DNA of 64,000 nucleotides from an uncultured archaeon (lineage in GTDB: Archaea; Nanohalarchaeota; Nanosalinia; Nanosalinales; Nanoanaerosalinaceae), in NCBI GenBank assembly GCA_964517675.1, contig CAZFEL010000001.1:387588-451587 (forward strand), written 5' to 3'. The first letter of the stretch is position 1. Each line of letters begins with the position of its first letter. Made by a program: the position numbers and the translations under genes. The notes under the pieces were generated by a model that saw nothing but the letters and a program-made list of their open reading frames with translations, ran no database searches and had not been told where the DNA came from. Shown one piece after another: positions 1 to 64,000 of the stretch.

Positions 1-771
1 TTCGTGACGATGCTGCTCAAACCTGCTGTCACGGTCCTGAGCCTGGAAGGCCATGGTTATGATTCCCGCACCGCTTACTTGACGGCCATTAATATCGACC
101 AGATCAGTGAGTTTGCCCTCATCATGGCGATCCAGGCTTCGATAGCCGGGACGATCAGTCAGCCGGTCTTCGATGCGATCGTCCTGGCGGCCACGGTGAC
201 GATGTTACTCACATCCTACACGGACAAATACGCGGAACGGCTCTATGATATCCTGGCGGAGCGTCAACACATCCACATCAGACCGAACAGGTCCGAGTAC
301 TATAATGTGCCGGACGGCATCAGAGACCATACGGTGATAGCCGGATACGATGTTCAGGGGAGGATGATAGCGGAGTACCTCCGTGAGAGGGATGAACCGT
401 TCGTCGTGATAGACAACGATCCTGAGAGAGTCATCGAGGCCCGCGAGGAAGGCTATCCACATGTCTTCGGGAACGTGAGGAATGAAAGGACATGGGAGCG
501 CGCTGGGTACACCGAGGCCCGTCTCATCATCTCGACAGTCCCTGTCAGCTCGACCTCGCGGTATATCGTGGACTTGGAGACGGACGCGGATATCATCATC
601 CGGTCTGAAGATGTTGACGTGGCTACTGAGTTCGTCGATGAGTGTCTGTATGTCATCAACTCCGATCTCCTCGCAACGGAGAAACTCACGGAGCATATCC
701 GGGGTTCTCTAGAGAATGAGAAGTACCGTGAGCGGTTGCGCGAGCAGAGCAGGCGGGATTTATTCGAGTAG
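1..771 (+). CDS. C-terminal part of a cation/proton-antiporter-type membrane protein with a TrkA-N (RCK) domain; the 5' end lies outside the window
   Basis: Frame 1 is open from base 1. A hydrophobic stretch is followed by the Rossmann-like segment HTVIAGYDVQGRMIAEYL..FVVIDNDPERV, typical of TrkA-N/RCK. Confidence 0.7.
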   Translation, partial: FVTMLLKPAVTVLSLEGHGYDSRTAYLTAINIDQISEFALIMAIQASIAGTISQPVFDAIVLAATVTMLLTSYTDKYAERLYDILAERQHIHIRPNRSEYYNVPDGIRDHTVIAGYDVQGRMIAEYLRERDEPFVVIDNDPERVIEAREEGYPHVFGNVRNERTWERAGYTEARLIISTVPVSSTSRYIVDLETDADIIIRSEDVDVATEFVDECLYVINSDLLATEKLTEHIRGSLENEKYRERLREQSRRDLFE

Positions 772-1359
772 TTCGCCGATGCGCTGCTTGAGGACGTCGT
801 GTCCTATCGCTCCCTCTCGATGGACCGTCATCCGGCCGTCCTCGAGATCGATGATGGTCGACGGAGGGTCATGATTGAGCTCGCCATCGTCGAGGATCAC
901 GTCCGCTGCCTCCCTGACGGCCGGGTCGATGTCCTCGATCCTGTACGAAGACGGTTCACCGGACAGGTTCGCGCTGGTCGCGACAACGGGGCCATCGATC
1001 CCGTGTGAGAGCTTCCGTGAGACCGCATGATCAGGCACGCGGAAGACGAAGTCCTCGTTCAGGGCATCGGGCACCCTTTCCCGTTTGTGGGCCACCAGGG
1101 TCAGCGGCCCAGGCATGAACCGATTGCAGACTCGTTCCTCCAGCTCGCTGGGTTCGCAGTACCGTTTTGCCATCCTGAGGTCCGCGACGATGGCGGTCAG
1201 TGGCTTGTCCCGTGGCCGTCTCTTGATATCGTAGATACGCTCGATCGCTTCCTCGTCCAGTGCATCGCAGCCGATCCCGTAGCATGTCTCTGTAGGGTAT
1301 ATGACGATACCACCGTCTTTGAGGGATCTGACTGCTTCCTCGATATCGTTGTCATCCAT
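760..1359 (-). CDS. tsaC: L-threonylcarbamoyladenylate synthase, YrdC-domain only (Sua5/TsaC family)
   Basis: GGIVIYPTETCYGIGCDA and ATSANLSGEPS motifs. ATG confirmed at 1359. Overlaps kae1 by 8 nt. Confidence 0.9.
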   Translation of the reverse strand: MDDNDIEEAVRSLKDGGIVIYPTETCYGIGCDALDEEAIERIYDIKRRPRDKPLTAIVADLRMAKRYCEPSELEERVCNRFMPGPLTLVAHKRERVPDALNEDFVFRVPDHAVSRKLSHGIDGPVVATSANLSGEPSSYRIEDIDPAVREAADVILDDGELNHDPPSTIIDLEDGRMTVHREGAIGHDVLKQRIGELLE

Positions 1360-2332
1360 CCCGCCAGGTCACCTCCTCTTCGTCCGTGCGCCAGTCCGGC
1401 CGGACACCGGAGGCCTCGAGGGCTGTCTCGTCGCCTGTCCGGTGCTTGAGCAGACCTGCGTAGGCGATCATGGCGCCGTTGTCCATGCAGTACTCGTGTG
1501 CCACCTTGTAGGCGGTCCCGTCGCGTTCCGCTGCCATGGTCTCGAGCATCCCCTGGAGCCGCTTGTTGGCCGCGACCCCGCCGGTGACAAGGACCTCGTC
1601 CTTATCGAGGTGGGCCATCGCCCGCTCGGTGGCCTCGACCAGCATCGCGAAGGCGTGTTCCTGGAAAGAGTAACACAGGTCTTCTTCGTCGTAGTCGCCT
1701 ATCATGCCCTTGAGCTTGGTGACGAGACCTGAGAAGGAGAAATCCATCCCCTTGACGGTGTAGGGGAGCTCGATGAGGTCATCCGATCTGGATGCGAGTT
1801 CCTCGACTCGCGGCCCGCCGGGGTGCGGGATGCCGAGGCCGCGTGCGAACTTATCGATGGCGTTCCCAACGGCGATATCGAGGGTCTCACCGAAGACCCG
1901 GTACCGACCGGCTGCATAGGCCAGGACCTGGGAGTTGCCGCCGGAGACATACAGCGTCACCGGGTCCTGTGCATCGGTTGTCAGCCTGCCGATCTCGATG
2001 TGGGCGATCGGGTGGTTGACACCGACCAGCGGGACATCGAGGCGCTGTGCGAGGCTCCGTGCGACGACACCGCCCATCTGGAGGCACTGCGGGATCCCGG
2101 GTCCTTGGGCGAACGCGATGGCATCGATCGAGCCCTCCGCGGCGCTGGCGTCCTCGAGTGCCTGCTGAACGACGTCTTCGGCTGTAGAATAATGGTGCTC
2201 GGCGGCCTTCCGCGGGTGGATGCCGCCTTCATCGGGTTCGTATGCGTCCTTTGCGTTGGCGAGGATGTCATGATCATCGACGATCCCGACGCCGAATGTA
2301 TGTGCTGTGGACTCTATCCCGAGGATCCGCAT
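1352..2332 (-). CDS. kae1: tRNA N6-adenosine threonylcarbamoyltransferase Kae1 (no Bud32 fusion)
   Basis: MRILGIESTAHTFGVGIV N-terminus, HPIAHIE metal motif and full-length ASKHA fold pattern. Confidence 0.95.
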   Translation of the reverse strand: MRILGIESTAHTFGVGIVDDHDILANAKDAYEPDEGGIHPRKAAEHHYSTAEDVVQQALEDASAAEGSIDAIAFAQGPGIPQCLQMGGVVARSLAQRLDVPLVGVNHPIAHIEIGRLTTDAQDPVTLYVSGGNSQVLAYAAGRYRVFGETLDIAVGNAIDKFARGLGIPHPGGPRVEELASRSDDLIELPYTVKGMDFSFSGLVTKLKGMIGDYDEEDLCYSFQEHAFAMLVEATERAMAHLDKDEVLVTGGVAANKRLQGMLETMAAERDGTAYKVAHEYCMDNGAMIAYAGLLKHRTGDETALEASGVRPDWRTDEEEVTWRDG

Positions 2333-2375
2333 ATCGAATCAGAAGGGGGATCGGTGGTTTTCAAGCTGGGGGTGA

Positions 2376-2528
2376 TCATTTCTGGATCTTGGAGTACCCG
2401 CATTTCCCGCAGCTCTTCCTGCCATCGTGCTGGGCGAGGAGGGCGCGGCACTTGGGGCACTGCTTGCCATCCAGTTCACCGTCGTCGCTGTACTTCTCCC
2501 ACCGCTTGACTTCTGCGTGCTTTGGCAT
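2376..2528 (-). CDS. rps27ae: ribosomal protein S27ae (zinc ribbon), 50 aa; too short for the ORF track
   Basis: Hand translation gives MPKHAEVKRWEKYSDDGELDGKQCPKCRALLAQHDGRKSCGKCGYSKIQK. The ATG lies directly after the S24e stop. S24e-S27ae gene order is classic. Confidence 0.85.
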   Translation of the reverse strand: MPKHAEVKRWEKYSDDGELDGKQCPKCRALLAQHDGRKSCGKCGYSKIQK

Positions 2529-2834
2529 TCATTCATCACCGTCGTCGTGCTCGTCGGATTCGTCTGCTCCGTCCTTGCTGTCTTCTTCTGCCTCGTCATC
2601 GGCGACGATCTTGTCCTCGTATGCCTTGAGGAACGCCGTCGAGACGTTGCCGCCGTGACGGGTGTAGATGTGGTCGACCTCGATCTTGTCGGGGTCGAGA
2701 TCGTTCTCTGCGGCGAATTTCTTCCGCACCTTACTCACGGACGGCGTTGCATCGCCTTCGTGGTCGATCCGGAGCTCGTACTCCTCCCGTTCGAGGAGGG
2801 GATTGTCTCTGGTGTCCTGTATCGCAATGTCCAT
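2529..2834 (-). CDS. rps24e: ribosomal protein S24e
   Basis: MDIAIQDTRDNPLLEREEYELRIDHEG..VSKVRKK pattern. The ORF-track start at 2843 is a GTG; the ATG at 2834 is preferred. Confidence 0.9.
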   Translation of the reverse strand: MDIAIQDTRDNPLLEREEYELRIDHEGDATPSVSKVRKKFAAENDLDPDKIEVDHIYTRHGGNVSTAFLKAYEDKIVADDEAEEDSKDGADESDEHDDGDE

Positions 2835-2862
2835 CGTGTGCACCTGTTGTCTGGAAAGCTTT

Positions 2863-3051
2863 TTATCCCTTCACCCGGATCGCGTAGCGACCAGGTGTCG
2901 AGACGCCGACCTCCTCTGCCAGCTCGGAGTCCTCATCGTAGATGATGATGAGACCCTTCCAGGCCGTGGTGAGGTCGTTGTTCTTGCAGACGGGGCATTC
3001 GCTCCCGCTTTCGACGATCCGTTTGCAGTCCTTGCATGCGCGGTCTGCCAT
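2863..3051 (-). CDS. spt4: transcription elongation factor Spt4 / RpoE''
   Basis: 62 aa with CxxC..CxxC zinc ribbon (ACKDCKRIV..CPVCKN). Sits immediately downstream of rpoE with a 1-nt overlap. Confidence 0.85.
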   Translation of the reverse strand: MADRACKDCKRIVESGSECPVCKNNDLTTAWKGLIIIYDEDSELAEEVGVSTPGRYAIRVKG

Positions 3052-3620
3052 CAGCTATCGTCCTCCTCGTCGTCCTCGTCCTCTTCGAACTCCTCCTCGA
3101 TCCATTCGAGCTTGCCCAGTGTGGGCTGTCGCATGGTGAGGTTGACCTTGTTGTCGGCGGACTTATCGAGGCTGACGGCGGTGACCCGTGCGCGGACGGT
3201 ATCGCCCTGCATCAGTGTCTTGTCGCCGTCCTCGCCGACGAGCATCTCCTGGTTCTCGTCGTAGTCGACGTAGTCGTCCATGATCTGAGAGATGTGGCAC
3301 AGGCCATCGATCGGACCCATGCGGACGAAGGCACCGAACTCTGTCACGTCGACGACCTCGCCCTCGATGATCTCGTGGAGCTCGGGCTGGTAGACCAGCG
3401 CCTGGTAGGTGACCGGGTAGTAGACCCCGGCGTCTTCCGGCTGGATGTCGCCGTCGCCCATCTCGTCGATCCCTGTGACCGCCAGGACGACGCCGAGCTT
3501 GTCCTTGATCCGGCCCTCGAGCTGTTTGGAGAGGCTCTTCATGACCGACTGTTCGACGTCACGCCCGAGGAGCTCGGGTGAGACGCGGATGTTGTCTTCG
3601 ATTGTGAGTTTCTTGTACAT
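3051..3620 (-). CDS. rpoE: RNA polymerase subunit E' (Rpo7) with S1 domain
   Basis: N-terminal Rpb7-like region followed by an S1 fold (GEVVDVTEFGAFVRMGPIDGLCHISQI). Confidence 0.9.
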   Translation of the reverse strand: MYKKLTIEDNIRVSPELLGRDVEQSVMKSLSKQLEGRIKDKLGVVLAVTGIDEMGDGDIQPEDAGVYYPVTYQALVYQPELHEIIEGEVVDVTEFGAFVRMGPIDGLCHISQIMDDYVDYDENQEMLVGEDGDKTLMQGDTVRARVTAVSLDKSADNKVNLTMRQPTLGKLEWIEEEFEEDEDDEEDDS

Positions 3621-3623
3621 GAC

Positions 3624-4163
3624 TTACTTCCCGGTCTTGCGCTTGTACAGGTCGACTGAGTGGTTTACTGCCTTGACGGCGTCATCGCGACCGTCCCATC
3701 CGTTGACGGCCACTTGTTTGCCCTCTTCCAGGTCCTTGTAGGTCCTGAAGAACTGGGCGATCTCTTTTTTGACGTGTGTCGGGACGTCCTCGATGCCGGT
3801 GTAATCGTCATACCGGGGGTCTTCCGCGGGGACGGCGAGGACCTTGTCGTCTTTCTCCCCTGAGTCGTTCATCCGCATCAGGCCGATGGGCCGTGCCTCG
3901 ATGATGCAGCCGGGGAAGGTCTGCTCGTCCATGAGGACGATGATGTCCATCGGATCGCCGTCGTCATAGATCGTCTGGGGGATGAAGCCGTACTCGCCTG
4001 GGTAATGCTGCGGGCTGTACAGCACGCGGTCGAGGACGTAGGTCCCCAGGTCCTTCGAGTATTCATACTTGTTTCTGCTTCCCTTCGGAATCTCGATTAC
4101 CGCATACACCACCTCGGGGACGTCAGGTCCCGTCGGCAGGTCTTTCCAGTGATCGTCAGTCAT
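3624..4163 (-). CDS. ppa: inorganic pyrophosphatase (family I)
   Basis: EIPKGSRNKYEY, DGDPMDIIVL and DDKVLAV motifs. Confidence 0.95.
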   Translation of the reverse strand: MTDDHWKDLPTGPDVPEVVYAVIEIPKGSRNKYEYSKDLGTYVLDRVLYSPQHYPGEYGFIPQTIYDDGDPMDIIVLMDEQTFPGCIIEARPIGLMRMNDSGEKDDKVLAVPAEDPRYDDYTGIEDVPTHVKKEIAQFFRTYKDLEEGKQVAVNGWDGRDDAVKAVNHSVDLYKRKTGK

Positions 4164-4268
4164 GTGTATAACCTCGCGTGTTCCGGGCAGAACACTGGTA
4201 CTGGTTCCGCCGACCTTTTTAAGTATTGCTCTGTCTTTCGACCGAACGCATTTAAAACCGGGGCTGCC

Positions 4269-4652
4269 TCAGAGCTGCTCCAGGTGTCGTCCTTCCAGGT
4301 GATTCTTCTGCCTGAGATAGATGTGAGGGAGCTCACGGTCGTGGAGCTCCCGCTTGACGTCAGTGTCGTTCGTACAGATCGTGAACCCCTGCTCGGCGAA
4401 GGTGACGAGCTGGTCGTCGACCGATTCGTCGGCCCGGGCGTTGATGACCTGGATGTCCTTCAGATCGACCAGGCGGTGGACCAGTCGGTGGTACTTCCCG
4501 TCCTCGAGGTTGAGGGCCTCGTTCAGCGTCCTGTCGAGTGTGTAGACCTGGTATCCTGCCCCGACGAGCCGCTCGAACTCATCGAAGATCTCCACGTTGA
4601 ACTGGAACGGCAGGACGAGGAAGTTGGCATCGAGGAGCAGGTCTGGTCTCAT
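4269..4652 (-). CDS. PIN-domain protein (Fcf1/Utp24-like) of the conserved rpoE neighbourhood
   Basis: MRPDLLLDANFLVLPF..TNDTDVKREL matches the PIN acidic pattern. The long ORF (to 4847) has a non-acidic R/P-rich extension. ATG confirmed at 4650-4652. Confidence 0.75.
   Translation of the reverse strand: MRPDLLLDANFLVLPFQFNVEIFDEFERLVGAGYQVYTLDRTLNEALNLEDGKYHRLVHRLVDLKDIQVINARADESVDDQLVTFAEQGFTICTNDTDVKRELHDRELPHIYLRQKNHLEGRHLEQL
4613..4652. repeat. copy 1 of a perfect 40-bp direct repeat, covering the start codon and first 13 codons of the PIN gene
   Basis: ggacgaggaagttggcatcgaggagcaggtctggtctcat is identical to 4717-4756. Confidence 0.95.
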
Positions 4653-4756
4653 CGTTTCACCCCTGTGGTCGGTTCCTGTGGGACCGTCCGGGCGTGCCGC
4701 CTGGGCTTGCAGGCGTGGACGAGGAAGTTGGCATCGAGGAGCAGGTCTGGTCTCAT
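4649..4756 (-). CDS. possible 35-codon upstream ORF created by the duplicated PIN start
   Basis: Hand translation gives MRPDLLLDANFLVHACKPRRHARTVPQEPTTGVKR. Its stop TGA overlaps the PIN ATG (ATGA at 4649-4652). Confidence 0.25.
   Translation of the reverse strand: MRPDLLLDANFLVHACKPRRHARTVPQEPTTGVKR
4717..4756. repeat. copy 2 of the perfect 40-bp direct repeat, offset 104 bp from copy 1
   Basis: Identical 40-mer; the flanking bases differ on both sides. Confidence 0.95.
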
Positions 4757-4885
4757 GGTGTATCACTGTCGGGACGGTGTCGGACCCCGGCAATGTCCGG
4801 ATTAGCGTCCATCTCTTATAAACCACCTGTAGCGGAGGACTGGCCAAACCTTATATAGAGCACACTGTAATCCGGTGGTGCGACA

Positions 4886-5926
4886 ATGAACGTAGAGTAC
4901 GATCACAGGGCATCTGTTCTCAAGCGACTCGATATCGATGGCCCGACCGTCTCGGTGGAGAAAAGCGGTCATAAACCCCAGAGCGGCGATGTCATCGCCG
5001 TCAGGATAACCGAGAAGCGGGGCAACTACGGCGAGATCGACCTGCCTGGTGGCCGACTGGAGGACCTCGAGGAGGGCGATATCGTCCTCGGGGCCTTCGG
5101 CAACCGTGCAGGGGTCAAAGGATACATCGGACGGGTGCCCGAGCGGGTCGAGCAAGGCGATGAGGTCTACTTCATCGGCTCCGGTGGGCTGTTCGGGGAG
5201 TACATCAGCGCGACGAAGGAACTCGGCAAGCCGTACAAGGCAGCGTTCCTCGGCTACGTCGCCCGGGACGACCGCATCCTCAACACGAAAGAATACGGGA
5301 TCGAGCACGTCGACGATCTTGAGGAAGGACCGATGATGGTCCCTGTGGTCGCGACGCGGATGGACGCCGGCAAGACGACCCTGGCCTCCCGCCTGATCGA
5401 GGAACTGGGTGACCGGGGCTATGATGTCGGCTCCGTCAAGCTGACAGGCTCCGCGCGGGAGCGGGACCGCGTGAGCATGTACGATTCCGGTTCCCTGGTC
5501 TCGCTGGACTTCGTGGACGCGGGCCTGCCCTCGACGGTCGAGGACCCGGACGAGGTCATCGATGCCGCGAAGGGTCTGATCCATGAGGCCTGGGAGCAGG
5601 AGGACCTGGATTTCATCGTCGCGGAGTTCGGTGCCGGCGTGATCAGCAACTACCATGTGATGGACGTGCTGAAGGATCTGGATGTCCGGAACACCGTTTT
5701 CACAATCGTCTCGACGGCCCTGGATGTCTCGGGTGCCTACGGCCTGAAGAAGATCCTACAGGAGCAAGATTACGAGCTCGATGTCGTGTCGGGCCCGATC
5801 ACGGACACGACAGCGGGCGTGGAGAAAGTCGAGGACAGCGTCGGTGTGCCGGCGTTGAACGCGTTCCGCGATGAGGATGTGGACGAAGCGGCCGATATCG
5901 TCGAGGAGCGGTTCGAGGGGGCTTAG
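4886..5926 (+). CDS. P-loop NTPase-domain protein (SIMIBI/DUF1611-like); function unknown
   Basis: Walker A-like VPVVATRMDAGKTTLASRLIEEL in the C-terminal half; beta-rich N-terminal half; acidic composition. TATA-like cttatatag lies about 30 nt upstream. Confidence 0.7.
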   Translation: MNVEYDHRASVLKRLDIDGPTVSVEKSGHKPQSGDVIAVRITEKRGNYGEIDLPGGRLEDLEEGDIVLGAFGNRAGVKGYIGRVPERVEQGDEVYFIGSGGLFGEYISATKELGKPYKAAFLGYVARDDRILNTKEYGIEHVDDLEEGPMMVPVVATRMDAGKTTLASRLIEELGDRGYDVGSVKLTGSARERDRVSMYDSGSLVSLDFVDAGLPSTVEDPDEVIDAAKGLIHEAWEQEDLDFIVAEFGAGVISNYHVMDVLKDLDVRNTVFTIVSTALDVSGAYGLKKILQEQDYELDVVSGPITDTTAGVEKVEDSVGVPALNAFRDEDVDEAADIVEERFEGA

Positions 5927-6810
5927 AGCCCTTCTTCGGACTGCTTCTCGACCGTCTTCTGCTTGACGAACTCCATGACCCGGTCGGCGAGGTCGACACC
6001 GAGGACGTCCTCGACACCGGCGACGCCTGGTGAATTGTTGATCTCGCCGATCTGGTACTCGCCGTCCTCACTGACCATGATGTCGACACCGCAGAAGTCG
6101 AAGCCACAGAGCCGTGCGGCCTGGACCGCGATCTCGCGCATGTCTTCAGGTGCGTCGTACTCCTCCCGAGAGCCGCCGGCGGAGATGTTGGAGCGCCATT
6201 CCTCCTCGCCACCGACCCGCTTGTAGCTGTATGTCTCATCACCGATGACGACGATGCGGATGTCCTCGCCAGGGTTCTCGACGTACTCCTGCAGGCAGAT
6301 GTCTTGCTCGAACAGGGTGAGTGTATCGATGATTGGGCTGAGCCCGGATTCTTGGTCTGCCTTCATGATGCCCTTGCCGCCGTACCCGGAGATGAGCTTG
6401 ATGACGACGGGGTAGCCGAGGTCCTCTGCGAACCGTTCGGTCTCTCTGGTCGAGAGGGTGTACGTGGAAGTCGGGACCGGCAGCCCGCCCTCAGCGAGGA
6501 TCTTCATCGAATAGAACTTGTTGGACGCGATGGCGTGGGAGTCGACATCGAGCTGGGTGTAGACACCGTGGTCTTGCAGTATCTCGGGAATATGTTCGCC
6601 GTACAGAAGGTCGTCGCCGAGGAAACGGATGAAGACGCAGTCGAACTCACAGAGATCGGTGTTCTTGTGCATCAACCGGACGCCGTCGTTGTAGACGGTC
6701 CTGACGTTCTCGAGGGGCACACCAAGGACGGTATCGAAGTACTCCTTGCCTGCCTCGATGAAGTGGTGGTGCTGGCCTGATTTATCGCCGTATATGACCG
6801 CACATTTCAT
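5923..6810 (-). CDS. RimK-family ATP-grasp ligase (alpha-L-glutamate-ligase-like)
   Basis: VVIKLISGYGGKGIMKA glycine-rich loop, DIRIVVIGDE, WRSNISAGG and GVDIMV..QIGEINNSPG motifs. Confidence 0.85.
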   Translation of the reverse strand: MKCAVIYGDKSGQHHHFIEAGKEYFDTVLGVPLENVRTVYNDGVRLMHKNTDLCEFDCVFIRFLGDDLLYGEHIPEILQDHGVYTQLDVDSHAIASNKFYSMKILAEGGLPVPTSTYTLSTRETERFAEDLGYPVVIKLISGYGGKGIMKADQESGLSPIIDTLTLFEQDICLQEYVENPGEDIRIVVIGDETYSYKRVGGEEEWRSNISAGGSREEYDAPEDMREIAVQAARLCGFDFCGVDIMVSEDGEYQIGEINNSPGVAGVEDVLGVDLADRVMEFVKQKTVEKQSEEGL

Positions 6811-7622
6811 TCATCATCACCCTCGAGCACGGATGCGACCCGCCCGTAGACGTTCTTCCCGCTTTCCTCCTGGAAGTGGTGGAGGTCGGGCTGGCTGCGG
6901 ACGTCGATGATGTTGTTGCCCATCATGGTGAACCGACAGACATCCGTCCCGATGAACCGGGCTGCGGCCTCTAATGTGTCTTCCTGCTCGGAGGAGAGGT
7001 TGTGGTATCGGGGATTCTCGCCCCTGCTGGATGGCCAGTCGTCCCTGTCCATCTTGAGGGCGATGACCTCGCCGTCGACATACAGTGCATCGAAGAGATC
7101 GCCCTCCATAAGCTCTTGGACGATGATGACGTTTTTGCCGTGTTCGGCGTGCTCGGCGAAGGTCTTCAGCTCGGCGTGGTCCTGCACCCGGGCGATGTCG
7201 TCGCGCTTGAACCCTTCGTACATCTTTGCGACAGCGGGGAACGTGATATCATCCTCGATCGCGGACAGTCCTTTCTCGGTCGAGATCGCCACTGTTGGGG
7301 GGATATCGATCTCCCGCTCCTCGAGGACCTTGAAGAGATAATGCTTTTTCGCCATGATGAAAAAGGCCGTCGGGTTGAGGTTACAGGGGATCCGGTTCTC
7401 CTGGATGGTCTCGAGGAGGACCCGGGCGTAGATGCTTGCCTTGGGCTCTGGATCGAGGTAGATGGCGTCGTACTCGGTGACTGGGGTGCCATCGACCCTG
7501 ACGGTGGCAGGTGAGCCCGTCTTGATTCCGACATCGGCGAGGGACCTGACATCGGGGTCCTCGAAGTGGTCTTCGAACCCTGCTGCCTCGTCCTCGTTAT
7601 TCGTCAGTATCAGTAAATTCAT
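6807..7622 (-). CDS. divergent RimK-like ATP-grasp paralogue, probably catalytically degenerate
   Basis: Same length and architecture as its neighbour. The Gly-rich loop is replaced (VAKMYEGFKRDD) and the E-x-N motif is replaced (IIDVRSQPD). MNLLILTNN start at 7622; 4-nt overlap with the downstream RimK gene. Confidence 0.7.
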   Translation of the reverse strand: MNLLILTNNEDEAAGFEDHFEDPDVRSLADVGIKTGSPATVRVDGTPVTEYDAIYLDPEPKASIYARVLLETIQENRIPCNLNPTAFFIMAKKHYLFKVLEEREIDIPPTVAISTEKGLSAIEDDITFPAVAKMYEGFKRDDIARVQDHAELKTFAEHAEHGKNVIIVQELMEGDLFDALYVDGEVIALKMDRDDWPSSRGENPRYHNLSSEQEDTLEAAARFIGTDVCRFTMMGNNIIDVRSQPDLHHFQEESGKNVYGRVASVLEGDDE

Positions 7623-9201
7623 CGAGCTTGGTGTCACCTCCCTTCTCGTCGTTGTCTGGCTTCCAGAGCCGCTGGACACGTTCCTCCCTGCGCCACCTGC
7701 CGAGGAACTCCTCGACGGACTCGGGCATCGCGTTTGTCAGGATGCGACCGCGCCGGAGGATGCGACTGAGCTGGAGTTCAAGGCTCTTGGAGAGCTGGTC
7801 GTACACGGAGGTGTCAGCGTAGATGAGATCTTCCTTGATCCGCCAGTAGGCGGTGGTGCCTTTGGGCGCGAGGACGATATAGCCTCGCTGGCGACCCTCC
7901 CATTCAGCCATGGCATCGAGCATCTCTGTGCCATCGACGTAGTAGACCCCGCCGGAGACGGTGTGGGCGCTTGGATCGACGATGAGGAGCTCGTTGCCTT
8001 CGACACCGACGGAGACTGAGTAATGGCCTGTGTCGGTGTTGGGGAACAGCATCGGCTTCGCGAAGTTGGCGATGATGAGCCCGCCGTCGTTGAACCAGGT
8101 CTTGAACTCTTCATCAAGTTCGGTTATCTTGTCGTGTTCGATGTATGCTGCCTTGACCTCGCCGTTGCTCAGTTTTTCGATAGCATCTGTGAGACCGTCC
8201 GGGAGGACGCCGCCGGGCTGGCTCGTCCCTGACCGTTCCGCGATCTCCTCCTGGCTGATGTCAAAGCCGAACATCGCGAGGATCATCTCCGCACTGGCCG
8301 GGCCGCAGTAGGAGGGTTCCTGGGCGACGAAGTACTGCTTGATATCGTTGAGGGTCTCGACGTCGGCCTTGACACGCTTGAACATGATGTTCTTGTCCAT
8401 CAGCTTCTTGTTCGGCATCATCATGAAGTAGCCGGTGTCCGTCGTGATCGTGGTGCCGAAGGCGGTGATGTTGCGGATCTCGCCGGATTCATCATCGATC
8501 TTGACCTTCTTGCCGGGCTTGAGGACATCGGAACCGCGGAGATAGATCCCTGCGGCGTAGTTCTGGACGAGGTCCTTGAACCCGAAGAACCCGAGCAGCC
8601 CGAGTACCCCGACGATACCATACGAGGCGGCCGTCAAGGTGTTGCCGATGACCTGTGAGGAGTAAAAGCCCAGCTGGATGACGGTGATCTCGAGGATGAG
8701 GAGGTACAGGAAGATCTTCAGTCCCTGGAAGAACCCGTCGACGAGCTTTGTGGAGAACCCTATGCTCTGGGCGTACTGCTTGACACCGACCGTCTCGATG
8801 AACCCTGTCAGGAAGTCCATGAGCAGCTTGACGATCACGATCCCGAGGAGGAACGTCAGGACGGCTGTCAGCAGGGAGGGGAGGAAGTTGATTATCTGTG
8901 TGAACAGCTGGTTGGTCGCGGAGGCGTTGAGATAGACGAGTGCGATCGTGATGGTGACGACGAGGCTGCCGTACTCGATCCACTTGACGGGCTCGCGTTC
9001 CCTGTCTTTGATCTTCTCGACCATCTCCTTGGATTCGGTGCTGTAGAACCGCCGTGCGACCTTCGCCGCCAGTCGCCCGACCAGTGTGCCGGCAAGGAGG
9101 ATGCCCAGCGTGACGATGATCTTGATGCCGGTCGGCTGCTGGATGAGTGTCGCACTGAGAGAGGAAAGCTGTTCGAGAGAGATGGCCATGTCTGCCCCCA
9201 C
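7597..9201 (-). CDS. MscS-like mechanosensitive channel fused to a C-terminal papain-like (C39-like/phytochelatin-synthase-like) cysteine peptidase domain
   Basis: N-terminal half has TM helices plus an MscS beta-domain (AAGIYLRGSDVLKPGKKVKIDDESGEIRNITAFGTTITTDTG). C-terminal half has QEPSYCGPASAEMIL (Cys codon at 8305-8307) and TGHYSVSVGVEGNELLIVDPS. The 9201 start is a GTG; an alternative ATG is at 9189. Confidence 0.8.
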   Translation of the reverse strand: MGADMAISLEQLSSLSATLIQQPTGIKIIVTLGILLAGTLVGRLAAKVARRFYSTESKEMVEKIKDREREPVKWIEYGSLVVTITIALVYLNASATNQLFTQIINFLPSLLTAVLTFLLGIVIVKLLMDFLTGFIETVGVKQYAQSIGFSTKLVDGFFQGLKIFLYLLILEITVIQLGFYSSQVIGNTLTAASYGIVGVLGLLGFFGFKDLVQNYAAGIYLRGSDVLKPGKKVKIDDESGEIRNITAFGTTITTDTGYFMMMPNKKLMDKNIMFKRVKADVETLNDIKQYFVAQEPSYCGPASAEMILAMFGFDISQEEIAERSGTSQPGGVLPDGLTDAIEKLSNGEVKAAYIEHDKITELDEEFKTWFNDGGLIIANFAKPMLFPNTDTGHYSVSVGVEGNELLIVDPSAHTVSGGVYYVDGTEMLDAMAEWEGRQRGYIVLAPKGTTAYWRIKEDLIYADTSVYDQLSKSLELQLSRILRRGRILTNAMPESVEEFLGRWRREERVQRLWKPDNDEKGGDTKLDEFTDTDE

Positions 9202-9261
9202 ACCGCATTACAGCCCGGTCCGGGTTTATATACCTTTCCCTCCTTTCCCCGAGAGACGCTC

Positions 9262-10485
9262 TCAGTCTTCTTTGATGACTCCGTAACCGATGAGGCGCCA
9301 TCGTGTGCCGATACGACGAGAGATAGAAACTCGTTCGCCGACCTCTGCGCATACAGGACGCTTAAGCTGTATCTTGACGGTATCTCCGGCCTGTGTGACT
9401 GATCCAGATGTCTTCGCGGTGCCGACGTTGAGGAGCAGAGGTTCTTTCTGCTTGATGTTCTCGATCTCTCGTTCCTCCTCGCTGCCGACGACCCTGTCCA
9501 TCAGGGTGACGTCCATGGCCAGGGTCTCCCGGACGTCCGGGAGGTCGCCTTTCCGACCGAGGACGTTGCCGGCGAGGTTGTCCGACTTGGTCATGGCGGG
9601 GTCGAGGTTGGTCTCGATACCGAGCAGCCCGCCAGGCGAACCCGTCTCGACCTGTCGGTCGCCCTGGATGATGCTCCTGACGGTGGTGGTGACCGTCTCC
9701 CATTCATCGTCCGTGTTGACCCCTGGGCGGAGCTCGATCTCTGCTCCTTCCTCGAGCTCGCCTTTGACGAGGCTCCCGCCGACGACACCGCCTTTGAGGT
9801 CGTCTGCCTCTGTGCCTGGCTTGTTGATGTCGAAGCTCCGTGCGACGAGCATCTTGGGGTCTGCCTCGTGGTCGCGTTCTGGCGTCTGGATCTCGTCCTC
9901 GATCGTCTCGATGACGCGGTCGATGTTGACCTCGTGCTGGGCGGAGATCGGGATGATCGGGGCGTCCTCTGCGACGGTGCCCTTGATGAAGTCTTTGATC
10001 TGGTCGTAGTTGTCCGTTGCCTCCTCCTCGGAGACGAGGTCGATCTTGTTCTGGACGATGACGATGTTATCGATACCGACGATGTCCAGTGCCTCGAGGT
10101 GCTCCCGTGTCTGGGGCTGGGGGCAGTCCTCGGTGGCCGAGACGAGAAGCAAAGCACCGTCCATGATGCTGGCCCCGGAGAGTACGTTCGCCATCAGGGT
10201 CTCGTGTCCCGGTGCATCGACCAGCGAGACCGCACGGAGGAACTCCGTCTCACCGCCGCAGTCGCATTCCTCCGTGACGGTGTAGGAATCACAGTCCGGA
10301 CACTGTCGGAGGACGACGTCCGCGTACCCGAGTCGTATGGTTATACCTCTTTTGAGCTCTTCCGAGTGCTCGTCGGTCCATTTACCGGAGAGAGCTCGTG
10401 TCAGTGTGGTCTTGCCGTGATCGACGTGCCCGACAAGTCCGATGTTGACCTCGGGTATTGGTGCGTCGTCCATGGTGGAACTCAC
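9262..10485 (-). CDS. eif2g: translation initiation factor aIF2 gamma
   Basis: [17 protein letters not shown], a Cys4 zinc knuckle and DAPGHE. The GTG at 10485 overlaps the S6e stop; an alternative ATG is at 10473. Confidence 0.95.
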
Positions 10486-10877
10486 TCGTCGTCCTCCGCT
10501 TGTTCGTCGTTGCCGTGGAGAAGTGTGTCGATGTCTTTGTCGCCTGCCTCGAGGACGCCACAGTTGAGCTGTGCGATGTCTTCAGCGACGGTGTTGCCGC
10601 GGAGGGATTTCCGCTGGCGCTCACCTTTCTCGAGCCCGTTGACACCGAGCCCACCGTCGATCAGGATCTTCTTCCGACCGGTCCCCTGGAGCTGCTGTTT
10701 CATCGGGAAGCCGTCCTCGTCGCTGCCGCCGGTGATCTTGAGCTTGTATCCATCAAGACCGACTGCGGACCCGTCGAAGGTATCGCCGACGCTGAGGCCT
10801 TCTACGGCGTTCTGCTGTTCATCGTCTAGTTCGAAAGAATGTGTCGTGCCGTCAGTTGCGCCTACTACAATTTGCAT
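10482..10877 (-). CDS. rps6e: ribosomal protein S6e
   Basis: [17 protein letters not shown] and [11 protein letters not shown] motifs. Confidence 0.95.
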
Positions 10878-11003
10878 CGTGTATCACCTGGCTCAGTACT
10901 CGTTGCCTTTCCCGGAGCACAGGGGGACTGTCGGGTCCAATATTTAAAAGGTTGCTCGCATGCGGCCACAGATTAAAGTACGACGCCCACTCATGATGGG
11001 TGT

Positions 11004-11858
11004 ATGGCGCTTGTCGGTGAGTATCTCGATCAGGCATGGGCGGCGATGGTTGCGTTCCTGGAGGTCGAAGGGCTGCCCCAGGCTGAGATCGTCTCGATCA
11101 TCGTCATCCTGGTCGTCGGGCTGATCGGCGGCCATATCGCCTCTGAGGTCATCCGGCGCATTCTGAAAAAGACGGCCCTCGATGATCTCGCCGTCAAGGC
11201 CAACGTTCAGTCGCTGCTCCGGCACCTGGATTACTCGGGGACGCTGTCGGACCTGATTGGGGCGATCATCCGGTACTCGATCTATCTCCTCGTCGTCGTT
11301 GCGATATTCAACCTGCTCGGGGTGGAGTTCCTCCTCGGGTACGCGGACGTCGTTGTCGGGTTCGCGCCACGCGTGGTGGTGGCCCTGGTCGTCGTGGTCC
11401 TCGGGTTCATCGTCTCCGATCACCTCCAGAACATCACGGTGACGTTCTTCCGGGCTGGGCCGATGTCCTCGATGGTGGATGAGGCAGAGGCCGCGTACCC
11501 GGCCTACCGCATCGTCGGCCAGTTCGTCAAACTGATCGGGTACCTGGCGAGTCTTCTGGCTGCCCTGGCGGTTCTTGGGGTCGACAGGCTCGCTATAACG
11601 TTGATGATGGGTGTCTTCAGCATCGGGGTCGTGGCACTGTTCATCCTCGCGTCGTGGGGAGTCATGAAGAACGTCGCGGTCTCGATCTACTTCCAGATGT
11701 CGAAGACGTTCGCCGCTGGTGAGTGGATATCGGTCGATGGGTATGAGGGCGAGATCAAACACATCACTCCGCTGTACGTCAAGATCGAGGACAAGGATGG
11801 GGCCAACTACGTGCCCAACACGCACTTCTTAAACCACGTCATCGAGCATGAGACCTAG
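11004..11858 (+). CDS. small MscS-like mechanosensitive channel family protein
   Basis: Several TM helices followed by GEWISVDGYEGEIKHITPLYVKIEDKDGANYVPN, an MscS-type beta-domain. Confidence 0.65.
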   Translation: MALVGEYLDQAWAAMVAFLEVEGLPQAEIVSIIVILVVGLIGGHIASEVIRRILKKTALDDLAVKANVQSLLRHLDYSGTLSDLIGAIIRYSIYLLVVVAIFNLLGVEFLLGYADVVVGFAPRVVVALVVVVLGFIVSDHLQNITVTFFRAGPMSSMVDEAEAAYPAYRIVGQFVKLIGYLASLLAALAVLGVDRLAITLMMGVFSIGVVALFILASWGVMKNVAVSIYFQMSKTFAAGEWISVDGYEGEIKHITPLYVKIEDKDGANYVPNTHFLNHVIEHET

Positions 11859-11863
11859 GTAGC

Positions 11864-13309
11864 ATGGACCGGGTCATCTCCTACTATGTCGGCCTCTTCC
11901 TGAGGGTCTTTTCCGTCCTGCTGCTGGTGCCGGTCGCTGTCGGGAAGGTCTTTGGTGAGAGCTTTGTCCAGCTGGAGAGTTTCATCTTTGCATCGTTTTT
12001 CTCAATCGTGCTTGGGTACCTGCTCGGGCATGTCGGTGAGCAGCGGAAGCCTGATGCGATCGAGGGGATGATCGCTGCGACGATCGGGTGGGTCATCGCT
12101 GTCGGGCTGGGGGCGTACCCGTTCATGTCGATCCTCGGCTGGGGGTTCCCGTCGGCGTTTTTCGAGGCGATGAGCGGGTTCTCGACGACAGGCATATCGG
12201 TGATGGTCTCGTTCGAGGGGGTCCAGACCTCGCTCCTGTTCTGGCGGACGTTCATGCAGTGGGTCGGCGGACTGGGTATCCTGACGTTTTTCGTCGCTGT
12301 CGTGGTCGAAGCAGGCGGTGCCGCGACGTCCCTGCTGTCGGCTGAGGGGAACAAGACGGACTCAGGCTCGATCAGGCCGTCGGTGTTCACGGCGATCAAG
12401 ACGCTGTGGTACATCTATATCACCTTCACGCTGCTGGAAACGGTCCTGCTGTACCTGCTGGAGATGTCGTTCTTCGATGCGTTCATGTACTCGATGGCGA
12501 CGATGCCGACGGGAGGCCTCTCCCACACAGCAGGCGGGATAGCCGGCTTTGACTCGCTCGCGATCGAGGCGGTGGTGTTTGTGTTCATGCTAGCCGGTGG
12601 GACGAACTTCCTGCTGCTGTACCGGCTGATGCAGGGCAACATCAAGGCGCTGGTCACGGACTACGAGTTCAAGCTGTACATCAAGATTATGGCCTTTGCC
12701 GCGATCATCATCGCCGGTGATCTCGTCCTCAACACCGGGATGGGTCTCGTTGAGACGATCAGGATGACAGTGTTCCAGACGGTCTCGGTCACCTCCTCAA
12801 CGGGCTTCGAGACGATGTCAGTCAATGGATTCCCAGAGATCTCGAAGGTGGTGTTCATGCTTCTGATGTTCGTTGGTGGCTGTCTCGGATCGACGACAGG
12901 CGGTATCAAGATGTTCAGGATCGGTGTCATGTTCAAGATCGTTGTCCGGGAGATCAAGGGCTTTTCGATGCCATCGAGTGCTCTCAACCATGTCATGGCC
13001 CACGGGAAGCGGTTGAAGGAGGATGATCTGATGCGGATCGTCGCGATCTTTTTCACGTGGCTGGTCGTCATCTTGGGCGTCGGGATGGTCGTGCTGGCCA
13101 CGACGGATCTGTCGATCATCCAAGGCATCCAGGCGGTGGTCTCGGCTGCGGGCACGATGGGGCCGCTTTTCATGACACAGGCCGAGATCGCTGCCCTGCC
13201 GGGGGTCGCGAAGCTGGCGCTGTCCCTGGCGATGCTGGCGGGCCGCCTGGAGATGCTGCCGGTGCTGGTCCTGCTCAATGTCGAGGTCGTCAAGCGGGTC
13301 AAGGGCTAG
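11864..13309 (+). CDS. trkH: Trk-type K+ uptake membrane subunit TrkH
   Basis: Polytopic protein with repeated GFSTTG/SSTGFET/GSTTGG selectivity-filter-like motifs. Confidence 0.9.
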   Translation: MDRVISYYVGLFLRVFSVLLLVPVAVGKVFGESFVQLESFIFASFFSIVLGYLLGHVGEQRKPDAIEGMIAATIGWVIAVGLGAYPFMSILGWGFPSAFFEAMSGFSTTGISVMVSFEGVQTSLLFWRTFMQWVGGLGILTFFVAVVVEAGGAATSLLSAEGNKTDSGSIRPSVFTAIKTLWYIYITFTLLETVLLYLLEMSFFDAFMYSMATMPTGGLSHTAGGIAGFDSLAIEAVVFVFMLAGGTNFLLLYRLMQGNIKALVTDYEFKLYIKIMAFAAIIIAGDLVLNTGMGLVETIRMTVFQTVSVTSSTGFETMSVNGFPEISKVVFMLLMFVGGCLGSTTGGIKMFRIGVMFKIVVREIKGFSMPSSALNHVMAHGKRLKEDDLMRIVAIFFTWLVVILGVGMVVLATTDLSIIQGIQAVVSAAGTMGPLFMTQAEIAALPGVAKLALSLAMLAGRLEMLPVLVLLNVEVVKRVKG

Positions 13310-13352
13310 GACCGGTACTCGTTTAAGGCAGGCCGGCTAATAGGCGGGTGGA

Positions 13353-14009
13353 ATGTACATTATCGTCATCGGTATCAACACGATCTCTCGCCGGATGATC
13401 GATGATCTCGCGAAGAACCACGATCTTGTGGTGGTGGACGCGGACGAGACCAAGGCCGAGCGTGTCTACTCCTCGACCGGTGCGACGGTCATCACCGGCA
13501 AGCCGTCCCAGCTCTCCGTGCTGGAGGATGCGGGCATCTCGAAGGCGGATGTCCTTGTGACGACACTGGAGGATGCGAACGAGAACATGATCATCTCGAT
13601 GCTGGGGAAGAAATACGGTGTCCCGAAGATCGTGGCCCGGGTCGAGAACCCGGATTATATGGACGTCTACAACATGCTCGAGGTCAACACGATCGAGTAC
13701 ACAGACATCGTCTATGCGGAGTTCATGTCGGTTATCGAGCACCCTGCTATACGGAAGATCGCCAACGTCGGGAAGGAACGGGAGATACTGGAGATCATCG
13801 TCGGTGAGGGATCGCGGCTCGCGAACCTGCGGATCGATGAGGCTAGGAAGCTCAAGAAGTTCCCCTCGGAGAAGGTCGAGTTCGCTGCGGTCCTGCGGGA
13901 CGATGACGTCCACGATCCAGATGACACGTTCCGGCTGAAAAACGGTGATTCGATCATCGTCATCATCGACCCGACCGCAAAGAAGGCGCTCAATAATGTT
14001 CTTGGCTAG
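13353..14009 (+). CDS. trkA: Trk system NAD-binding subunit TrkA (TrkA-N + TrkA-C)
   Basis: MYIIVIGINTISRRMIDDL Rossmann start; C-terminal RCK_C-like segment (GDSIIVIIDP). Confidence 0.9.
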   Translation: MYIIVIGINTISRRMIDDLAKNHDLVVVDADETKAERVYSSTGATVITGKPSQLSVLEDAGISKADVLVTTLEDANENMIISMLGKKYGVPKIVARVENPDYMDVYNMLEVNTIEYTDIVYAEFMSVIEHPAIRKIANVGKEREILEIIVGEGSRLANLRIDEARKLKKFPSEKVEFAAVLRDDDVHDPDDTFRLKNGDSIIVIIDPTAKKALNNVLG

Positions 14010-14176
14010 ACGATCTGGGAGCCGATGACACCGATCAACGCGAGCAGACCGCCGAGGACGATCTGCTCTGGACTGATGGTGATGACCTCCGGCATGCTGT
14101 ACCATTCGGTCGCTTTGACGAACACGATGGCGAACAGGGCGATGACGCTGCCGGCCATCGCGTGGAACGCTGACAT
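14006..14176 (-). CDS. hypothetical 56-aa two-TM membrane peptide
   Basis: Hand translation gives MSAFHAMAGSVIALFAIVFVKATEWYSMPEVITISPEQIVLGGLLALIGVIGSQIV. No homologue recognised. Confidence 0.3.
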   Translation of the reverse strand: MSAFHAMAGSVIALFAIVFVKATEWYSMPEVITISPEQIVLGGLLALIGVIGSQIV

Positions 14177-14200
14177 ACTCCCTACCCTCCCGGCGATGCT

Positions 14201-14275
14201 TTAATATCCTTCCCGGCCCTGGCCGAGGGTCTTCTGGACGATCGTCTCAATCTCTTTGATACCGTGGACGCTCAT
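14201..14275 (-). CDS. hypothetical 24-aa ORF
   Basis: MSVHGIKEIETIVQKTLGQGREGY. Its ATG overlaps the upstream mini-ORF stop (ATGA). Confidence 0.15.
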   Translation of the reverse strand: MSVHGIKEIETIVQKTLGQGREGY

Positions 14276-14379
14276 GTCGTACCGCTGTCGGGTGATGTTG
14301 TCCAGGTGGATGGTCCTGCGAGGATGAATCCGATCATGAGGACGATGAGATGCGTGATGATCAGGGTCCTATGTCTCAT
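14272..14379 (-). CDS. hypothetical 35-aa TM peptide
   Basis: MRHRTLIITHLIVLMIGFILAGPSTWTTSPDSGTT. It starts 2 nt after the aIF5B stop. Confidence 0.2.
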   Translation of the reverse strand: MRHRTLIITHLIVLMIGFILAGPSTWTTSPDSGTT

Positions 14380-14380
14380 G

Positions 14381-16168
14381 CTAGCCCAGCTTCCACCTTG
14401 GATCGTTCTGGTCTTTGATCTCGACGATGGTCTCTAAGACATTGAGCTCGTCCCGGGAGACGTGTTCTTCGAGTTCCTGGAGGACCTTGTAGTCCTGGGA
14501 GGAGAGGTTGGTGAGGAAGGTCTCGCCTTCCTCGACCTGCCGGCCGACCTGGACGTCGGTGAGCGAGAGGGCGACCTCGTCGCCTTTCGTCGCAAGGTCG
14601 ATCGATTCCCCGTCCTCCTGGACGGCCTTGATCGTCCCGAGGACCTCTCCGTCCTCCGTCATGAACGAGGAGCCGGGTGAGACAGCACCGTCGAGGATCT
14701 CGACACCGACGACGGCGGGCTTGGAGGACCGGAAGACGTGATCCGGCATGATCCGGAACCGGCCGGGCCGGGAGATCGAGGACAGGGCCTTCTCCCGCTG
14801 TCTCCGCTCGATCTCCTGCCGCCAGCCGTTGTACCGGTCGACGAGCTCATAGATGATATCTGAGGTGAAGACCTTGACATCGTCCGTGCGTTTCAGCATC
14901 TCCTCCGTCGAGGCGGTTGGTGCCGTGTTGAACCCGAAAACGACCTTGTGCTCCGGGTCCGAGCCCTCCAGTTCGAGGACGTCCTGTTTGGTGATGCGAC
15001 CGACCTCTGCCTTCGCTATCGGGATATCCTCCTCGGCGAAGGTCTTCGAGACCGCCTCCAGGGAGCCCAGCGAGTCTGCCTTCACGACGACGCCCTCGGG
15101 GTAGGTCCGGATGTCGAACTCGTCCAGCTCCTTCCGGACGGCCTCTTTCGCGGCCTCGAGTGCCTCCTCGTCGCCCGAACGAACGGTCCTGACCGGTGCC
15201 CCGGCCATGACGTCGTCGAGGTCCTGGGCGGCGATCTTGACGCCGGAGGCGGGTGCGACCTCCTCGAGCTTGTCGAAGTCCTTCTCCCGGCGCATCTCGG
15301 TGAGGGGTCTGGTCTTGAGTATGGCCTTGATATCGCGGGTGATGACGCCGTTTTTCCCGCCGACGACGAGTGTGTCGTCTTTCTTCATGATGCCGTCATA
15401 GAGGATGACATCGATCGTGGTGCCGAATCCTTTGACCTCGTTGACCTCGAGGACGGTGCCCTGTCCGGTGCCGCCTTTGACCTCGAGATTCTCATCGAGG
15501 TACCGCTGGGAGAGGCCTGCCATGACCATCATCAGGTCGGGGAGACCCTCGCCGGTCTCTGCGGAGATCGGGACGACGGCGACTTTCTTCTGGAAGTCAT
15601 CGACCCGATCGTACCGCTCGCAGGTGATGTCCATGTCGTGGAGCTCACCCATGATCTCGTATATCGTCTCGTCGAGTTCCTTCTGGAGCTTGTCCCGCTG
15701 TTCCTGGATGTTCTGTGCCCAGCAGCCATCCTCTTCTGTCTGCCAGCCGGGGAGGGTGTCGATCTTGTTGAGCGCGATGATGAACGGGGTTCCGGATTCT
15801 TTGAGTATCTCGATAGCCTCCTCTGTCTGGGGCTGGAGGCCGTCCTGGACATCGATGACGAGGATGGCGATGTCGGACAGCGAGCCGCCGCGCTTCCGCA
15901 GGGAGGTAAAGGCGGCGTGACCGGGCGTGTCGATGAACAGCAGCCCCGGGATCGTCAGGTCGGTCTCGAGCTGGCCGAGCAGCCCGCCACAGATATCCTC
16001 GATGGTGTCGATCGGCACCTCGGTGGCCCCGATCATCTGTGTGATGCTGCCTGCTTCCTTCTGGACGACTGTAGACTGTCGTATGTGATCGAGAAGCGTT
16101 GTCTTGCCCGAGTCGACGTGTCCGAGGACGGAGACGATGGGCTGCCGGAGTTTTCTGTCCGCTGCCAT
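14381..16168 (-). CDS. infB: translation initiation factor aIF5B (IF-2 family GTPase)
   Basis: PIVSVLGHVDSGKTTLLD, DTPGH and NKID motifs; full four-domain length. Confidence 0.95.
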   Translation of the reverse strand: MAADRKLRQPIVSVLGHVDSGKTTLLDHIRQSTVVQKEAGSITQMIGATEVPIDTIEDICGGLLGQLETDLTIPGLLFIDTPGHAAFTSLRKRGGSLSDIAILVIDVQDGLQPQTEEAIEILKESGTPFIIALNKIDTLPGWQTEEDGCWAQNIQEQRDKLQKELDETIYEIMGELHDMDITCERYDRVDDFQKKVAVVPISAETGEGLPDLMMVMAGLSQRYLDENLEVKGGTGQGTVLEVNEVKGFGTTIDVILYDGIMKKDDTLVVGGKNGVITRDIKAILKTRPLTEMRREKDFDKLEEVAPASGVKIAAQDLDDVMAGAPVRTVRSGDEEALEAAKEAVRKELDEFDIRTYPEGVVVKADSLGSLEAVSKTFAEEDIPIAKAEVGRITKQDVLELEGSDPEHKVVFGFNTAPTASTEEMLKRTDDVKVFTSDIIYELVDRYNGWRQEIERRQREKALSSISRPGRFRIMPDHVFRSSKPAVVGVEILDGAVSPGSSFMTEDGEVLGTIKAVQEDGESIDLATKGDEVALSLTDVQVGRQVEEGETFLTNLSSQDYKVLQELEEHVSRDELNVLETIVEIKDQNDPRWKLG

Positions 16169-16225
16169 TGTTTCTCACCGGGAGAACCGGTCCGAGACCG
16201 GCTGGTCACATGACATCGACAGAAC

Positions 16226-16234
16226 TTTTTAAAG
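16226..16234. promoter_or_regulatory. TATA-like box in the divergent infB/DNPH1-like intergenic region
   Basis: tttttaaag centred about 26 nt upstream of the ATG at 16256. Confidence 0.4.
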
Positions 16235-16255
16235 GTTGGTCGGGATGACCGATCC

Positions 16256-16672
16256 ATGCATATCTATTTCGCAGGATCGATCCGTGGCGGCCGAGATGAT
16301 GCTGAGCTGTACGCTGAGCTGGTGGAGGAACTTCAGGAGTATGGCACCGTCCTGACCGAACACGTCGGCGATGAGGATCTCTCTGATAAGGGCCAGGAGG
16401 AGGCGAGCGATCGTGCGATCTACGAGAAAGATGTCGACTGGCTCCAGCAGGCCGATGTCATCATCGCGGAGGTCACCACGCCCAGTCTCGGTGTGGGCTA
16501 TGAGCTCGGCCGGGCGGAGGCCGCCGGGACCGATGTCCTGTGCCTGTTCCGGGAGGATGCGGATGTGATGCTGTCCGCGATGATTTCGGGCAACCCTGCC
16601 ATGCCGGTGGTGCGGTACACGGACGTGGAGGGGGCGAAAGCGGGCATCCGGTCGTTCCTCGAGCAGCGGTGA
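16256..16672 (+). CDS. 2'-deoxynucleoside 5'-phosphate N-hydrolase-like protein (DNPH1/Rcl, nucleoside 2-deoxyribosyltransferase superfamily)
   Basis: IYFAGSIRGGRDD, VLTEHV, WLQQADVIIAEVTTPSLGVGYELGRA, LCLFR and LSAMISG closely follow the DNPH1 motif series as I remember it. Confidence 0.85.
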   Translation: MHIYFAGSIRGGRDDAELYAELVEELQEYGTVLTEHVGDEDLSDKGQEEASDRAIYEKDVDWLQQADVIIAEVTTPSLGVGYELGRAEAAGTDVLCLFREDADVMLSAMISGNPAMPVVRYTDVEGAKAGIRSFLEQR

Positions 16673-16851
16673 GGACCTGTCCGTAACCGATAAAAATCCT
16701 GATGTCAAGTACGGGACGGAGAACACCCGATAACCACACACCACGAGTTGAAAGGCTTGATGGGATCACACGACGCTGATATACGGTCTTGTGGATCCGA
16801 GGCGCTCCAAACCTCCTACGATACCGTCTTCCGGAGCTTGAATCCGCGGAC

Positions 16852-16992
16852 ATGGTAGCATGTCCTGACTGCGGTGGCTGGGACGTCACCGAGTATGCTA
16901 CTGGCGAATACCGGTGCCTGGAATGCGGTGTGACGTTCCAGCGCGAGACCTGGTCGGGCCGTCGGTCCGAAGGACCGGAGATGCCGACCTGA
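16852..16992 (+). CDS. hypothetical 46-aa zinc-ribbon protein
   Basis: MVACPDCGG..YRCLECG (CxxC..CxxC). The longer ORF from 16789 has an implausible N-terminus. Confidence 0.35.
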   Translation: MVACPDCGGWDVTEYATGEYRCLECGVTFQRETWSGRRSEGPEMPT

Positions 16993-24823: not shown

Positions 24824-25744
24824 ATGGTGTCGGTCTCTTTCCTCCATTCCATCACCTCGTCGTTCATCCTGTTCTTGGATTACTGGGTGATGGTGGTGAC
24901 CGTCCTGGTGCTTGCCTACCTGCTTGGCAGGTTCCCGGACTTCGAGAAGAAGGAGGTTGCGACGACGTATATCCTGTTCATGTCGCTTTTCGTGTTCTGG
25001 TCGTTACGGAACCTGGCGAACAGGATCTTCGAGGGAGCGGTTCCGTCCTACGTGGATGCGTTCTCCCTGATACTGGATCTGGCGGTCATGGCCTTTTCCG
25101 CACACCTGTTCCTCCGGTACTGGCATGAGAAAGATGTCAGGTCGATCCTGCAGCGGCTCGATCTCCATGCTGGCACGGAGGATGAACCTGAAAACGTCGA
25201 GGTGGAGGATGAGATCGAGTCAGAGTATGAGGACATCGAATCGGGGTATGCCTATCTCGTGCTGGAGGAGGGGACTGAATACGGCTTCAAGCTGTTCAGG
25301 AATGCTGTCACCGAGACGCCGGGGCTGTGTTTCTCCCGGAAGTACCCGGACAAGATCAGGCGCCGTCACGAGCTGGAGGAGACCCCTGTGTTCTGGTTCA
25401 CGGAGCGTGATGATGTCGAGGACCAGCGGACGGTCGAGCCGTTCCGCCTCAACTTCCTCGAAGAGACGATCCAGAGCTTCATCGCGAAGAACCGCGAGGA
25501 AGGCGACGGCGCGATCATCCTGATGGACGGGGTGGAGTACCTGCTGTTCAAGAATCCGTTCGAGAAGTTCATCAACTTCATCGAGGACCTGATCGATCAT
25601 ATCTCGGACAAGCCCGATGTGACCCTGCTTCTGACGATCGAGGAGGAGAGCCTGAGCGACAAGAAGCTTGCACTGCTCCGGGAGGAGTTTGATGAGGTCA
25701 GGACGGTCGATGAGGACGGCAGTGTTGAGATGCGACACTACTGA
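24824..25744 (+). CDS. membrane protein with a C-terminal DUF835 (KaiC/RecA-like, no P-loop) domain
   Basis: 3-4 N-terminal TM helices, then GYAYLVLEEGTEYGFKLF..PGLCFSRKYPDKIRR..PVFWFTE..IILMDGVEYLLFKNPFEKFINFIEDL, typical of DUF835. Confidence 0.8.
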   Translation: MVSVSFLHSITSSFILFLDYWVMVVTVLVLAYLLGRFPDFEKKEVATTYILFMSLFVFWSLRNLANRIFEGAVPSYVDAFSLILDLAVMAFSAHLFLRYWHEKDVRSILQRLDLHAGTEDEPENVEVEDEIESEYEDIESGYAYLVLEEGTEYGFKLFRNAVTETPGLCFSRKYPDKIRRRHELEETPVFWFTERDDVEDQRTVEPFRLNFLEETIQSFIAKNREEGDGAIILMDGVEYLLFKNPFEKFINFIEDLIDHISDKPDVTLLLTIEEESLSDKKLALLREEFDEVRTVDEDGSVEMRHY

Positions 25745-25808
25745 TCGCTGCACGAAGCTCCTGATGCCCGGCCTCAGTGGGTGGAAAAAGAGAAAGGAAG
25801 GGAGCCTT

Positions 25809-27122
25809 TTACAGCTCCAGGGTGCTCTGGTTCTCCGAGAGGAAGATGTCCTCGTTGAGGGTGTAGCCTTCCTCCCGTGCCAGGGTGACATAGGATGCCA
25901 GCATCTCGGTGGTCCCGTGGGCGGGCAGGATCTTGTTCGGCTGGAGCATCCTGAGCATGTCCCGGTTGTCCTCCCGCTTGGCGTGACCGGAGGTGTGGAT
26001 GTCCTTGTAGATCCGTGCACCGCCCTTCCGGATCATCTTCTCGGCCTTGTACCGGTTCGCCTGGTTGATCGGTGCGGGGATGACAGAGCACGAATAGATC
26101 ACGTGATCACCGTCCTGGATCTCGAGGGGGTAATCGCCCTTCGCGATCCTGGTCAGTGCGGCACGCGGTTCGCCCTGGTTGCCGGTCGCGACGATGAGCC
26201 ATTCTTCGCGCTCGTCTTTGATGCGGCGGAGGAGCTCTTCGGTCTCGTCACGGTAGCTGACGACCTCGACGTCATCGAGATCGATCAGGCCCAGCTCTGC
26301 GGCGGACTGTGTGTACTCCTTGAGAGACCGACCGAGGAACGCGACCTTCCGTCGCCCGTTGTTGGCCTCGAGGACGCTTGTCAGCCGCTCGATCTGTGAT
26401 GAGAACGTGGAGACAAAGACACACCCGCCCTCGTCGTAGGCCATATCAATGGTGTGCTCGAGCTCGGTCGCTACGGTCTCCTCCGAGCGTCCGCGTTCTT
26501 CCTCCTCGACACGGGTCGAGTCACCGATGAACAGCTCGACACCGTCATCACCGAGCTCTCGCAGCCGGTCGTAGTCCGGCGGGTCGCCGATGACGGGGTC
26601 GTCATCGAGCCTGTAGTCCAGGCTGTAGACGACAGAGCCATCCGGCGTGTGGAGCACGGTCAGGACCGTACCGGGGATGGAGTGGGTGATATCGACGAAC
26701 TCGATCGTGAGCTCGTCGTTGACCTCGTGGGTCTCACCGGGTTCTATCTCGATGAGCTCGTTATCGAGGTCTTTCCTGTCCGACTCGACCATCCGACGGA
26801 TGACACTCAGGGTGTACGGTGTCGCGATGATCGGGCAGTCGTACGCGTCCGCGATCTTCGGGACGGCCCCGACGTGGTCGAGGTGGCCGTGACTGATCAC
26901 GATCGCCTCGACGTTTTCCTTCTGGTCGTGGATCTGAGAGTCATCAGGGATGGCTCCGGCCTCGATCGTGGCCGTCGTGGTCATCTCCTCGACCTCATGA
27001 TCTCCTTCTACGACTGTTTCCATGTCATAACCCATATCTATGAGAACGATTGCATCGTTGTACTCGATACCGGTCATGTTCTTTCCTACTTCGTTATATC
27101 CTCCAACTGTATGGACTTTCAT
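25809..27122 (-). CDS. rnj: archaeal RNase J (metallo-beta-lactamase/beta-CASP)
   Basis: VISHGHLDHVGAVPK, beta-CASP region and HTSGHAKRED. MKVHTVGGYNEVGKN start at 27122. Confidence 0.9.
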   Translation of the reverse strand: MKVHTVGGYNEVGKNMTGIEYNDAIVLIDMGYDMETVVEGDHEVEEMTTTATIEAGAIPDDSQIHDQKENVEAIVISHGHLDHVGAVPKIADAYDCPIIATPYTLSVIRRMVESDRKDLDNELIEIEPGETHEVNDELTIEFVDITHSIPGTVLTVLHTPDGSVVYSLDYRLDDDPVIGDPPDYDRLRELGDDGVELFIGDSTRVEEEERGRSEETVATELEHTIDMAYDEGGCVFVSTFSSQIERLTSVLEANNGRRKVAFLGRSLKEYTQSAAELGLIDLDDVEVVSYRDETEELLRRIKDEREEWLIVATGNQGEPRAALTRIAKGDYPLEIQDGDHVIYSCSVIPAPINQANRYKAEKMIRKGGARIYKDIHTSGHAKREDNRDMLRMLQPNKILPAHGTTEMLASYVTLAREEGYTLNEDIFLSENQSTLEL

Positions 27123-27181
27123 GCTATCAATCACCTGTAGAATCTGAATCCTACTGTGTCTGTAACCGCATTGACCCTCCA

Positions 27182-27190
27182 CTTTTATAA
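27182..27190. promoter_or_regulatory. TATA-like box (ttttataaa) between rnj and the candidate RNA
   Basis: Palindromic AT box. It lies about 60 nt from the rnj ATG and about 10-25 nt from the first hairpins of the ORF-free region on the plus strand. Confidence 0.35.
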
Positions 27191-27197
27191 AGGGTCG

Positions 27198-27495
27198 CTC
27201 CCTCGTGATCGAGGGAACTGCCATGATCTCGTCCTGCCACACTAGCAGGGGCGAGAGACAGCATCATGTGGGTCCTGGACCTCTCAAGACTGTCCTTGCC
27301 CGTGAACAAGGTCGCTGGCATCGTTCCGGCCATACTCAGGGGGCCCTGAACCACCATCTGCTCTCTGTTGGGGCCACCACAGACGTTCCCGCGGGAGACA
27401 TATCGTTCCTGACACCGACAGCAGGGCACAGGGCCGGCACCAGGACATGTGTCGGGCTCCGTCGTCGGGAGGGGAACGAGATAAGCGCCAAGGCA
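27198..27495 (+). ncRNA. candidate structured RNA gene of about 300 nt (SRP/7S-RNA-sized); family unresolved
   Basis: 400-nt gap. The ORFs on both strands are non-acidic and C/R/P-rich. Perfect 7-bp hairpin tccctcg-tgat-cgaggga (27198-27215). 11-bp bulged hairpin at 27226-27255. Possible long-range pairing atctcgt (27225-27231) with acgagat (27475-27481). Confidence 0.3.
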
Positions 27496-27522
27496 CACCA
27501 TTGAGAAAGAGACCGTAGCCTG

Positions 27523-28464
27523 TCACTGCCGACGTGCTGTGTACAGTCCCGCGATCAGGGCGAGGACGATGAGGTACAGCGGGGTCAGGCCAGGAGCCTC
27601 GACCGTCTCGCCGTCACGGATGGCCTGGATGCGTACCGGGATCTCCCGGGAGGAGGAAAGCTGGGACGAGCTCGAGACTGCGGAGACGATCAGGTCCCCG
27701 CTGCAGTCGCTGGTTGTACAGGCCGCTCCGGTGAAGGTGGTCGAGATCGTCTTCGAACTGACACTGTCGATCTCGATTTCACAGCTTGTCTGGTCCTGGT
27801 TGCACGTGACACCGCTACTCTCAGTTATATCCCACTCGAGGAGGTTCTCCGTCACCGCTCGCCCGGAGAGGGTGAGGTTGACGGTGTCGTTGCGTTCCAT
27901 CTCGTTCTGGACGATGATGTTGACGGACCGCTGTTCATCCACCCCGAGCTGGAGGCTCTCGAGTGCTGGATCGAACTCGATACCGGGTGCGACATAGGTG
28001 ATACAGGCCCCGGAACGGCACAGGCCGCTGGTGCACTCGTAGTTATTCTCACAACTGCAGCCGCCTGGCTTGAGGGAGGTGAACCGGTCACCATCGCTGT
28101 AGCATGTGTATTCGCCGCTGAAGGCCGAGTAGCAGCCCTCTGCCTGCAGGTCGACGGGTTCACATTGCTGTGTCTCGTTGGGTTCGACCCGCTCGCCGTT
28201 ATCGCATGCCCATTGACCGTCGTTACAGAGCCATTCATCATCTGCGTCATCGCATGCCCTGTCTTCGGTCCGTTCATCGCACCAGTTCTTTTCGCCGGCA
28301 CAGTCAATGTCCGCGTCCGGGTCCACGCCTTCGTAGCAAAACCCGTCCTGGACCGATCCTGAGGCAGGATCGGTGCTCCAGGTGTATTCATTGGGGGTAG
28401 CACCGGCACCAAGCGGGAGAAAGAGCACAAAGATTACCGCAAGCAGGATGATGCTTTTTCTCAT
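27523..28464 (-). CDS. secreted cysteine-rich protein with a C-terminal TM anchor
   Basis: Signal MRKSIILLAVIFVLFLPLGAGA, 20+ Cys in the N-terminal half (CSCENNYECTSGLCRSGAC), an Ig-like C-terminal half and the anchor LYLIVLALIAGLYTARRQ. Confidence 0.75.
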   Translation of the reverse strand: MRKSIILLAVIFVLFLPLGAGATPNEYTWSTDPASGSVQDGFCYEGVDPDADIDCAGEKNWCDERTEDRACDDADDEWLCNDGQWACDNGERVEPNETQQCEPVDLQAEGCYSAFSGEYTCYSDGDRFTSLKPGGCSCENNYECTSGLCRSGACITYVAPGIEFDPALESLQLGVDEQRSVNIIVQNEMERNDTVNLTLSGRAVTENLLEWDITESSGVTCNQDQTSCEIEIDSVSSKTISTTFTGAACTTSDCSGDLIVSAVSSSSQLSSSREIPVRIQAIRDGETVEAPGLTPLYLIVLALIAGLYTARRQ

Positions 28465-28474
28465 GGTCTCGACC

Positions 28475-29791
28475 TCACTGGATGCCCTTGCAGTAGTACT
28501 TGGTGCCGTTGATGGTGACTGATCGCTCGACACCTGTCGGACTGGTACAATCGACCTCTTCGCCGTTCTCGTACAGTGACTTTCCGGCGAGGAATGTGTC
28601 CTCCGTCAGCGGGAGGTTACACTGTCCGCCGGCGAGTCCGTCTTCTTCGGCGACGATGTCGTCCTGGACCCAGCCACCCTGGCCCTGTGCACTGGCGAAG
28701 GCCTCACAGACGTTCCGCTGGGTGTCGGTGTCCTTGACGGACAGCCAATCACTGCCATCGGAGACGTACTGGATGGTCTCGCTGTCTACGTCCAGTTCGA
28801 TGATCTGGCCTTCGTAGTCGGCCGCGCTCTTCCGCTCGCCGCCATCACAGGCGATATTGTCCGCCTCGGAGATCCATTCGCCGTCATAGTCCGGACAGGC
28901 ACGCTTGAACGTCCGGTCGAAGCCTGTTTTTACACTGCCGCCGTTGTGCTGGTTGTTAGGGTTAGTGCCACACGTGCTTGCCTTACCGATACTGCCATCT
29001 CCTCCGCCCTGATTGTCGACGACCTTGTAGAAGTTGTACAGGCTCTGTGCCTGGGCGTAGGCTGAGAAGATGTAGCATGGATGGCCTCCGCCGGAATCCA
29101 TGTTCCAGTCGTCCGCCGAGAGCCGGAAGCCAGGCATGTTGGCGTTGGTGACGTAGGAGTCGTTGTTGACTGTATAGTCGACGCTGACACAGTTCCCCCA
29201 GAAATCGCTGGTCTGGCGGGTATCACGGAGCATCTGTTCGTCCGCTTCGTCGATCGGCAGTTCGTCCAGTCCCAGTCTGTCTTCTGCCTCGTTTATCGTA
29301 TCGTTGATGACCTTGTCGTAATCGTCCTCCGCGAAGTTCTCATACCAGACGTCGGATCCGTGGACCGAGCTCGTGTAGATACCGAGGACCACTCTGACCT
29401 CGGAGGTGTTGAACTCGGGGATGACAATCGGGACCTCGTATGATGTGTAGCTGTCCCAGTTACCCTGTTTCATCTGGACGTCGGTCTTCTGACCGAGGAA
29501 CTCGCCCTGGCTGTCGTAGAACTTGATCACGTGACGAGAGTGGTCGGTGGCGTCGTCACAGGCGGGGAGGTTGTAGTCGAACTTCAGTGTCACGTCTTCC
29601 CGCGGACTCATGTACCGCTCTGTGTTGCCGTTGTTGCTGGAGTCGTCCGAGTAGGTGATACCGCTGACATCGATTTCGTTATACGTGAAGGTTGGGCAGG
29701 TGAGGCTGCCGGAATCGACGGGATATGCTGCCCCCAGACCGAGGGTTGCCGTTATGGTGATTGTGAGTACGAGTAGCTTTGTGATGTTCAT
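28475..29791 (-). CDS. secreted hypothetical protein
   Basis: Signal MNITKLLVLTITITATLGLGAA. The ATG overlaps the upstream stop (ATGA at 29788-29791). Acidic with scattered Cys pairs. Confidence 0.75.
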   Translation of the reverse strand: MNITKLLVLTITITATLGLGAAYPVDSGSLTCPTFTYNEIDVSGITYSDDSSNNGNTERYMSPREDVTLKFDYNLPACDDATDHSRHVIKFYDSQGEFLGQKTDVQMKQGNWDSYTSYEVPIVIPEFNTSEVRVVLGIYTSSVHGSDVWYENFAEDDYDKVINDTINEAEDRLGLDELPIDEADEQMLRDTRQTSDFWGNCVSVDYTVNNDSYVTNANMPGFRLSADDWNMDSGGGHPCYIFSAYAQAQSLYNFYKVVDNQGGGDGSIGKASTCGTNPNNQHNGGSVKTGFDRTFKRACPDYDGEWISEADNIACDGGERKSAADYEGQIIELDVDSETIQYVSDGSDWLSVKDTDTQRNVCEAFASAQGQGGWVQDDIVAEEDGLAGGQCNLPLTEDTFLAGKSLYENGEEVDCTSPTGVERSVTINGTKYYCKGIQ

Positions 29792-30981
29792 TGCTTCCAC
29801 CTCCAGACCAGCAGTCCTGCTGCGATCAGGATGATGACGACGCCGAGGACTGTTCGCACCGGGAAGCCGCTGTCGGGGACCTCTCCGCCGCTGTAGCTTG
29901 CGGTGTACCTATCATACACGTTACCATCTTTGCTCAGGACCATCGTTACGTTCGGGTTGGCGAACGACCGCGATGCTTCCTCCTGGAACCGGAGTTCTGT
30001 TATCTGACCGCCGATATCGACTGTCTTACGGCCCTGGACTAGGATGCCATTCTTATCCTCGATGGTGTAGTTGAACGTGGTGCCCGGGATGGTCCCGCTG
30101 TAATCCGCCGGACCGACCAGGTCTGCTCTGATGTTTATCGTTTCGCCTCTCCTGTATGTGTTGTTATCGATGCCGGCACGCAGGATTCGTCCACTGTTGC
30201 CGCGGACCACGAGCCGACCTTTCTTCTCCCCGAGTAAGGTACCTTCGCTGTCGTAGGCCTGGAAGACCGGGGTGTATGTTGTGGGTTGATCGGGGGGCAT
30301 GAACTCGAACACGACCGTTTCCGTCTCGCCTGCAGGGACCGTGAGCTGCTCATACTGCTTGAACGCGCTGCGGGTTCTGTCGAACGTGTACTGCATGTCC
30401 ATCGTCATGTTGAGTGTGAGATCGACGTTCCCGAGGTTGGATACGTTCATCGTCGCGTCGGCGGACTTGTTCGATGAGACACGAAATCCTTCGAGAGAGA
30501 CTCCGATCCCATCACCCTGATGGAAGTAGAGTTCATCGATCGTTGCAGCCCTGACCTCCTGTCCTGTGTCTGTCACGTTGAAGCGTTCGGTGTTGAACAC
30601 CCTGAGATCCTCGTTCGCGTTCAGAATCCTGAAGTAGATCTTGTAGCTGCCAGGCGGTGCGTTCTCGGGGACGGTCCAGGAATAGTTGACGTACCGGTTC
30701 TCGTCTGTGTTCATCTCGAGCGGGAGGAACACCCGGTGCCTGATCGTTTCGCGTGTGGCCTGTTCCGGGTTGTAGATAGGGCTGTAGGCGACCGCGAGCT
30801 CGACCTGGTGATCGGCGATCGGCTCGCCGTCATCGTTGATGACGAACCCGGAGATATCTACCTTCTGTTCCGGCTGGTACTCGTTCTGGCCCGTCTCCAG
30901 CGTGTGGATGCGAAGGGCAGAGCCCGTTGCGGCCAGGAGCACAAGCGCCAGTGTCAGGTAGATGACCTTCTTTGGATACAT
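29788..30981 (-). CDS. secreted Ig-like-repeat protein with a C-terminal TM anchor
   Basis: Signal MYPKKVIYLTLALVLLAATGSA, beta-rich body and anchor VLGVVIILIAAGLLVWRWKQ. Its own ctttaaacc box lies about 28 nt upstream. Confidence 0.75.
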   Translation of the reverse strand: MYPKKVIYLTLALVLLAATGSALRIHTLETGQNEYQPEQKVDISGFVINDDGEPIADHQVELAVAYSPIYNPEQATRETIRHRVFLPLEMNTDENRYVNYSWTVPENAPPGSYKIYFRILNANEDLRVFNTERFNVTDTGQEVRAATIDELYFHQGDGIGVSLEGFRVSSNKSADATMNVSNLGNVDLTLNMTMDMQYTFDRTRSAFKQYEQLTVPAGETETVVFEFMPPDQPTTYTPVFQAYDSEGTLLGEKKGRLVVRGNSGRILRAGIDNNTYRRGETINIRADLVGPADYSGTIPGTTFNYTIEDKNGILVQGRKTVDIGGQITELRFQEEASRSFANPNVTMVLSKDGNVYDRYTASYSGGEVPDSGFPVRTVLGVVIILIAAGLLVWRWKQ

Positions 30982-31041
30982 CTGACCTCAGATTGGGAAG
31001 ACCGGTTTAAAGGTTTACCGGTCCACCCTTGGTGTCCTCGG

Positions 31042-33453
31042 TCAGGATGGGCAGGCTTCGAAGCTGAAGACCTGGTTGCTGGTCGTCCCGATGTAGACAG
31101 CATCACCGACGACCGTGGGTTTCGTGCGGATGCTTCCTGTCCCTGTGTTGTATTCACAGGTCTTCTCGCCTGTCGCGAGATCGAGGCCGTAGAACATCCC
31201 GGAGGGACTGCCTATATAGACGGTCGCGTTCGCGATTGCCGGGTGGGCGTTGATCGAGCCCGTGCTGGATGTCTGGTACTCCCATGCCTTCGTCCCGTTG
31301 GTCGCCCAGACAGAGTAGATTGTCCCGCCACCGCCACCGACCACGATCATGCCGTTGCTCTTGGTGGGGGAGGACTTGACACCGCCACCGGTGTCGAACG
31401 TCCAGTCGATCGAGCCGGTGCTCCGGTCGAGTGCGTACAGGTTGCCGTCGAGTGCCCCGATGTAGACCCGCGAACTGTCGACGTAGGGCTTGGACTGCTC
31501 GATGGAGTCACCGAGGCCCTGGGACCACTGCTGGGAGCCGTCCCCGGTCGAGCGGGCATAGACCGTTCCGCTCCACTCTGGGATGTAGACGGTGCTACCG
31601 GCGACAGTCGGTGCGGCCCGGAGCTCGCCTCCTCCCGTGTTCCACTGGACGCTGCCGTCTGTGGCTCCGTATGCATACATCGAACCGTCGTCCGACCCCA
31701 TGAAGACGGTCCCGTCCTTGTAGGCGGCTCCTGACCTGACGGAGTACCCGGTCTTGTAGGTCCAGTCGACCGACTGGTCGCTGATGCTGAACCCGACAGC
31801 CTGGTTGCCCTCGTTCTCCCCGTAGAACAGTCGACCGTTTGCAAGGATCGGGGACATGGTGTCCTCGACGTTGTGACCGGTACTGGTCTCCCAGAGGAGG
31901 TCTCCGCTGCCGGCATCGAGTGCAGTCACGGTCCCGGCCGCCATCGTGTACAGCGTCCCGCTGCTGTGGGGCAGGTTGAGCGGGTCACCGCCGAGGCTCT
32001 GCTCCCAGTTGAGTTCGAAGGTCTGGTAGTCCGCGACATCGACGGTCGTTGCGGCGTCGTTGTTCGTGGTATCGTTGTCGTCAAGGCTGATGCTGGCCTT
32101 GAGATCGTGGGAGCCGGAGCTGACGACGTGGTACGTCTCGGCCGATGTCGAGACACCGGAGGAGATCGAGACGGTCTCCGATCCGACACTGCTGCCGTCC
32201 CACGTGAAGGTGACGGTCACGTCACCGCTGTACCCGTCGCTGCTCAGGTCGGCCACGAGGGTCGTGTTCTCCTGGTCGTGCGGATCGGATGGATCGGTCG
32301 AGACGCCTGTGACCGCGACGTCCCCGCTCCCGCTCTGTGTGACATCGACGGTCTCGTCGTTGTCGGTCTCATCGGTCTCGTTGTACTCGTCTGACGGGTC
32401 GATGGAGCCGACGAACCCGTCCTCGCCGTCGTACGGGTAGTTGAACGAGAGGATACGGGTTCCGTTGATGTTGATCCTATCTGAACGGACGGTGTTGCCC
32501 TGTTTGTCGAGGACGGCGACCTCGACGTCCGGGACTGCATCGTCGGATTCGACCTCGAGCCCGAAGTTGATCTCCTCACCCATCTCTGGATCGGTCGGGG
32601 TCACATCGAAGACGTTGACCCAGAGGTTAAAGGAGGGACCATCGCCTGTTGTGGTATCGTTGCTGTCCTCGGTTCCGTTCGTGCCGCCTGTCCCGTCGTC
32701 TGTCGTGGTATTGTTCGTCCCGTCACCGGAGCCATCGTCAGATGGGATGGTGACTAGGTCTTCGTTGTTGGCGGGGTCGCTGTCCTGTGTCTGGAGGATC
32801 GAGAAGGTGACATTGCCGGTGGCTGTCGTTTCGATGGAGTATGCGTTATCACCCGGTGCGATATCGACGGTCTTGGAGCCATCAGGGTACTCGATCGTCG
32901 CCTGGACGGACTCCTCGAAGGTCGAAGCGACGGAGAGATAGACCAAGGTGCCCGAACCTGTCGGGGCGTTACCGGTGATGCTGAGCCCGAGGTCACCGCC
33001 CCCATCCGTGCTCCTGTTCTCCTCGTCGCCGTTGCTTGTATCGATCGGCTCGCTGCCCGCGTCGTCGATGTTCTCATCCTCGGCCTGTTGCTGACCGAGC
33101 TCGGTGGAGCAGTGGATGCTGTATTCCTCGGTGGTCATCCAGACGTCCATGACGGTCTGATCGCCGAAGATCGAGACCCTGTAGTAGTCGGTGCCGGACT
33201 CCAGCTGATCGTAGCACTGGAAGCCCTGTCCTATCTCTTCGATCGCGCTCCATCGCCAGTAGTTGAACGTGGCCCGGGGCTCGTCCTGGGCCTGGATGTA
33301 CTCATAGATGTCACGCTGGTCCTCGGCCATGTCGATGACCTCGGCGACGGTCAGGTTGTCCCCATCCTCACCGGTCTCAGGAGTCCCGTCATCGCTCATA
33401 CAGCCTGCCATGAGGACGCCGAGGATGAGAACGAGGACAAGGGTCTTTCTCAT
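31042..33453 (-). CDS. lipoprotein-type surface protein: CARDB-like domains plus a C-terminal PQQ-like beta-propeller
   Basis: Lipobox-like LMAGCMS, T/D/G/N-rich linkers and six or more repeats of the G.(V/L)Y(A/G)(L/V)D..(T/S)G...W type. Confidence 0.85.
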   Translation of the reverse strand: MRKTLVLVLILGVLMAGCMSDDGTPETGEDGDNLTVAEVIDMAEDQRDIYEYIQAQDEPRATFNYWRWSAIEEIGQGFQCYDQLESGTDYYRVSIFGDQTVMDVWMTTEEYSIHCSTELGQQQAEDENIDDAGSEPIDTSNGDEENRSTDGGGDLGLSITGNAPTGSGTLVYLSVASTFEESVQATIEYPDGSKTVDIAPGDNAYSIETTATGNVTFSILQTQDSDPANNEDLVTIPSDDGSGDGTNNTTTDDGTGGTNGTEDSNDTTTGDGPSFNLWVNVFDVTPTDPEMGEEINFGLEVESDDAVPDVEVAVLDKQGNTVRSDRININGTRILSFNYPYDGEDGFVGSIDPSDEYNETDETDNDETVDVTQSGSGDVAVTGVSTDPSDPHDQENTTLVADLSSDGYSGDVTVTFTWDGSSVGSETVSISSGVSTSAETYHVVSSGSHDLKASISLDDNDTTNNDAATTVDVADYQTFELNWEQSLGGDPLNLPHSSGTLYTMAAGTVTALDAGSGDLLWETSTGHNVEDTMSPILANGRLFYGENEGNQAVGFSISDQSVDWTYKTGYSVRSGAAYKDGTVFMGSDDGSMYAYGATDGSVQWNTGGGELRAAPTVAGSTVYIPEWSGTVYARSTGDGSQQWSQGLGDSIEQSKPYVDSSRVYIGALDGNLYALDRSTGSIDWTFDTGGGVKSSPTKSNGMIVVGGGGGTIYSVWATNGTKAWEYQTSSTGSINAHPAIANATVYIGSPSGMFYGLDLATGEKTCEYNTGTGSIRTKPTVVGDAVYIGTTSNQVFSFEACPS

Positions 33454-34259
33454 GTATAACAGATGCCTCCGTATCCGGTCACTGTTCTATTGTCGCTGCC
33501 GGATTTAAAGCTTGTAGTGTGCCCGAGGACGTGGCAGACGTCCCTGGTGCCGGTGACCTCCATGCCGACGAGCAGGGTGCCGCGACCACAGACGTGATAC
33601 TGTTCTGCCTGCTCATCGATCGCTTCAAGATCGTAGTCCTTGAGACTGTTGATGAGCTCGCTGTCCCGCTTTTTCACCTCGCGACGTGGGTCTGTGGTAT
33701 CGGGGTAGTATCGGCCGGCACCGTAGTGGACGAGGTCCGTCCCGACGATGAGGAGGTCGGAGGGATTGAGTGCGGACCGGACGGCGTCGACTGTCTCCCG
33801 GTGCCGTTCAGCGTCGAGATCGTTGTCGATCAGGAGCGGGGCGATGGTGACGTCCTCCCAGCATGCCTGGAGAAAGAGGACCTGCATCTCGATAGATGTC
33901 TCGTGGCTGTGGGCCTGCTCGGATCGCTCGAAGACGCCCCTGGTGGTGAGCTGGTCGATGAAGGTCCGGTCGACCTCGACCGTGCCCAGCGGTGTCTTCC
34001 AGGTGTCCGTCGAGACAGCCCGCCTTGGTCCGATGTCACGGTGCTTGGCCCCGAGGATGACGGCGTTGCGGTACTGGGAGAAGTCAATCGCGTCATAGAC
34101 AGCTGCGGCGACGCTTCCGGAGTTTTGCAGGCTTCCATGGGGTGCTACGACAAGATCGGGGCTGAGATCGCGGTCGGGCGCCTCTGCCAGAAGCTGGCTG
34201 AGCCGGCGCCTGAGTCGGGGTTCGCTATGGGGATAGTAGCCGGCGGTGGGGCGACGCAT
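33450..34259 (-). CDS. MEMO1-family protein (AmmeMemoRadiSam system protein B)
   Basis: VVAPHGSLQNSGSVAAAVY, HETSIEMQVLFLQ and GTDLVHYG. MRRPTAGYYP start at 34259. Its stop overlaps the ATG of the next gene. Confidence 0.85.
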   Translation of the reverse strand: MRRPTAGYYPHSEPRLRRRLSQLLAEAPDRDLSPDLVVAPHGSLQNSGSVAAAVYDAIDFSQYRNAVILGAKHRDIGPRRAVSTDTWKTPLGTVEVDRTFIDQLTTRGVFERSEQAHSHETSIEMQVLFLQACWEDVTIAPLLIDNDLDAERHRETVDAVRSALNPSDLLIVGTDLVHYGAGRYYPDTTDPRREVKKRDSELINSLKDYDLEAIDEQAEQYHVCGRGTLLVGMEVTGTRDVCHVLGHTTSFKSGSDNRTVTGYGGICYT

Positions 34260-34293
34260 GGAGGACTCTTTGGGGACGATCAGGGAAAAACCC

Positions 34294-34902
34294 TTACTCC
34301 TGGTCGACCTCGACGTCCTCTGCCTCGAAGTCATCGATCGTGTATTCGAAGGCATCGTCGTCTTCCAGCATGTCCTGGTTCTTCAGGTATTCACGGGCCA
34401 GGAGGTAGTAGATGATTGCGAGGCTGCGTGTCCCCTTGTTGTTGGCGGGGATGCAGTAGTCGATGTACTCGAGCTTGTTGACGGTGTCACAGATGGCGAC
34501 GACAGGGATGTGTGCCTGGACGGCCTCCCTGACCGCCTGCTTGTCCTCGACCGGGTCGGTGACGACCACGAGCTCTGGTTCGCGGAAGTCCTCGTTGGTC
34601 GGGTTGGTGAGGGTCCCGGGCATGAACCGTCCGTAGATGCGCTCTGCCCCGGTCGCCTCCGCGAAGGTGACGATGGGCTCGTGCCCTGCTTCCTTGCGGG
34701 AGATGATGAGGATGTCCTCCGGGTCATACTGTGCGAGGAACCGGCCGGCGGTCTCGATACGTTCGTCCGTCTGTTCGAGATCGATGATGGCTAGTTTGTT
34801 CTTCTTCACGCGGTAGATAAACGGCTTCATGTCCTCGACCTTCCGCCGCATCCCGATGTTGACACCGGCCTCCAGATAATCGTCTTTATCGATCAGCATC
34901 AT
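34294..34902 (-). CDS. rps2: ribosomal protein S2 (uS2)
   Basis: DDYLEAGVNIGMRRKVEDMKPFIYRV..LAIIDLEQT and PVVAICDT motifs. Confidence 0.9.
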   Translation of the reverse strand: MMLIDKDDYLEAGVNIGMRRKVEDMKPFIYRVKKNKLAIIDLEQTDERIETAGRFLAQYDPEDILIISRKEAGHEPIVTFAEATGAERIYGRFMPGTLTNPTNEDFREPELVVVTDPVEDKQAVREAVQAHIPVVAICDTVNKLEYIDYCIPANNKGTRSLAIIYYLLAREYLKNQDMLEDDDAFEYTIDDFEAEDVEVDQE

Positions 34903-34978
34903 GTGGTCACCGTAATCCTGTAGACAAGACCCTGTTGAAGTACAAGATTTATAAGTACAGCCCTGTGCTTGGTCCGGC

Positions 34979-36115
34979 TCAGGACACATCGGCCATCCGC
35001 GGCTCTTTGCCGTCCCGTTCCATCCGGTCCCAGAGGTAGGTTAAGCGATTCAGCTTCGCGACCCGGATGTCTGCGATCCCCGCTTTGATGAACGGGATAC
35101 TCCATTCGAGGGCGAGGTCTGCGATGCTTGTGTCAGAGGTCTCCCCGCTCCGATGGGAGATCACACAGGTGTAATCGTTGTCCTGTGCGGTCTCGACGGT
35201 CTCCTCTGTCCGGGTGACGGTGCCGGCCTGGTTGGGCTTGATGAGGATGGCATTGCCTGCCCCGTCATCGATCCCGCGCTGGAGCCGGTCCCTGGTGGTG
35301 ACAAAGAGATCGTCCCCGATGACCATCGCGTCCGTCTCCCGCCTGAGCAGCTGGTGGTTCCGGAAGTCATCTTCGTGGAACGGGTCCTCGACCGAGAGGA
35401 GATCGTACTCCTCGATGAGCTTCTGCATATACGTCAGCTGGCGGTCGGGAGGCAGCTCCATCCCGAGACTGGGATACTCATAGACCTCCCCGTTCCAGAG
35501 CTCGTTGGCAGCGACATCGAGACCGAGCCGTGCGCCGTGATCGTCGGCGACCTTCTTCAGGGCCTTGAGGGTCTTCTCGTCGTCCATGGTGGTGATGAGT
35601 GCACCCTCGTCGTTGATACCTCGGACCTTGCTGGCGTACCGTTCCTTCATCTCCTGGTAGATGGCTGCGTTGGTCCGTGCGGCCTCGGGGAACGTCTCGG
35701 CCTCGACAGGGATGATGAGGAACTCCTGGATGGAGGTGTTGCCGCCGTGTTCCCCACCGCCGATGACATTGCCCATCGGGTACGGGAAGGTCCGGCTGCG
35801 GTCGAACCCGTCTGCCTGCTTGGCGGCGAGCGAGGTCGCGATCGCGACGCTGCCGATCTCCTCGAACAGCTTGGTGCCGTCGTAGTCCTCGAGTGCAGTA
35901 TCGACCCTGGACTGGCTCATGTCCTGGCCGAGGAGTGTATCCTGGAGATCCGCTTCGATCTCGTCCAGGTCATCGGGGACGAACCCGCGTGCCTCGTGGC
36001 TGCCGGTTGAGGCCCCGGATGGCGCTGTCCCGGTGGTTCTGTTGATCTCGGCCATGACGGTCGGGTTTGTCCTGCTGTCCATGACGGTGTACAGTCCGAG
36101 GTCATCGATCTGCAT
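34979..36115 (-). CDS. eno: enolase (short form, 378 aa)
   Basis: SGASTGSHEA, EDPFHEDDF, LIKPNQAGT and SHRSGETSDTSIADLA. Confidence 0.9.
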   Translation of the reverse strand: MQIDDLGLYTVMDSRTNPTVMAEINRTTGTAPSGASTGSHEARGFVPDDLDEIEADLQDTLLGQDMSQSRVDTALEDYDGTKLFEEIGSVAIATSLAAKQADGFDRSRTFPYPMGNVIGGGEHGGNTSIQEFLIIPVEAETFPEAARTNAAIYQEMKERYASKVRGINDEGALITTMDDEKTLKALKKVADDHGARLGLDVAANELWNGEVYEYPSLGMELPPDRQLTYMQKLIEEYDLLSVEDPFHEDDFRNHQLLRRETDAMVIGDDLFVTTRDRLQRGIDDGAGNAILIKPNQAGTVTRTEETVETAQDNDYTCVISHRSGETSDTSIADLALEWSIPFIKAGIADIRVAKLNRLTYLWDRMERDGKEPRMADVS

Positions 36116-36181
36116 ACGGTATCATGGACGCTGAGAGCATAAAAAGTGTGACCGGGTGGAGAAAAAAGGAAGGGGAAAGGG

Positions 36182-36373
36182 TCACTCCCCGGCTTCAGTG
36201 CGCCTGATGGCGATGGGGAGGACGCCTTCGCGGAACTCCTTGCGGGCTACCGCGATGGGGTCTGTCTCATTGACCTCGAGCAGGGGTGGTGCACCCTCTG
36301 AAATCTGGAGTGCCCGCGCGCCGATGAGACGAGCCCGCTCGAACCGCGTGTACCGCTGTGTGTCGGTTGTCAT
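36182..36373 (-). CDS. rpoK: RNA polymerase subunit K (Rpo6)
   Basis: [35 protein letters not shown]. Confidence 0.9.
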
Positions 36374-36394
36374 GGGTGGTACCTCGTACTATCG

Positions 36395-37189
36395 TTAGCC
36401 GATGTAGCCCAGGTCCTTGCCGCCCTGTTCGCTCTTTTCCTGCTGTTCCTGGACCTGCTGCTGGAGCTGCTGGATCTTCTTGATGACCTCCTCGGCCTCT
36501 TCGATCTTCTCTTCGAGGTTGGCGTAGTCCAGGTCGAGCTCGAGCATGTCTTCGATGACCTTCAGGACGACCTCGGTGGCCTTGGGGTCGGACAGGAGGA
36601 AGCCCGGTGTCTCACCGAGTAGGCAGATGCCGTCCATGCCGTACCGCTCGCCGATACCGAGCAGGAGGCCGGAGGCACCGATGATCTGTCCGACGTTGTG
36701 GTCGAAATCGATCTCGTAGTCGTCATAGCTGTCCTTGAGATCTTCCTCCGTGACGACACCGAAGACATCGGGGTCCTCGACGGTCTCGCCGGTCCCGTAG
36801 CCGCCGATGGTGACGAGCTCCTCGACGCCGAGGTCATCGAGGAGATCGACGATGGCGTGGGCGACTTCGTAGTGTCCCTGCGGGTCGAGACTCTGGGCAT
36901 CACCGATCAGGAAGATGATATCACGACCGTCATCTCTTTTGAGGTAGTAGAGTTCGTTCTTGAGTATATCGAGCGTACTGTCCTCGTCGACGATTGTCCA
37001 GTGCGGGAAATGATGTGAGAGCACCTCGCCGAACTTCTCGGCATCGAGGTGATCGATCAGGTAATCGACGGCCGTCCGCCCGATGTGGCCGATACCTGTC
37101 AGTCCCTCGATGAAGACGGGATCTTCGAGTTCGGGTTGGTCCTCGAGGAGGACGTTGGTGCTGTCGTGATGTTGGGGATCGGTATCCAT
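36395..37189 (-). CDS. PAC2-family proteasome-assembly-chaperone-like protein
   Basis: PVFIEGLTGIGHIGRTAVDYLIDHL and IIFLIGDAQS. Coiled-coil Q-rich tail ending in GKDLGYIG. Confidence 0.8.
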   Translation of the reverse strand: MDTDPQHHDSTNVLLEDQPELEDPVFIEGLTGIGHIGRTAVDYLIDHLDAEKFGEVLSHHFPHWTIVDEDSTLDILKNELYYLKRDDGRDIIFLIGDAQSLDPQGHYEVAHAIVDLLDDLGVEELVTIGGYGTGETVEDPDVFGVVTEEDLKDSYDDYEIDFDHNVGQIIGASGLLLGIGERYGMDGICLLGETPGFLLSDPKATEVVLKVIEDMLELDLDYANLEEKIEEAEEVIKKIQQLQQQVQEQQEKSEQGGKDLGYIG

Positions 37190-37195
37190 GATGTA

Positions 37196-37360
37196 TCAGT
37201 CCTCGTGGTCTGTGCTTTTGGTCTCCCGGCGGTATTCGCCGTATTCGTCGGGGAAGGAAAACGATGGCGGGCCGGGATCTGTCGTCTCGTCGCCGCAGTC
37301 GTCACAGCGGGGTTCGAGCGTATACAGGTTGCACGTGTCGCACTTTTTAATCTTCCCCAT
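37196..37360 (-). CDS. nop10: H/ACA RNP protein Nop10
   Basis: MGKIKKCDTCNLYTLEPRCDDCGDET..FSFPDEYGEYRR. ATG at 37360. Confidence 0.9.
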   Translation of the reverse strand: MGKIKKCDTCNLYTLEPRCDDCGDETTDPGPPSFSFPDEYGEYRRETKSTDHED

Positions 37361-37391
37361 CGGTATCACCGCTGCTTCCGTTTCTGCCGGT

Positions 37392-38153
37392 CTAGGCTCG
37401 TTCGAAGCTGAACGTGCCGCTTGCCTCTTCGATACGGTCGCGGATGGCGTCTGTCGTCTCGTCCATCCGCTCTTTGGCCTGCTCCTGGTTGCGTCCCCAG
37501 ACCTCGATCTTGTACTGGGGGGCCGAGATGTAGTTGATATCAACCCCGTCGTCTGTCACAAGTGCGTCCTTGATCGTCTGGAGCCCATCGCCTGTCGGGA
37601 CCTCGATCGAGAGCTCGCCCTCGAGTTTGACCTGCTTGAGGGAGATGTTGTCCTTCGCGACCTCGATGACGGCATCGAAATAGTCATCGTCGATGACATC
37701 GGCGATCGCGTCCTGATCGACGACCGCCTCCTCGAACCCGTCGAAGGTGTTGCCGAACTCCTTCTGAAGCGGGAACGCGACGTCCTCGTAGACCTCCTCG
37801 AAGTCCGTACCGACCTTCTGTGCTACCTTCTCGATGAACTTGTCTGCTTTCTTTTCCTTGTTCCATTCCTGCATCTTCTCCCGCTTCTGCTTGTCGTTGA
37901 CGCGCTTGAGCGAGAGGTTGAGGGTGCTTGCATCGTCATCGTCTTCTTCGAGGACCATGGCGACTGTCTTCTCGCCTTCATCGAGGTGCTTGCGGATATC
38001 GCGGACCCACGAGCGGGAGACCTCTGAGATGTGGATGAGGCCCTCGACGTCGGGGTGCTCGTCGAGTGTGGCATAGACAGAATGAGGGTTGATCTCTTCT
38101 ATCTCGATGACGACCAGGCTACCTTCCTCGGGACGTTCTTTGTAGCTCCGCAT
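37392..38153 (-). CDS. eif2a: translation initiation factor aIF2 alpha
   Basis: S1 domain (GSLVVIEIEEINPHSVYATLDE..GLIHISEV) followed by helical and alpha-beta domains. Confidence 0.95.
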   Translation of the reverse strand: MRSYKERPEEGSLVVIEIEEINPHSVYATLDEHPDVEGLIHISEVSRSWVRDIRKHLDEGEKTVAMVLEEDDDDASTLNLSLKRVNDKQKREKMQEWNKEKKADKFIEKVAQKVGTDFEEVYEDVAFPLQKEFGNTFDGFEEAVVDQDAIADVIDDDYFDAVIEVAKDNISLKQVKLEGELSIEVPTGDGLQTIKDALVTDDGVDINYISAPQYKIEVWGRNQEQAKERMDETTDAIRDRIEEASGTFSFERA

Positions 38154-38160
38154 GAGATGC

Positions 38161-38355
38161 TCACGCGATCTCCTGGAGGAGTTCGCCGGTCACTGTGCCG
38201 CGGCCGCCTGTCGCTTCGACGAGCGGTTCGTCACAGACCAGGCATTCGACGTCCTCTGCTGGTTTATCGAAGACGGTCTGCTCGTTGCCGCATTCGGGGC
38301 ACTTGACTTCGATGAACTTGCTGTCGGGGCTGTCTCGTCGTACCATTGGTATCAC
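38161..38355 (-). CDS. rps27e: ribosomal protein S27e
   Basis: SKFIEVKCPECGNEQTVFDKPAEDVECLVCDEPL. The GTG at 38355 overlaps the L44e stop; an alternative ATG is at 38346. Confidence 0.9.
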   Translation of the reverse strand: MIPMVRRDSPDSKFIEVKCPECGNEQTVFDKPAEDVECLVCDEPLVEATGGRGTVTGELLQEIA

Positions 38356-38651
38356 TCGATGTCGAACTTGGCTGCCCTGATCGGGTTGGACGGTTTGTGC
38401 GCCTTGCCGCAGTCCTTACACTGGAGCTTGAGGTCCTTCTTCTCGCTGGTCGGGTTCTTGCGTCCCCGGGAGCGATGGGAGGGGTCCTCGAACGGGAAGC
38501 TTCCGTAGCCCTTGTCGATCTTGCGCTGTCGCTTCCTGTGCTTCTTCGACATGGCGGATGTCCTGCCTTTGGTGTCTTCCTTCACGATGTGTTCCTGGTG
38601 GGAGTCACAGTGAGGACAGTACCGCTTCATCTCTTTGGGTATCGTTACCAT
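38352..38651 (-). CDS. rpl44e: ribosomal protein L44e (eL42)
   Basis: MVTIPKEMKRYCPHCDSHQEH..LKLQCKDCGKAH. ATG at 38651. tttttaaag box upstream. Confidence 0.9.
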   Translation of the reverse strand: MVTIPKEMKRYCPHCDSHQEHIVKEDTKGRTSAMSKKHRKRQRKIDKGYGSFPFEDPSHRSRGRKNPTSEKKDLKLQCKDCGKAHKPSNPIRAAKFDIE

Positions 38652-38709
38652 ACATGCATCCCTCGGTGGCAAGAAATCGGCCTCAACATTTTTAAAGTAA
38701 CCCGTACCC

Positions 38710-39693
38710 TCACTCGAGCGGCTCTGCCTTGTCCTGGTCCTGGAGGACCTCGGCGTTCTCATCCGGGATGGTCGCTGTCTCGCCTTCCTCGAACGGTCCG
38801 TAGGACTGGAGGTCCACGCCCATGAACTCGCTGACATCGGCGGTCATCCGGACCTCGACCATCTCCTCGCCATCGTCCTCGGTGTCATCATCGTCGTTAT
38901 CTGCTTTCTCCTCCTGCTCGTCACCATCGTCCGCCTCGAGGTCACCGGTCGTCCGCTCGTCGGGCTCGTTATCGTCCTCGTCCGTGTCATCGCCACCGCC
39001 GAACAGCAGCTCACCGTCATCATCGCCCTCCGCTGATTCCGTGTCCTCCTCGTCTCCCGGAGATGGAGACGTGGTCTCGTTGTCGTCCTCCGTTTCGTCA
39101 TCGGTATCGTCGCCTGGCTCGAGGAGCTCGTCGTCTTCTGTCTGTTCTTCCTCGTCGTTTGCTGTCATCTCTTCATCGTCATCGCTGTCAGGCGTGGGAC
39201 CTGGTTCACGCTCGTTTTCCTCCGTCTCCTGGTCCCCGGTATCTGTGTCCGCTTCCTCGAGGGATCTGTCTGCTGTCGTGTCCTCGCCTGTTCCGCTGTC
39301 CGTCGTGGCTGCCTCGGCCGGATCTGGCTCTTTGTCGTCGCTGAACAGCTGGTCCTCGATGTCCCTGCGATGCTCGGTGATGCTCTCGCGGACCTTATCG
39401 AACAGGACCTCTTCCTCGGGCAGGAGATTCTCGACGCTGATGTCTGACTTTGTCGAGAGGAAGGCCAAGCGGATGATCTTTTTCTGGCGGGAATCGAGGA
39501 TGTCCCGGACGATGTGTTTGGCGTTGCGGTACTCCTTGTCGTTGAGATGGCCGCCGATCCGTTGCTTGCGGTTGAGGTAGTCCCTGACCCTCTCGAAGAA
39601 CTGATCGTCCAGGTCACCGAGGGTGTCTTCGTCCTGCTCGGTGTTCTGGATGTCCTTGAGCTGTTCGAAGGTGAGGATGTCCTCGTCGACCAT
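38710..39693 (-). CDS. GINS subunit (Gins51/Gins15-type) with a very long acidic insertion
   Basis: N-terminal A-domain-like LTFEQLKDIQNTE..FFERVRDYL. C-terminal B-domain-like VEVRMTADVSEFMGVDLQSYGPFEEGETATIPDENAEVL. About 165 aa of D/E/T/G lie between them. Confidence 0.7.
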   Translation of the reverse strand: MVDEDILTFEQLKDIQNTEQDEDTLGDLDDQFFERVRDYLNRKQRIGGHLNDKEYRNAKHIVRDILDSRQKKIIRLAFLSTKSDISVENLLPEEEVLFDKVRESITEHRRDIEDQLFSDDKEPDPAEAATTDSGTGEDTTADRSLEEADTDTGDQETEENEREPGPTPDSDDDEEMTANDEEEQTEDDELLEPGDDTDDETEDDNETTSPSPGDEEDTESAEGDDDGELLFGGGDDTDEDDNEPDERTTGDLEADDGDEQEEKADNDDDDTEDDGEEMVEVRMTADVSEFMGVDLQSYGPFEEGETATIPDENAEVLQDQDKAEPLE

Positions 39694-39783
39694 CGGTCCT
39701 ACGTGCGTGTCGAAGATTTAAAATGGGCCGAGGTCTTCCTGATCGGCGGGACTGACTTAAGTATTGGCAGGAAAGATGGGTCC

Positions 39784-40119
39784 ATGTACCACCCCGCGAA
39801 GGTCGAACACGTCGTCGACGATGATGGACCCGTGCTGATGGTCGAAACCTGGGACGGCAACCTGTTCTCGCTGGCCGCCGCTGACAGGATAGACGCGGAG
39901 GACATCGAGGAGGGCGATGTCGTGTTGATCGATTACTATCCCCGCAAGGGTCTGGACCTGCCGAACCCCAAACAGGAGGTCTCGCATGTCCTGGACGAGG
40001 AAGATGGCGAGATCGTCTGGGAGACCTACGAGCAGTCCTTCGAGGCCGGACCCGATCAGCAGACACAGGCGATGGGCGGGATGCCCGGTCAGCGGTTCGA
40101 CGGCAACTACATCGGCTGA
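39784..40119 (+). CDS. hypothetical acidic 111-aa protein with a Q/G-rich tail ending in GNYIG
   Basis: ATG at 39784, preceded by gatttaaaat about 60 nt upstream. No homologue recognised. Confidence 0.55.
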   Translation: MYHPAKVEHVVDDDGPVLMVETWDGNLFSLAAADRIDAEDIEEGDVVLIDYYPRKGLDLPNPKQEVSHVLDEEDGEIVWETYEQSFEAGPDQQTQAMGGMPGQRFDGNYIG

Positions 40120-40125
40120 GAAGGT

Positions 40126-40572
40126 TCAGCGGAGCAGTGTACTTGCCACAATATCTCCGTTGTGCACAATGGTGAGGTTCTGTGGGCTGGATGATGCTGG
40201 AATCGTGATCTCGCCCGTGTATATGCCCATCAAGACGGAATCGCCGTTCCCGCATCGGACTGGCTCTCGAGGAGGGGTGCTGAGGTGGAGGTATTGTGTA
40301 TCGTTGTTCTGGGTAATGGTTGTGACGAACTCTGGGGTTCCTGTGACGTTCATCGGGATGGTTGTTCCCTCGATTTTGATGGTCCAGGGATCTCTTTTCG
40401 AGGTAATCGAGATTGTAGCTTGATTGACTGCCTCATCAAGACAGGCAGTCTCTTCCTCAAGACTGGTCTGGGTGCTGGGTGACCCGACAGCTAATGTAGG
40501 CACCAGCATTCCGATACCGAGCCCAATCAGGAGGCTGAGGAGGGCAGGCATTGATCGATGTATTGATATCAC
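40126..40572 (-). CDS. small secreted or membrane-anchored protein, paralogue of the upstream gene
   Basis: N-terminal hydrophobic segment. Shares ..I(T/K)IEG..(ST)P.....CG......G.Y....T(V/I)P......L(T)(V/I)(M/V)H.. with 40569-41030. Confidence 0.6.
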   Translation of the reverse strand: MISIHRSMPALLSLLIGLGIGMLVPTLAVGSPSTQTSLEEETACLDEAVNQATISITSKRDPWTIKIEGTTIPMNVTGTPEFVTTITQNNDTQYLHLSTPPREPVRCGNGDSVLMGIYTGEITIPASSSPQNLTIVHNGDIVASTLLR

Positions 40573-41030
40573 CGCAGGCGGTTAAGTGGTACTGTCTTTA
40601 CAGGTTTGCTGTCATGCATGACAGTGAGACGCCTGTAGCCGGCTTCTTCCGGGACGGTCAGCGATGCGTTGTAGCGTCCTAGCCAGTCCTCGGAAGGCGT
40701 ACCACACGCTGTCATGTTCCCCCCTCGGTCTGGGGTGCTGACGTGGAAGACAACGGTATCATCACGGTACTGGATGTCGGTCGCTAAATCAGGTCCAGCA
40801 GTGATGCCTTCGGGGAGATCAATGATGCCTTCGATGGTAATCGTCTCTCTGGCGATGGAGAGGGTGACCTGATTGAGATGATTCTGCCCGCAGCCCATTT
40901 CAGATGATGTCTGCTGTATCGATGCTGTCGCTGGGAGCGGTGAACGATTTTCTGTAGGATGCGAGATGGCAAGGCCTATGATGAGGCCGACTATCAAGTT
41001 GAGGGAGATAAGCACGTAATATTTTTTCAT
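40569..41030 (-). CDS. small secreted or membrane-anchored protein, paralogue of the downstream gene
   Basis: MKKYYVLISLNLIVGLIIGLAIS signal/anchor. Overlaps the next gene by 4 nt. Confidence 0.6.
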   Translation of the reverse strand: MKKYYVLISLNLIVGLIIGLAISHPTENRSPLPATASIQQTSSEMGCGQNHLNQVTLSIARETITIEGIIDLPEGITAGPDLATDIQYRDDTVVFHVSTPDRGGNMTACGTPSEDWLGRYNASLTVPEEAGYRRLTVMHDSKPVKTVPLNRLR

Positions 41031-41051
41031 GATATGCGATTCGAGTCACAT

Positions 41052-42308
41052 TCAGGGGGCCATAAAGTAGCCTCCAAGTTCGTTATCTATGGTTTCTGCA
41101 GTTGGGCCATGTGTTTCGTCAAAGAAGTCATCATCAATGTCCCAGTTGTGCGCAATAATGCCGCAGATATAGGCATCATCGTTTGCGTCCCCACATGTGC
41201 TATTGTTGTCGATGTGGAGCATAGGACCTCCTGAATCTCCGTTGCCCGTGGAGTGATCTACAGCCACCCCCTGTACCTCGTCGGTTTGATGCTTTGTGAA
41301 TGCCGTAATATAGCTGGAATCACGGCAGGAGTTGAATCCTTGGGTATTTACGGTCCAATCTTCATCGTCAAGGTGTGTGCGAAGGGCGTTATTGTTCTTT
41401 CTCCCTGCTACAGGTACATCCTCGTTGTCGGTATAATCGGGGGTTGATATCCAAGGATGTGGCGTTTCATTGCTGGTGGGTCTAATATACCCGACATCGA
41501 TTTCGAAAATTGAAAGGTCACTGTTCCATTGCTTCAGAACTACGTCTTCTGCTTCACCTAACGCGTCTATACTGTTTTCAGGATTGCTATCTTCCATCTC
41601 GTAAGCGAAGTTGCCTTCGTCTTTGAGTACATGTCCGGCGGTCAACCATCCGTCACCATGTGTTGGATGATAGTATGCTGCTCCAACAGTGCCGCCATGC
41701 CAATCATCGGTGTCAGCTGCTATTGCAGCCCCGGCTGGAACATCAGTATGTTGAGTGCTGAAGCTGTAATCACAGGATCCTGTGCAGGAATTGGCAGTGC
41801 CCTCAAACTCTTCGGCTGAAATATCGATATCGAATGTTTCTTCTCCGAGGTCTGAGGAGCCAGTAAGTGTGTCTGGAAGTTCGTCGTCTAACTGATCGGC
41901 CGTATATGAGGAACGGTCTTCAACAAGAACATCAACTCTTTCACCCGTTGTGCTTTCTTCATCACCGCGTATTGCCACCCAGATTGGCTCTTCCGGATCA
42001 TCGACTAAATCTTGAATGTATGAGCGTGTCTTCTCCATGACTTCATCGGTAGCTCGTTGTTTGTTCCATTTCTCTTTGGGAACTGCTTCGTAATGTGGCT
42101 CTGTTCCAACGAACTCTCCATTTTCATTGGTAATGTAATCATATCCTGCGACGTATGGTACTTCTTCCTCTGGGTTGTATGTGATATCGCCGATCTGTGC
42201 TTCGTCCTCGCTGAGGAGGTCGACGGCACTGAGTGAGACGCCGGCTCCGAGTGCTTTGAGGATGTTTCGCCTGTTCATCTCGAGCGTGTCGTCGGACTCG
42301 TCTGCCAT
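41052..42308 (-). CDS. Tat-signal secreted trypsin-like (S1 family) serine protease with a long N-terminal pro-region
   Basis: NRRNILKALGAGVSLSA twin-arginine signal. Triad candidates: LTAGHVL (His), SDLSIFEI (Asp), GNGDSGGPML (Ser). GC content is markedly lower than in the flanks. Confidence 0.8.
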   Translation of the reverse strand: MADESDDTLEMNRRNILKALGAGVSLSAVDLLSEDEAQIGDITYNPEEEVPYVAGYDYITNENGEFVGTEPHYEAVPKEKWNKQRATDEVMEKTRSYIQDLVDDPEEPIWVAIRGDEESTTGERVDVLVEDRSSYTADQLDDELPDTLTGSSDLGEETFDIDISAEEFEGTANSCTGSCDYSFSTQHTDVPAGAAIAADTDDWHGGTVGAAYYHPTHGDGWLTAGHVLKDEGNFAYEMEDSNPENSIDALGEAEDVVLKQWNSDLSIFEIDVGYIRPTSNETPHPWISTPDYTDNEDVPVAGRKNNNALRTHLDDEDWTVNTQGFNSCRDSSYITAFTKHQTDEVQGVAVDHSTGNGDSGGPMLHIDNNSTCGDANDDAYICGIIAHNWDIDDDFFDETHGPTAETIDNELGGYFMAP

Positions 42309-42370
42309 GACTAGAACCCGATGACGTGTAGGTAGAGTTTCGTTAAAAAAGGTTTTTGGGCGTCACATCT

Positions 42371-43717
42371 CTACTGGTCATCGTCGGTGTCGCTGCCTTT
42401 TTCCTCTTCGTCCCCCTCATCTCTTTCATCGTCCTCCAGGTTCTGTGCCTTGTCGCGGAGCACACCGGCGTACGGGACAGGGTTCTCGAAGTTCTCCAGC
42501 ATCTGGCGGTCCTCCTCTTCGTCGAGGACGCCGATGTCCTGGTACCAGCCCTTAGCACCGAAGTTCGGCGGCATCAGGGGCTCGTCCTGCTTGCGGTGCC
42601 ACTGGAGCTGGGTCTTGATGTAGTTATCACCGAGAGATTCTTTGTTCCGGTCGTTCCACTCCCAGATCTCTTTTTCGACCGCATCCCAGTCATAGCCGAC
42701 CTGCCTGAGGAAGGTCGCGAGGATGAAAAGAGCACGCTTCCGCCCGTCGTCCAGTCCGCCCAGGATGCGCTTGATCGGGGCGGGGAAATGCTCCTGGGCG
42801 AGGGCCTCGTCCGGGATGTCATAGTCTGTGTCCTTCCGCTTTTTGGACTCCTCTTCCTCCGCCCGCTGACGTGAGAGCCAGTCCAGGGCCTCGACGGCGA
42901 GATCGGTGGCCTCGCCTTCGGTGTACTCGTCCAGGAACCGGTGCTGTACCTCGGCCTCCAGCATCCTGGCGTCGTCCTTCTCGAAGTCTTCGATCTCGTC
43001 CAGTCCGATCGGAAGAGACACTAGCGTCCCGTAGGGGCCGTCGATGGTCTTCTCGTTGACCGAGTACGGCATCCGGAACAGGTGCCGCTTACCCCAGTCG
43101 TTCTCGATGTCTGCGATCTCGTAGGGGCCTTCTTCGCTCAGTATGTCCTCCTTGCGGGGATCGATCTCGCGGAACGCCTCCGCCAGCCGGTCGTGGAGCC
43201 GCTCGCGAAGGTAGCCGACGATCGCCTGGGGCAGCTTCGGGTACAGTTTCTCGATATCGGTCCCGCCGATCCGGTCTGGGAACGATTCCGCCCGGACACC
43301 GATGTGGAACCCGCGGTTGCCGGAGAACTTGACCGAGATGGTCTCCTCGCTGATCCCGTGGAGGGTGAGCTCATCGATGACGCCTTTGGCAGCCTCTTTC
43401 GCAAATGCCATCCCGTCGTCGGCATCGATGTCGATGACGAGGTCCCAGCCGGTCCGGAGCTTGTCCTGGTCGGTGGTATCGATGAGGAGAGGGTTCTTCC
43501 ATCGCTCGACGGAGCCGTGGAACGCGATCGCGCCCTTCTCGGCGAAGGCACGGAAGTCACCGGGGAAATTGATCGCATCCGGCCGCGAGCCGTAGCCTTT
43601 GGGGTATGTCGGGGCGAACTCGCGGTACTCCGCCAGACGGACCATCTCGTCGACGATATCGTCCTGGAGGTAGTACCGCTTGATGCGATCTTTCTGTCCG
43701 TCGCCGAGGTCGACCAT
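42371..43717 (-). CDS. priS: single-chain DNA primase: PriS catalytic domain fused to a PriL-C-terminal-domain-like module; cysteine-free
   Basis: DLVIDIDADD and SGNRGFH catalytic motifs. The C-terminal FPAPIKRIL..RALFILATFLRQVG..YIKTQLQWH..MPPNF aligns to PPCIK..RFxLxxFL..TRYQVEH..PPSC of PriL-CTD. MVDLGDGQ start at 43717. Confidence 0.85.
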   Translation of the reverse strand: MVDLGDGQKDRIKRYYLQDDIVDEMVRLAEYREFAPTYPKGYGSRPDAINFPGDFRAFAEKGAIAFHGSVERWKNPLLIDTTDQDKLRTGWDLVIDIDADDGMAFAKEAAKGVIDELTLHGISEETISVKFSGNRGFHIGVRAESFPDRIGGTDIEKLYPKLPQAIVGYLRERLHDRLAEAFREIDPRKEDILSEEGPYEIADIENDWGKRHLFRMPYSVNEKTIDGPYGTLVSLPIGLDEIEDFEKDDARMLEAEVQHRFLDEYTEGEATDLAVEALDWLSRQRAEEEESKKRKDTDYDIPDEALAQEHFPAPIKRILGGLDDGRKRALFILATFLRQVGYDWDAVEKEIWEWNDRNKESLGDNYIKTQLQWHRKQDEPLMPPNFGAKGWYQDIGVLDEEEDRQMLENFENPVPYAGVLRDKAQNLEDDERDEGDEEEKGSDTDDDQ

Positions 43718-43802
43718 GCCTGATGATTCCCTTTTAAACCGTAATAAAGTATGGTGCCGGTCCCGTGGAACGTTTTTATTGGAGCCGGACAAACACTGCC
43801 CC

Positions 43803-44321
43803 ATGCTGTGGCTCCTTGCTGTCCCGGTGGTCTTTTTCCTCCTTGCCGCGATCGCGGTGGTCGGGTTCTACTGGTACACCGCCCGCCGGCTGGACGAGCG
43901 CCTGGAAGAGGTCCAGGATGCCCTGACGGAGGTCCGGGAGGGCCTGGCACTGGAGTACCGGCTGTTCGATGACCTGACCGATGTCGCAGCGAGCTACATG
44001 AAACACCAACGCAAGGAACTGGACCGGCTCGGGGAGCTGTCCCCGGATGTCGGTTCGACGGTCAAGGCGCTCAAAGACAGTCGCGAGCGGATGCTTGAGT
44101 TGAAGATCGATTTCCTGAGCTCGGTCCAGGACTACCCGGAGCTCACGGACGACCAGGAGTTCCAGCGGGTCCTCGGGAAACTCGAGGATGCCCGTTCACG
44201 GAGGGAACGGCGCATCCAGGAGTACGAGGAGGCGGCAGAGGCGTACAACGATCTGGTCCGTGCGTTCCCGACCCGGCACGTTGCCGAGCGGGAAGGGTAC
44301 AGCTGGGTCCGCTCGTTCTGA
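43803..44321 (+). CDS. lemA: LemA-family membrane protein
   Basis: N-terminal TM MLWLLAVPVVFFLLAAIAVVGFYWY followed by LemA-like helices (..YPELTDDQEFQRVLGKLED..YNDLVRAFPT). tttttatt box about 25 nt upstream. Confidence 0.8.
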   Translation: MLWLLAVPVVFFLLAAIAVVGFYWYTARRLDERLEEVQDALTEVREGLALEYRLFDDLTDVAASYMKHQRKELDRLGELSPDVGSTVKALKDSRERMLELKIDFLSSVQDYPELTDDQEFQRVLGKLEDARSRRERRIQEYEEAAEAYNDLVRAFPTRHVAEREGYSWVRSF

Positions 44322-45259
44322 TGCCAATATTTTTAGTGGGCTGTCTCCCAGTACAGACCATGTCCGCGGACACGGCCCGGCAGAGTACGGGTTCTTCGAT
44401 GAAGTACGTGGTGGTCCTTGCCGTCTTCGTGGTCATCGTTGCCGGGGTTATCGCTCTCGGGGACCTGCCCCAGGGCGAGGATGCCTTCGAGACGCTGGCG
44501 TTCGTCGTGGTCGGCTTCCTCGGTGGGGTGATGGGCATCATGTGGGGCTTCGATGAGTACAGGAGGACGAGCCTGATCCGCAACACACCGACCTCGAAGG
44601 TCCGGTCGATGGCGATGGGCCTGGTCGAGGTCAAAGGAACCACAAAGGTCGCGGATGAATCCCTCGAGTCACCGTTCAGCGGTGAGGACTGTGTCTTCTA
44701 TAAATACGAGGTCGAGGAGTACCGGCGCCAGGGCAAGCACAGCCGCTGGGTGACGATTGACTCGGGCCGGAACGGCGCCTCGTTCTACATCGATGATGGC
44801 ACCGGGCAGGTCCTGGTCGATCCCCGCGGCGCCGAACTCGAGGTCCCTGCGGACAACACGATCGAGGTCGAGGGAGGCGAGGTGCCACCGTACGAGGTCA
44901 CCGATTTCATCGAGAACGCCGAGGAGGTCGATTCTGAGGACAACTCCGTCGATCTTGGGATCGCTGAGGTCGATACCGGCAATGATCGCCGGTACACGGA
45001 GTACTATGTCACGCCAGGAGAGGACGTGTACGTCTTCGGCAAGGCGATGGAACGACCGTCCTTCGAGGGCTCATCGCGGAACGAGGAAAACATCGTGATC
45101 AACCAGGACGATCACACCCCGATGTTCATGATCTCTGATTCCTCCGAGAAAGAACTCGTCTCCTCGCTGAAGTGGCGGACCTACGGGGGGCTGATCGGCG
45201 GGACGATCGTCTCGATCGCGTGCTTCGGGTTCCTCCTTGGCCTGGTCGGGCTCCTGTAG
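44321..45259 (+). CDS. membrane protein with a GIDE-like (E3-ligase-named) domain
   Basis: TM helices flank RNTPTSKVRSMAMGLVEVKGT..SPFSGEDCVFYKYEVEEY..FYIDDGTGQVLVDP, typical of GIDE. The ATG overlaps the lemA stop by 1 nt; an alternative start is at 44399. Confidence 0.7.
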   Translation: MPIFLVGCLPVQTMSADTARQSTGSSMKYVVVLAVFVVIVAGVIALGDLPQGEDAFETLAFVVVGFLGGVMGIMWGFDEYRRTSLIRNTPTSKVRSMAMGLVEVKGTTKVADESLESPFSGEDCVFYKYEVEEYRRQGKHSRWVTIDSGRNGASFYIDDGTGQVLVDPRGAELEVPADNTIEVEGGEVPPYEVTDFIENAEEVDSEDNSVDLGIAEVDTGNDRRYTEYYVTPGEDVYVFGKAMERPSFEGSSRNEENIVINQDDHTPMFMISDSSEKELVSSLKWRTYGGLIGGTIVSIACFGFLLGLVGLL

Positions 45260-45303
45260 TAACACTTTTTTAGTCGCTGCTACCAATCAGGGGATGTGAT
45301 AGG

Positions 45304-45885
45304 ATGGTATCAGGTCAGACCCTTTTCGGACTGGTCGCTGGCGGTATCATCGTCGGCGCCATCCTCATCTACGCCGTGATGATGTACAACGGGCTCATCA
45401 GGCTGCGCAAGAACATCGATGAGGCATGGAGCAACATCGAGGTTCTCCTGAAACAGCGCAGCGATGAGCTGCCGAAGCTGATCGATACGGCACAGGAGTA
45501 CATGGACTACGAGCGCGATGTACTCCAGGACGTCACCGAGGCCCGGACGGAGGTCCAGCAGGCCAACAGTCCTGGTGAGGCGGCGGATGCCAACGAGGCA
45601 CTCCGTGGAGCACTCGGTGAGTTCTTCGCGGTCGCTGAGGATTACCCGGAGCTGAAGGCGAACACGAACTTCCAGCAGCTCCAGGACAGGATCTCATCGA
45701 TCGAGGAACAGATCGCTGACCGTCGTGAGTTCTACAACGACTCGGTGAACACCTACAACATCCGTATCGATCAGATCCCGTACAACATCATGGCGAACCT
45801 GATGGGGTACACGGAGAAGGACCTGTTTGAGGCCTCCGAAGAGGCCAAACAGGATGTTGACATCGGACAGGCGTTCAACAACTGA
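45304..45885 (+). CDS. lemA: LemA-family membrane protein (canonical)
   Basis: YNGLIRLRKNIDEAWSNIEVLLKQRSDELPKLI..YPELKANTNFQQLQ..REFYNDSVNTYN. Confidence 0.9.
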   Translation: MVSGQTLFGLVAGGIIVGAILIYAVMMYNGLIRLRKNIDEAWSNIEVLLKQRSDELPKLIDTAQEYMDYERDVLQDVTEARTEVQQANSPGEAADANEALRGALGEFFAVAEDYPELKANTNFQQLQDRISSIEEQIADRREFYNDSVNTYNIRIDQIPYNIMANLMGYTEKDLFEASEEAKQDVDIGQAFNN

Positions 45886-45912
45886 GCGCCGTCCATTTCC
45901 CTTTCTTTTTCC

Positions 45913-46395
45913 TCATTGGATGATTCTGTCTCCGTGCCTGATAGCAACCAGGCCGGCGGCTGTCCCGATCATCATCCCGACGATGACGTCTGATGGGTAA
46001 TGGACGCCGAGGATAACCCGTGTCAGCCCAACAATGGAAGCAAGGCTGAGGAAAAGCGTCTTCAGGTTCTCGAAACGGTCAGAGAGAACGACGGCGGTCC
46101 CGAAAGCAAGCGTTGCATGGCCGGAGGGGAACGAAGGTGTCAGCGGGGTGAGCGAACCGATTCCGGGCCGCGGTCGCATGATCAGATATTTGAGGAGAAG
46201 TGTTGTCCCGCCCCCGATGATCGAGGCCATCACCAGCCGCAGAGAGGTGTTCCGTTCGCCCCCGCCATACAGCACGAGGACGAACACGGCTGTGAGGGTG
46301 ACGGAGCCTAGTGTCGTCAGGCTGAGGGCTGCACCGGAGAGAAGCGGTGCCTCTGGTGCTGCTATGGCGGCTGTGAGAGCTGATTCACCGATCAT
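45913..46395 (-). CDS. PAP2-family membrane phosphatase
   Basis: RPRP, SFPSGHA and GVHYPSDV motifs. Confidence 0.85.
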   Translation of the reverse strand: MIGESALTAAIAAPEAPLLSGAALSLTTLGSVTLTAVFVLVLYGGGERNTSLRLVMASIIGGGTTLLLKYLIMRPRPGIGSLTPLTPSFPSGHATLAFGTAVVLSDRFENLKTLFLSLASIVGLTRVILGVHYPSDVIVGMMIGTAAGLVAIRHGDRIIQ

Positions 46396-47144
46396 TCTTC
46401 CTCGATGCGGGGAGCGAGGATGAACCCGAGCTTGAGCTTATCAGGGACCTCGAAGTCCATCCGCATGGGGAAGTCATCGCCCAGCCGGACGGTCATCGTG
46501 TCCGAGAGCTTCTCGGCCTTCATCATCTTGTTCAGGTAGTCCAGTGAGAACATCGAATGGACCATGCCGTCGCCGGAGAGGTCCATAAGCCCGTCGCTAC
46601 CTTTCTCGATCCGGAACTCGGCGTTGGAGTTGTCGCCTTCCGCCCGGATGGTGACCGCATCGCCGTCTGCTTCGATGGTGACTGCATCCCCGACGACCTG
46701 GGCGTCGCCAACCCCGTCCGCGAACACGGAGGATTTGAAGTCCGCCTCGACGGAGAACTCGAGATTGTCGGTCGAGGGGACATCTTCCTCGTCGATGTTG
46801 AGAAGCGGGATGGAGAACGTCCGGGTGGAGTTGTTCTCCATCGTCAGGACAAGCTTGGAATCGTCGCTGAGCTCCAGTGTGACGGTGTCGGAGCTGTTGG
46901 CGCGTCTGAGTATGGAATAAAGTTTCTCCAGGTTGACACCAATCTCGTCTTCCTCATCGACCTCGTAGGTCTCGAATGCGTCCTTCTCGAGGGTGAAATC
47001 GACGAGTGCGACCATGGCCGGGTCTGCGGCCACGAGGTTCAGCCCGTCGTCGCGGATCTTGAACCTGCCCTCGGAGATAAGGTTTGAGATTGCCTGGAGG
47101 CTGTCTTTGAGTAGCTTTGTATCGTTGAGTTCTGCTTTGAACAT
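46392..47144 (-). CDS. pcn: DNA polymerase sliding clamp PCNA
   Basis: MFKAELNDTKLLKDSLQAISNLISEG... Two-domain length. The ORF-track start at 47153 is a GTG. Confidence 0.95.
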   Translation of the reverse strand: MFKAELNDTKLLKDSLQAISNLISEGRFKIRDDGLNLVAADPAMVALVDFTLEKDAFETYEVDEEDEIGVNLEKLYSILRRANSSDTVTLELSDDSKLVLTMENNSTRTFSIPLLNIDEEDVPSTDNLEFSVEADFKSSVFADGVGDAQVVGDAVTIEADGDAVTIRAEGDNSNAEFRIEKGSDGLMDLSGDGMVHSMFSLDYLNKMMKAEKLSDTMTVRLGDDFPMRMDFEVPDKLKLGFILAPRIEEE

Positions 47145-47153
47145 TGTACGCAC

Positions 47154-47477
47154 CTACAGATGTGTCACCGTGTCCCTGACTTCCTCGTAGAGGTCGGTAT
47201 CGACATCGTCCATCGACTGGACGATCTCGCCCTGTATCTCGAAGCTCTCGGGGGTGGGCAGGACACGTCCAAGCACCCTGACCCTGTCGTTTTCCTCGAG
47301 GACCTCGATATCGTCCGCATCGAGGAAGACCTCTGTGGTCCCGGTACCGTCATCGATCATGATGGAGTCCTCATCGGTCTCCAGAACCGTCCCCGCGATG
47401 CGCACCCGGATGTCCTCGCGTGGGTCGATATCTTCGATCTGGCGTGGGCGGGCGGGTGCTCGCCTGTTGTCGGGCAT
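47154..47477 (-). CDS. OB-fold nucleic-acid-binding protein (RPA-related, tRNA_anti-like)
   Basis: IRVRIAGTVLETDEDSIMIDDGTGTTEVFLD..RVRVLGRV pattern. Adjacent to pcn. Confidence 0.6.
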   Translation of the reverse strand: MPDNRRAPARPRQIEDIDPREDIRVRIAGTVLETDEDSIMIDDGTGTTEVFLDADDIEVLEENDRVRVLGRVLPTPESFEIQGEIVQSMDDVDTDLYEEVRDTVTHL

Positions 47478-47499
47478 GGTACCGGTTTCCCGACAAGAG

Positions 47500-47507
47500 A
47501 TTTAAAG
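47500..47507 (-). promoter_or_regulatory. TATA-like box for the OB-fold/pcn operon
   Basis: The minus strand reads ctttaaat, centred about 27 nt upstream of the ATG at 47477. Confidence 0.4.
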
Positions 47508-47539
47508 CTTGCTGGAGGCGTCGCATCCTCCGTCGTGAG

Positions 47540-47545
47540 AAAAAA
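47540..47545 (-). terminator. oligo-T tract after the small membrane gene
   Basis: The minus strand reads TTTTTT about 25 nt after the stop at 47568, next to the hairpin ggagg-cgtcgcat-cctcc. Confidence 0.35.
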
Positions 47546-47567
47546 GGGAGCCGTGGGAGTGGAGGGC

Positions 47568-47807
47568 CTACGGTTCCTTCCACATCCCGGAGAGGATCGC
47601 CGATGCAACGATGATCGTGGCGGATAGCACGGCGAAGTCCCCTGACGGGGAGTAGCCCGCTATCTCTGCACCTGTCCCGACCACAAAGACGGTCAGGAAA
47701 AACGACAGGATCGCCACGACGAGCATCACGATTGATGCGATGATGTTGCCGACGACGTCACCGAGAGCGTCTGCGAGTGATGTCACTGTTTCACCTCCAT
47801 GGCCCAT
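47568..47807 (-). CDS. hypothetical small membrane protein (2 TM)
   Basis: 79 aa, hydrophobic with acidic ends. No homologue recognised. Confidence 0.5.
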   Translation of the reverse strand: MGHGGETVTSLADALGDVVGNIIASIVMLVVAILSFFLTVFVVGTGAEIAGYSPSGDFAVLSATIIVASAILSGMWKEP

Positions 47808-47858
47808 TCAGGCCGCTGCTACAAAAGCTTTTAACGACTCGGCGGGTAGACGGTGCTG

Positions 47859-49007
47859 ATGCGGAACGAGATCAAGGTCGACGGTACGACGGTCGTCCTG
47901 CTCGGGACGGCCCACGTCTCCGAGCACTCGGTCACCGAGGTCGAGGACACGATCACCGAGATCGATCCGGACAGGGTCTGTGTCGAGCTCGATGAAGGAC
48001 GACTGGCAGCCCTCCGCGAGGAGGATACCTGGCAGGACAGGGACGTCGCCAGCGTCATCGCGGACGGGGACGGGTACATGTTGCTTTTCAACGTCCTGCT
48101 GTCGATCTACCAGCGACAGATCGGGGCCGACCTCGATATCAGACCGGGGGCCGAGATGCTCGCCGCGGTGGACGCGGCCGAGGCCGCCGGGAAAGAGAGC
48201 GATCTGATCGACCGCGATATCAACGTGACGCTGAAACGAGCGATGAACGGGCTCTCGATCCTCGAGAAGCTCCGGCTGATGAACACGGCCATCGAGGGCT
48301 TTTTCATCGAGGAGGATATCGAGGTAGAGGAGCTGAAAGACGAGGACATGCTCCACCAGGTCGTCACCGCGTTCGCCGGCAGGTTCCCGCACCTGAAAGA
48401 GGTCTTGATCGATGAACGGGACGTCTACATGGCCCAGCGGATCCGGGAGATCGATGCGGACACTGTCCTGGCGGTCGTCGGTGCGGGACATCTCGAAGGC
48501 ATCAAGGCGCGGCTGCAGGAGGAGGCAGAACAGGATACACGGGATCTGGAGGCGACCGACCCCGGCTTCGGCTGGTTCCGGACGGCGAAATACATCATCC
48601 CGGCGGCTATCGTCGGGATGTTCGCCTATGGCGCCTTCAACCTTGGTTCAGCGGTCGCGACGGATATGCTGATCTACTGGTTCGGCCTCAACGCCACGAC
48701 GGCGGCCCTGGGGGCGGTTGCTGCCCGGGCAAGCCTCCTGACGGTTCTTGTCGCTGCGATAGGTGCCCCGTTCACATCGATCAACCCGGCGATGCCTGCC
48801 GGACTGGTGGCTGCCTACGCCCAGAACCGAGCCGATCCGCCACGGGTCGAGGACATGGAGGGGCTGGGGGAGATAGCGACATACCGTGCGATGTGGTCCA
48901 ACAGGGCGACGAAGCTGCTGCTGGTGTTCTTTTTCGTCAACCTGGGCAGCGCTGTCTCGACATTCATCGGTGCTGGTGTCCTTGCCAGGCTGGCCGGGTT
49001 AGTATAG
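47859..49007 (+). CDS. TraB/PrgY-family protein with a C-terminal membrane domain
   Basis: TVVLLGTAHVSEHSVTEVEDTI..PDRVCVELDEGR..GAEMLAA..VVGAGHLEGI. First ATG at 47859; the ORF-track GTG is at 47853. Confidence 0.85.
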   Translation: MRNEIKVDGTTVVLLGTAHVSEHSVTEVEDTITEIDPDRVCVELDEGRLAALREEDTWQDRDVASVIADGDGYMLLFNVLLSIYQRQIGADLDIRPGAEMLAAVDAAEAAGKESDLIDRDINVTLKRAMNGLSILEKLRLMNTAIEGFFIEEDIEVEELKDEDMLHQVVTAFAGRFPHLKEVLIDERDVYMAQRIREIDADTVLAVVGAGHLEGIKARLQEEAEQDTRDLEATDPGFGWFRTAKYIIPAAIVGMFAYGAFNLGSAVATDMLIYWFGLNATTAALGAVAARASLLTVLVAAIGAPFTSINPAMPAGLVAAYAQNRADPPRVEDMEGLGEIATYRAMWSNRATKLLLVFFFVNLGSAVSTFIGAGVLARLAGLV

Positions 49008-49529
49008 CTTTGAGAGGAGCGCTTTCTCGATTCCCTCGGCCTCGAGGATCTTCCCGTCGTAGACACGACCCTCTCGTTTCATGTACGACCGGCCCAGCTC
49101 CTCGGCCAGGGTCTGGACAGGGTCATGGCCGTCCGGTCGCGGTGCGTTCTCGAGGTCGTCCTCGACGTTGAGATGGAGGATGCCTTCCAGACCGGAATCC
49201 GGCATCAGGTCGATGAACGCCCTGTATCGGTCCGCCGCGGTCGGGTCCCCGCGTCCGAAGGTGTAGGTATCCGGGACCACCAGGACGGAGTCGTCCGGGT
49301 ACTCGTGGTCGAACAGGTCGGCCTGCTCGATGTCGTCGCGGTCGTAGTCTTCGGCCGCAATCCTGTGCGGAGTGATGTCGGTCTCCGCTTCGAGGGCCTC
49401 CAGAAGGTGATCGAACTCGGCGTCGTTCTCGTTGCGGTACTCGCTCACCCCGACGAGGTAGGCCTCGATATGGCTGGGTTCGTTGAGCTCCTGGTACAGT
49501 GCCTGACCGAGCTCGTCATGTGAAAGCAT
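48999..49529 (-). CDS. hypothetical acidic protein
   Basis: 176-aa acidic ORF that overlaps the tfs stop by 1 nt. No homologue recognised. Confidence 0.6.
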   Translation of the reverse strand: MLSHDELGQALYQELNEPSHIEAYLVGVSEYRNENDAEFDHLLEALEAETDITPHRIAAEDYDRDDIEQADLFDHEYPDDSVLVVPDTYTFGRGDPTAADRYRAFIDLMPDSGLEGILHLNVEDDLENAPRPDGHDPVQTLAEELGRSYMKREGRVYDGKILEAEGIEKALLSKLY

Positions 49530-49852
49530 CAGTCGTACTCACGCCAGGTGTTGCCACACTCGGTGCATTTGAAGAAACGTGTTTCCGGCTCATCGGCCGC
49601 ACGGGTCTGTTCCATCCACCAGTGTGCCTTGTCGTTCCCGCACTCGTCGCAGTCCTCCTCGGTGACAGGCATGCTCTCGTCGTCGCTGCCTTCACCGATG
49701 AGATTTTTGTCTTCCTCATCCTTCGTCTCGGTGATTACCATGCCGCCGTCTTCTTTCCTGTACTGTTCACCGCAGTTCCTGCATTTGAACTGCGTTTCCC
49801 CGGCTTCTTTCTCGGGGACGATCATACCGTCGCATTCGTCACAGAAGTTCAT
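49529..49852 (-). CDS. tfs: transcription factor S (TFS/RpoM-like)
   Basis: Two zinc ribbons (CDECDG..CRNCG and CDECGN..CTECG) and the acidic hairpin QTRAADEPETRFF. Confidence 0.9.
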   Translation of the reverse strand: MNFCDECDGMIVPEKEAGETQFKCRNCGEQYRKEDGGMVITETKDEEDKNLIGEGSDDESMPVTEEDCDECGNDKAHWWMEQTRAADEPETRFFKCTECGNTWREYD

Positions 49853-49920
49853 GGTATCCCTGCTCTGGAGACGTGATGTACTCTATTCCACGTTTACCTT
49901 CAATCTTAAAAGTCCTGCGT

Positions 49921-50472
49921 TCAGCAGGTGTACTGGACCGCTGGATGGTCGGCGGGCAACTGCAGCCTGTAGAACAGGCAGGTCGGGATGAACTTGAGAT
50001 GGGCCAGCTCGGGGATGGTGAAAAGGAGCTTGCCCTCGATCTGGTCCGCCGTGATGTTCTGTTCTGCCTGGACCAGTTCTGTCCCTTCAGGACAGTCAGG
50101 TCCGGCCTTGAAGCCGTTGTCCCAGATACAGTAGGTTATCTGGCCGTCGTTCGCATCGCCCTTGGTCGCGACGGTGCCGTTTTCCTTCTCGATGACCCGA
50201 TGGATCAGCGGCGGCCTGTTCTGGTTGATGATCTCGTATGTGCTCTCGAAGACGATGACATCACCCTCGTCGATGTCCTCCATCGAGGCGCCACGGACGA
50301 CGATGATATCGCCCCGTTCGAATGCCGGCTCCATCGAGTTCGAGACGACGGAGACGATCGGTGTCTCCGTGCCAAGCCCCGCCCCGATCGTCTGGTAGAA
50401 TGTGAACGCCACGAGCAGCGCGGTCAGCAGGAAAAAGATCCACTCCTCTATCTCATCGACCAGGTCCATCAT
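49921..50472 (-). CDS. archaeal type I signal peptidase (S26B/Sec11-like)
   Basis: N-terminal TM, SNSMEP serine motif, IHRV and TKGDAND. The ATG at 50472 overlaps the upstream stop (ATGA). Confidence 0.85.
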   Translation of the reverse strand: MMDLVDEIEEWIFFLLTALLVAFTFYQTIGAGLGTETPIVSVVSNSMEPAFERGDIIVVRGASMEDIDEGDVIVFESTYEIINQNRPPLIHRVIEKENGTVATKGDANDGQITYCIWDNGFKAGPDCPEGTELVQAEQNITADQIEGKLLFTIPELAHLKFIPTCLFYRLQLPADHPAVQYTC

Positions 50473-51044
50473 GGACCACCTTTGGACTCGCCCGTTTTTA
50501 TGCCTGCGGCGATGAGATGGGCGACCCGGACCGGTTCCGGCAGGTTCCCCTGTGCCATCGCGACATCGATGTAGTCTTTTGCCTCCGCGGGCTCGATTCC
50601 GGCGCACTGGAACGAGAGCCGGCCGTCATCGTACCGGTGGACGGTACCGGCCCGTTCGATCGCCTCGTGACGATCGTCCGCATCCGCTGTGTTTGCTATC
50701 GCATCAGCAACGGCATCGAAATCTGGTTCATCGCGGTTGACGGCGATGACGGGTCGGTGTGTCCTCTCGGCCAGGTCCTGGAGGTCGACGACGTTGAGCC
50801 CTGCGTAGGTGATTCCGTCCAGCATGATCGCCCGTGTCTGGTCGTGCTGGCGCGATCCCAGGAGCATTTCTGCAATCGTGTCTGTTGCATCCATCCCGTC
50901 GACGGTGACCGTGGTCGAAAGGACTGCTTCAAGTGTCCTGGACCCCCTGAGAATGCAGCCGATGACCTCCGTGGTCTCATCATCGAAGGCGAACGGGGCG
51001 TCGTCGAGGCCGAGGATACGTATCTCGGGCTTGGGGGACATCAC
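50469..51044 (-). CDS. DUF99/UPF0215 (endonuclease V-like fold) protein
   Basis: IRILGLDDAPF and ITYAGLNVVD pattern. Confidence 0.8.
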   Translation of the reverse strand: MMSPKPEIRILGLDDAPFAFDDETTEVIGCILRGSRTLEAVLSTTVTVDGMDATDTIAEMLLGSRQHDQTRAIMLDGITYAGLNVVDLQDLAERTHRPVIAVNRDEPDFDAVADAIANTADADDRHEAIERAGTVHRYDDGRLSFQCAGIEPAEAKDYIDVAMAQGNLPEPVRVAHLIAAGIKTGESKGGP

Positions 51045-51292
51045 TCGGAGAGGGCCTCTCGGAAGTCCTCGATGTCCTGCTGTGCCTTCGTTGCTGCCTC
51101 CGCGACATCATCAGCGGGGCTCTCGGAGTCGAAGACGAGCTTGGATGACCCGATGTAGGGGTGACCTTTGTCGTAGCCGGCCGGGGACCCTGTCTCCCAG
51201 AGCTTGCTGCGGAGGAGGGTCATGACCGTGTGCTGTTTGTCCTCGGAGCTGAGGACGACGCGTCCATCGTCAGTATCTGCCTGTAGCTTCAT
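51041..51292 (-). CDS. rpoL: RNA polymerase subunit L (Rpo11)
   Basis: EDKQHTVMTLLRSKL..AGYDKGHPY pattern. Confidence 0.85.
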   Translation of the reverse strand: MKLQADTDDGRVVLSSEDKQHTVMTLLRSKLWETGSPAGYDKGHPYIGSSKLVFDSESPADDVAEAATKAQQDIEDFREALSE

Positions 51293-51298
51293 CGTGTC

Positions 51299-51919
51299 TC
51301 ACCTGGTCGTGAACGTGTAGAGGTCGACGCCGATCCGGTCCTGGTCCCGGTCGTGGAATGCCATCGTCCGGGGCAGGCGGAAGCTGTACTCCTTCAGCAC
51401 AGCCGCGTCATAGTCTCGCTTCGAGGCGAACTCTTTTATAAATTGTCTGGTCCTGTCCGGGTCATCTTCGGTCCTGTGCAGCAGTGCAAACACCGTATCA
51501 GCCATCCTGAACCCGGCCTTCAGGAACCGGAGGTTCGCGTCCTCGTCCTGGATCCCGAATGGCGGGTTCATGATGACGGCGTCTGCGGTGTCCTCGACCT
51601 CCTTGATGGCTGCCTGATAGAAGGTGACATCGATGTCGTACTCATCCTCGATGGCCGCCAGGTTCTGCCGGGCGGTCTCGATGGCCTCTTGGTCGGTCTC
51701 ATAGCCCCTCGCGGTGAACCCGAGGAGCCCTGTCCCGATCGTCAGGATCCCGGTGCCGGCGCCCAGGTCGATGATGTCTGTCCCGTCGACGTGCATGCTG
51801 ATGAGCTGGAGGACGTCCGCGGCCACCTCCGGTGGTGTCGTGTACTGTTCCAGCGCCGGATCGGGGTCAGAGAAGGTCTCGAGCTTCGAGAGCAGTATCT
51901 TCAGCTGGCTGGTCTTCAT
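51299..51919 (-). CDS. SAM-dependent methyltransferase (METTL5/COG2263-type RNA methylase)
   Basis: DLGAGTGILTIG (motif I) and VIMNPPFG (motif IV). Confidence 0.85.
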   Translation of the reverse strand: MKTSQLKILLSKLETFSDPDPALEQYTTPPEVAADVLQLISMHVDGTDIIDLGAGTGILTIGTGLLGFTARGYETDQEAIETARQNLAAIEDEYDIDVTFYQAAIKEVEDTADAVIMNPPFGIQDEDANLRFLKAGFRMADTVFALLHRTEDDPDRTRQFIKEFASKRDYDAAVLKEYSFRLPRTMAFHDRDQDRIGVDLYTFTTR

Positions 51920-53803
51920 CTACATGTCCCTCAGCCGGTCGAGGATGAACCCGCGCTCGGCCCGCTCGAGATGCTGCTGGAAGTCCTCGAACCGGTCCGG
52001 GGGAACGACGATGTTGTCGATGCCTGCCTCGACGGCGGTCGTGATGAGATCTTCATCCGGGTCATCAAGGATGAGCGAGCACGCCGTCCCGTCGGTGGCC
52101 TCGACGGCCTCCTCGATCGCACGCTGGACCGCGGCTGCTGATCCCTGCTGCTGGAGGGAGGTGATATCGAGGAAGACATGGGTCGCATCGCGTTCCCTGG
52201 CCTCGACGAGCCGGAGGACGTCCGCGTAGTCCTCGACGAGGAACCCGCCGCCCTGGAAGCTGTCTTTCATCTGCTGGTGGATCCGCCTGTCAGGACTGCC
52301 GGCCTCAAGGACCCAGTCAGGATCCCTGACATCGCTGTATCGCAAGGCCACTGTTCCGTCTGCCTCCTCAAGCGTCTCGTTCACCGTCAGGATGCCGGTC
52401 GCGGTGATGGCGGGAGGCGTATCGGTCGCTGCCCTGTCGGTGTTCTCTGTGGTGGGTGTTCGTCGATCCTCTGCCGATCGTCCTGGACCACCCTCCCGGA
52501 CGGTACCTGTTGTACAGTCGACGGTCACGTCTGCACCGGGGTCCAGGATATCGGTCGCGTCCGTCCCGCCGACCAGCAGCGGGATACCGTCTTTCCTGGC
52601 CAGTGTCGCGAGGCTGGAGGAGATCCCACCTTTCTCGGTCACGATACCTGCTACGGAGCCGGCCAGGATACCGAGGGTGGCGGAGGCGTTGATGCTGGCG
52701 ACGACAGCCCCGTCGACATCCTCGATATCGCTTTCCTCGTAGACGATCGAGACCCTGCCGCTCCCTGTGCCTGGTGCGGCCCGGATGCCCTCGAGGAGCC
52801 CGTCGTCATCGGTCTCACGATCGTGGTCCTGTGCGCGTTCGATCCCTGTGACATCGAGGATGTATGTCTTGTTCCGTCCGATGGAGAAATCGACCCGGAC
52901 CGCTTGCTCGTGCTTTCTATCGATTTCCAGGGCCGTGTTGACGGTGCTGGAGAGCTGATCTGCGGAGAGGCTTCGTTCCTCCTGCTTGCTGTCTGGGACG
53001 CGGTGCTTGACGGTGCTCCCGGTGGCTGGATCGCGCTCGATCTTCCATTCCTTGGTGGCGATATCCCTCTCGCTGAGCCGACCGGTCTCGCGGTCGACAC
53101 GGAACCTGTCCGGGACGGTGGTACCGTCGGTGAGTGAGCTACCGATCCCGTAGACGGACTCGAGCAGGATCTCGTCTGTCCCGTTGAACGGGTTTCGGGT
53201 GAAGACGGTCCCGGAGACCTCCGGTTCGACCATACTCTGGACCAAAACGGTGAACGGGTCACTCGTACTGGCTTGTGATCGCCGCGTGATGGCGAGCGGA
53301 CTGTAGTATGATTTCCATGCCTCCTGTATCTTGCTCACGACGGCGTCTTTGCCGTTGATACCGAGGTAGGTGTCATAGATGTCGTCGGTACCGCCTCTGT
53401 CGTGTCCGCGGACGGCGACGAATGGTGTCTCACGCTGTCCGCCGACGAGCTCGACTGCCTTCTCGCCTGCGTTCCTGACCTTGTGATCGAGGTTGATCTG
53501 CTCGTATGCCTCTTCGATCTCCTCGATGCGGTGGTCTGGGATGGTGAGACCATCGATCCATGCCTGTATCCGCTCGCTCGTCCGCTCGATCTCTTCGTGG
53601 TCCTCGGGATCCAGCTGGTCAAGTACTGAGTCTATCCGGTCCTTCAGGTTGTTCTCGGCAAGCAGGTTCTCGAAGAAGTCGGCCTCGACGAGAAATCCTC
53701 GCGGGACGCTGTTTTCGCCGTCCATCAGTTCGCCGAGGGTCGCTGCTTTCCGTCCGACGGTGCGGGTGTCGCTTTCATCGACCTCCTCGAGCCAGTGAAT
53801 CAT
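51920..53803 (-). CDS. PEP-utilising-enzyme (PpsA/PPDK) homologue with a Ser in place of the phospho-His and a shortened C-terminal domain
   Basis: N-terminal PPDK_N ATP-grasp (GRKAATLGEL). Swivel motif GGISSSLATLARKDGIPLLVG compared with the canonical GG.T.HAA..AR..GIP.VVG. Tail has FLDITSLQQQ and AGIDNIVVPPD, remnants of the TIM-barrel domain. Confidence 0.8.
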   Translation of the reverse strand: MIHWLEEVDESDTRTVGRKAATLGELMDGENSVPRGFLVEADFFENLLAENNLKDRIDSVLDQLDPEDHEEIERTSERIQAWIDGLTIPDHRIEEIEEAYEQINLDHKVRNAGEKAVELVGGQRETPFVAVRGHDRGGTDDIYDTYLGINGKDAVVSKIQEAWKSYYSPLAITRRSQASTSDPFTVLVQSMVEPEVSGTVFTRNPFNGTDEILLESVYGIGSSLTDGTTVPDRFRVDRETGRLSERDIATKEWKIERDPATGSTVKHRVPDSKQEERSLSADQLSSTVNTALEIDRKHEQAVRVDFSIGRNKTYILDVTGIERAQDHDRETDDDGLLEGIRAAPGTGSGRVSIVYEESDIEDVDGAVVASINASATLGILAGSVAGIVTEKGGISSSLATLARKDGIPLLVGGTDATDILDPGADVTVDCTTGTVREGGPGRSAEDRRTPTTENTDRAATDTPPAITATGILTVNETLEEADGTVALRYSDVRDPDWVLEAGSPDRRIHQQMKDSFQGGGFLVEDYADVLRLVEARERDATHVFLDITSLQQQGSAAAVQRAIEEAVEATDGTACSLILDDPDEDLITTAVEAGIDNIVVPPDRFEDFQQHLERAERGFILDRLRDM

Positions 53804-53882
53804 GCCAGACTGTTGTGCTGGAGGGAATAAATAACTACTGGAGTACATATGAACGGAAGAGAACGACAGGGGAGGACGGTTC

Positions 53883-54407
53883 TTATGCGTCCTCGAGGTG
53901 GACCCTGAACTGGACAGGGATCTTCATACCTGCCCGCTCTGCGGCCTTGCGTGCGACCCGGACATCGCCTTCGTCGACGCGTGCGACGAGGACGTGCTGC
54001 TGGTCGTCCATGATAGCCGCGCGACCGATCGGTCGGCCGAACGGCTTCCGCATGCCCTCGTAGTACCGGTCAGCCTGTGCCACACCGGCCAGCGGGTGGT
54101 GCCGCAGGACGTGGTGGGGGTATGGCTTTATCTTGAGGTGGTACGTCTCGGGTGTCAGGTTGCGCCTGAGATATGAGTTGGCGGCGACACGGGAGGCCTC
54201 CAGGGCATTGGAACGGACGGAGCATTCCTCATCGACCTTGAGGACGACACGCTTGTCGAAGTCCTCGTTTTTGGCTCCCATCTCGAAGATCGTGATCTTC
54301 GGTGCAGGAGCTCCCTTGATGTAGTTGTCCTTGTCCTTCTTCTCGGACATCCGCGTGTACGGCTGTCCTGGAACGTCCCTGTAGATGCTTCCTGGTCGTA
54401 GGCCCAT
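53883..54407 (-). CDS. rpl10e: ribosomal protein L10e (uL16)
   Basis: MGLRPGSIYRDV..RMSEKK..LEASRVAANSYL..GMRKPFGRP. ATG at 54407. tttaaaag box upstream. Confidence 0.9.
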   Translation of the reverse strand: MGLRPGSIYRDVPGQPYTRMSEKKDKDNYIKGAPAPKITIFEMGAKNEDFDKRVVLKVDEECSVRSNALEASRVAANSYLRRNLTPETYHLKIKPYPHHVLRHHPLAGVAQADRYYEGMRKPFGRPIGRAAIMDDQQHVLVARVDEGDVRVARKAAERAGMKIPVQFRVHLEDA

Positions 54408-54465
54408 CGTGTCGTACCTCGATGACTGGATTGTGGTCAATTCTTTTAAACCCTGCCCGGCGCAG

Positions 54466-55728
54466 TCATCGCCGGACGAGGCTCTGGAACAGTTCGAACG
54501 TGTTTCTGCCACGCATCATCTCGTGGGCATCGCCACCGCCCATCGGGAAGGCCTTCGCCAGCCCGAAGTAGCTGGTGGTCTCTTCGTCCTGTTCGGCCCA
54601 GTACGGACGGAGCTTGCTCTCGATACCCCGGACATCCTCCCGGTTGTTGCCGGCGCCGCACGTGTTGCCGACACCGACGACGAGGACCTTGCCGTCAGTG
54701 TTCCTGATCTCGTCCCGGATGATATTGACGGCGTCCTCGTGTGCGTCCCAGATCTTTTTGTGCATCGGCTTAGATGCCTGGGGACCGCTTTGCTTGACGA
54801 CGAACCCCTCGAGGGGGAGGCCGTACTCGGTCGCGACCTCCTCGATCTTGCCCTTCTCGACACCTGGTCCGCCCATCAGGACGCCTGTCCCGTCGACGAT
54901 GGTGCCGGTCTCTTCCCCTTCGAACCGGAGGCCGGCATCGACGGAGATGATCTTGGCGAAGTCATCATCTTCGACCGCCTGCTCGATAGCGTTGCCGTAC
55001 TTGCCGAGCCTGGCGCCGGGACCTTTGCTCTTGATGACGGCGTACTCGTTGTCGCCCAGCTCCTGGTCCGTGTAGATGACATCGTCCGCGATCTCCTCGG
55101 GCTCGGTCTCGCCGTCGATCAGTTTGGCGGCGATCAGCGGCCCGACCGTGTCGCCGATCGGTACCTCGTTGACGAATGCTTCGGTGGCGTCTTTCTGGGA
55201 CTTGGAGAGTTCCGTGTACAGGGGCAGCATCATCTGGATCATGCCACCGAGCTGGTAGTTTTTCGTCTCCTCGACCAGGTTCTTGAAATGCCTGATCAGG
55301 ACGAACATCTGATGGGTGCCATAGACCCCTTTGAAGGCCATCGCGAGGTTGGCCTGTTCTTCTTCGTCAGCGTCAGGTGCGACGGTCGTGACGTAATCCT
55401 CCATCTTGTCGTCGGAGGAATCGAGGACGTGCTCGAGCTTATCGAACATACCTGCCGGGTCAAGATCGGACGGCGGCGAGACGACCATGTTTTTCATCGG
55501 CTCGAGGCTCTCCCGGACCTGTGGGGTGGGCTGCCCTGCGGCCGCATTGAGGAAGAGGTCCTCGGCATCCTGAGCATTGCTCTCCAGGTCGGTGAGTGCT
55601 GATTTTATCTTATAGACGATCTGGAAGAGCATGATCCGAGGGAGCAGGAGGAAGAACAGGAAAAAGGCCCCTATGGATATGGCTGTTTGGAGGATGCTTG
55701 CATCGCCACCGAGCATACCGAGTACCAT
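54466..55728 (-). CDS. conserved archaeal membrane-anchored protein (possibly DUF1512 family)
   Basis: N-terminal TM followed by a 380-aa acidic soluble domain. The family name is from memory only. Confidence 0.65.
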   Translation of the reverse strand: MVLGMLGGDASILQTAISIGAFFLFFLLLPRIMLFQIVYKIKSALTDLESNAQDAEDLFLNAAAGQPTPQVRESLEPMKNMVVSPPSDLDPAGMFDKLEHVLDSSDDKMEDYVTTVAPDADEEEQANLAMAFKGVYGTHQMFVLIRHFKNLVEETKNYQLGGMIQMMLPLYTELSKSQKDATEAFVNEVPIGDTVGPLIAAKLIDGETEPEEIADDVIYTDQELGDNEYAVIKSKGPGARLGKYGNAIEQAVEDDDFAKIISVDAGLRFEGEETGTIVDGTGVLMGGPGVEKGKIEEVATEYGLPLEGFVVKQSGPQASKPMHKKIWDAHEDAVNIIRDEIRNTDGKVLVVGVGNTCGAGNNREDVRGIESKLRPYWAEQDEETTSYFGLAKAFPMGGGDAHEMMRGRNTFELFQSLVRR

Positions 55729-55731
55729 TGA

Positions 55732-56424
55732 TCAGTCACCTGTGTTGTCTCTGACCTGCTTGAAGAACCCTATCAACGTGTGGGCTTCCTTCTTGTGCAG
55801 GAACGATCGACCGAGGAAGTTCGTGATACATCGCAGAATCCGTTCCTTCTCTGCATCAGTGTAGTCAAGTGTGGACAGCATGTCTTTAAATATGTTTGTG
55901 AGCGCCTCTCGTTCTCCTCTACTGCTCGCTTCTGGCTTCTCTCCGCCTTTACGGTGCTTGAAGCATTTGTAAAACAGGACAGAGGCTGCATGTGTTATGT
56001 TCATGACCTCATAATCATCGTCCGTGGGGATGGTGACGACAAGATCGCACAGCTGCAGTTCCTCGTTCGAGAGCCCTTTCGATTCCCGTCCAAGGACGAT
56101 GCCGATGGTGCCATCGACCTCGCTTGATCGTTCGGCCATCTCTTCGGGGCTGACGGCGTTCCGGAGGACGTTGGATGATTCTGATTCGTGTGCCGTCGTC
56201 CCGACGGCGAAATCGACCTTCTGGAGGGCTTCCTCCATCGTTTCGACGATCCTGGCGTCATCGAGGATGTCCTGGGCCTTGACGGCTGTGTTCCGTGCCT
56301 CTTCTCCGATGCTGAACTGCGGGTTGACGAGGATGAGCTCCTCGATGTCGAAGTTGGCCATCGTCCTGGCGAGAAAGCCCAGGTTGGCCTCGATCTCGGG
56401 TTCGACGACGATGCAGGAGTACAT
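55732..56424 (-). CDS. SpoU/TrmH-family RNA 2'-O-methyltransferase (TrmJ-like)
   Basis: VVEPEIEANLGFLARTMANFDIEELILVNP, IVLGRESKGLSNEE and MNITHAASVLFY. Confidence 0.85.
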   Translation of the reverse strand: MYSCIVVEPEIEANLGFLARTMANFDIEELILVNPQFSIGEEARNTAVKAQDILDDARIVETMEEALQKVDFAVGTTAHESESSNVLRNAVSPEEMAERSSEVDGTIGIVLGRESKGLSNEELQLCDLVVTIPTDDDYEVMNITHAASVLFYKCFKHRKGGEKPEASSRGEREALTNIFKDMLSTLDYTDAEKERILRCITNFLGRSFLHKKEAHTLIGFFKQVRDNTGD

Positions 56425-56540
56425 CGGTGCCGGTGTGGTCCGTCCACGTTTTTATACGTTCTCGCCGTCCCGGGACCAATCGGTGGATCGCTGGCCGAAT
56501 CCTCGCAGATTTTTTATAAGGTGGCCACGCATCTGGTACT

Positions 56541-57260
56541 ATGGAAGTGAAGGTCCTTGCGGCGGTGTTCCTGACGCTGTTCGGCATGGCCGTGGCCATG
56601 GGGCAGGGGGAACTGACCGCCGATGATCTGACGGACATGGGCGAGATCATGTCCAGGTTCCAGGACAACCTCCAGAAGGTCGGTGACTCCGGCAGCGGGA
56701 TCCTCGATGACATTGGGGGTGGTGGAGGCTCCGGAGAACCTGCGAACACGACCCTGTCGGCCTCGTTCACTGCCTCCGATGAACGGCGTTCGATACAGAT
56801 GCGGGAAAAGGTCGATGTGGTGGCGGTGAACGGCAGCGATATCAATATCAGTGTCTCGGGCCTCGATGCCAGTCCTGATTCTGCCTCCATCAGGCTCAGG
56901 AACTACACCGGCGATCTGGCCTTCGATGGCAACATCACGATGTCAGGGACGGCTGAAGTCGTATCCTTAGATGATCTGTCCTTCGATTCGGATTCCGCGG
57001 AGAGCATCGAACTGTACGTCGGTGACCCGACATCCCTGAAGATCGACCCGGTGCCCGGGACCGACATGGCGTTCAGCAGCGTCAGCGGAAGGTTCGCGTC
57101 CGACGGTAGCTTTGAACTGGGTGATGGGACCGCGGTGCTGCGATCGTTCACCGGTTCCTTCCAGAAGCGGTACGATGGGAACTACTCCCTCGATGGCAAG
57201 GTATACAGGGCGGTGCTCGAGGAGGGGAACTCGAGGACAGAGATCGGTGGCAGCGAGTGA
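56541..57260 (+). CDS. secreted hypothetical protein
   Basis: Signal MEVKVLAAVFLTLFGMAVAMGQG, acidic beta-rich body. ttttttataag box about 25 nt upstream. Confidence 0.6.
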   Translation: MEVKVLAAVFLTLFGMAVAMGQGELTADDLTDMGEIMSRFQDNLQKVGDSGSGILDDIGGGGGSGEPANTTLSASFTASDERRSIQMREKVDVVAVNGSDINISVSGLDASPDSASIRLRNYTGDLAFDGNITMSGTAEVVSLDDLSFDSDSAESIELYVGDPTSLKIDPVPGTDMAFSSVSGRFASDGSFELGDGTAVLRSFTGSFQKRYDGNYSLDGKVYRAVLEEGNSRTEIGGSE

Positions 57261-57455
57261 TTACTCCTCGATGTTGTCCTGGCTCCCGTCAGGGTTGACC
57301 TGGACGAGGGGCGTGTACGATCGTGTCTCTTTCTTACAGACTGTGACAGGTTCGTCCTCGTCTTCTGCCTTCGCCTCTGCGACAGTGATGGCGTTGATGT
57401 AGTTGCTGTACTCTTTTTCACCGCCTTTGAGCTTGAACATATCACTCATCGTCAT
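57261..57455 (-). CDS. hypothetical small acidic protein; start uncertain (57455, 57449 or 57440)
   Basis: MSDMFKLKGGEKEYSNYINAITVAEAKAEDEDEPVTVCKKETRSYTPLVQVNPDGSQDNIEE. Follows the membrane gene directly. Confidence 0.4.
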   Translation of the reverse strand: MTMSDMFKLKGGEKEYSNYINAITVAEAKAEDEDEPVTVCKKETRSYTPLVQVNPDGSQDNIEE

Positions 57456-57918
57456 CGACCTCCTGGAGGATGGCCATCTTCTCTTTCGATCCCGAACCGG
57501 AGTCGGGGTCAGAGGAATCGTCAGTGGTCGAGACGGAGGCGGTGTCGCTGCCTGTCCTGTCGATGAGCGAACTAACGACATTGCGGACCGTGCCGACTAT
57601 ATCCGTGATGATGCCCCAGAGGAGCGTGAGTATCCGCCACAGGATATTGACTGCCTGCTTGGCTGTCGAGAGGGTGGTATAGACCATGTACAAACCCACC
57701 CCGATCGCCATGAACAGGATGAACCGGGTCACGGTGAACCCTGGACCGATCCCCACGTACGCGAGGGCGACAAAGAACAGCCCGGAGAATATCGCCATGA
57801 GGACAAGGTCCATGATGGCCTGCATCAGTTTGTAGCCGACGATGAACAGGACCAGAAGGATGCCGATCAGGACGAGGTTGTTCACCTCGAGGAGCGTCGC
57901 GGCGATGTCGGCGACCAT
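57442..57918 (-). CDS. hypothetical 4-TM membrane protein
   Basis: 158 aa with four hydrophobic helices and an acidic S/D-rich tail. Confidence 0.65.
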   Translation of the reverse strand: MVADIAATLLEVNNLVLIGILLVLFIVGYKLMQAIMDLVLMAIFSGLFFVALAYVGIGPGFTVTRFILFMAIGVGLYMVYTTLSTAKQAVNILWRILTLLWGIITDIVGTVRNVVSSLIDRTGSDTASVSTTDDSSDPDSGSGSKEKMAILQEVDDDE

Positions 57919-57958
57919 ACAGGATAGATGTGGTCTGGGTGGTTAAAAACGCTGCCGG

Positions 57959-60832
57959 TCACCGTGGTGGGGGCGAACCGAACTGCCCGCCTTTCTCGCT
58001 TTCCTCGGGGACGAGACTGAGATACAGGATGACGCCGACGACGGTGAGGAGGATGACGGCGATGACGATGAACAGGATCGGCAGGCTGCCACCGCCGTCG
58101 CCACCGGTGTCGGGTTCGTCACCAGTATCGTTCTGGCCGCCGTTTTGCTGTCCCCCGTCCTGGCCGCCGGTCGAGGCCTGGGCGTCCTGGATGCTGGCCT
58201 GGATCTGGGAGTCAAGATCACTGGCGGTTGTGAGCTCCGATTCGGCCTCCTCGTAGTTCCCTGCAGCGAGGGCCTCCTGTGCATTGGTCACAGCTGCCTC
58301 CATGTCGGTTATCTGGTCCTGGATATCGCTGACCGATTCCGGACCCTGTTCCTGCCGTATGGATTCGACCTGGTCCCTGAACGACGATATCTGCTCCTGG
58401 TAGGAGGTGATGTCATCCTCCAGGTTCGCCCGCACCACCAGCTGGACCTCTGTCGTGGCCTCGACGCCCGTGCCGCTGGTCGCGGTGAGAGGTACCGGGT
58501 TGTCCTGACCGCGCTCTGTCCCCCCGAGCTCACTGGTATCGAGGCTGACGGTCGTCGTCGTTTCCTCGTCAGGACTGAGCGCGACCCAGCCGCCACTTTC
58601 GGTCCGCACCTCGTGTGTCAGGCCAAGATCCGAGCTCGTCACGGTGATGTTAGCTATATCGGTCTCGCCGACGTTGGTGAGTGTGAGATCGAACGTGACG
58701 GTATCCCCGGCTGTGTGGGTGCCGAGATCGGGTGATGGGGCGACGATCTCGAGCTCCCCTGCCGGGATGCTCACGTTGACAGTCGCCGGGATCCGGACCG
58801 CTTCGTCCCGATCGTTCGTGAGCGTGATATTGCCTGCGTAGTATCCGTTCTCTGCCGCGGTGACACCTACAGGGACGGTGAGGTTACCTACATCACCCTC
58901 TCCGAGGGCCTGCTGTCCATCCGCGATGATGTCCGATAGGTTGCCCTCGGTCCCGTAGCTCATGTTCGTCGCGGCCCCGCCGTTGCGTATCGTAAGCCGT
59001 ATGATGTCGTTCCCGCTCGTTATACGCTGATCGATCTCCGCATCCGCGACACAGAGAGATCCATTCGTATGGGCACACTCGAGCTGTTCGCCGACGGTGA
59101 AATTGACCGGCAGGCTCCTGTTGTACTGGATGACCGAGCCCTCGACCATGAACGTGATCGCACCGAGATACCGCTTGCGCTCGGCCAGAGAGAAGTTGAA
59201 CTCGAGTTCGGCCGCACTGTCCGGCTCGAGATCGACCGGCGGCCCGCTGAGATAGCTGACATCGTAGGTCGTCAGCCCGCTCAGGTTCTCGGACAGATGG
59301 ATCCGCACGGTCCCGGTTTCGGTGCCGTCGTTCCGCAACACGATGCTCCCGGTTTTCGTGCCCGCCGCATCGAACTGCTTCTCGATCTCTTCCAGGGAGT
59401 CGATATCCGTGATCCCATTGCTGATATCGACGACCTTGACATCCGATTTCTCGTCCCCGGAGTCATACACCTCAAAGGCGAACGTGTTGTTTCTGGAGTC
59501 GCCGAAGACGTCGGTGACGTCCGCGCGGAAGCTGTAGGTGCCTGTCGGTGCACCGGAGGGGATACTGGCGGCATACACGAGGAGGCGCTGTTCCTCCAGG
59601 TAGTTCTCATCCGGGATGGGCCCGTCCATCCCGACGGAGTCGTTCATCAGCTCGGTACCGTTGGGATACATGACCGAGACGTTGAACTTGTCGATGAGTG
59701 CCCGCTCGATCGGGATCCCGGTGAACTCCGCCACCGGGCCGAACACGAGGTCGATCTTGTTACCCTCGAAGACATACGATGCTGTCTCCTCGATCAGCCT
59801 GAACGAGCTCACGTTGAGATCTCGCGTGTCCGTCGTTGCCGAGAGGCTGTTCCGCGCATGGGCGGTCACTGCCAGTGCATCGCCGTAGGTCGTCGTGTTC
59901 AGGTCGGCCGGAACGGTGAAATTCGCCTTCCAGAGGTCCGTGGTATCGTCCTGGCTGTAGTTGAACGTGGTCAGGTTGTTGCCGTTGCCGTGGACCCACG
60001 CTGTCACGTTGTCCGCCGGTGCCCTGGTGGCGTTGAAGGTCGTGTTCAGCGTTGCTCCTTTCTCACATCTGGTCGTATCATCGTTGCATTCGCCCGCCGT
60101 GTTGTTGAGGGATACCGACCCATCCAGGCGTCGTTCGACAGAAATGACACGTGCCGTTCCCCCGGTCGCGTTGGTGTAGCCGACATCTGTCGTGTTCTGT
60201 GCGGTGACGTTGAGATAGTAGAACCGCCCGCTGGGATCGGGGATCGTGATATCGGTGCTGTAGTAGCCGTTCTGTTCGGTCATCGTCCCGCCGTCCACGG
60301 AGTGTTCGGTCTGGTTGATCAGGTTCCACCTGACGTCGATCCTGTCGTCGGTCTCGAAGCCGGTCTGGTTCGTCACGTTCGCCCGGAGGCTGTAGGTAGA
60401 TCCTTCAAGGAACGTCCTCCCGTGGGTATCGTTGAGCACCCGGACGGAAAGGTTACGGTCGGGGTCGAAGGTCAGGCTGTCCGTCGCGGTATCATCAGCC
60501 GAGACACCGTCACATGTGCCCTCGGCGAACAGGTCGATTGTTGTATCGAACGTGTTGACGGTGAGGTTGCCGTAGAAGTATCCCCTGCTCTCCGGGACGT
60601 AGGACATGTTCTGGTTGTCGGTCGTGTTGTAGTTGTACCTGACACTGACGGTACTGCAGTCATCGGGATCGACGGGTTCCCCGTCCTCCGTCACCTGCAT
60701 CACGGCGATGAGCTCGGAGTTGTTCGAGATCGACGTCGGTGCGGAGAACGAATCCGTGATCGTCCACGGGACGGCCGAGGCTGTCCCGATGAAGACAAGC
60801 AGGAGAGACAGCGCAAGAACGGCTCGCCGCAT
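57959..60832 (-). CDS. large surface protein (S-layer/adhesin candidate) with a C-terminal coiled coil and TM anchor
   Basis: Signal MRRAVLALSLLLVFIGTASA (ATG at 60832, atttaaatt box about 29 nt upstream; the ORF is open to 60871). Many beta-rich CARDB-like modules and N-x-S/T sequons. G/Q/D linker and TM segment ILFIVIAVILLTVVGVILYL. Confidence 0.8.
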   Translation of the reverse strand: MRRAVLALSLLLVFIGTASAVPWTITDSFSAPTSISNNSELIAVMQVTEDGEPVDPDDCSTVSVRYNYNTTDNQNMSYVPESRGYFYGNLTVNTFDTTIDLFAEGTCDGVSADDTATDSLTFDPDRNLSVRVLNDTHGRTFLEGSTYSLRANVTNQTGFETDDRIDVRWNLINQTEHSVDGGTMTEQNGYYSTDITIPDPSGRFYYLNVTAQNTTDVGYTNATGGTARVISVERRLDGSVSLNNTAGECNDDTTRCEKGATLNTTFNATRAPADNVTAWVHGNGNNLTTFNYSQDDTTDLWKANFTVPADLNTTTYGDALAVTAHARNSLSATTDTRDLNVSSFRLIEETASYVFEGNKIDLVFGPVAEFTGIPIERALIDKFNVSVMYPNGTELMNDSVGMDGPIPDENYLEEQRLLVYAASIPSGAPTGTYSFRADVTDVFGDSRNNTFAFEVYDSGDEKSDVKVVDISNGITDIDSLEEIEKQFDAAGTKTGSIVLRNDGTETGTVRIHLSENLSGLTTYDVSYLSGPPVDLEPDSAAELEFNFSLAERKRYLGAITFMVEGSVIQYNRSLPVNFTVGEQLECAHTNGSLCVADAEIDQRITSGNDIIRLTIRNGGAATNMSYGTEGNLSDIIADGQQALGEGDVGNLTVPVGVTAAENGYYAGNITLTNDRDEAVRIPATVNVSIPAGELEIVAPSPDLGTHTAGDTVTFDLTLTNVGETDIANITVTSSDLGLTHEVRTESGGWVALSPDEETTTTVSLDTSELGGTERGQDNPVPLTATSGTGVEATTEVQLVVRANLEDDITSYQEQISSFRDQVESIRQEQGPESVSDIQDQITDMEAAVTNAQEALAAGNYEEAESELTTASDLDSQIQASIQDAQASTGGQDGGQQNGGQNDTGDEPDTGGDGGGSLPILFIVIAVILLTVVGVILYLSLVPEESEKGGQFGSPPPR

Positions 60833-60858
60833 GGAATACATGTGACCGACGTTGGTAT

Positions 60859-61452
60859 TTAAATTTTCCAAGCACGGACGGCGATGAGCCGCTCCCAGGC
60901 GACTTTCTCCTCTGCGGTGACCTCCGCTTCGAAGCCCCGGTCCGTGAACCGGTCCAGGGTCTTGTCTTCCCCGGTCACCGAGCTCTGGACCAGAAGGATC
61001 TGCCCGTCCGCGTCCAGGTACCGGCCGACGTCCTCGATGAACGTATCCACCAGGTCCCGACCGCCCTCGCCACCGTACCAGGCCAGCTCCTCGGTGCTCC
61101 GGCCCTCTCGGGAGCCGGGGATGTAGGGGGCATTGAACACGATCAGGTCGTATCTGTCATCGATGGCCTCGAACATATCGCTCCTGATGGTCTCGATACT
61201 GCAGTCGTTTTTCCCTGCGTTCTCACGTGCTGCCCGGAGCGCACCGTCGTTGATGTCCGTGGCGGTCACCTCGGCTCCCCCTGCTGCGGCGACGACCGCG
61301 AGGAAGCCGGAACCGGTCCCGATGTCTACGACCTGTTTCCCATCAAGGTCCATCCCCGCGAGGACGTCGGCGGCGAGGTAGGAATCCTCCCGGGGCTCAT
61401 AGACTCCTGTCGGGACCTCGACGACGAGATCGTCATAGAAGGTCTTTGTCAT
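60859..61452 (-). CDS. HemK/Mtq2-type protein-glutamine N5-methyltransferase
   Basis: VVDIGTGSGFLAVVAA (motif I). Motif IV reads FNAPYI instead of NPPY. Confidence 0.8.
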   Translation of the reverse strand: MTKTFYDDLVVEVPTGVYEPREDSYLAADVLAGMDLDGKQVVDIGTGSGFLAVVAAAGGAEVTATDINDGALRAARENAGKNDCSIETIRSDMFEAIDDRYDLIVFNAPYIPGSREGRSTEELAWYGGEGGRDLVDTFIEDVGRYLDADGQILLVQSSVTGEDKTLDRFTDRGFEAEVTAEEKVAWERLIAVRAWKI

Positions 61453-61456
61453 CCAA

Positions 61457-63043
61457 TCACCGCAGCGCTGCCTTCACGAGGCCGTGGTACAGCGGGTTGG
61501 GCGCCTCCAGCCGGGAGCAAAACTCCGGGTGGGCCTGGGTGCCGACATAGAACGAATGGTCCGGCAGCTCGATGTACTCGGCCAGCCGCCCCCTGTCAGA
61601 GGATCCGCTTATCACCAGTCCTCCCCCGGTCAGGTCATCGTGGTAGTCCGGGTTGACCTCGTACCGATGCCTGTGGCGCTCGGTCGCCGTGGTGGTGCCG
61701 TAAAGCTCCTGCACCCGGCTCCCCTGCTTTAGGTCTGCCTCCGAGGCACCCAGCCGCATCGTCCCACCTTTCTCCTCGAGTCCCTGCTGGTCGGGGAGGA
61801 TGTCGATGACGGGGTGCGGTGTCTCCTCGTCGGCCTCGGTTGAGTTGGCGTCCTCGAGCCCGCAGACGTTCCGCGCGTACTCGACGGTCATCATCTGCAT
61901 GCCGAGACAGATCCCGAGCAGGGGCATGCTCGTTTGGCGGCAGTACCGCGCGACCTCGATCTTGCCCTCGATCCCCCGGGAGCCGAACCCGCCGGGGATG
62001 ACGGCACCGTCAAAGCCGGACAGGGCCGCTGTTGCATCGTCCGTGTCCTCGATCGCCTCCGTGTCGATGAGCTCGGTCTCGATACGGGCGGACTCGTGGG
62101 CCCCGGCGTGTCTGAGTGCCTCCTCGACGCTGACGTAGGAGTCATCGATGTCGGTGTATTTCCCGCAGATCGCTATCCGCACCGTCTCCGCTGGGTCCTC
62201 CATGTTCTGGACGAGTGTGCGCCAGTCGTCGATGTCCTGCTGACCGTCGATCCCGAGCCTGTCGGCGACCTGCCGGTCTGCTCCTTCATCGGCCATGATG
62301 AGTGGTAGCCGGTAGATGTTGTCGATATCCGGATCGGAGAGGACTGCTTCGGTTTCCACGTCGCAGAACAGCGATATTTTTTCTTTCGTCTCGTCTGTCA
62401 GACGTTCATCGCTCCTGCCGACGATCAGATCGGGACTGAGTCCGGCGTGCTGGAGTTCCTTGATGGAGTGCTGGGTGGGTTTGGTCTTCTGTTCACCGAC
62501 CGCTTCGAGGTAGGGGACGAGGGTGAGGTGGATGAGGACGGCGGGGTCGTCCTGCTCCCGCATCTGCCTGATCGCCTCGAGGTACATCATGTTCTCCATG
62601 TCGCCGACGGTCCCACCGACCTCGACGATGGCGATATCGGCATCTTCTTCTTTGGCGATACTGCGGAACCGCTCCTGTATCTCGTCTGTGACATGTGGAA
62701 CCATCTGGACGGTCTCTCCAAGGTACTCTCCTTCGCGTTCCCGGTCGATGACTGCTTTGAAGACCTTGCCGGAGGTGAGGTTCCAGGCGGATCTGCCGTC
62801 TACGTCGAGGAAGCGCTCGTAGTGGCCGAAGTCCATGTCGACCTCACCGCCGTCGGCGAGCACGTAGACCTCGCCGTGCTCGACAGGGTTCATCGTGCCG
62901 GGATCGACGTTGAGATAGCCGTCGCACTTGATCGGGACGACCCTGTAGCCGCGCGATTCCAGAAGCTTGGCGATGGAAGCGGAGACAAGTCCCTTGCCGA
63001 GTCCGGAGAGGACGCCGCCCGTGACGAAGATCCAGCGTGGCAT
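61457..63043 (-). CDS. pyrG: CTP synthase
   Basis: [18 protein letters not shown] start at 63043; GICLGMQ glutamine amidotransferase Cys; full length. Confidence 0.95.
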
Positions 63044-63149
63044 GCCAGTACATTCGGTTGGATGGCTTTTGTAGTTGGGTGTGTCGGGGGCGCGTTCCTC
63101 CTCCGGGGCAACCACCAGGTTTAAAAATTTGTCACTATAAAATACTAAC

Positions 63150-63599
63150 ATGACATTGGAGATGTCGGTCGTGGAGTACATGGAACGCGTGGTAGCAAAC
63201 CCGGATATCACTCGATCGGTCACGGACCGCTTTGCCGAGGGAGTCAACCTTGCGGAGATGGACCACCGGGAGCAGCGTGAGGCGTACGGCGACTGGATCG
63301 ATGGCGTCGAAGCGTATACCTACGAGTGGAAAGACCTGCCGGAGGAGCTGAATGAGGACGGAAAGGCATCGGCCCCGATGCAGCAGGATCCGCTGCGTCT
63401 GTTAGATCAGGACGGCTACGATCAGCTCCGGGAGGAAATGGATGAGGAAGCGTATCAGGCGGCCGTCGCACCGCACGAGAGTGTGCTCCCAGCGCCTGAA
63501 TCGCGGTTCTACATGGACCGTCTTGAGGATACATACGAGAGCCGGGAAGAACTCCTGGATGAGCATGTCGATATTGTGCCGCTGCAGGACGCGCTGTAG
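63150..63599 (+). CDS. hypothetical acidic protein
   Basis: 149-aa acidic ORF. gtttaaaaattt box about 25 nt upstream. No homologue recognised. Confidence 0.6.
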   Translation: MTLEMSVVEYMERVVANPDITRSVTDRFAEGVNLAEMDHREQREAYGDWIDGVEAYTYEWKDLPEELNEDGKASAPMQQDPLRLLDQDGYDQLREEMDEEAYQAAVAPHESVLPAPESRFYMDRLEDTYESREELLDEHVDIVPLQDAL

Positions 63600-63602
63600 T
63601 CC

Positions 63603-63746
63603 CTAGCCGCGGTGTTTTTTCCGGAGTCGTCCGAGGGCGCTCCCGAGTTCTTCGAAGCCTTGATGGAGGCAGTCATCACAGACTTCTCGTTCCTGTTCTT
63701 CCTTGGTCTCCAGTAGGTCTCCGCAGAGATCGCAGTGCTTTGTCAC
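63603..63746 (-). CDS. possible 47-aa zinc-ribbon protein (GTG start overlapping the ksgA stop)
   Basis: Hand translation gives VTKHCDLCGDLLETKEEQEREVCDDCLHQGFEELGSALGRLRKKHRG. GTGA junction at 63743-63746. Confidence 0.3.
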   Translation of the reverse strand: MTKHCDLCGDLLETKEEQEREVCDDCLHQGFEELGSALGRLRKKHRG

Positions 63747-64000
63747 AGTCGTCCCTCCAGCCAGGAGCTGATCTCGGCCAACTGTTTGAGCTGCAGGTTT
63801 ATGACCCTTTCCTCGCTGTAGGGAACATCATCCCGCAGCTCCTTGCCGCGGTCCTTCGAGATATCGAGTATGTGCCTGGCATCGACGAAGGCGTTCCGGA
63901 CCTTCTTGCGCTTGTGGGTGAAAAGCGCCCTGACGATCGTGAAGAAAGTGTCCTCGTCTGCAGTATCGGGTTTTTTCTCCCGTGGAAAGAGCTTGACGAG
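63743..64000 (-). CDS. ksgA: C-terminal part of 16S rRNA dimethyladenosine transferase (KsgA/RsmA/Dim1); the 5' end lies outside the window
   Basis: Hand translation gives ..DEDTFFTIVRALFTHKRKKVRNAFVDARHIL..VINLQLKQLAEISSWLEGRL, the typical KsgA C-terminal domain. Confidence 0.8.
   Translation of the reverse strand, partial: LVKLFPREKKPDTADEDTFFTIVRALFTHKRKKVRNAFVDARHILDISKDRGKELRDDVPYSEERVINLQLKQLAEISSWLEGRL

Follow-up and report, generated by a model that had tools for sequence, protein, structure and literature searches.

A predicted exported S1-family serine protease with a persistently AT-rich reading frame and probable membrane-anchored partners in Nanohaloarchaeota

A three-gene locus between primase and GINS

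Nanohaloarchaeota belong to the DPANN archaea and are usually described as living in symbiosis with haloarchaea. In the 64-kb stretch of nanohaloarchaeal DNA analysed here (the window), itself part of a 610-kb contig, three minus-strand genes have those for primase and GINS as neighbours: one encoding a 418-aa protease and, downstream of it, two small genes designated small1 and small2. The three open reading frames (ORFs) have the coordinates that a preliminary description of this DNA, made from the sequence alone, had assigned to them, and the 21-nt gap between the protease gene and small1 is likewise as described there. The features of the locus are as follows.

40126-40572, minus strand: small2, 148 aa with a GTG start at 40572, or 141 aa from the ATG at 40551
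40569-41030, minus strand: small1, 153 aa
41052-42308, minus strand: protease ORF, 418 aa
41055..41744, minus strand: protease residues 189-418, predicted S1-family catalytic domain
41232-41234, minus strand: codon of Ser359 (GDSGG motif), checked in the sequence
41496-41498, minus strand: codon of Asp271 (FEIDVGY motif), checked in the sequence
41631-41633, minus strand: codon of His226 (TAGHV motif), checked in the sequence
41745..42218, minus strand: protease residues 31-188, N-terminal alpha/beta domain of 158 aa, folded in the AF2 model
42219..42308, minus strand: protease residues 1-30, with an acidic n-region, a twin-arginine motif, the h-region ALGAGVSLSA and possible cleavage after LSA
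42343..42350, minus strand: TATA-like putative promoter element TTTTTTAA

The 4-nt junction previously given for small1 and small2 exists as an overlap if small2 begins at the GTG, but not with the public gene call (P0008), which takes the ATG 21 nt downstream, yields a 141-aa product and leaves a 17-nt gap to small1. The protease ATG is separated from the primase stop codon by 62 nt, which contain the TATA-like element, centred ~38 nt upstream of the ATG; a T-rich/TAAA box occupies the equivalent upstream position in all eight aligned protease homologues (8/8). Its own sequence and this conserved box suggest that the element functions as a promoter, and small1 and small2 are probably co-transcribed with the protease gene as an operon. 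A scan for sigma-70 promoters and intrinsic terminators was uninformative, these models being unsuited to an archaeon.

The protease, its partners and their relatives

The twin-arginine signal attributed to the 418-aa protein is borne out by the motif NRRNILKALGAGVSLSA, which reads N-R-R-N-I-L-K and is followed by the short, weakly hydrophobic stretch ALGAGVSLSA. By sequence criterion, the N-terminus classes as that of a Tat substrate (maximum 11-residue Kyte-Doolittle score ~1.7); of 115 full-length family members, 81 have an RR motif within their first 60 residues, and the family consensus here reads MGRRRF...GVS. The protease would thus be exported via a Tat-type signal, as judged from these sequence features. 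Neither tatA nor tatC was identified among the scanned genes of the 64-kb window, and the Tat system is patchy or incomplete in some nanohaloarchaea (PMC10266531, PMC9765267).

What follows the signal had been described as an acidic pro-region of ~200 aa. An acidic N-terminal region is indeed present, but it spans roughly 160 aa, and the predicted model indicates that it may instead be a stable domain resembling that of rice NARROW LEAF 1 (NAL1). Its AF2 pLDDT is mostly >90, conservation within the subfamily peaks at residues 31-56 (DLLSEDEAQIGDITYNPEEEVPYVAG), and codons 12-56 show an amino-acid identity of 0.82 across copies. No sequence match to this domain was found in any PDB chain or Pfam family.

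Taken together, profile matches and the predicted model identify the 418-aa protein as an S1-family (chymotrypsin-fold) serine protease, with activity predicted. The chymotrypsin-type triad noted previously is present as His226, Asp271 and Ser359, though the Asp lies one residue beyond the string SDLSIFEI in which it had been placed; in an alignment of 121 sequences, His226 shows no variation, and conservation is ≥90% at Asp271 and throughout G357-D-S-G-G361. The family profile matches Streptomyces trypsin (E 1.5e-8), streptogrisin B (1.7e-7) and alpha-lytic protease (0.006), superseding a shallow-profile PDB search that had yielded motif-level matches only (E ~0.05). Pfam Trypsin (PF00089) scores just above its cutoff (22.0 bits vs 20.6) and PF13365 below its own (24.4 vs 27.6). 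The AF2 model built on the 121-sequence alignment (pLDDT 88.7, pTM 0.88) has a double beta-barrel that Foldseek matches to S1E proteases with a TM of ~0.7 and a probability of 1.0; this alignment was used in place of one with only six homologues, which gave a poor catalytic domain (pLDDT 49). One viral protein in BFVD has the same whole-chain fold as the protease. A Cys42-Cys58 disulfide in the His loop ("AAHC") is typical of S1 proteases, though not strictly defining; it is absent here, where the motif is TAGHV and the family alignment has no conserved Cys column.

As proposed, small1 and small2 are anchored paralogues of ~150 aa (33% identity, E 8e-15), each with two conserved Cys residues and not the single one described. 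In small1, an N-terminal transmembrane anchor precedes a ~115-aa ectodomain with conserved Cys residues at positions 47 and 109 and three N-glycosylation sequons; small2 has the same architecture, with a strongly hydrophobic N-terminal segment and three N-x-S/T sequons in either protein. Judging from this layout, both are probably membrane-anchored, disulfide-bearing ectodomain proteins. For small1, there is no match in Pfam, NCBIfam, PADLOC, PHROG or the PDB, and small2 likewise gave none in Pfam or NCBIfam; neither protein matches known inhibitor families in sequence (serpin, ecotin, SSI, Kazal, staphostatin, Inh), and the best hit of a PDB profile search with the two was to an unrelated protein (E 0.57). 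An intracellular defence pair of protease and effector was considered and set aside, there being no meaningful PADLOC or PHROGs match and the proteins carrying export and anchor signals.

The protease is part of a family from halophile metagenomes that numbers at least 368 clusters (at 50% identity). Its members are acidic, mostly 370-430 aa long and matching over their full length; this large size of the family became apparent through an exhaustive search after a word-indexed one had returned six relatives only. It has no dedicated Pfam or NCBIfam model, and its members are named only "hypothetical protein" at source. The small-protein family, for which the word-indexed search gave self-matches only, comprises just four full members among the 5.8 billion proteins searched, each adjoining a protease of this subfamily, and is limited to the high-GC lineage. 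The two families also co-occur beyond the window: a small-family gene lies directly downstream of the protease gene in L010, as in the window, another is found in the L001 cassette, a remnant persists in L004 and a domain occurs in L014. The metagenome-assembled genome of Candidatus Asbonarchaeum danakilense (Nanohaloarchaeota) carries homologues of both the protease and a small protein. At most loci the partner of the protease is another, Cys-rich anchored protein, so the small family is not obligatory; alternative partners bear C-terminal Ig/CARDB-like domains typical of surface proteins. The sister cassette L014 further encodes a strong Serpin match (E 5e-114) with a hydrophobic N-terminal segment, which we read as a membrane anchor. 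Three additional protease paralogues are borne by a 458-kb contig of the same JGI sample; if this and the 610-kb contig represent one organism, the carrier genome would be ~1 Mb in size.

Base composition of the protease gene

The cassette had been portrayed as a low-GC island, and it does constitute the deepest GC trough of the window at every window size tried, but the figures given were exaggerated: 41052-42308 has a GC content of 48.8% rather than 43-45%, and the primase gene 60.8% rather than ~68%. The remaining values are 53.5% for small1, 52.8% for small2, 50.4% for the island as a whole and 59.4% for the window. The anomaly of the protease gene is mostly synonymous. Its GC3 of 0.47 (vs 0.74-0.81 in neighbouring genes, with small1 and small2 at 0.59) lies 3.3 SD below the mean of ~71 candidate genes in the window and is the lowest among its sizeable genes, with only a doubtful 61-aa ORF comparable. 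Relative to resident genes, protease genes of this class in GC-rich genomes are enriched in ATA+ATT for Ile (65% vs 9%), TTA for Leu (15% vs 1%) and AGA for Arg (20% vs 4%). The preliminary description had staked its reading on an outlying GC content and codon usage and on co-occurrence of the small proteins with the protease elsewhere; both hold, with the compositional deviation complete in the protease ORF alone and weak in small1 and small2.

This pattern extends well beyond the window. In all ten protease copies from high-GC nanohaloarchaeal contigs, GC3 falls between 0.36 and 0.47 and shifts sharply where the ORF ends. The genes downstream of the protease gene in L010 and L014 overlap it by 4 nt and have a resident-like GC3 of 0.80-0.83 next to a protease at 0.45. 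Every pair of copies is saturated at synonymous sites. Misassembly was rejected as a cause of the low GC content, as the same pattern, bounded by the ORF ends, appears in independent JGI, NCBI and Logan assemblies. Copies share 70-95% identity over the 5' 135 nt of the gene; that this conserved end serves as an RNA element or recombination handle was considered but not adopted, same-codon use there being moderately raised (0.59 vs 0.40), which is suggestive, not decisive. The compositional anomaly of the protease ORF is persistent, and since in each of the related genomes examined the protease gene alone remains much richer in AT than the genes around it, it does not represent a simple, recently imported island.

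Proposed function, alternatives and known systems

Model of the cassette. As the best explanation for the whole, to which we assign a probability of about 0.5, we propose a surface protease cassette with self-surface partners, shared across a high-GC nanohaloarchaeal lineage and represented in the window by one copy, in which AT-richness is maintained in the protease ORF. The first gene, under its own TATA-type promoter, would give rise to an exported S1-family serine protease. Its N-domain would have one of two roles: that of a foldase/pro-domain, by analogy with streptogrisin and alpha-lytic protease, or that of an assembly domain of the kind found in rice NAL1. The small proteins would most likely be partners of the protease at the producer's own cell surface; in the reading we prefer, they bind or inhibit it so as to spare the producer's envelope, and targets might be surface proteins of a host or competitor, or proteins used as food. 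That surface inhibition forms part of the cassette logic is suggested by the serpin of the sister cassette, and the partner proteins of this paralogue-rich, lineage-conserved cassette are probably protective. The low GC content would be a trait of the protease ORF itself, near-stationary across the lineage and most likely held in place, e.g., through selection for rare AT-ending codons or through AT-rich DNA acting as an expression control.

A credible though unlikely alternative for the composition is that the protease ORF alone has been imported repeatedly from the low-GC majority of Nanohaloarchaea (~43% GC; typically 42.9%, bioRxiv 10.1101/2025.02.15.638363), with recombination through a conserved promoter/5' end and a conserved 3' end displacing the resident allele; each protease copy would then be a partly ameliorated xenologue, and the partner genes older residents. 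In favour of the preferred model, primase and GINS in the related genome L004 likewise enclose a protease gene together with the remnant of a small-protein gene, and the flanking genes are near synonymous saturation. Consistent with replacement, the proteases that L004 and the window have at this locus are of different paralogue types and fall in different sub-clades; moreover, a copy from a 40%-GC genome (P0014/L015) is nested inside the clade. Proteases of high-GC genomes resemble low-GC nanohaloarchaea in codon usage (GGA:GGT and ACA:ACT ratios, Arg CGA/AGA usage), and family members in low-GC genomes match the composition of their own genome. This nesting, the sub-clade split and the low-GC-like codons fit imported alleles and weaken the case for in-situ maintenance. 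The conserved promoter box and conserved 5' ends would likewise suit recombination, and one protease copy lies near integrase and toxin-antitoxin genes. Even so, at least eight independent imports would be required, searches of 5.8 billion clustered proteins and 1.84 billion cluster representatives turned up no donor closer than ~45-50% identity, and all copy pairs are synonymously saturated. That the ten copies share a narrow GC3 range, none having ameliorated further, looks equilibrium-like rather than transient. Viruses are unsupported as a vector, since IMG/VR, searched with two alignments, yielded no viral carriers of the protease.

Concerning the partners, it is rather unlikely that the small anchored proteins are substrates or clients (i.e., surface adhesins or envelope proteins matured by the protease) or a surface tether for it, and not inhibitors. 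Their tight linkage in a probable operon and their extracellular hallmarks would suit such roles, as would the Ig/CARDB-like domains of alternative partners and the fast divergence of both partner families, as seen for host-contact proteins; the bona fide serpin of L014 argues instead for inhibition.

A bolder extension of the preferred model, which we regard as improbable, holds that the ~45% GC content and otherwise avoided codons are a control device, i.e., a rare-tRNA gate or AT silencing that keeps the protease off until host contact, with the partners as immunity proteins in an arsenal and the protease a relative of NAL1. If true, this would amount to a polymorphic protease/immunity arsenal in symbiont-host or symbiont-symbiont conflict, with the anchored small, Cys-rich and serpin partners conferring immunity. 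The protease gene would have been kept AT-rich beyond synonymous-saturation times, restraining a dangerous and fast-diversifying surface enzyme, and the family would be a prokaryotic structural relative of a plant yield gene.

It is quite improbable that the protease is cytoplasmic, i.e., a NAL1-like self-compartmentalizing (trimeric or hexameric) regulatory protease in which the RR segment is merely an N-terminal helix. NAL1, a hexameric cage protease, is the best whole-chain structural match; its N-terminal strand drives hexamer assembly (PMC12012508), the N-terminal segment is where the subfamily is most conserved, and Tat has been reported as incomplete in some nanohaloarchaea (PMC10266531). 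However, an RRxFLK-type motif and hydrophobic stretch are conserved family-wide, the partners have the features of membrane-anchored ectodomain proteins (including, in one cassette, the serpin with its hydrophobic N-terminal segment), and the N-domain lacks sequence similarity to NAL1.

The original proposal that the compositional shift reflects recent joint acquisition of all three genes as one low-GC genomic island is very improbable and largely refuted, for although the deepest GC trough spans all three genes and the small ones are intermediate in GC, the shift is confined to the protease ORF and recurs in 10/10 high-GC-contig copies, the overlapping partner genes of L010 and L014 are resident-like, a protease and small-protein remnant occupy the corresponding site in L004, the small family does not extend beyond the high-GC lineage, copy pairs are saturated, and no tRNA gene or Rfam match was found in the 64-kb window, nor any integrase or flanking/direct repeat at the cassette borders.

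Attachment to haloarchaeal hosts and their exploitation are necessities for nanohaloarchaea, yet few of the enzymes deployed at the contact surface have been described; a cassette for a predicted exported protease and anchored partners (in one case a serpin) that is present in multiple copies and evolves fast is a concrete and testable candidate. With a protease GC3 of ~0.4 beside overlapping genes at 0.8 across ten diverged copies, it also provides a clear natural example with which to ask if an atypical composition necessarily signals recent transfer or can be maintained. Furthermore, the whole-chain fold link between this unnamed family and rice NAL1 may bear on the origin of an agronomically important protease architecture.

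NAL1 is an ATP-binding plant protein of the cytosol or nucleus that requires hexamer formation for its activity. As the best whole-chain fold match to the protease (PDB 8PML, 8PMG, 7Y77, 8HAT), it aligns by Foldseek over ~380 columns with an E of ~2e-10, though with a TM of only 0.44-0.57 and an rmsd of ~7 Å. In either protein, an S1-type double barrel comes after an N-terminal alpha/beta region, and the triad residues are comparably placed (H234/D291/S385 in NAL1, H226/D271/S359 in the protease); the N-terminal segment so conserved in the protease subfamily is functionally important in NAL1 (PMC12012508). The two differ in N-domain sequence and in that the protease is archaeal with a Tat-type signal, whereas NAL1 is from a plant and has no signal peptide. 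A NAL1-like whole-chain fold, as modelled, would sit awkwardly with a cleaved pro-domain.

S1E proteases are made with an N-terminal region that catalyses their folding and is afterwards removed by cleavage. These enzymes (streptogrisin B, alpha-lytic protease, NAPase and the Lysobacter L5 protease), together with Streptomyces trypsin, provide the nearest catalytic domains by profile, and the S1E members also by fold (TM ~0.7). The alignment with streptogrisin B (E 1.7e-7) begins at its mature residue 1, at the "VPGG" position, which corresponds to protease profile position ~199-200. The order of signal peptide, ~160-aa N-terminal region and protease is shared, with cleavage of the N-domain putative in our case. 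Unlike S1E enzymes, the nanohaloarchaeal protein is acidic and halophilic, carries a Tat-type rather than Sec-type signal, has TAGHV without the His-loop disulfide in place of the usual S1 AAHC, and has an N-domain with no sequence match to the alpha-lytic pro region.

In units of the staphopain/staphostatin type, small beta-rich inhibitors act in a compartment that the secreted protease crosses, thereby protecting the producer. The cassette may be likened to such pairs of a protease and a co-encoded inhibitor, including serralysin/Inh and periplasmic ecotin, in that its predicted secreted protease is followed, probably in one transcription unit, by small, putatively beta-rich proteins in the compartment through which the enzyme would pass, and particularly given the true serpin of L014; however, the small proteins appear membrane-anchored, are duplicated and have no sequence similarity to these inhibitors, with inhibition itself putative. 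The TTA/bldA system provides rare-codon control in GC-rich Streptomyces, and bacteria possess silenced AT-rich virulence genes. Here too the resemblance is by analogy, in that rare codons seem to be kept in one gene class across speciation. Finally, serine-protease activity in host interaction has been proposed for the giant SPEARE surface proteins of Ca. Nanohaloarchaeum antarcticus (PMC6642349), the protease domain of which is disputed (PMC10266531); those are multidomain proteins of several thousand residues, whereas the protease described here is a stand-alone protein of 418 aa from a different family.

Layout, neighbours and composition of the cassette

The protease gene, and the genes small1 and small2 that follow it, lie among archaeal informational genes (primase, GINS, L44e, S27e and eIF2-alpha), and all proteins of the window are acidic.

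38710-39693, minus strand: GINS, with Sld5/Gins51 N- and C-terminal domains and a very long acidic insert between them
40126-40572, minus strand: small2, 148 aa from a GTG start, GC 52.8%
40569-41030, minus strand: small1, 153 aa, GC 53.5%
41052-42308, minus strand: protease, 418 aa, GC 48.8%
42371-43804, minus strand: "primase", 477 aa, GC 60.8%, with weak matches to PriS (N-terminal) and PriL (C-terminal)

From these matches the primase looks like a divergent fused PriS-PriL; its counterpart at a related locus (L004) has 440 aa and 67% identity. The GINS protein is 38% D+E over its whole length, an acidity that gives rise to local short repeats at the DNA level. The protease/small1 junction is 21 nt, as first described, and the 4-nt overlap between small1 and small2 holds only with the GTG start of small2; public gene calls begin at an ATG 21 nt further downstream (141 aa).

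Overall the island has 50.4% GC (window, 59.4%) and, whether scanned at 450, 1257 or 2245 nt, forms the deepest GC trough of the window. The preliminary description was thus right about the trough, although its hand-counted values were more extreme than those computed. The protease has GC of 0.59/0.41/0.47 at codon positions 1/2/3, the primase 0.66/0.36/0.81; the anomaly is essentially synonymous. Codon statistics bear out the protease as a real outlier, its third-position GC (GC3) lying 3.3 SD below the mean of the ~71 candidate genes in the window; small1 and small2 (GC3 0.59) lie about 1.8 SD below. Milder troughs (450-nt minimum 0.489) occur on the minus strand at 19464-19967 and 55732-56424, overlapping ORFs of 167 and 230 aa that, by sequence reading alone, resemble a small HTH-type regulator and an RNA methyltransferase, respectively. 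Unlike the protease, these have normal GC3 (0.81 and 0.71) and so no synonymous-site anomaly.

The only match among GTDB species representatives came from Candidatus Asbonarchaeum danakilense, a MAG assigned to the phylum Nanohaloarchaeota. Three more protease paralogues lie on a 458-kb contig from JGI sample 3300031844, which shares sample and composition with the 610-kb contig holding the window; together the two may represent one genome of about 1.07 Mb.

Persistent AT-richness of the protease gene

The anomaly recurs in all ten protease copies on high-GC contigs (window, L001, L003a, L003b, L004, L005, L007, L010, L013 and L014, the L-numbers denoting related loci), with GC of 44-49% and GC3 of 0.36-0.47 against about 0.8 in the flanks. 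Its edge is sharp: in the Asbonarchaeum loci L010 and L014, GC3 is 0.80-0.83 in the next gene, which shares 4 nt with the protease, and a serpin gene reaches 0.90. Where the family occurs in low-GC genomes (L011, 41%; L015, 40%; L016, 47%), the proteases have the composition of the genome that carries them; typical nanohaloarchaea average 42.9% GC (bioRxiv 10.1101/2025.02.15.638363). Four-fold sites are saturated in all pairs of copies, and on this sequence comparison no copy is demonstrably recent.

We lean slightly towards maintenance of AT-richness in place (probability about 0.45), for which argue parsimony on the tree and the confinement of all ten copies to one narrow GC3 band, none more ameliorated, despite saturating divergence; rare-codon or AT-dependent expression control, which might underlie such maintenance, would however be speculation by analogy. 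That alleles from a low-GC gene pool have repeatedly replaced the ORF is the somewhat less likely alternative, and it draws on several observations. In the NJ tree, the close subfamily (the copies nearest that of the window) forms a clade (bootstrap 93) in which a single low-GC-context copy nests among the ten from high-GC contexts; the window protease groups with the L010 copy (bootstrap 81), and the syntenic L004 protease belongs to the other sub-clade (bootstrap 100), such that different paralogue types occupy one locus. In their codon usage the proteases from high-GC genomes look like low-GC nanohaloarchaea, ATA and ATT making up 65% of Ile codons (9% in resident genes) and GGA:GGT and ACA:ACT ratios following the low-GC pattern, and ORF ends and putative promoter are conserved. 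Against replacement, very large databases contain no donor closer than about 45-50% identity, and the scenario calls for eight or more independent imports. Horizontal acquisition of a three-gene island, as first proposed from the compositional shift, is not supported, given an anomaly present in every high-GC copy, a shared locus, saturation, and a cassette region in which searches for tRNA genes, integrases, Rfam elements and flanking repeats found none.

As to location, the L004 protease holds the same primase-GINS position as in the window, between genes 56-92% identical to the window's and near synonymous saturation. It is frameshifted (8001-9220) into pieces of 322 and 84 aa, the second carrying GDSGA; a second contig, of about 477 kb, carries the protein unbroken at 406 aa (P0011), so that the split reflects strain-level decay or assembly error. 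L011 (1-10215, 41% GC) shares eIF2-gamma, Rpb7, Spt4, S24e, Kae1 and Sua5 with window positions 760-10485, and carries the protease and a Cys-rich partner between Kae1 and Sua5, which are adjacent in the window; cassette sites therefore differ among nanohaloarchaea. At L005/L012 (contig Ga0207757_100626), the protease and Cys-rich partner neighbour a tyrosine integrase, a HEPN/nucleotidyltransferase pair, DUF932 and ThiF, which suggests that one or more cassette copies ride an integrated or mobile element.

Partner proteins of the protease

The proposed paralogy of small1 and small2 is borne out (33% identity, E 8e-15). Both begin with a strongly hydrophobic segment, in keeping with the anchor first described, and both have three N-x-S/T sequons and two conserved Cys where one had been reported. 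Among 5.8 billion proteins their family has just four full members (small1, small2, and one each from L001 and the Asbonarchaeum MAG), every one of them within a cassette with a close-subfamily protease; the co-occurrence that the preliminary description named as a check is seen. Related gene orders are as follows.

Window: protease, small1, small2
L010 (Asbonarchaeum): small-family gene in 4-nt overlap with the protease stop
L004: small-family gene reduced to a C-terminal remnant, at the end of the syntenic locus nearest GINS
L014 (second Asbonarchaeum contig): protease, Cys-rich protein, 438-aa serpin, 46-aa ORF, 289-aa protein with a small-family domain as its N-terminal half

Serpins are uncommon in archaea. 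That of L014 (1948-3264, contig JAXINV010000050.1; Pfam PF00079, E 5e-114) has a hydrophobic N-terminal segment and lies two genes downstream of the paralogous protease in the same cassette, a placement that suggests a dedicated protease-inhibitor pairing.

More widespread is an anchored Cys-rich protein, which follows the protease in L001-L008, L011 and L014-L016 and is absent from the window. This orphan family, without a Pfam match, combines an N-terminal anchor with a domain of ~6 Cys (motifs CPGEL.C and RCVTP.Y.E.YCG) and, in many members, an Ig/CARDB-like C-terminal domain.

L001: 9230-9787, 10412-11154, 12038-12820
L003: 9237-9740, 10632-11177, 12876-13280
L004: 9205-10092
L011: 9239-9574
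L014: 1118-1921
L015: 1386-1946
L016: 1596-2048

A probably exported serine protease recurs together with anchored ectodomain proteins, and in one cassette these include a true inhibitor; on this basis we tentatively propose that small1 and small2 protect or regulate at the producer's surface. Searches of Pfam, NCBIfam and PDB profiles found no sequence similarity to known inhibitors, and a function as substrate, adhesin or tether is plausible.

The protease and its relation to known systems

Pfam gave only marginal Trypsin matches and a word-indexed search six relatives; an exhaustive profile search recovered 368 clusters (50% identity), 228 of them with E ≤ 1e-10, all metagenomic and none informatively named. 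Members are acidic, mostly of 370-430 aa and matching over full length, with GDSG[GAS] in 112/115 and an RR motif in 81/115. Across 121 aligned sequences His226 never varies, and conservation is at least 90% for Asp271 and for the GDSGG that surrounds Ser359; the His and Ser motifs of the triad first proposed stand, and the Asp lies in FEIDVGY, one residue beyond the string then quoted.

The protein starts with what fits a Tat signal (N-R-R-N-I-L-K followed by ALGAGVSLSA), the only RR-type signal among window ORFs whose N-termini were inspected; the family consensus reads MGRRRF...GVS. Because no Tat component was identified among the scanned window genes, and published surveys find TatC in just a part of the nanohaloarchaea (PMC9765267, PMC10266531), export is no more than probable. 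Large predicted surface proteins of the window (31042-33453, 27523-30981 and 57959-60871, all minus strand), which include a PQQ beta-propeller with a lipobox-like LMAGC, an MG2-domain protein and an Ig-like DUF7507 protein, have Sec-type N-termini, not RR-type.

The best-conserved part within the close subfamily, DLLSEDEAQIGDITYNPEEEVPYVAG, directly follows the signal peptide (identity 0.82 versus 0.29-0.39 elsewhere). The N-terminal domain (residues 31-188) matches no PDB chain or Pfam family in sequence. An AF2 model from the 121-sequence alignment is confident (pLDDT 88.7, pTM 0.88), and Foldseek matched the whole chain best to rice NAL1 structures (E about 2e-10, ~380 aligned columns, TM 0.44-0.57), then to S1E proteases over the catalytic domain alone (TM about 0.7); a further whole-chain match is to an uncharacterised viral protein in BFVD. 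Model and match together indicate that the "pro-region" of the preliminary description is a real folded domain. In S1E proteases the N-terminal region assists folding and is then cut off. In NAL1 an N-terminal strand drives the hexamer needed for activity (PMC12012508). The domain here could, about equally, be removed after helping folding or retained for assembly or regulation.

By triad order, GDSGG motif and fold the protease belongs to family S1, although the usual His-loop disulfide is absent. In sequence, its catalytic domain is nearest to bacterial S1 enzymes (Streptomyces trypsin and the S1E group), the family profile matching the solved structures of Streptomyces trypsin (E 1.5e-8), streptogrisin B (E 1.7e-7, the alignment starting at mature residue 1 of that enzyme) and alpha-lytic protease (E 0.006); by predicted whole-chain fold it is nearest to NAL1. 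Secreted proteases paired with co-encoded partners are an already known kind of arrangement; new here are (i) an unnamed protease family with this architecture, (ii) its expansion in nanohaloarchaea and linkage there to two orphan anchored families, and (iii) a persistent AT-richness specific to the protease ORF.
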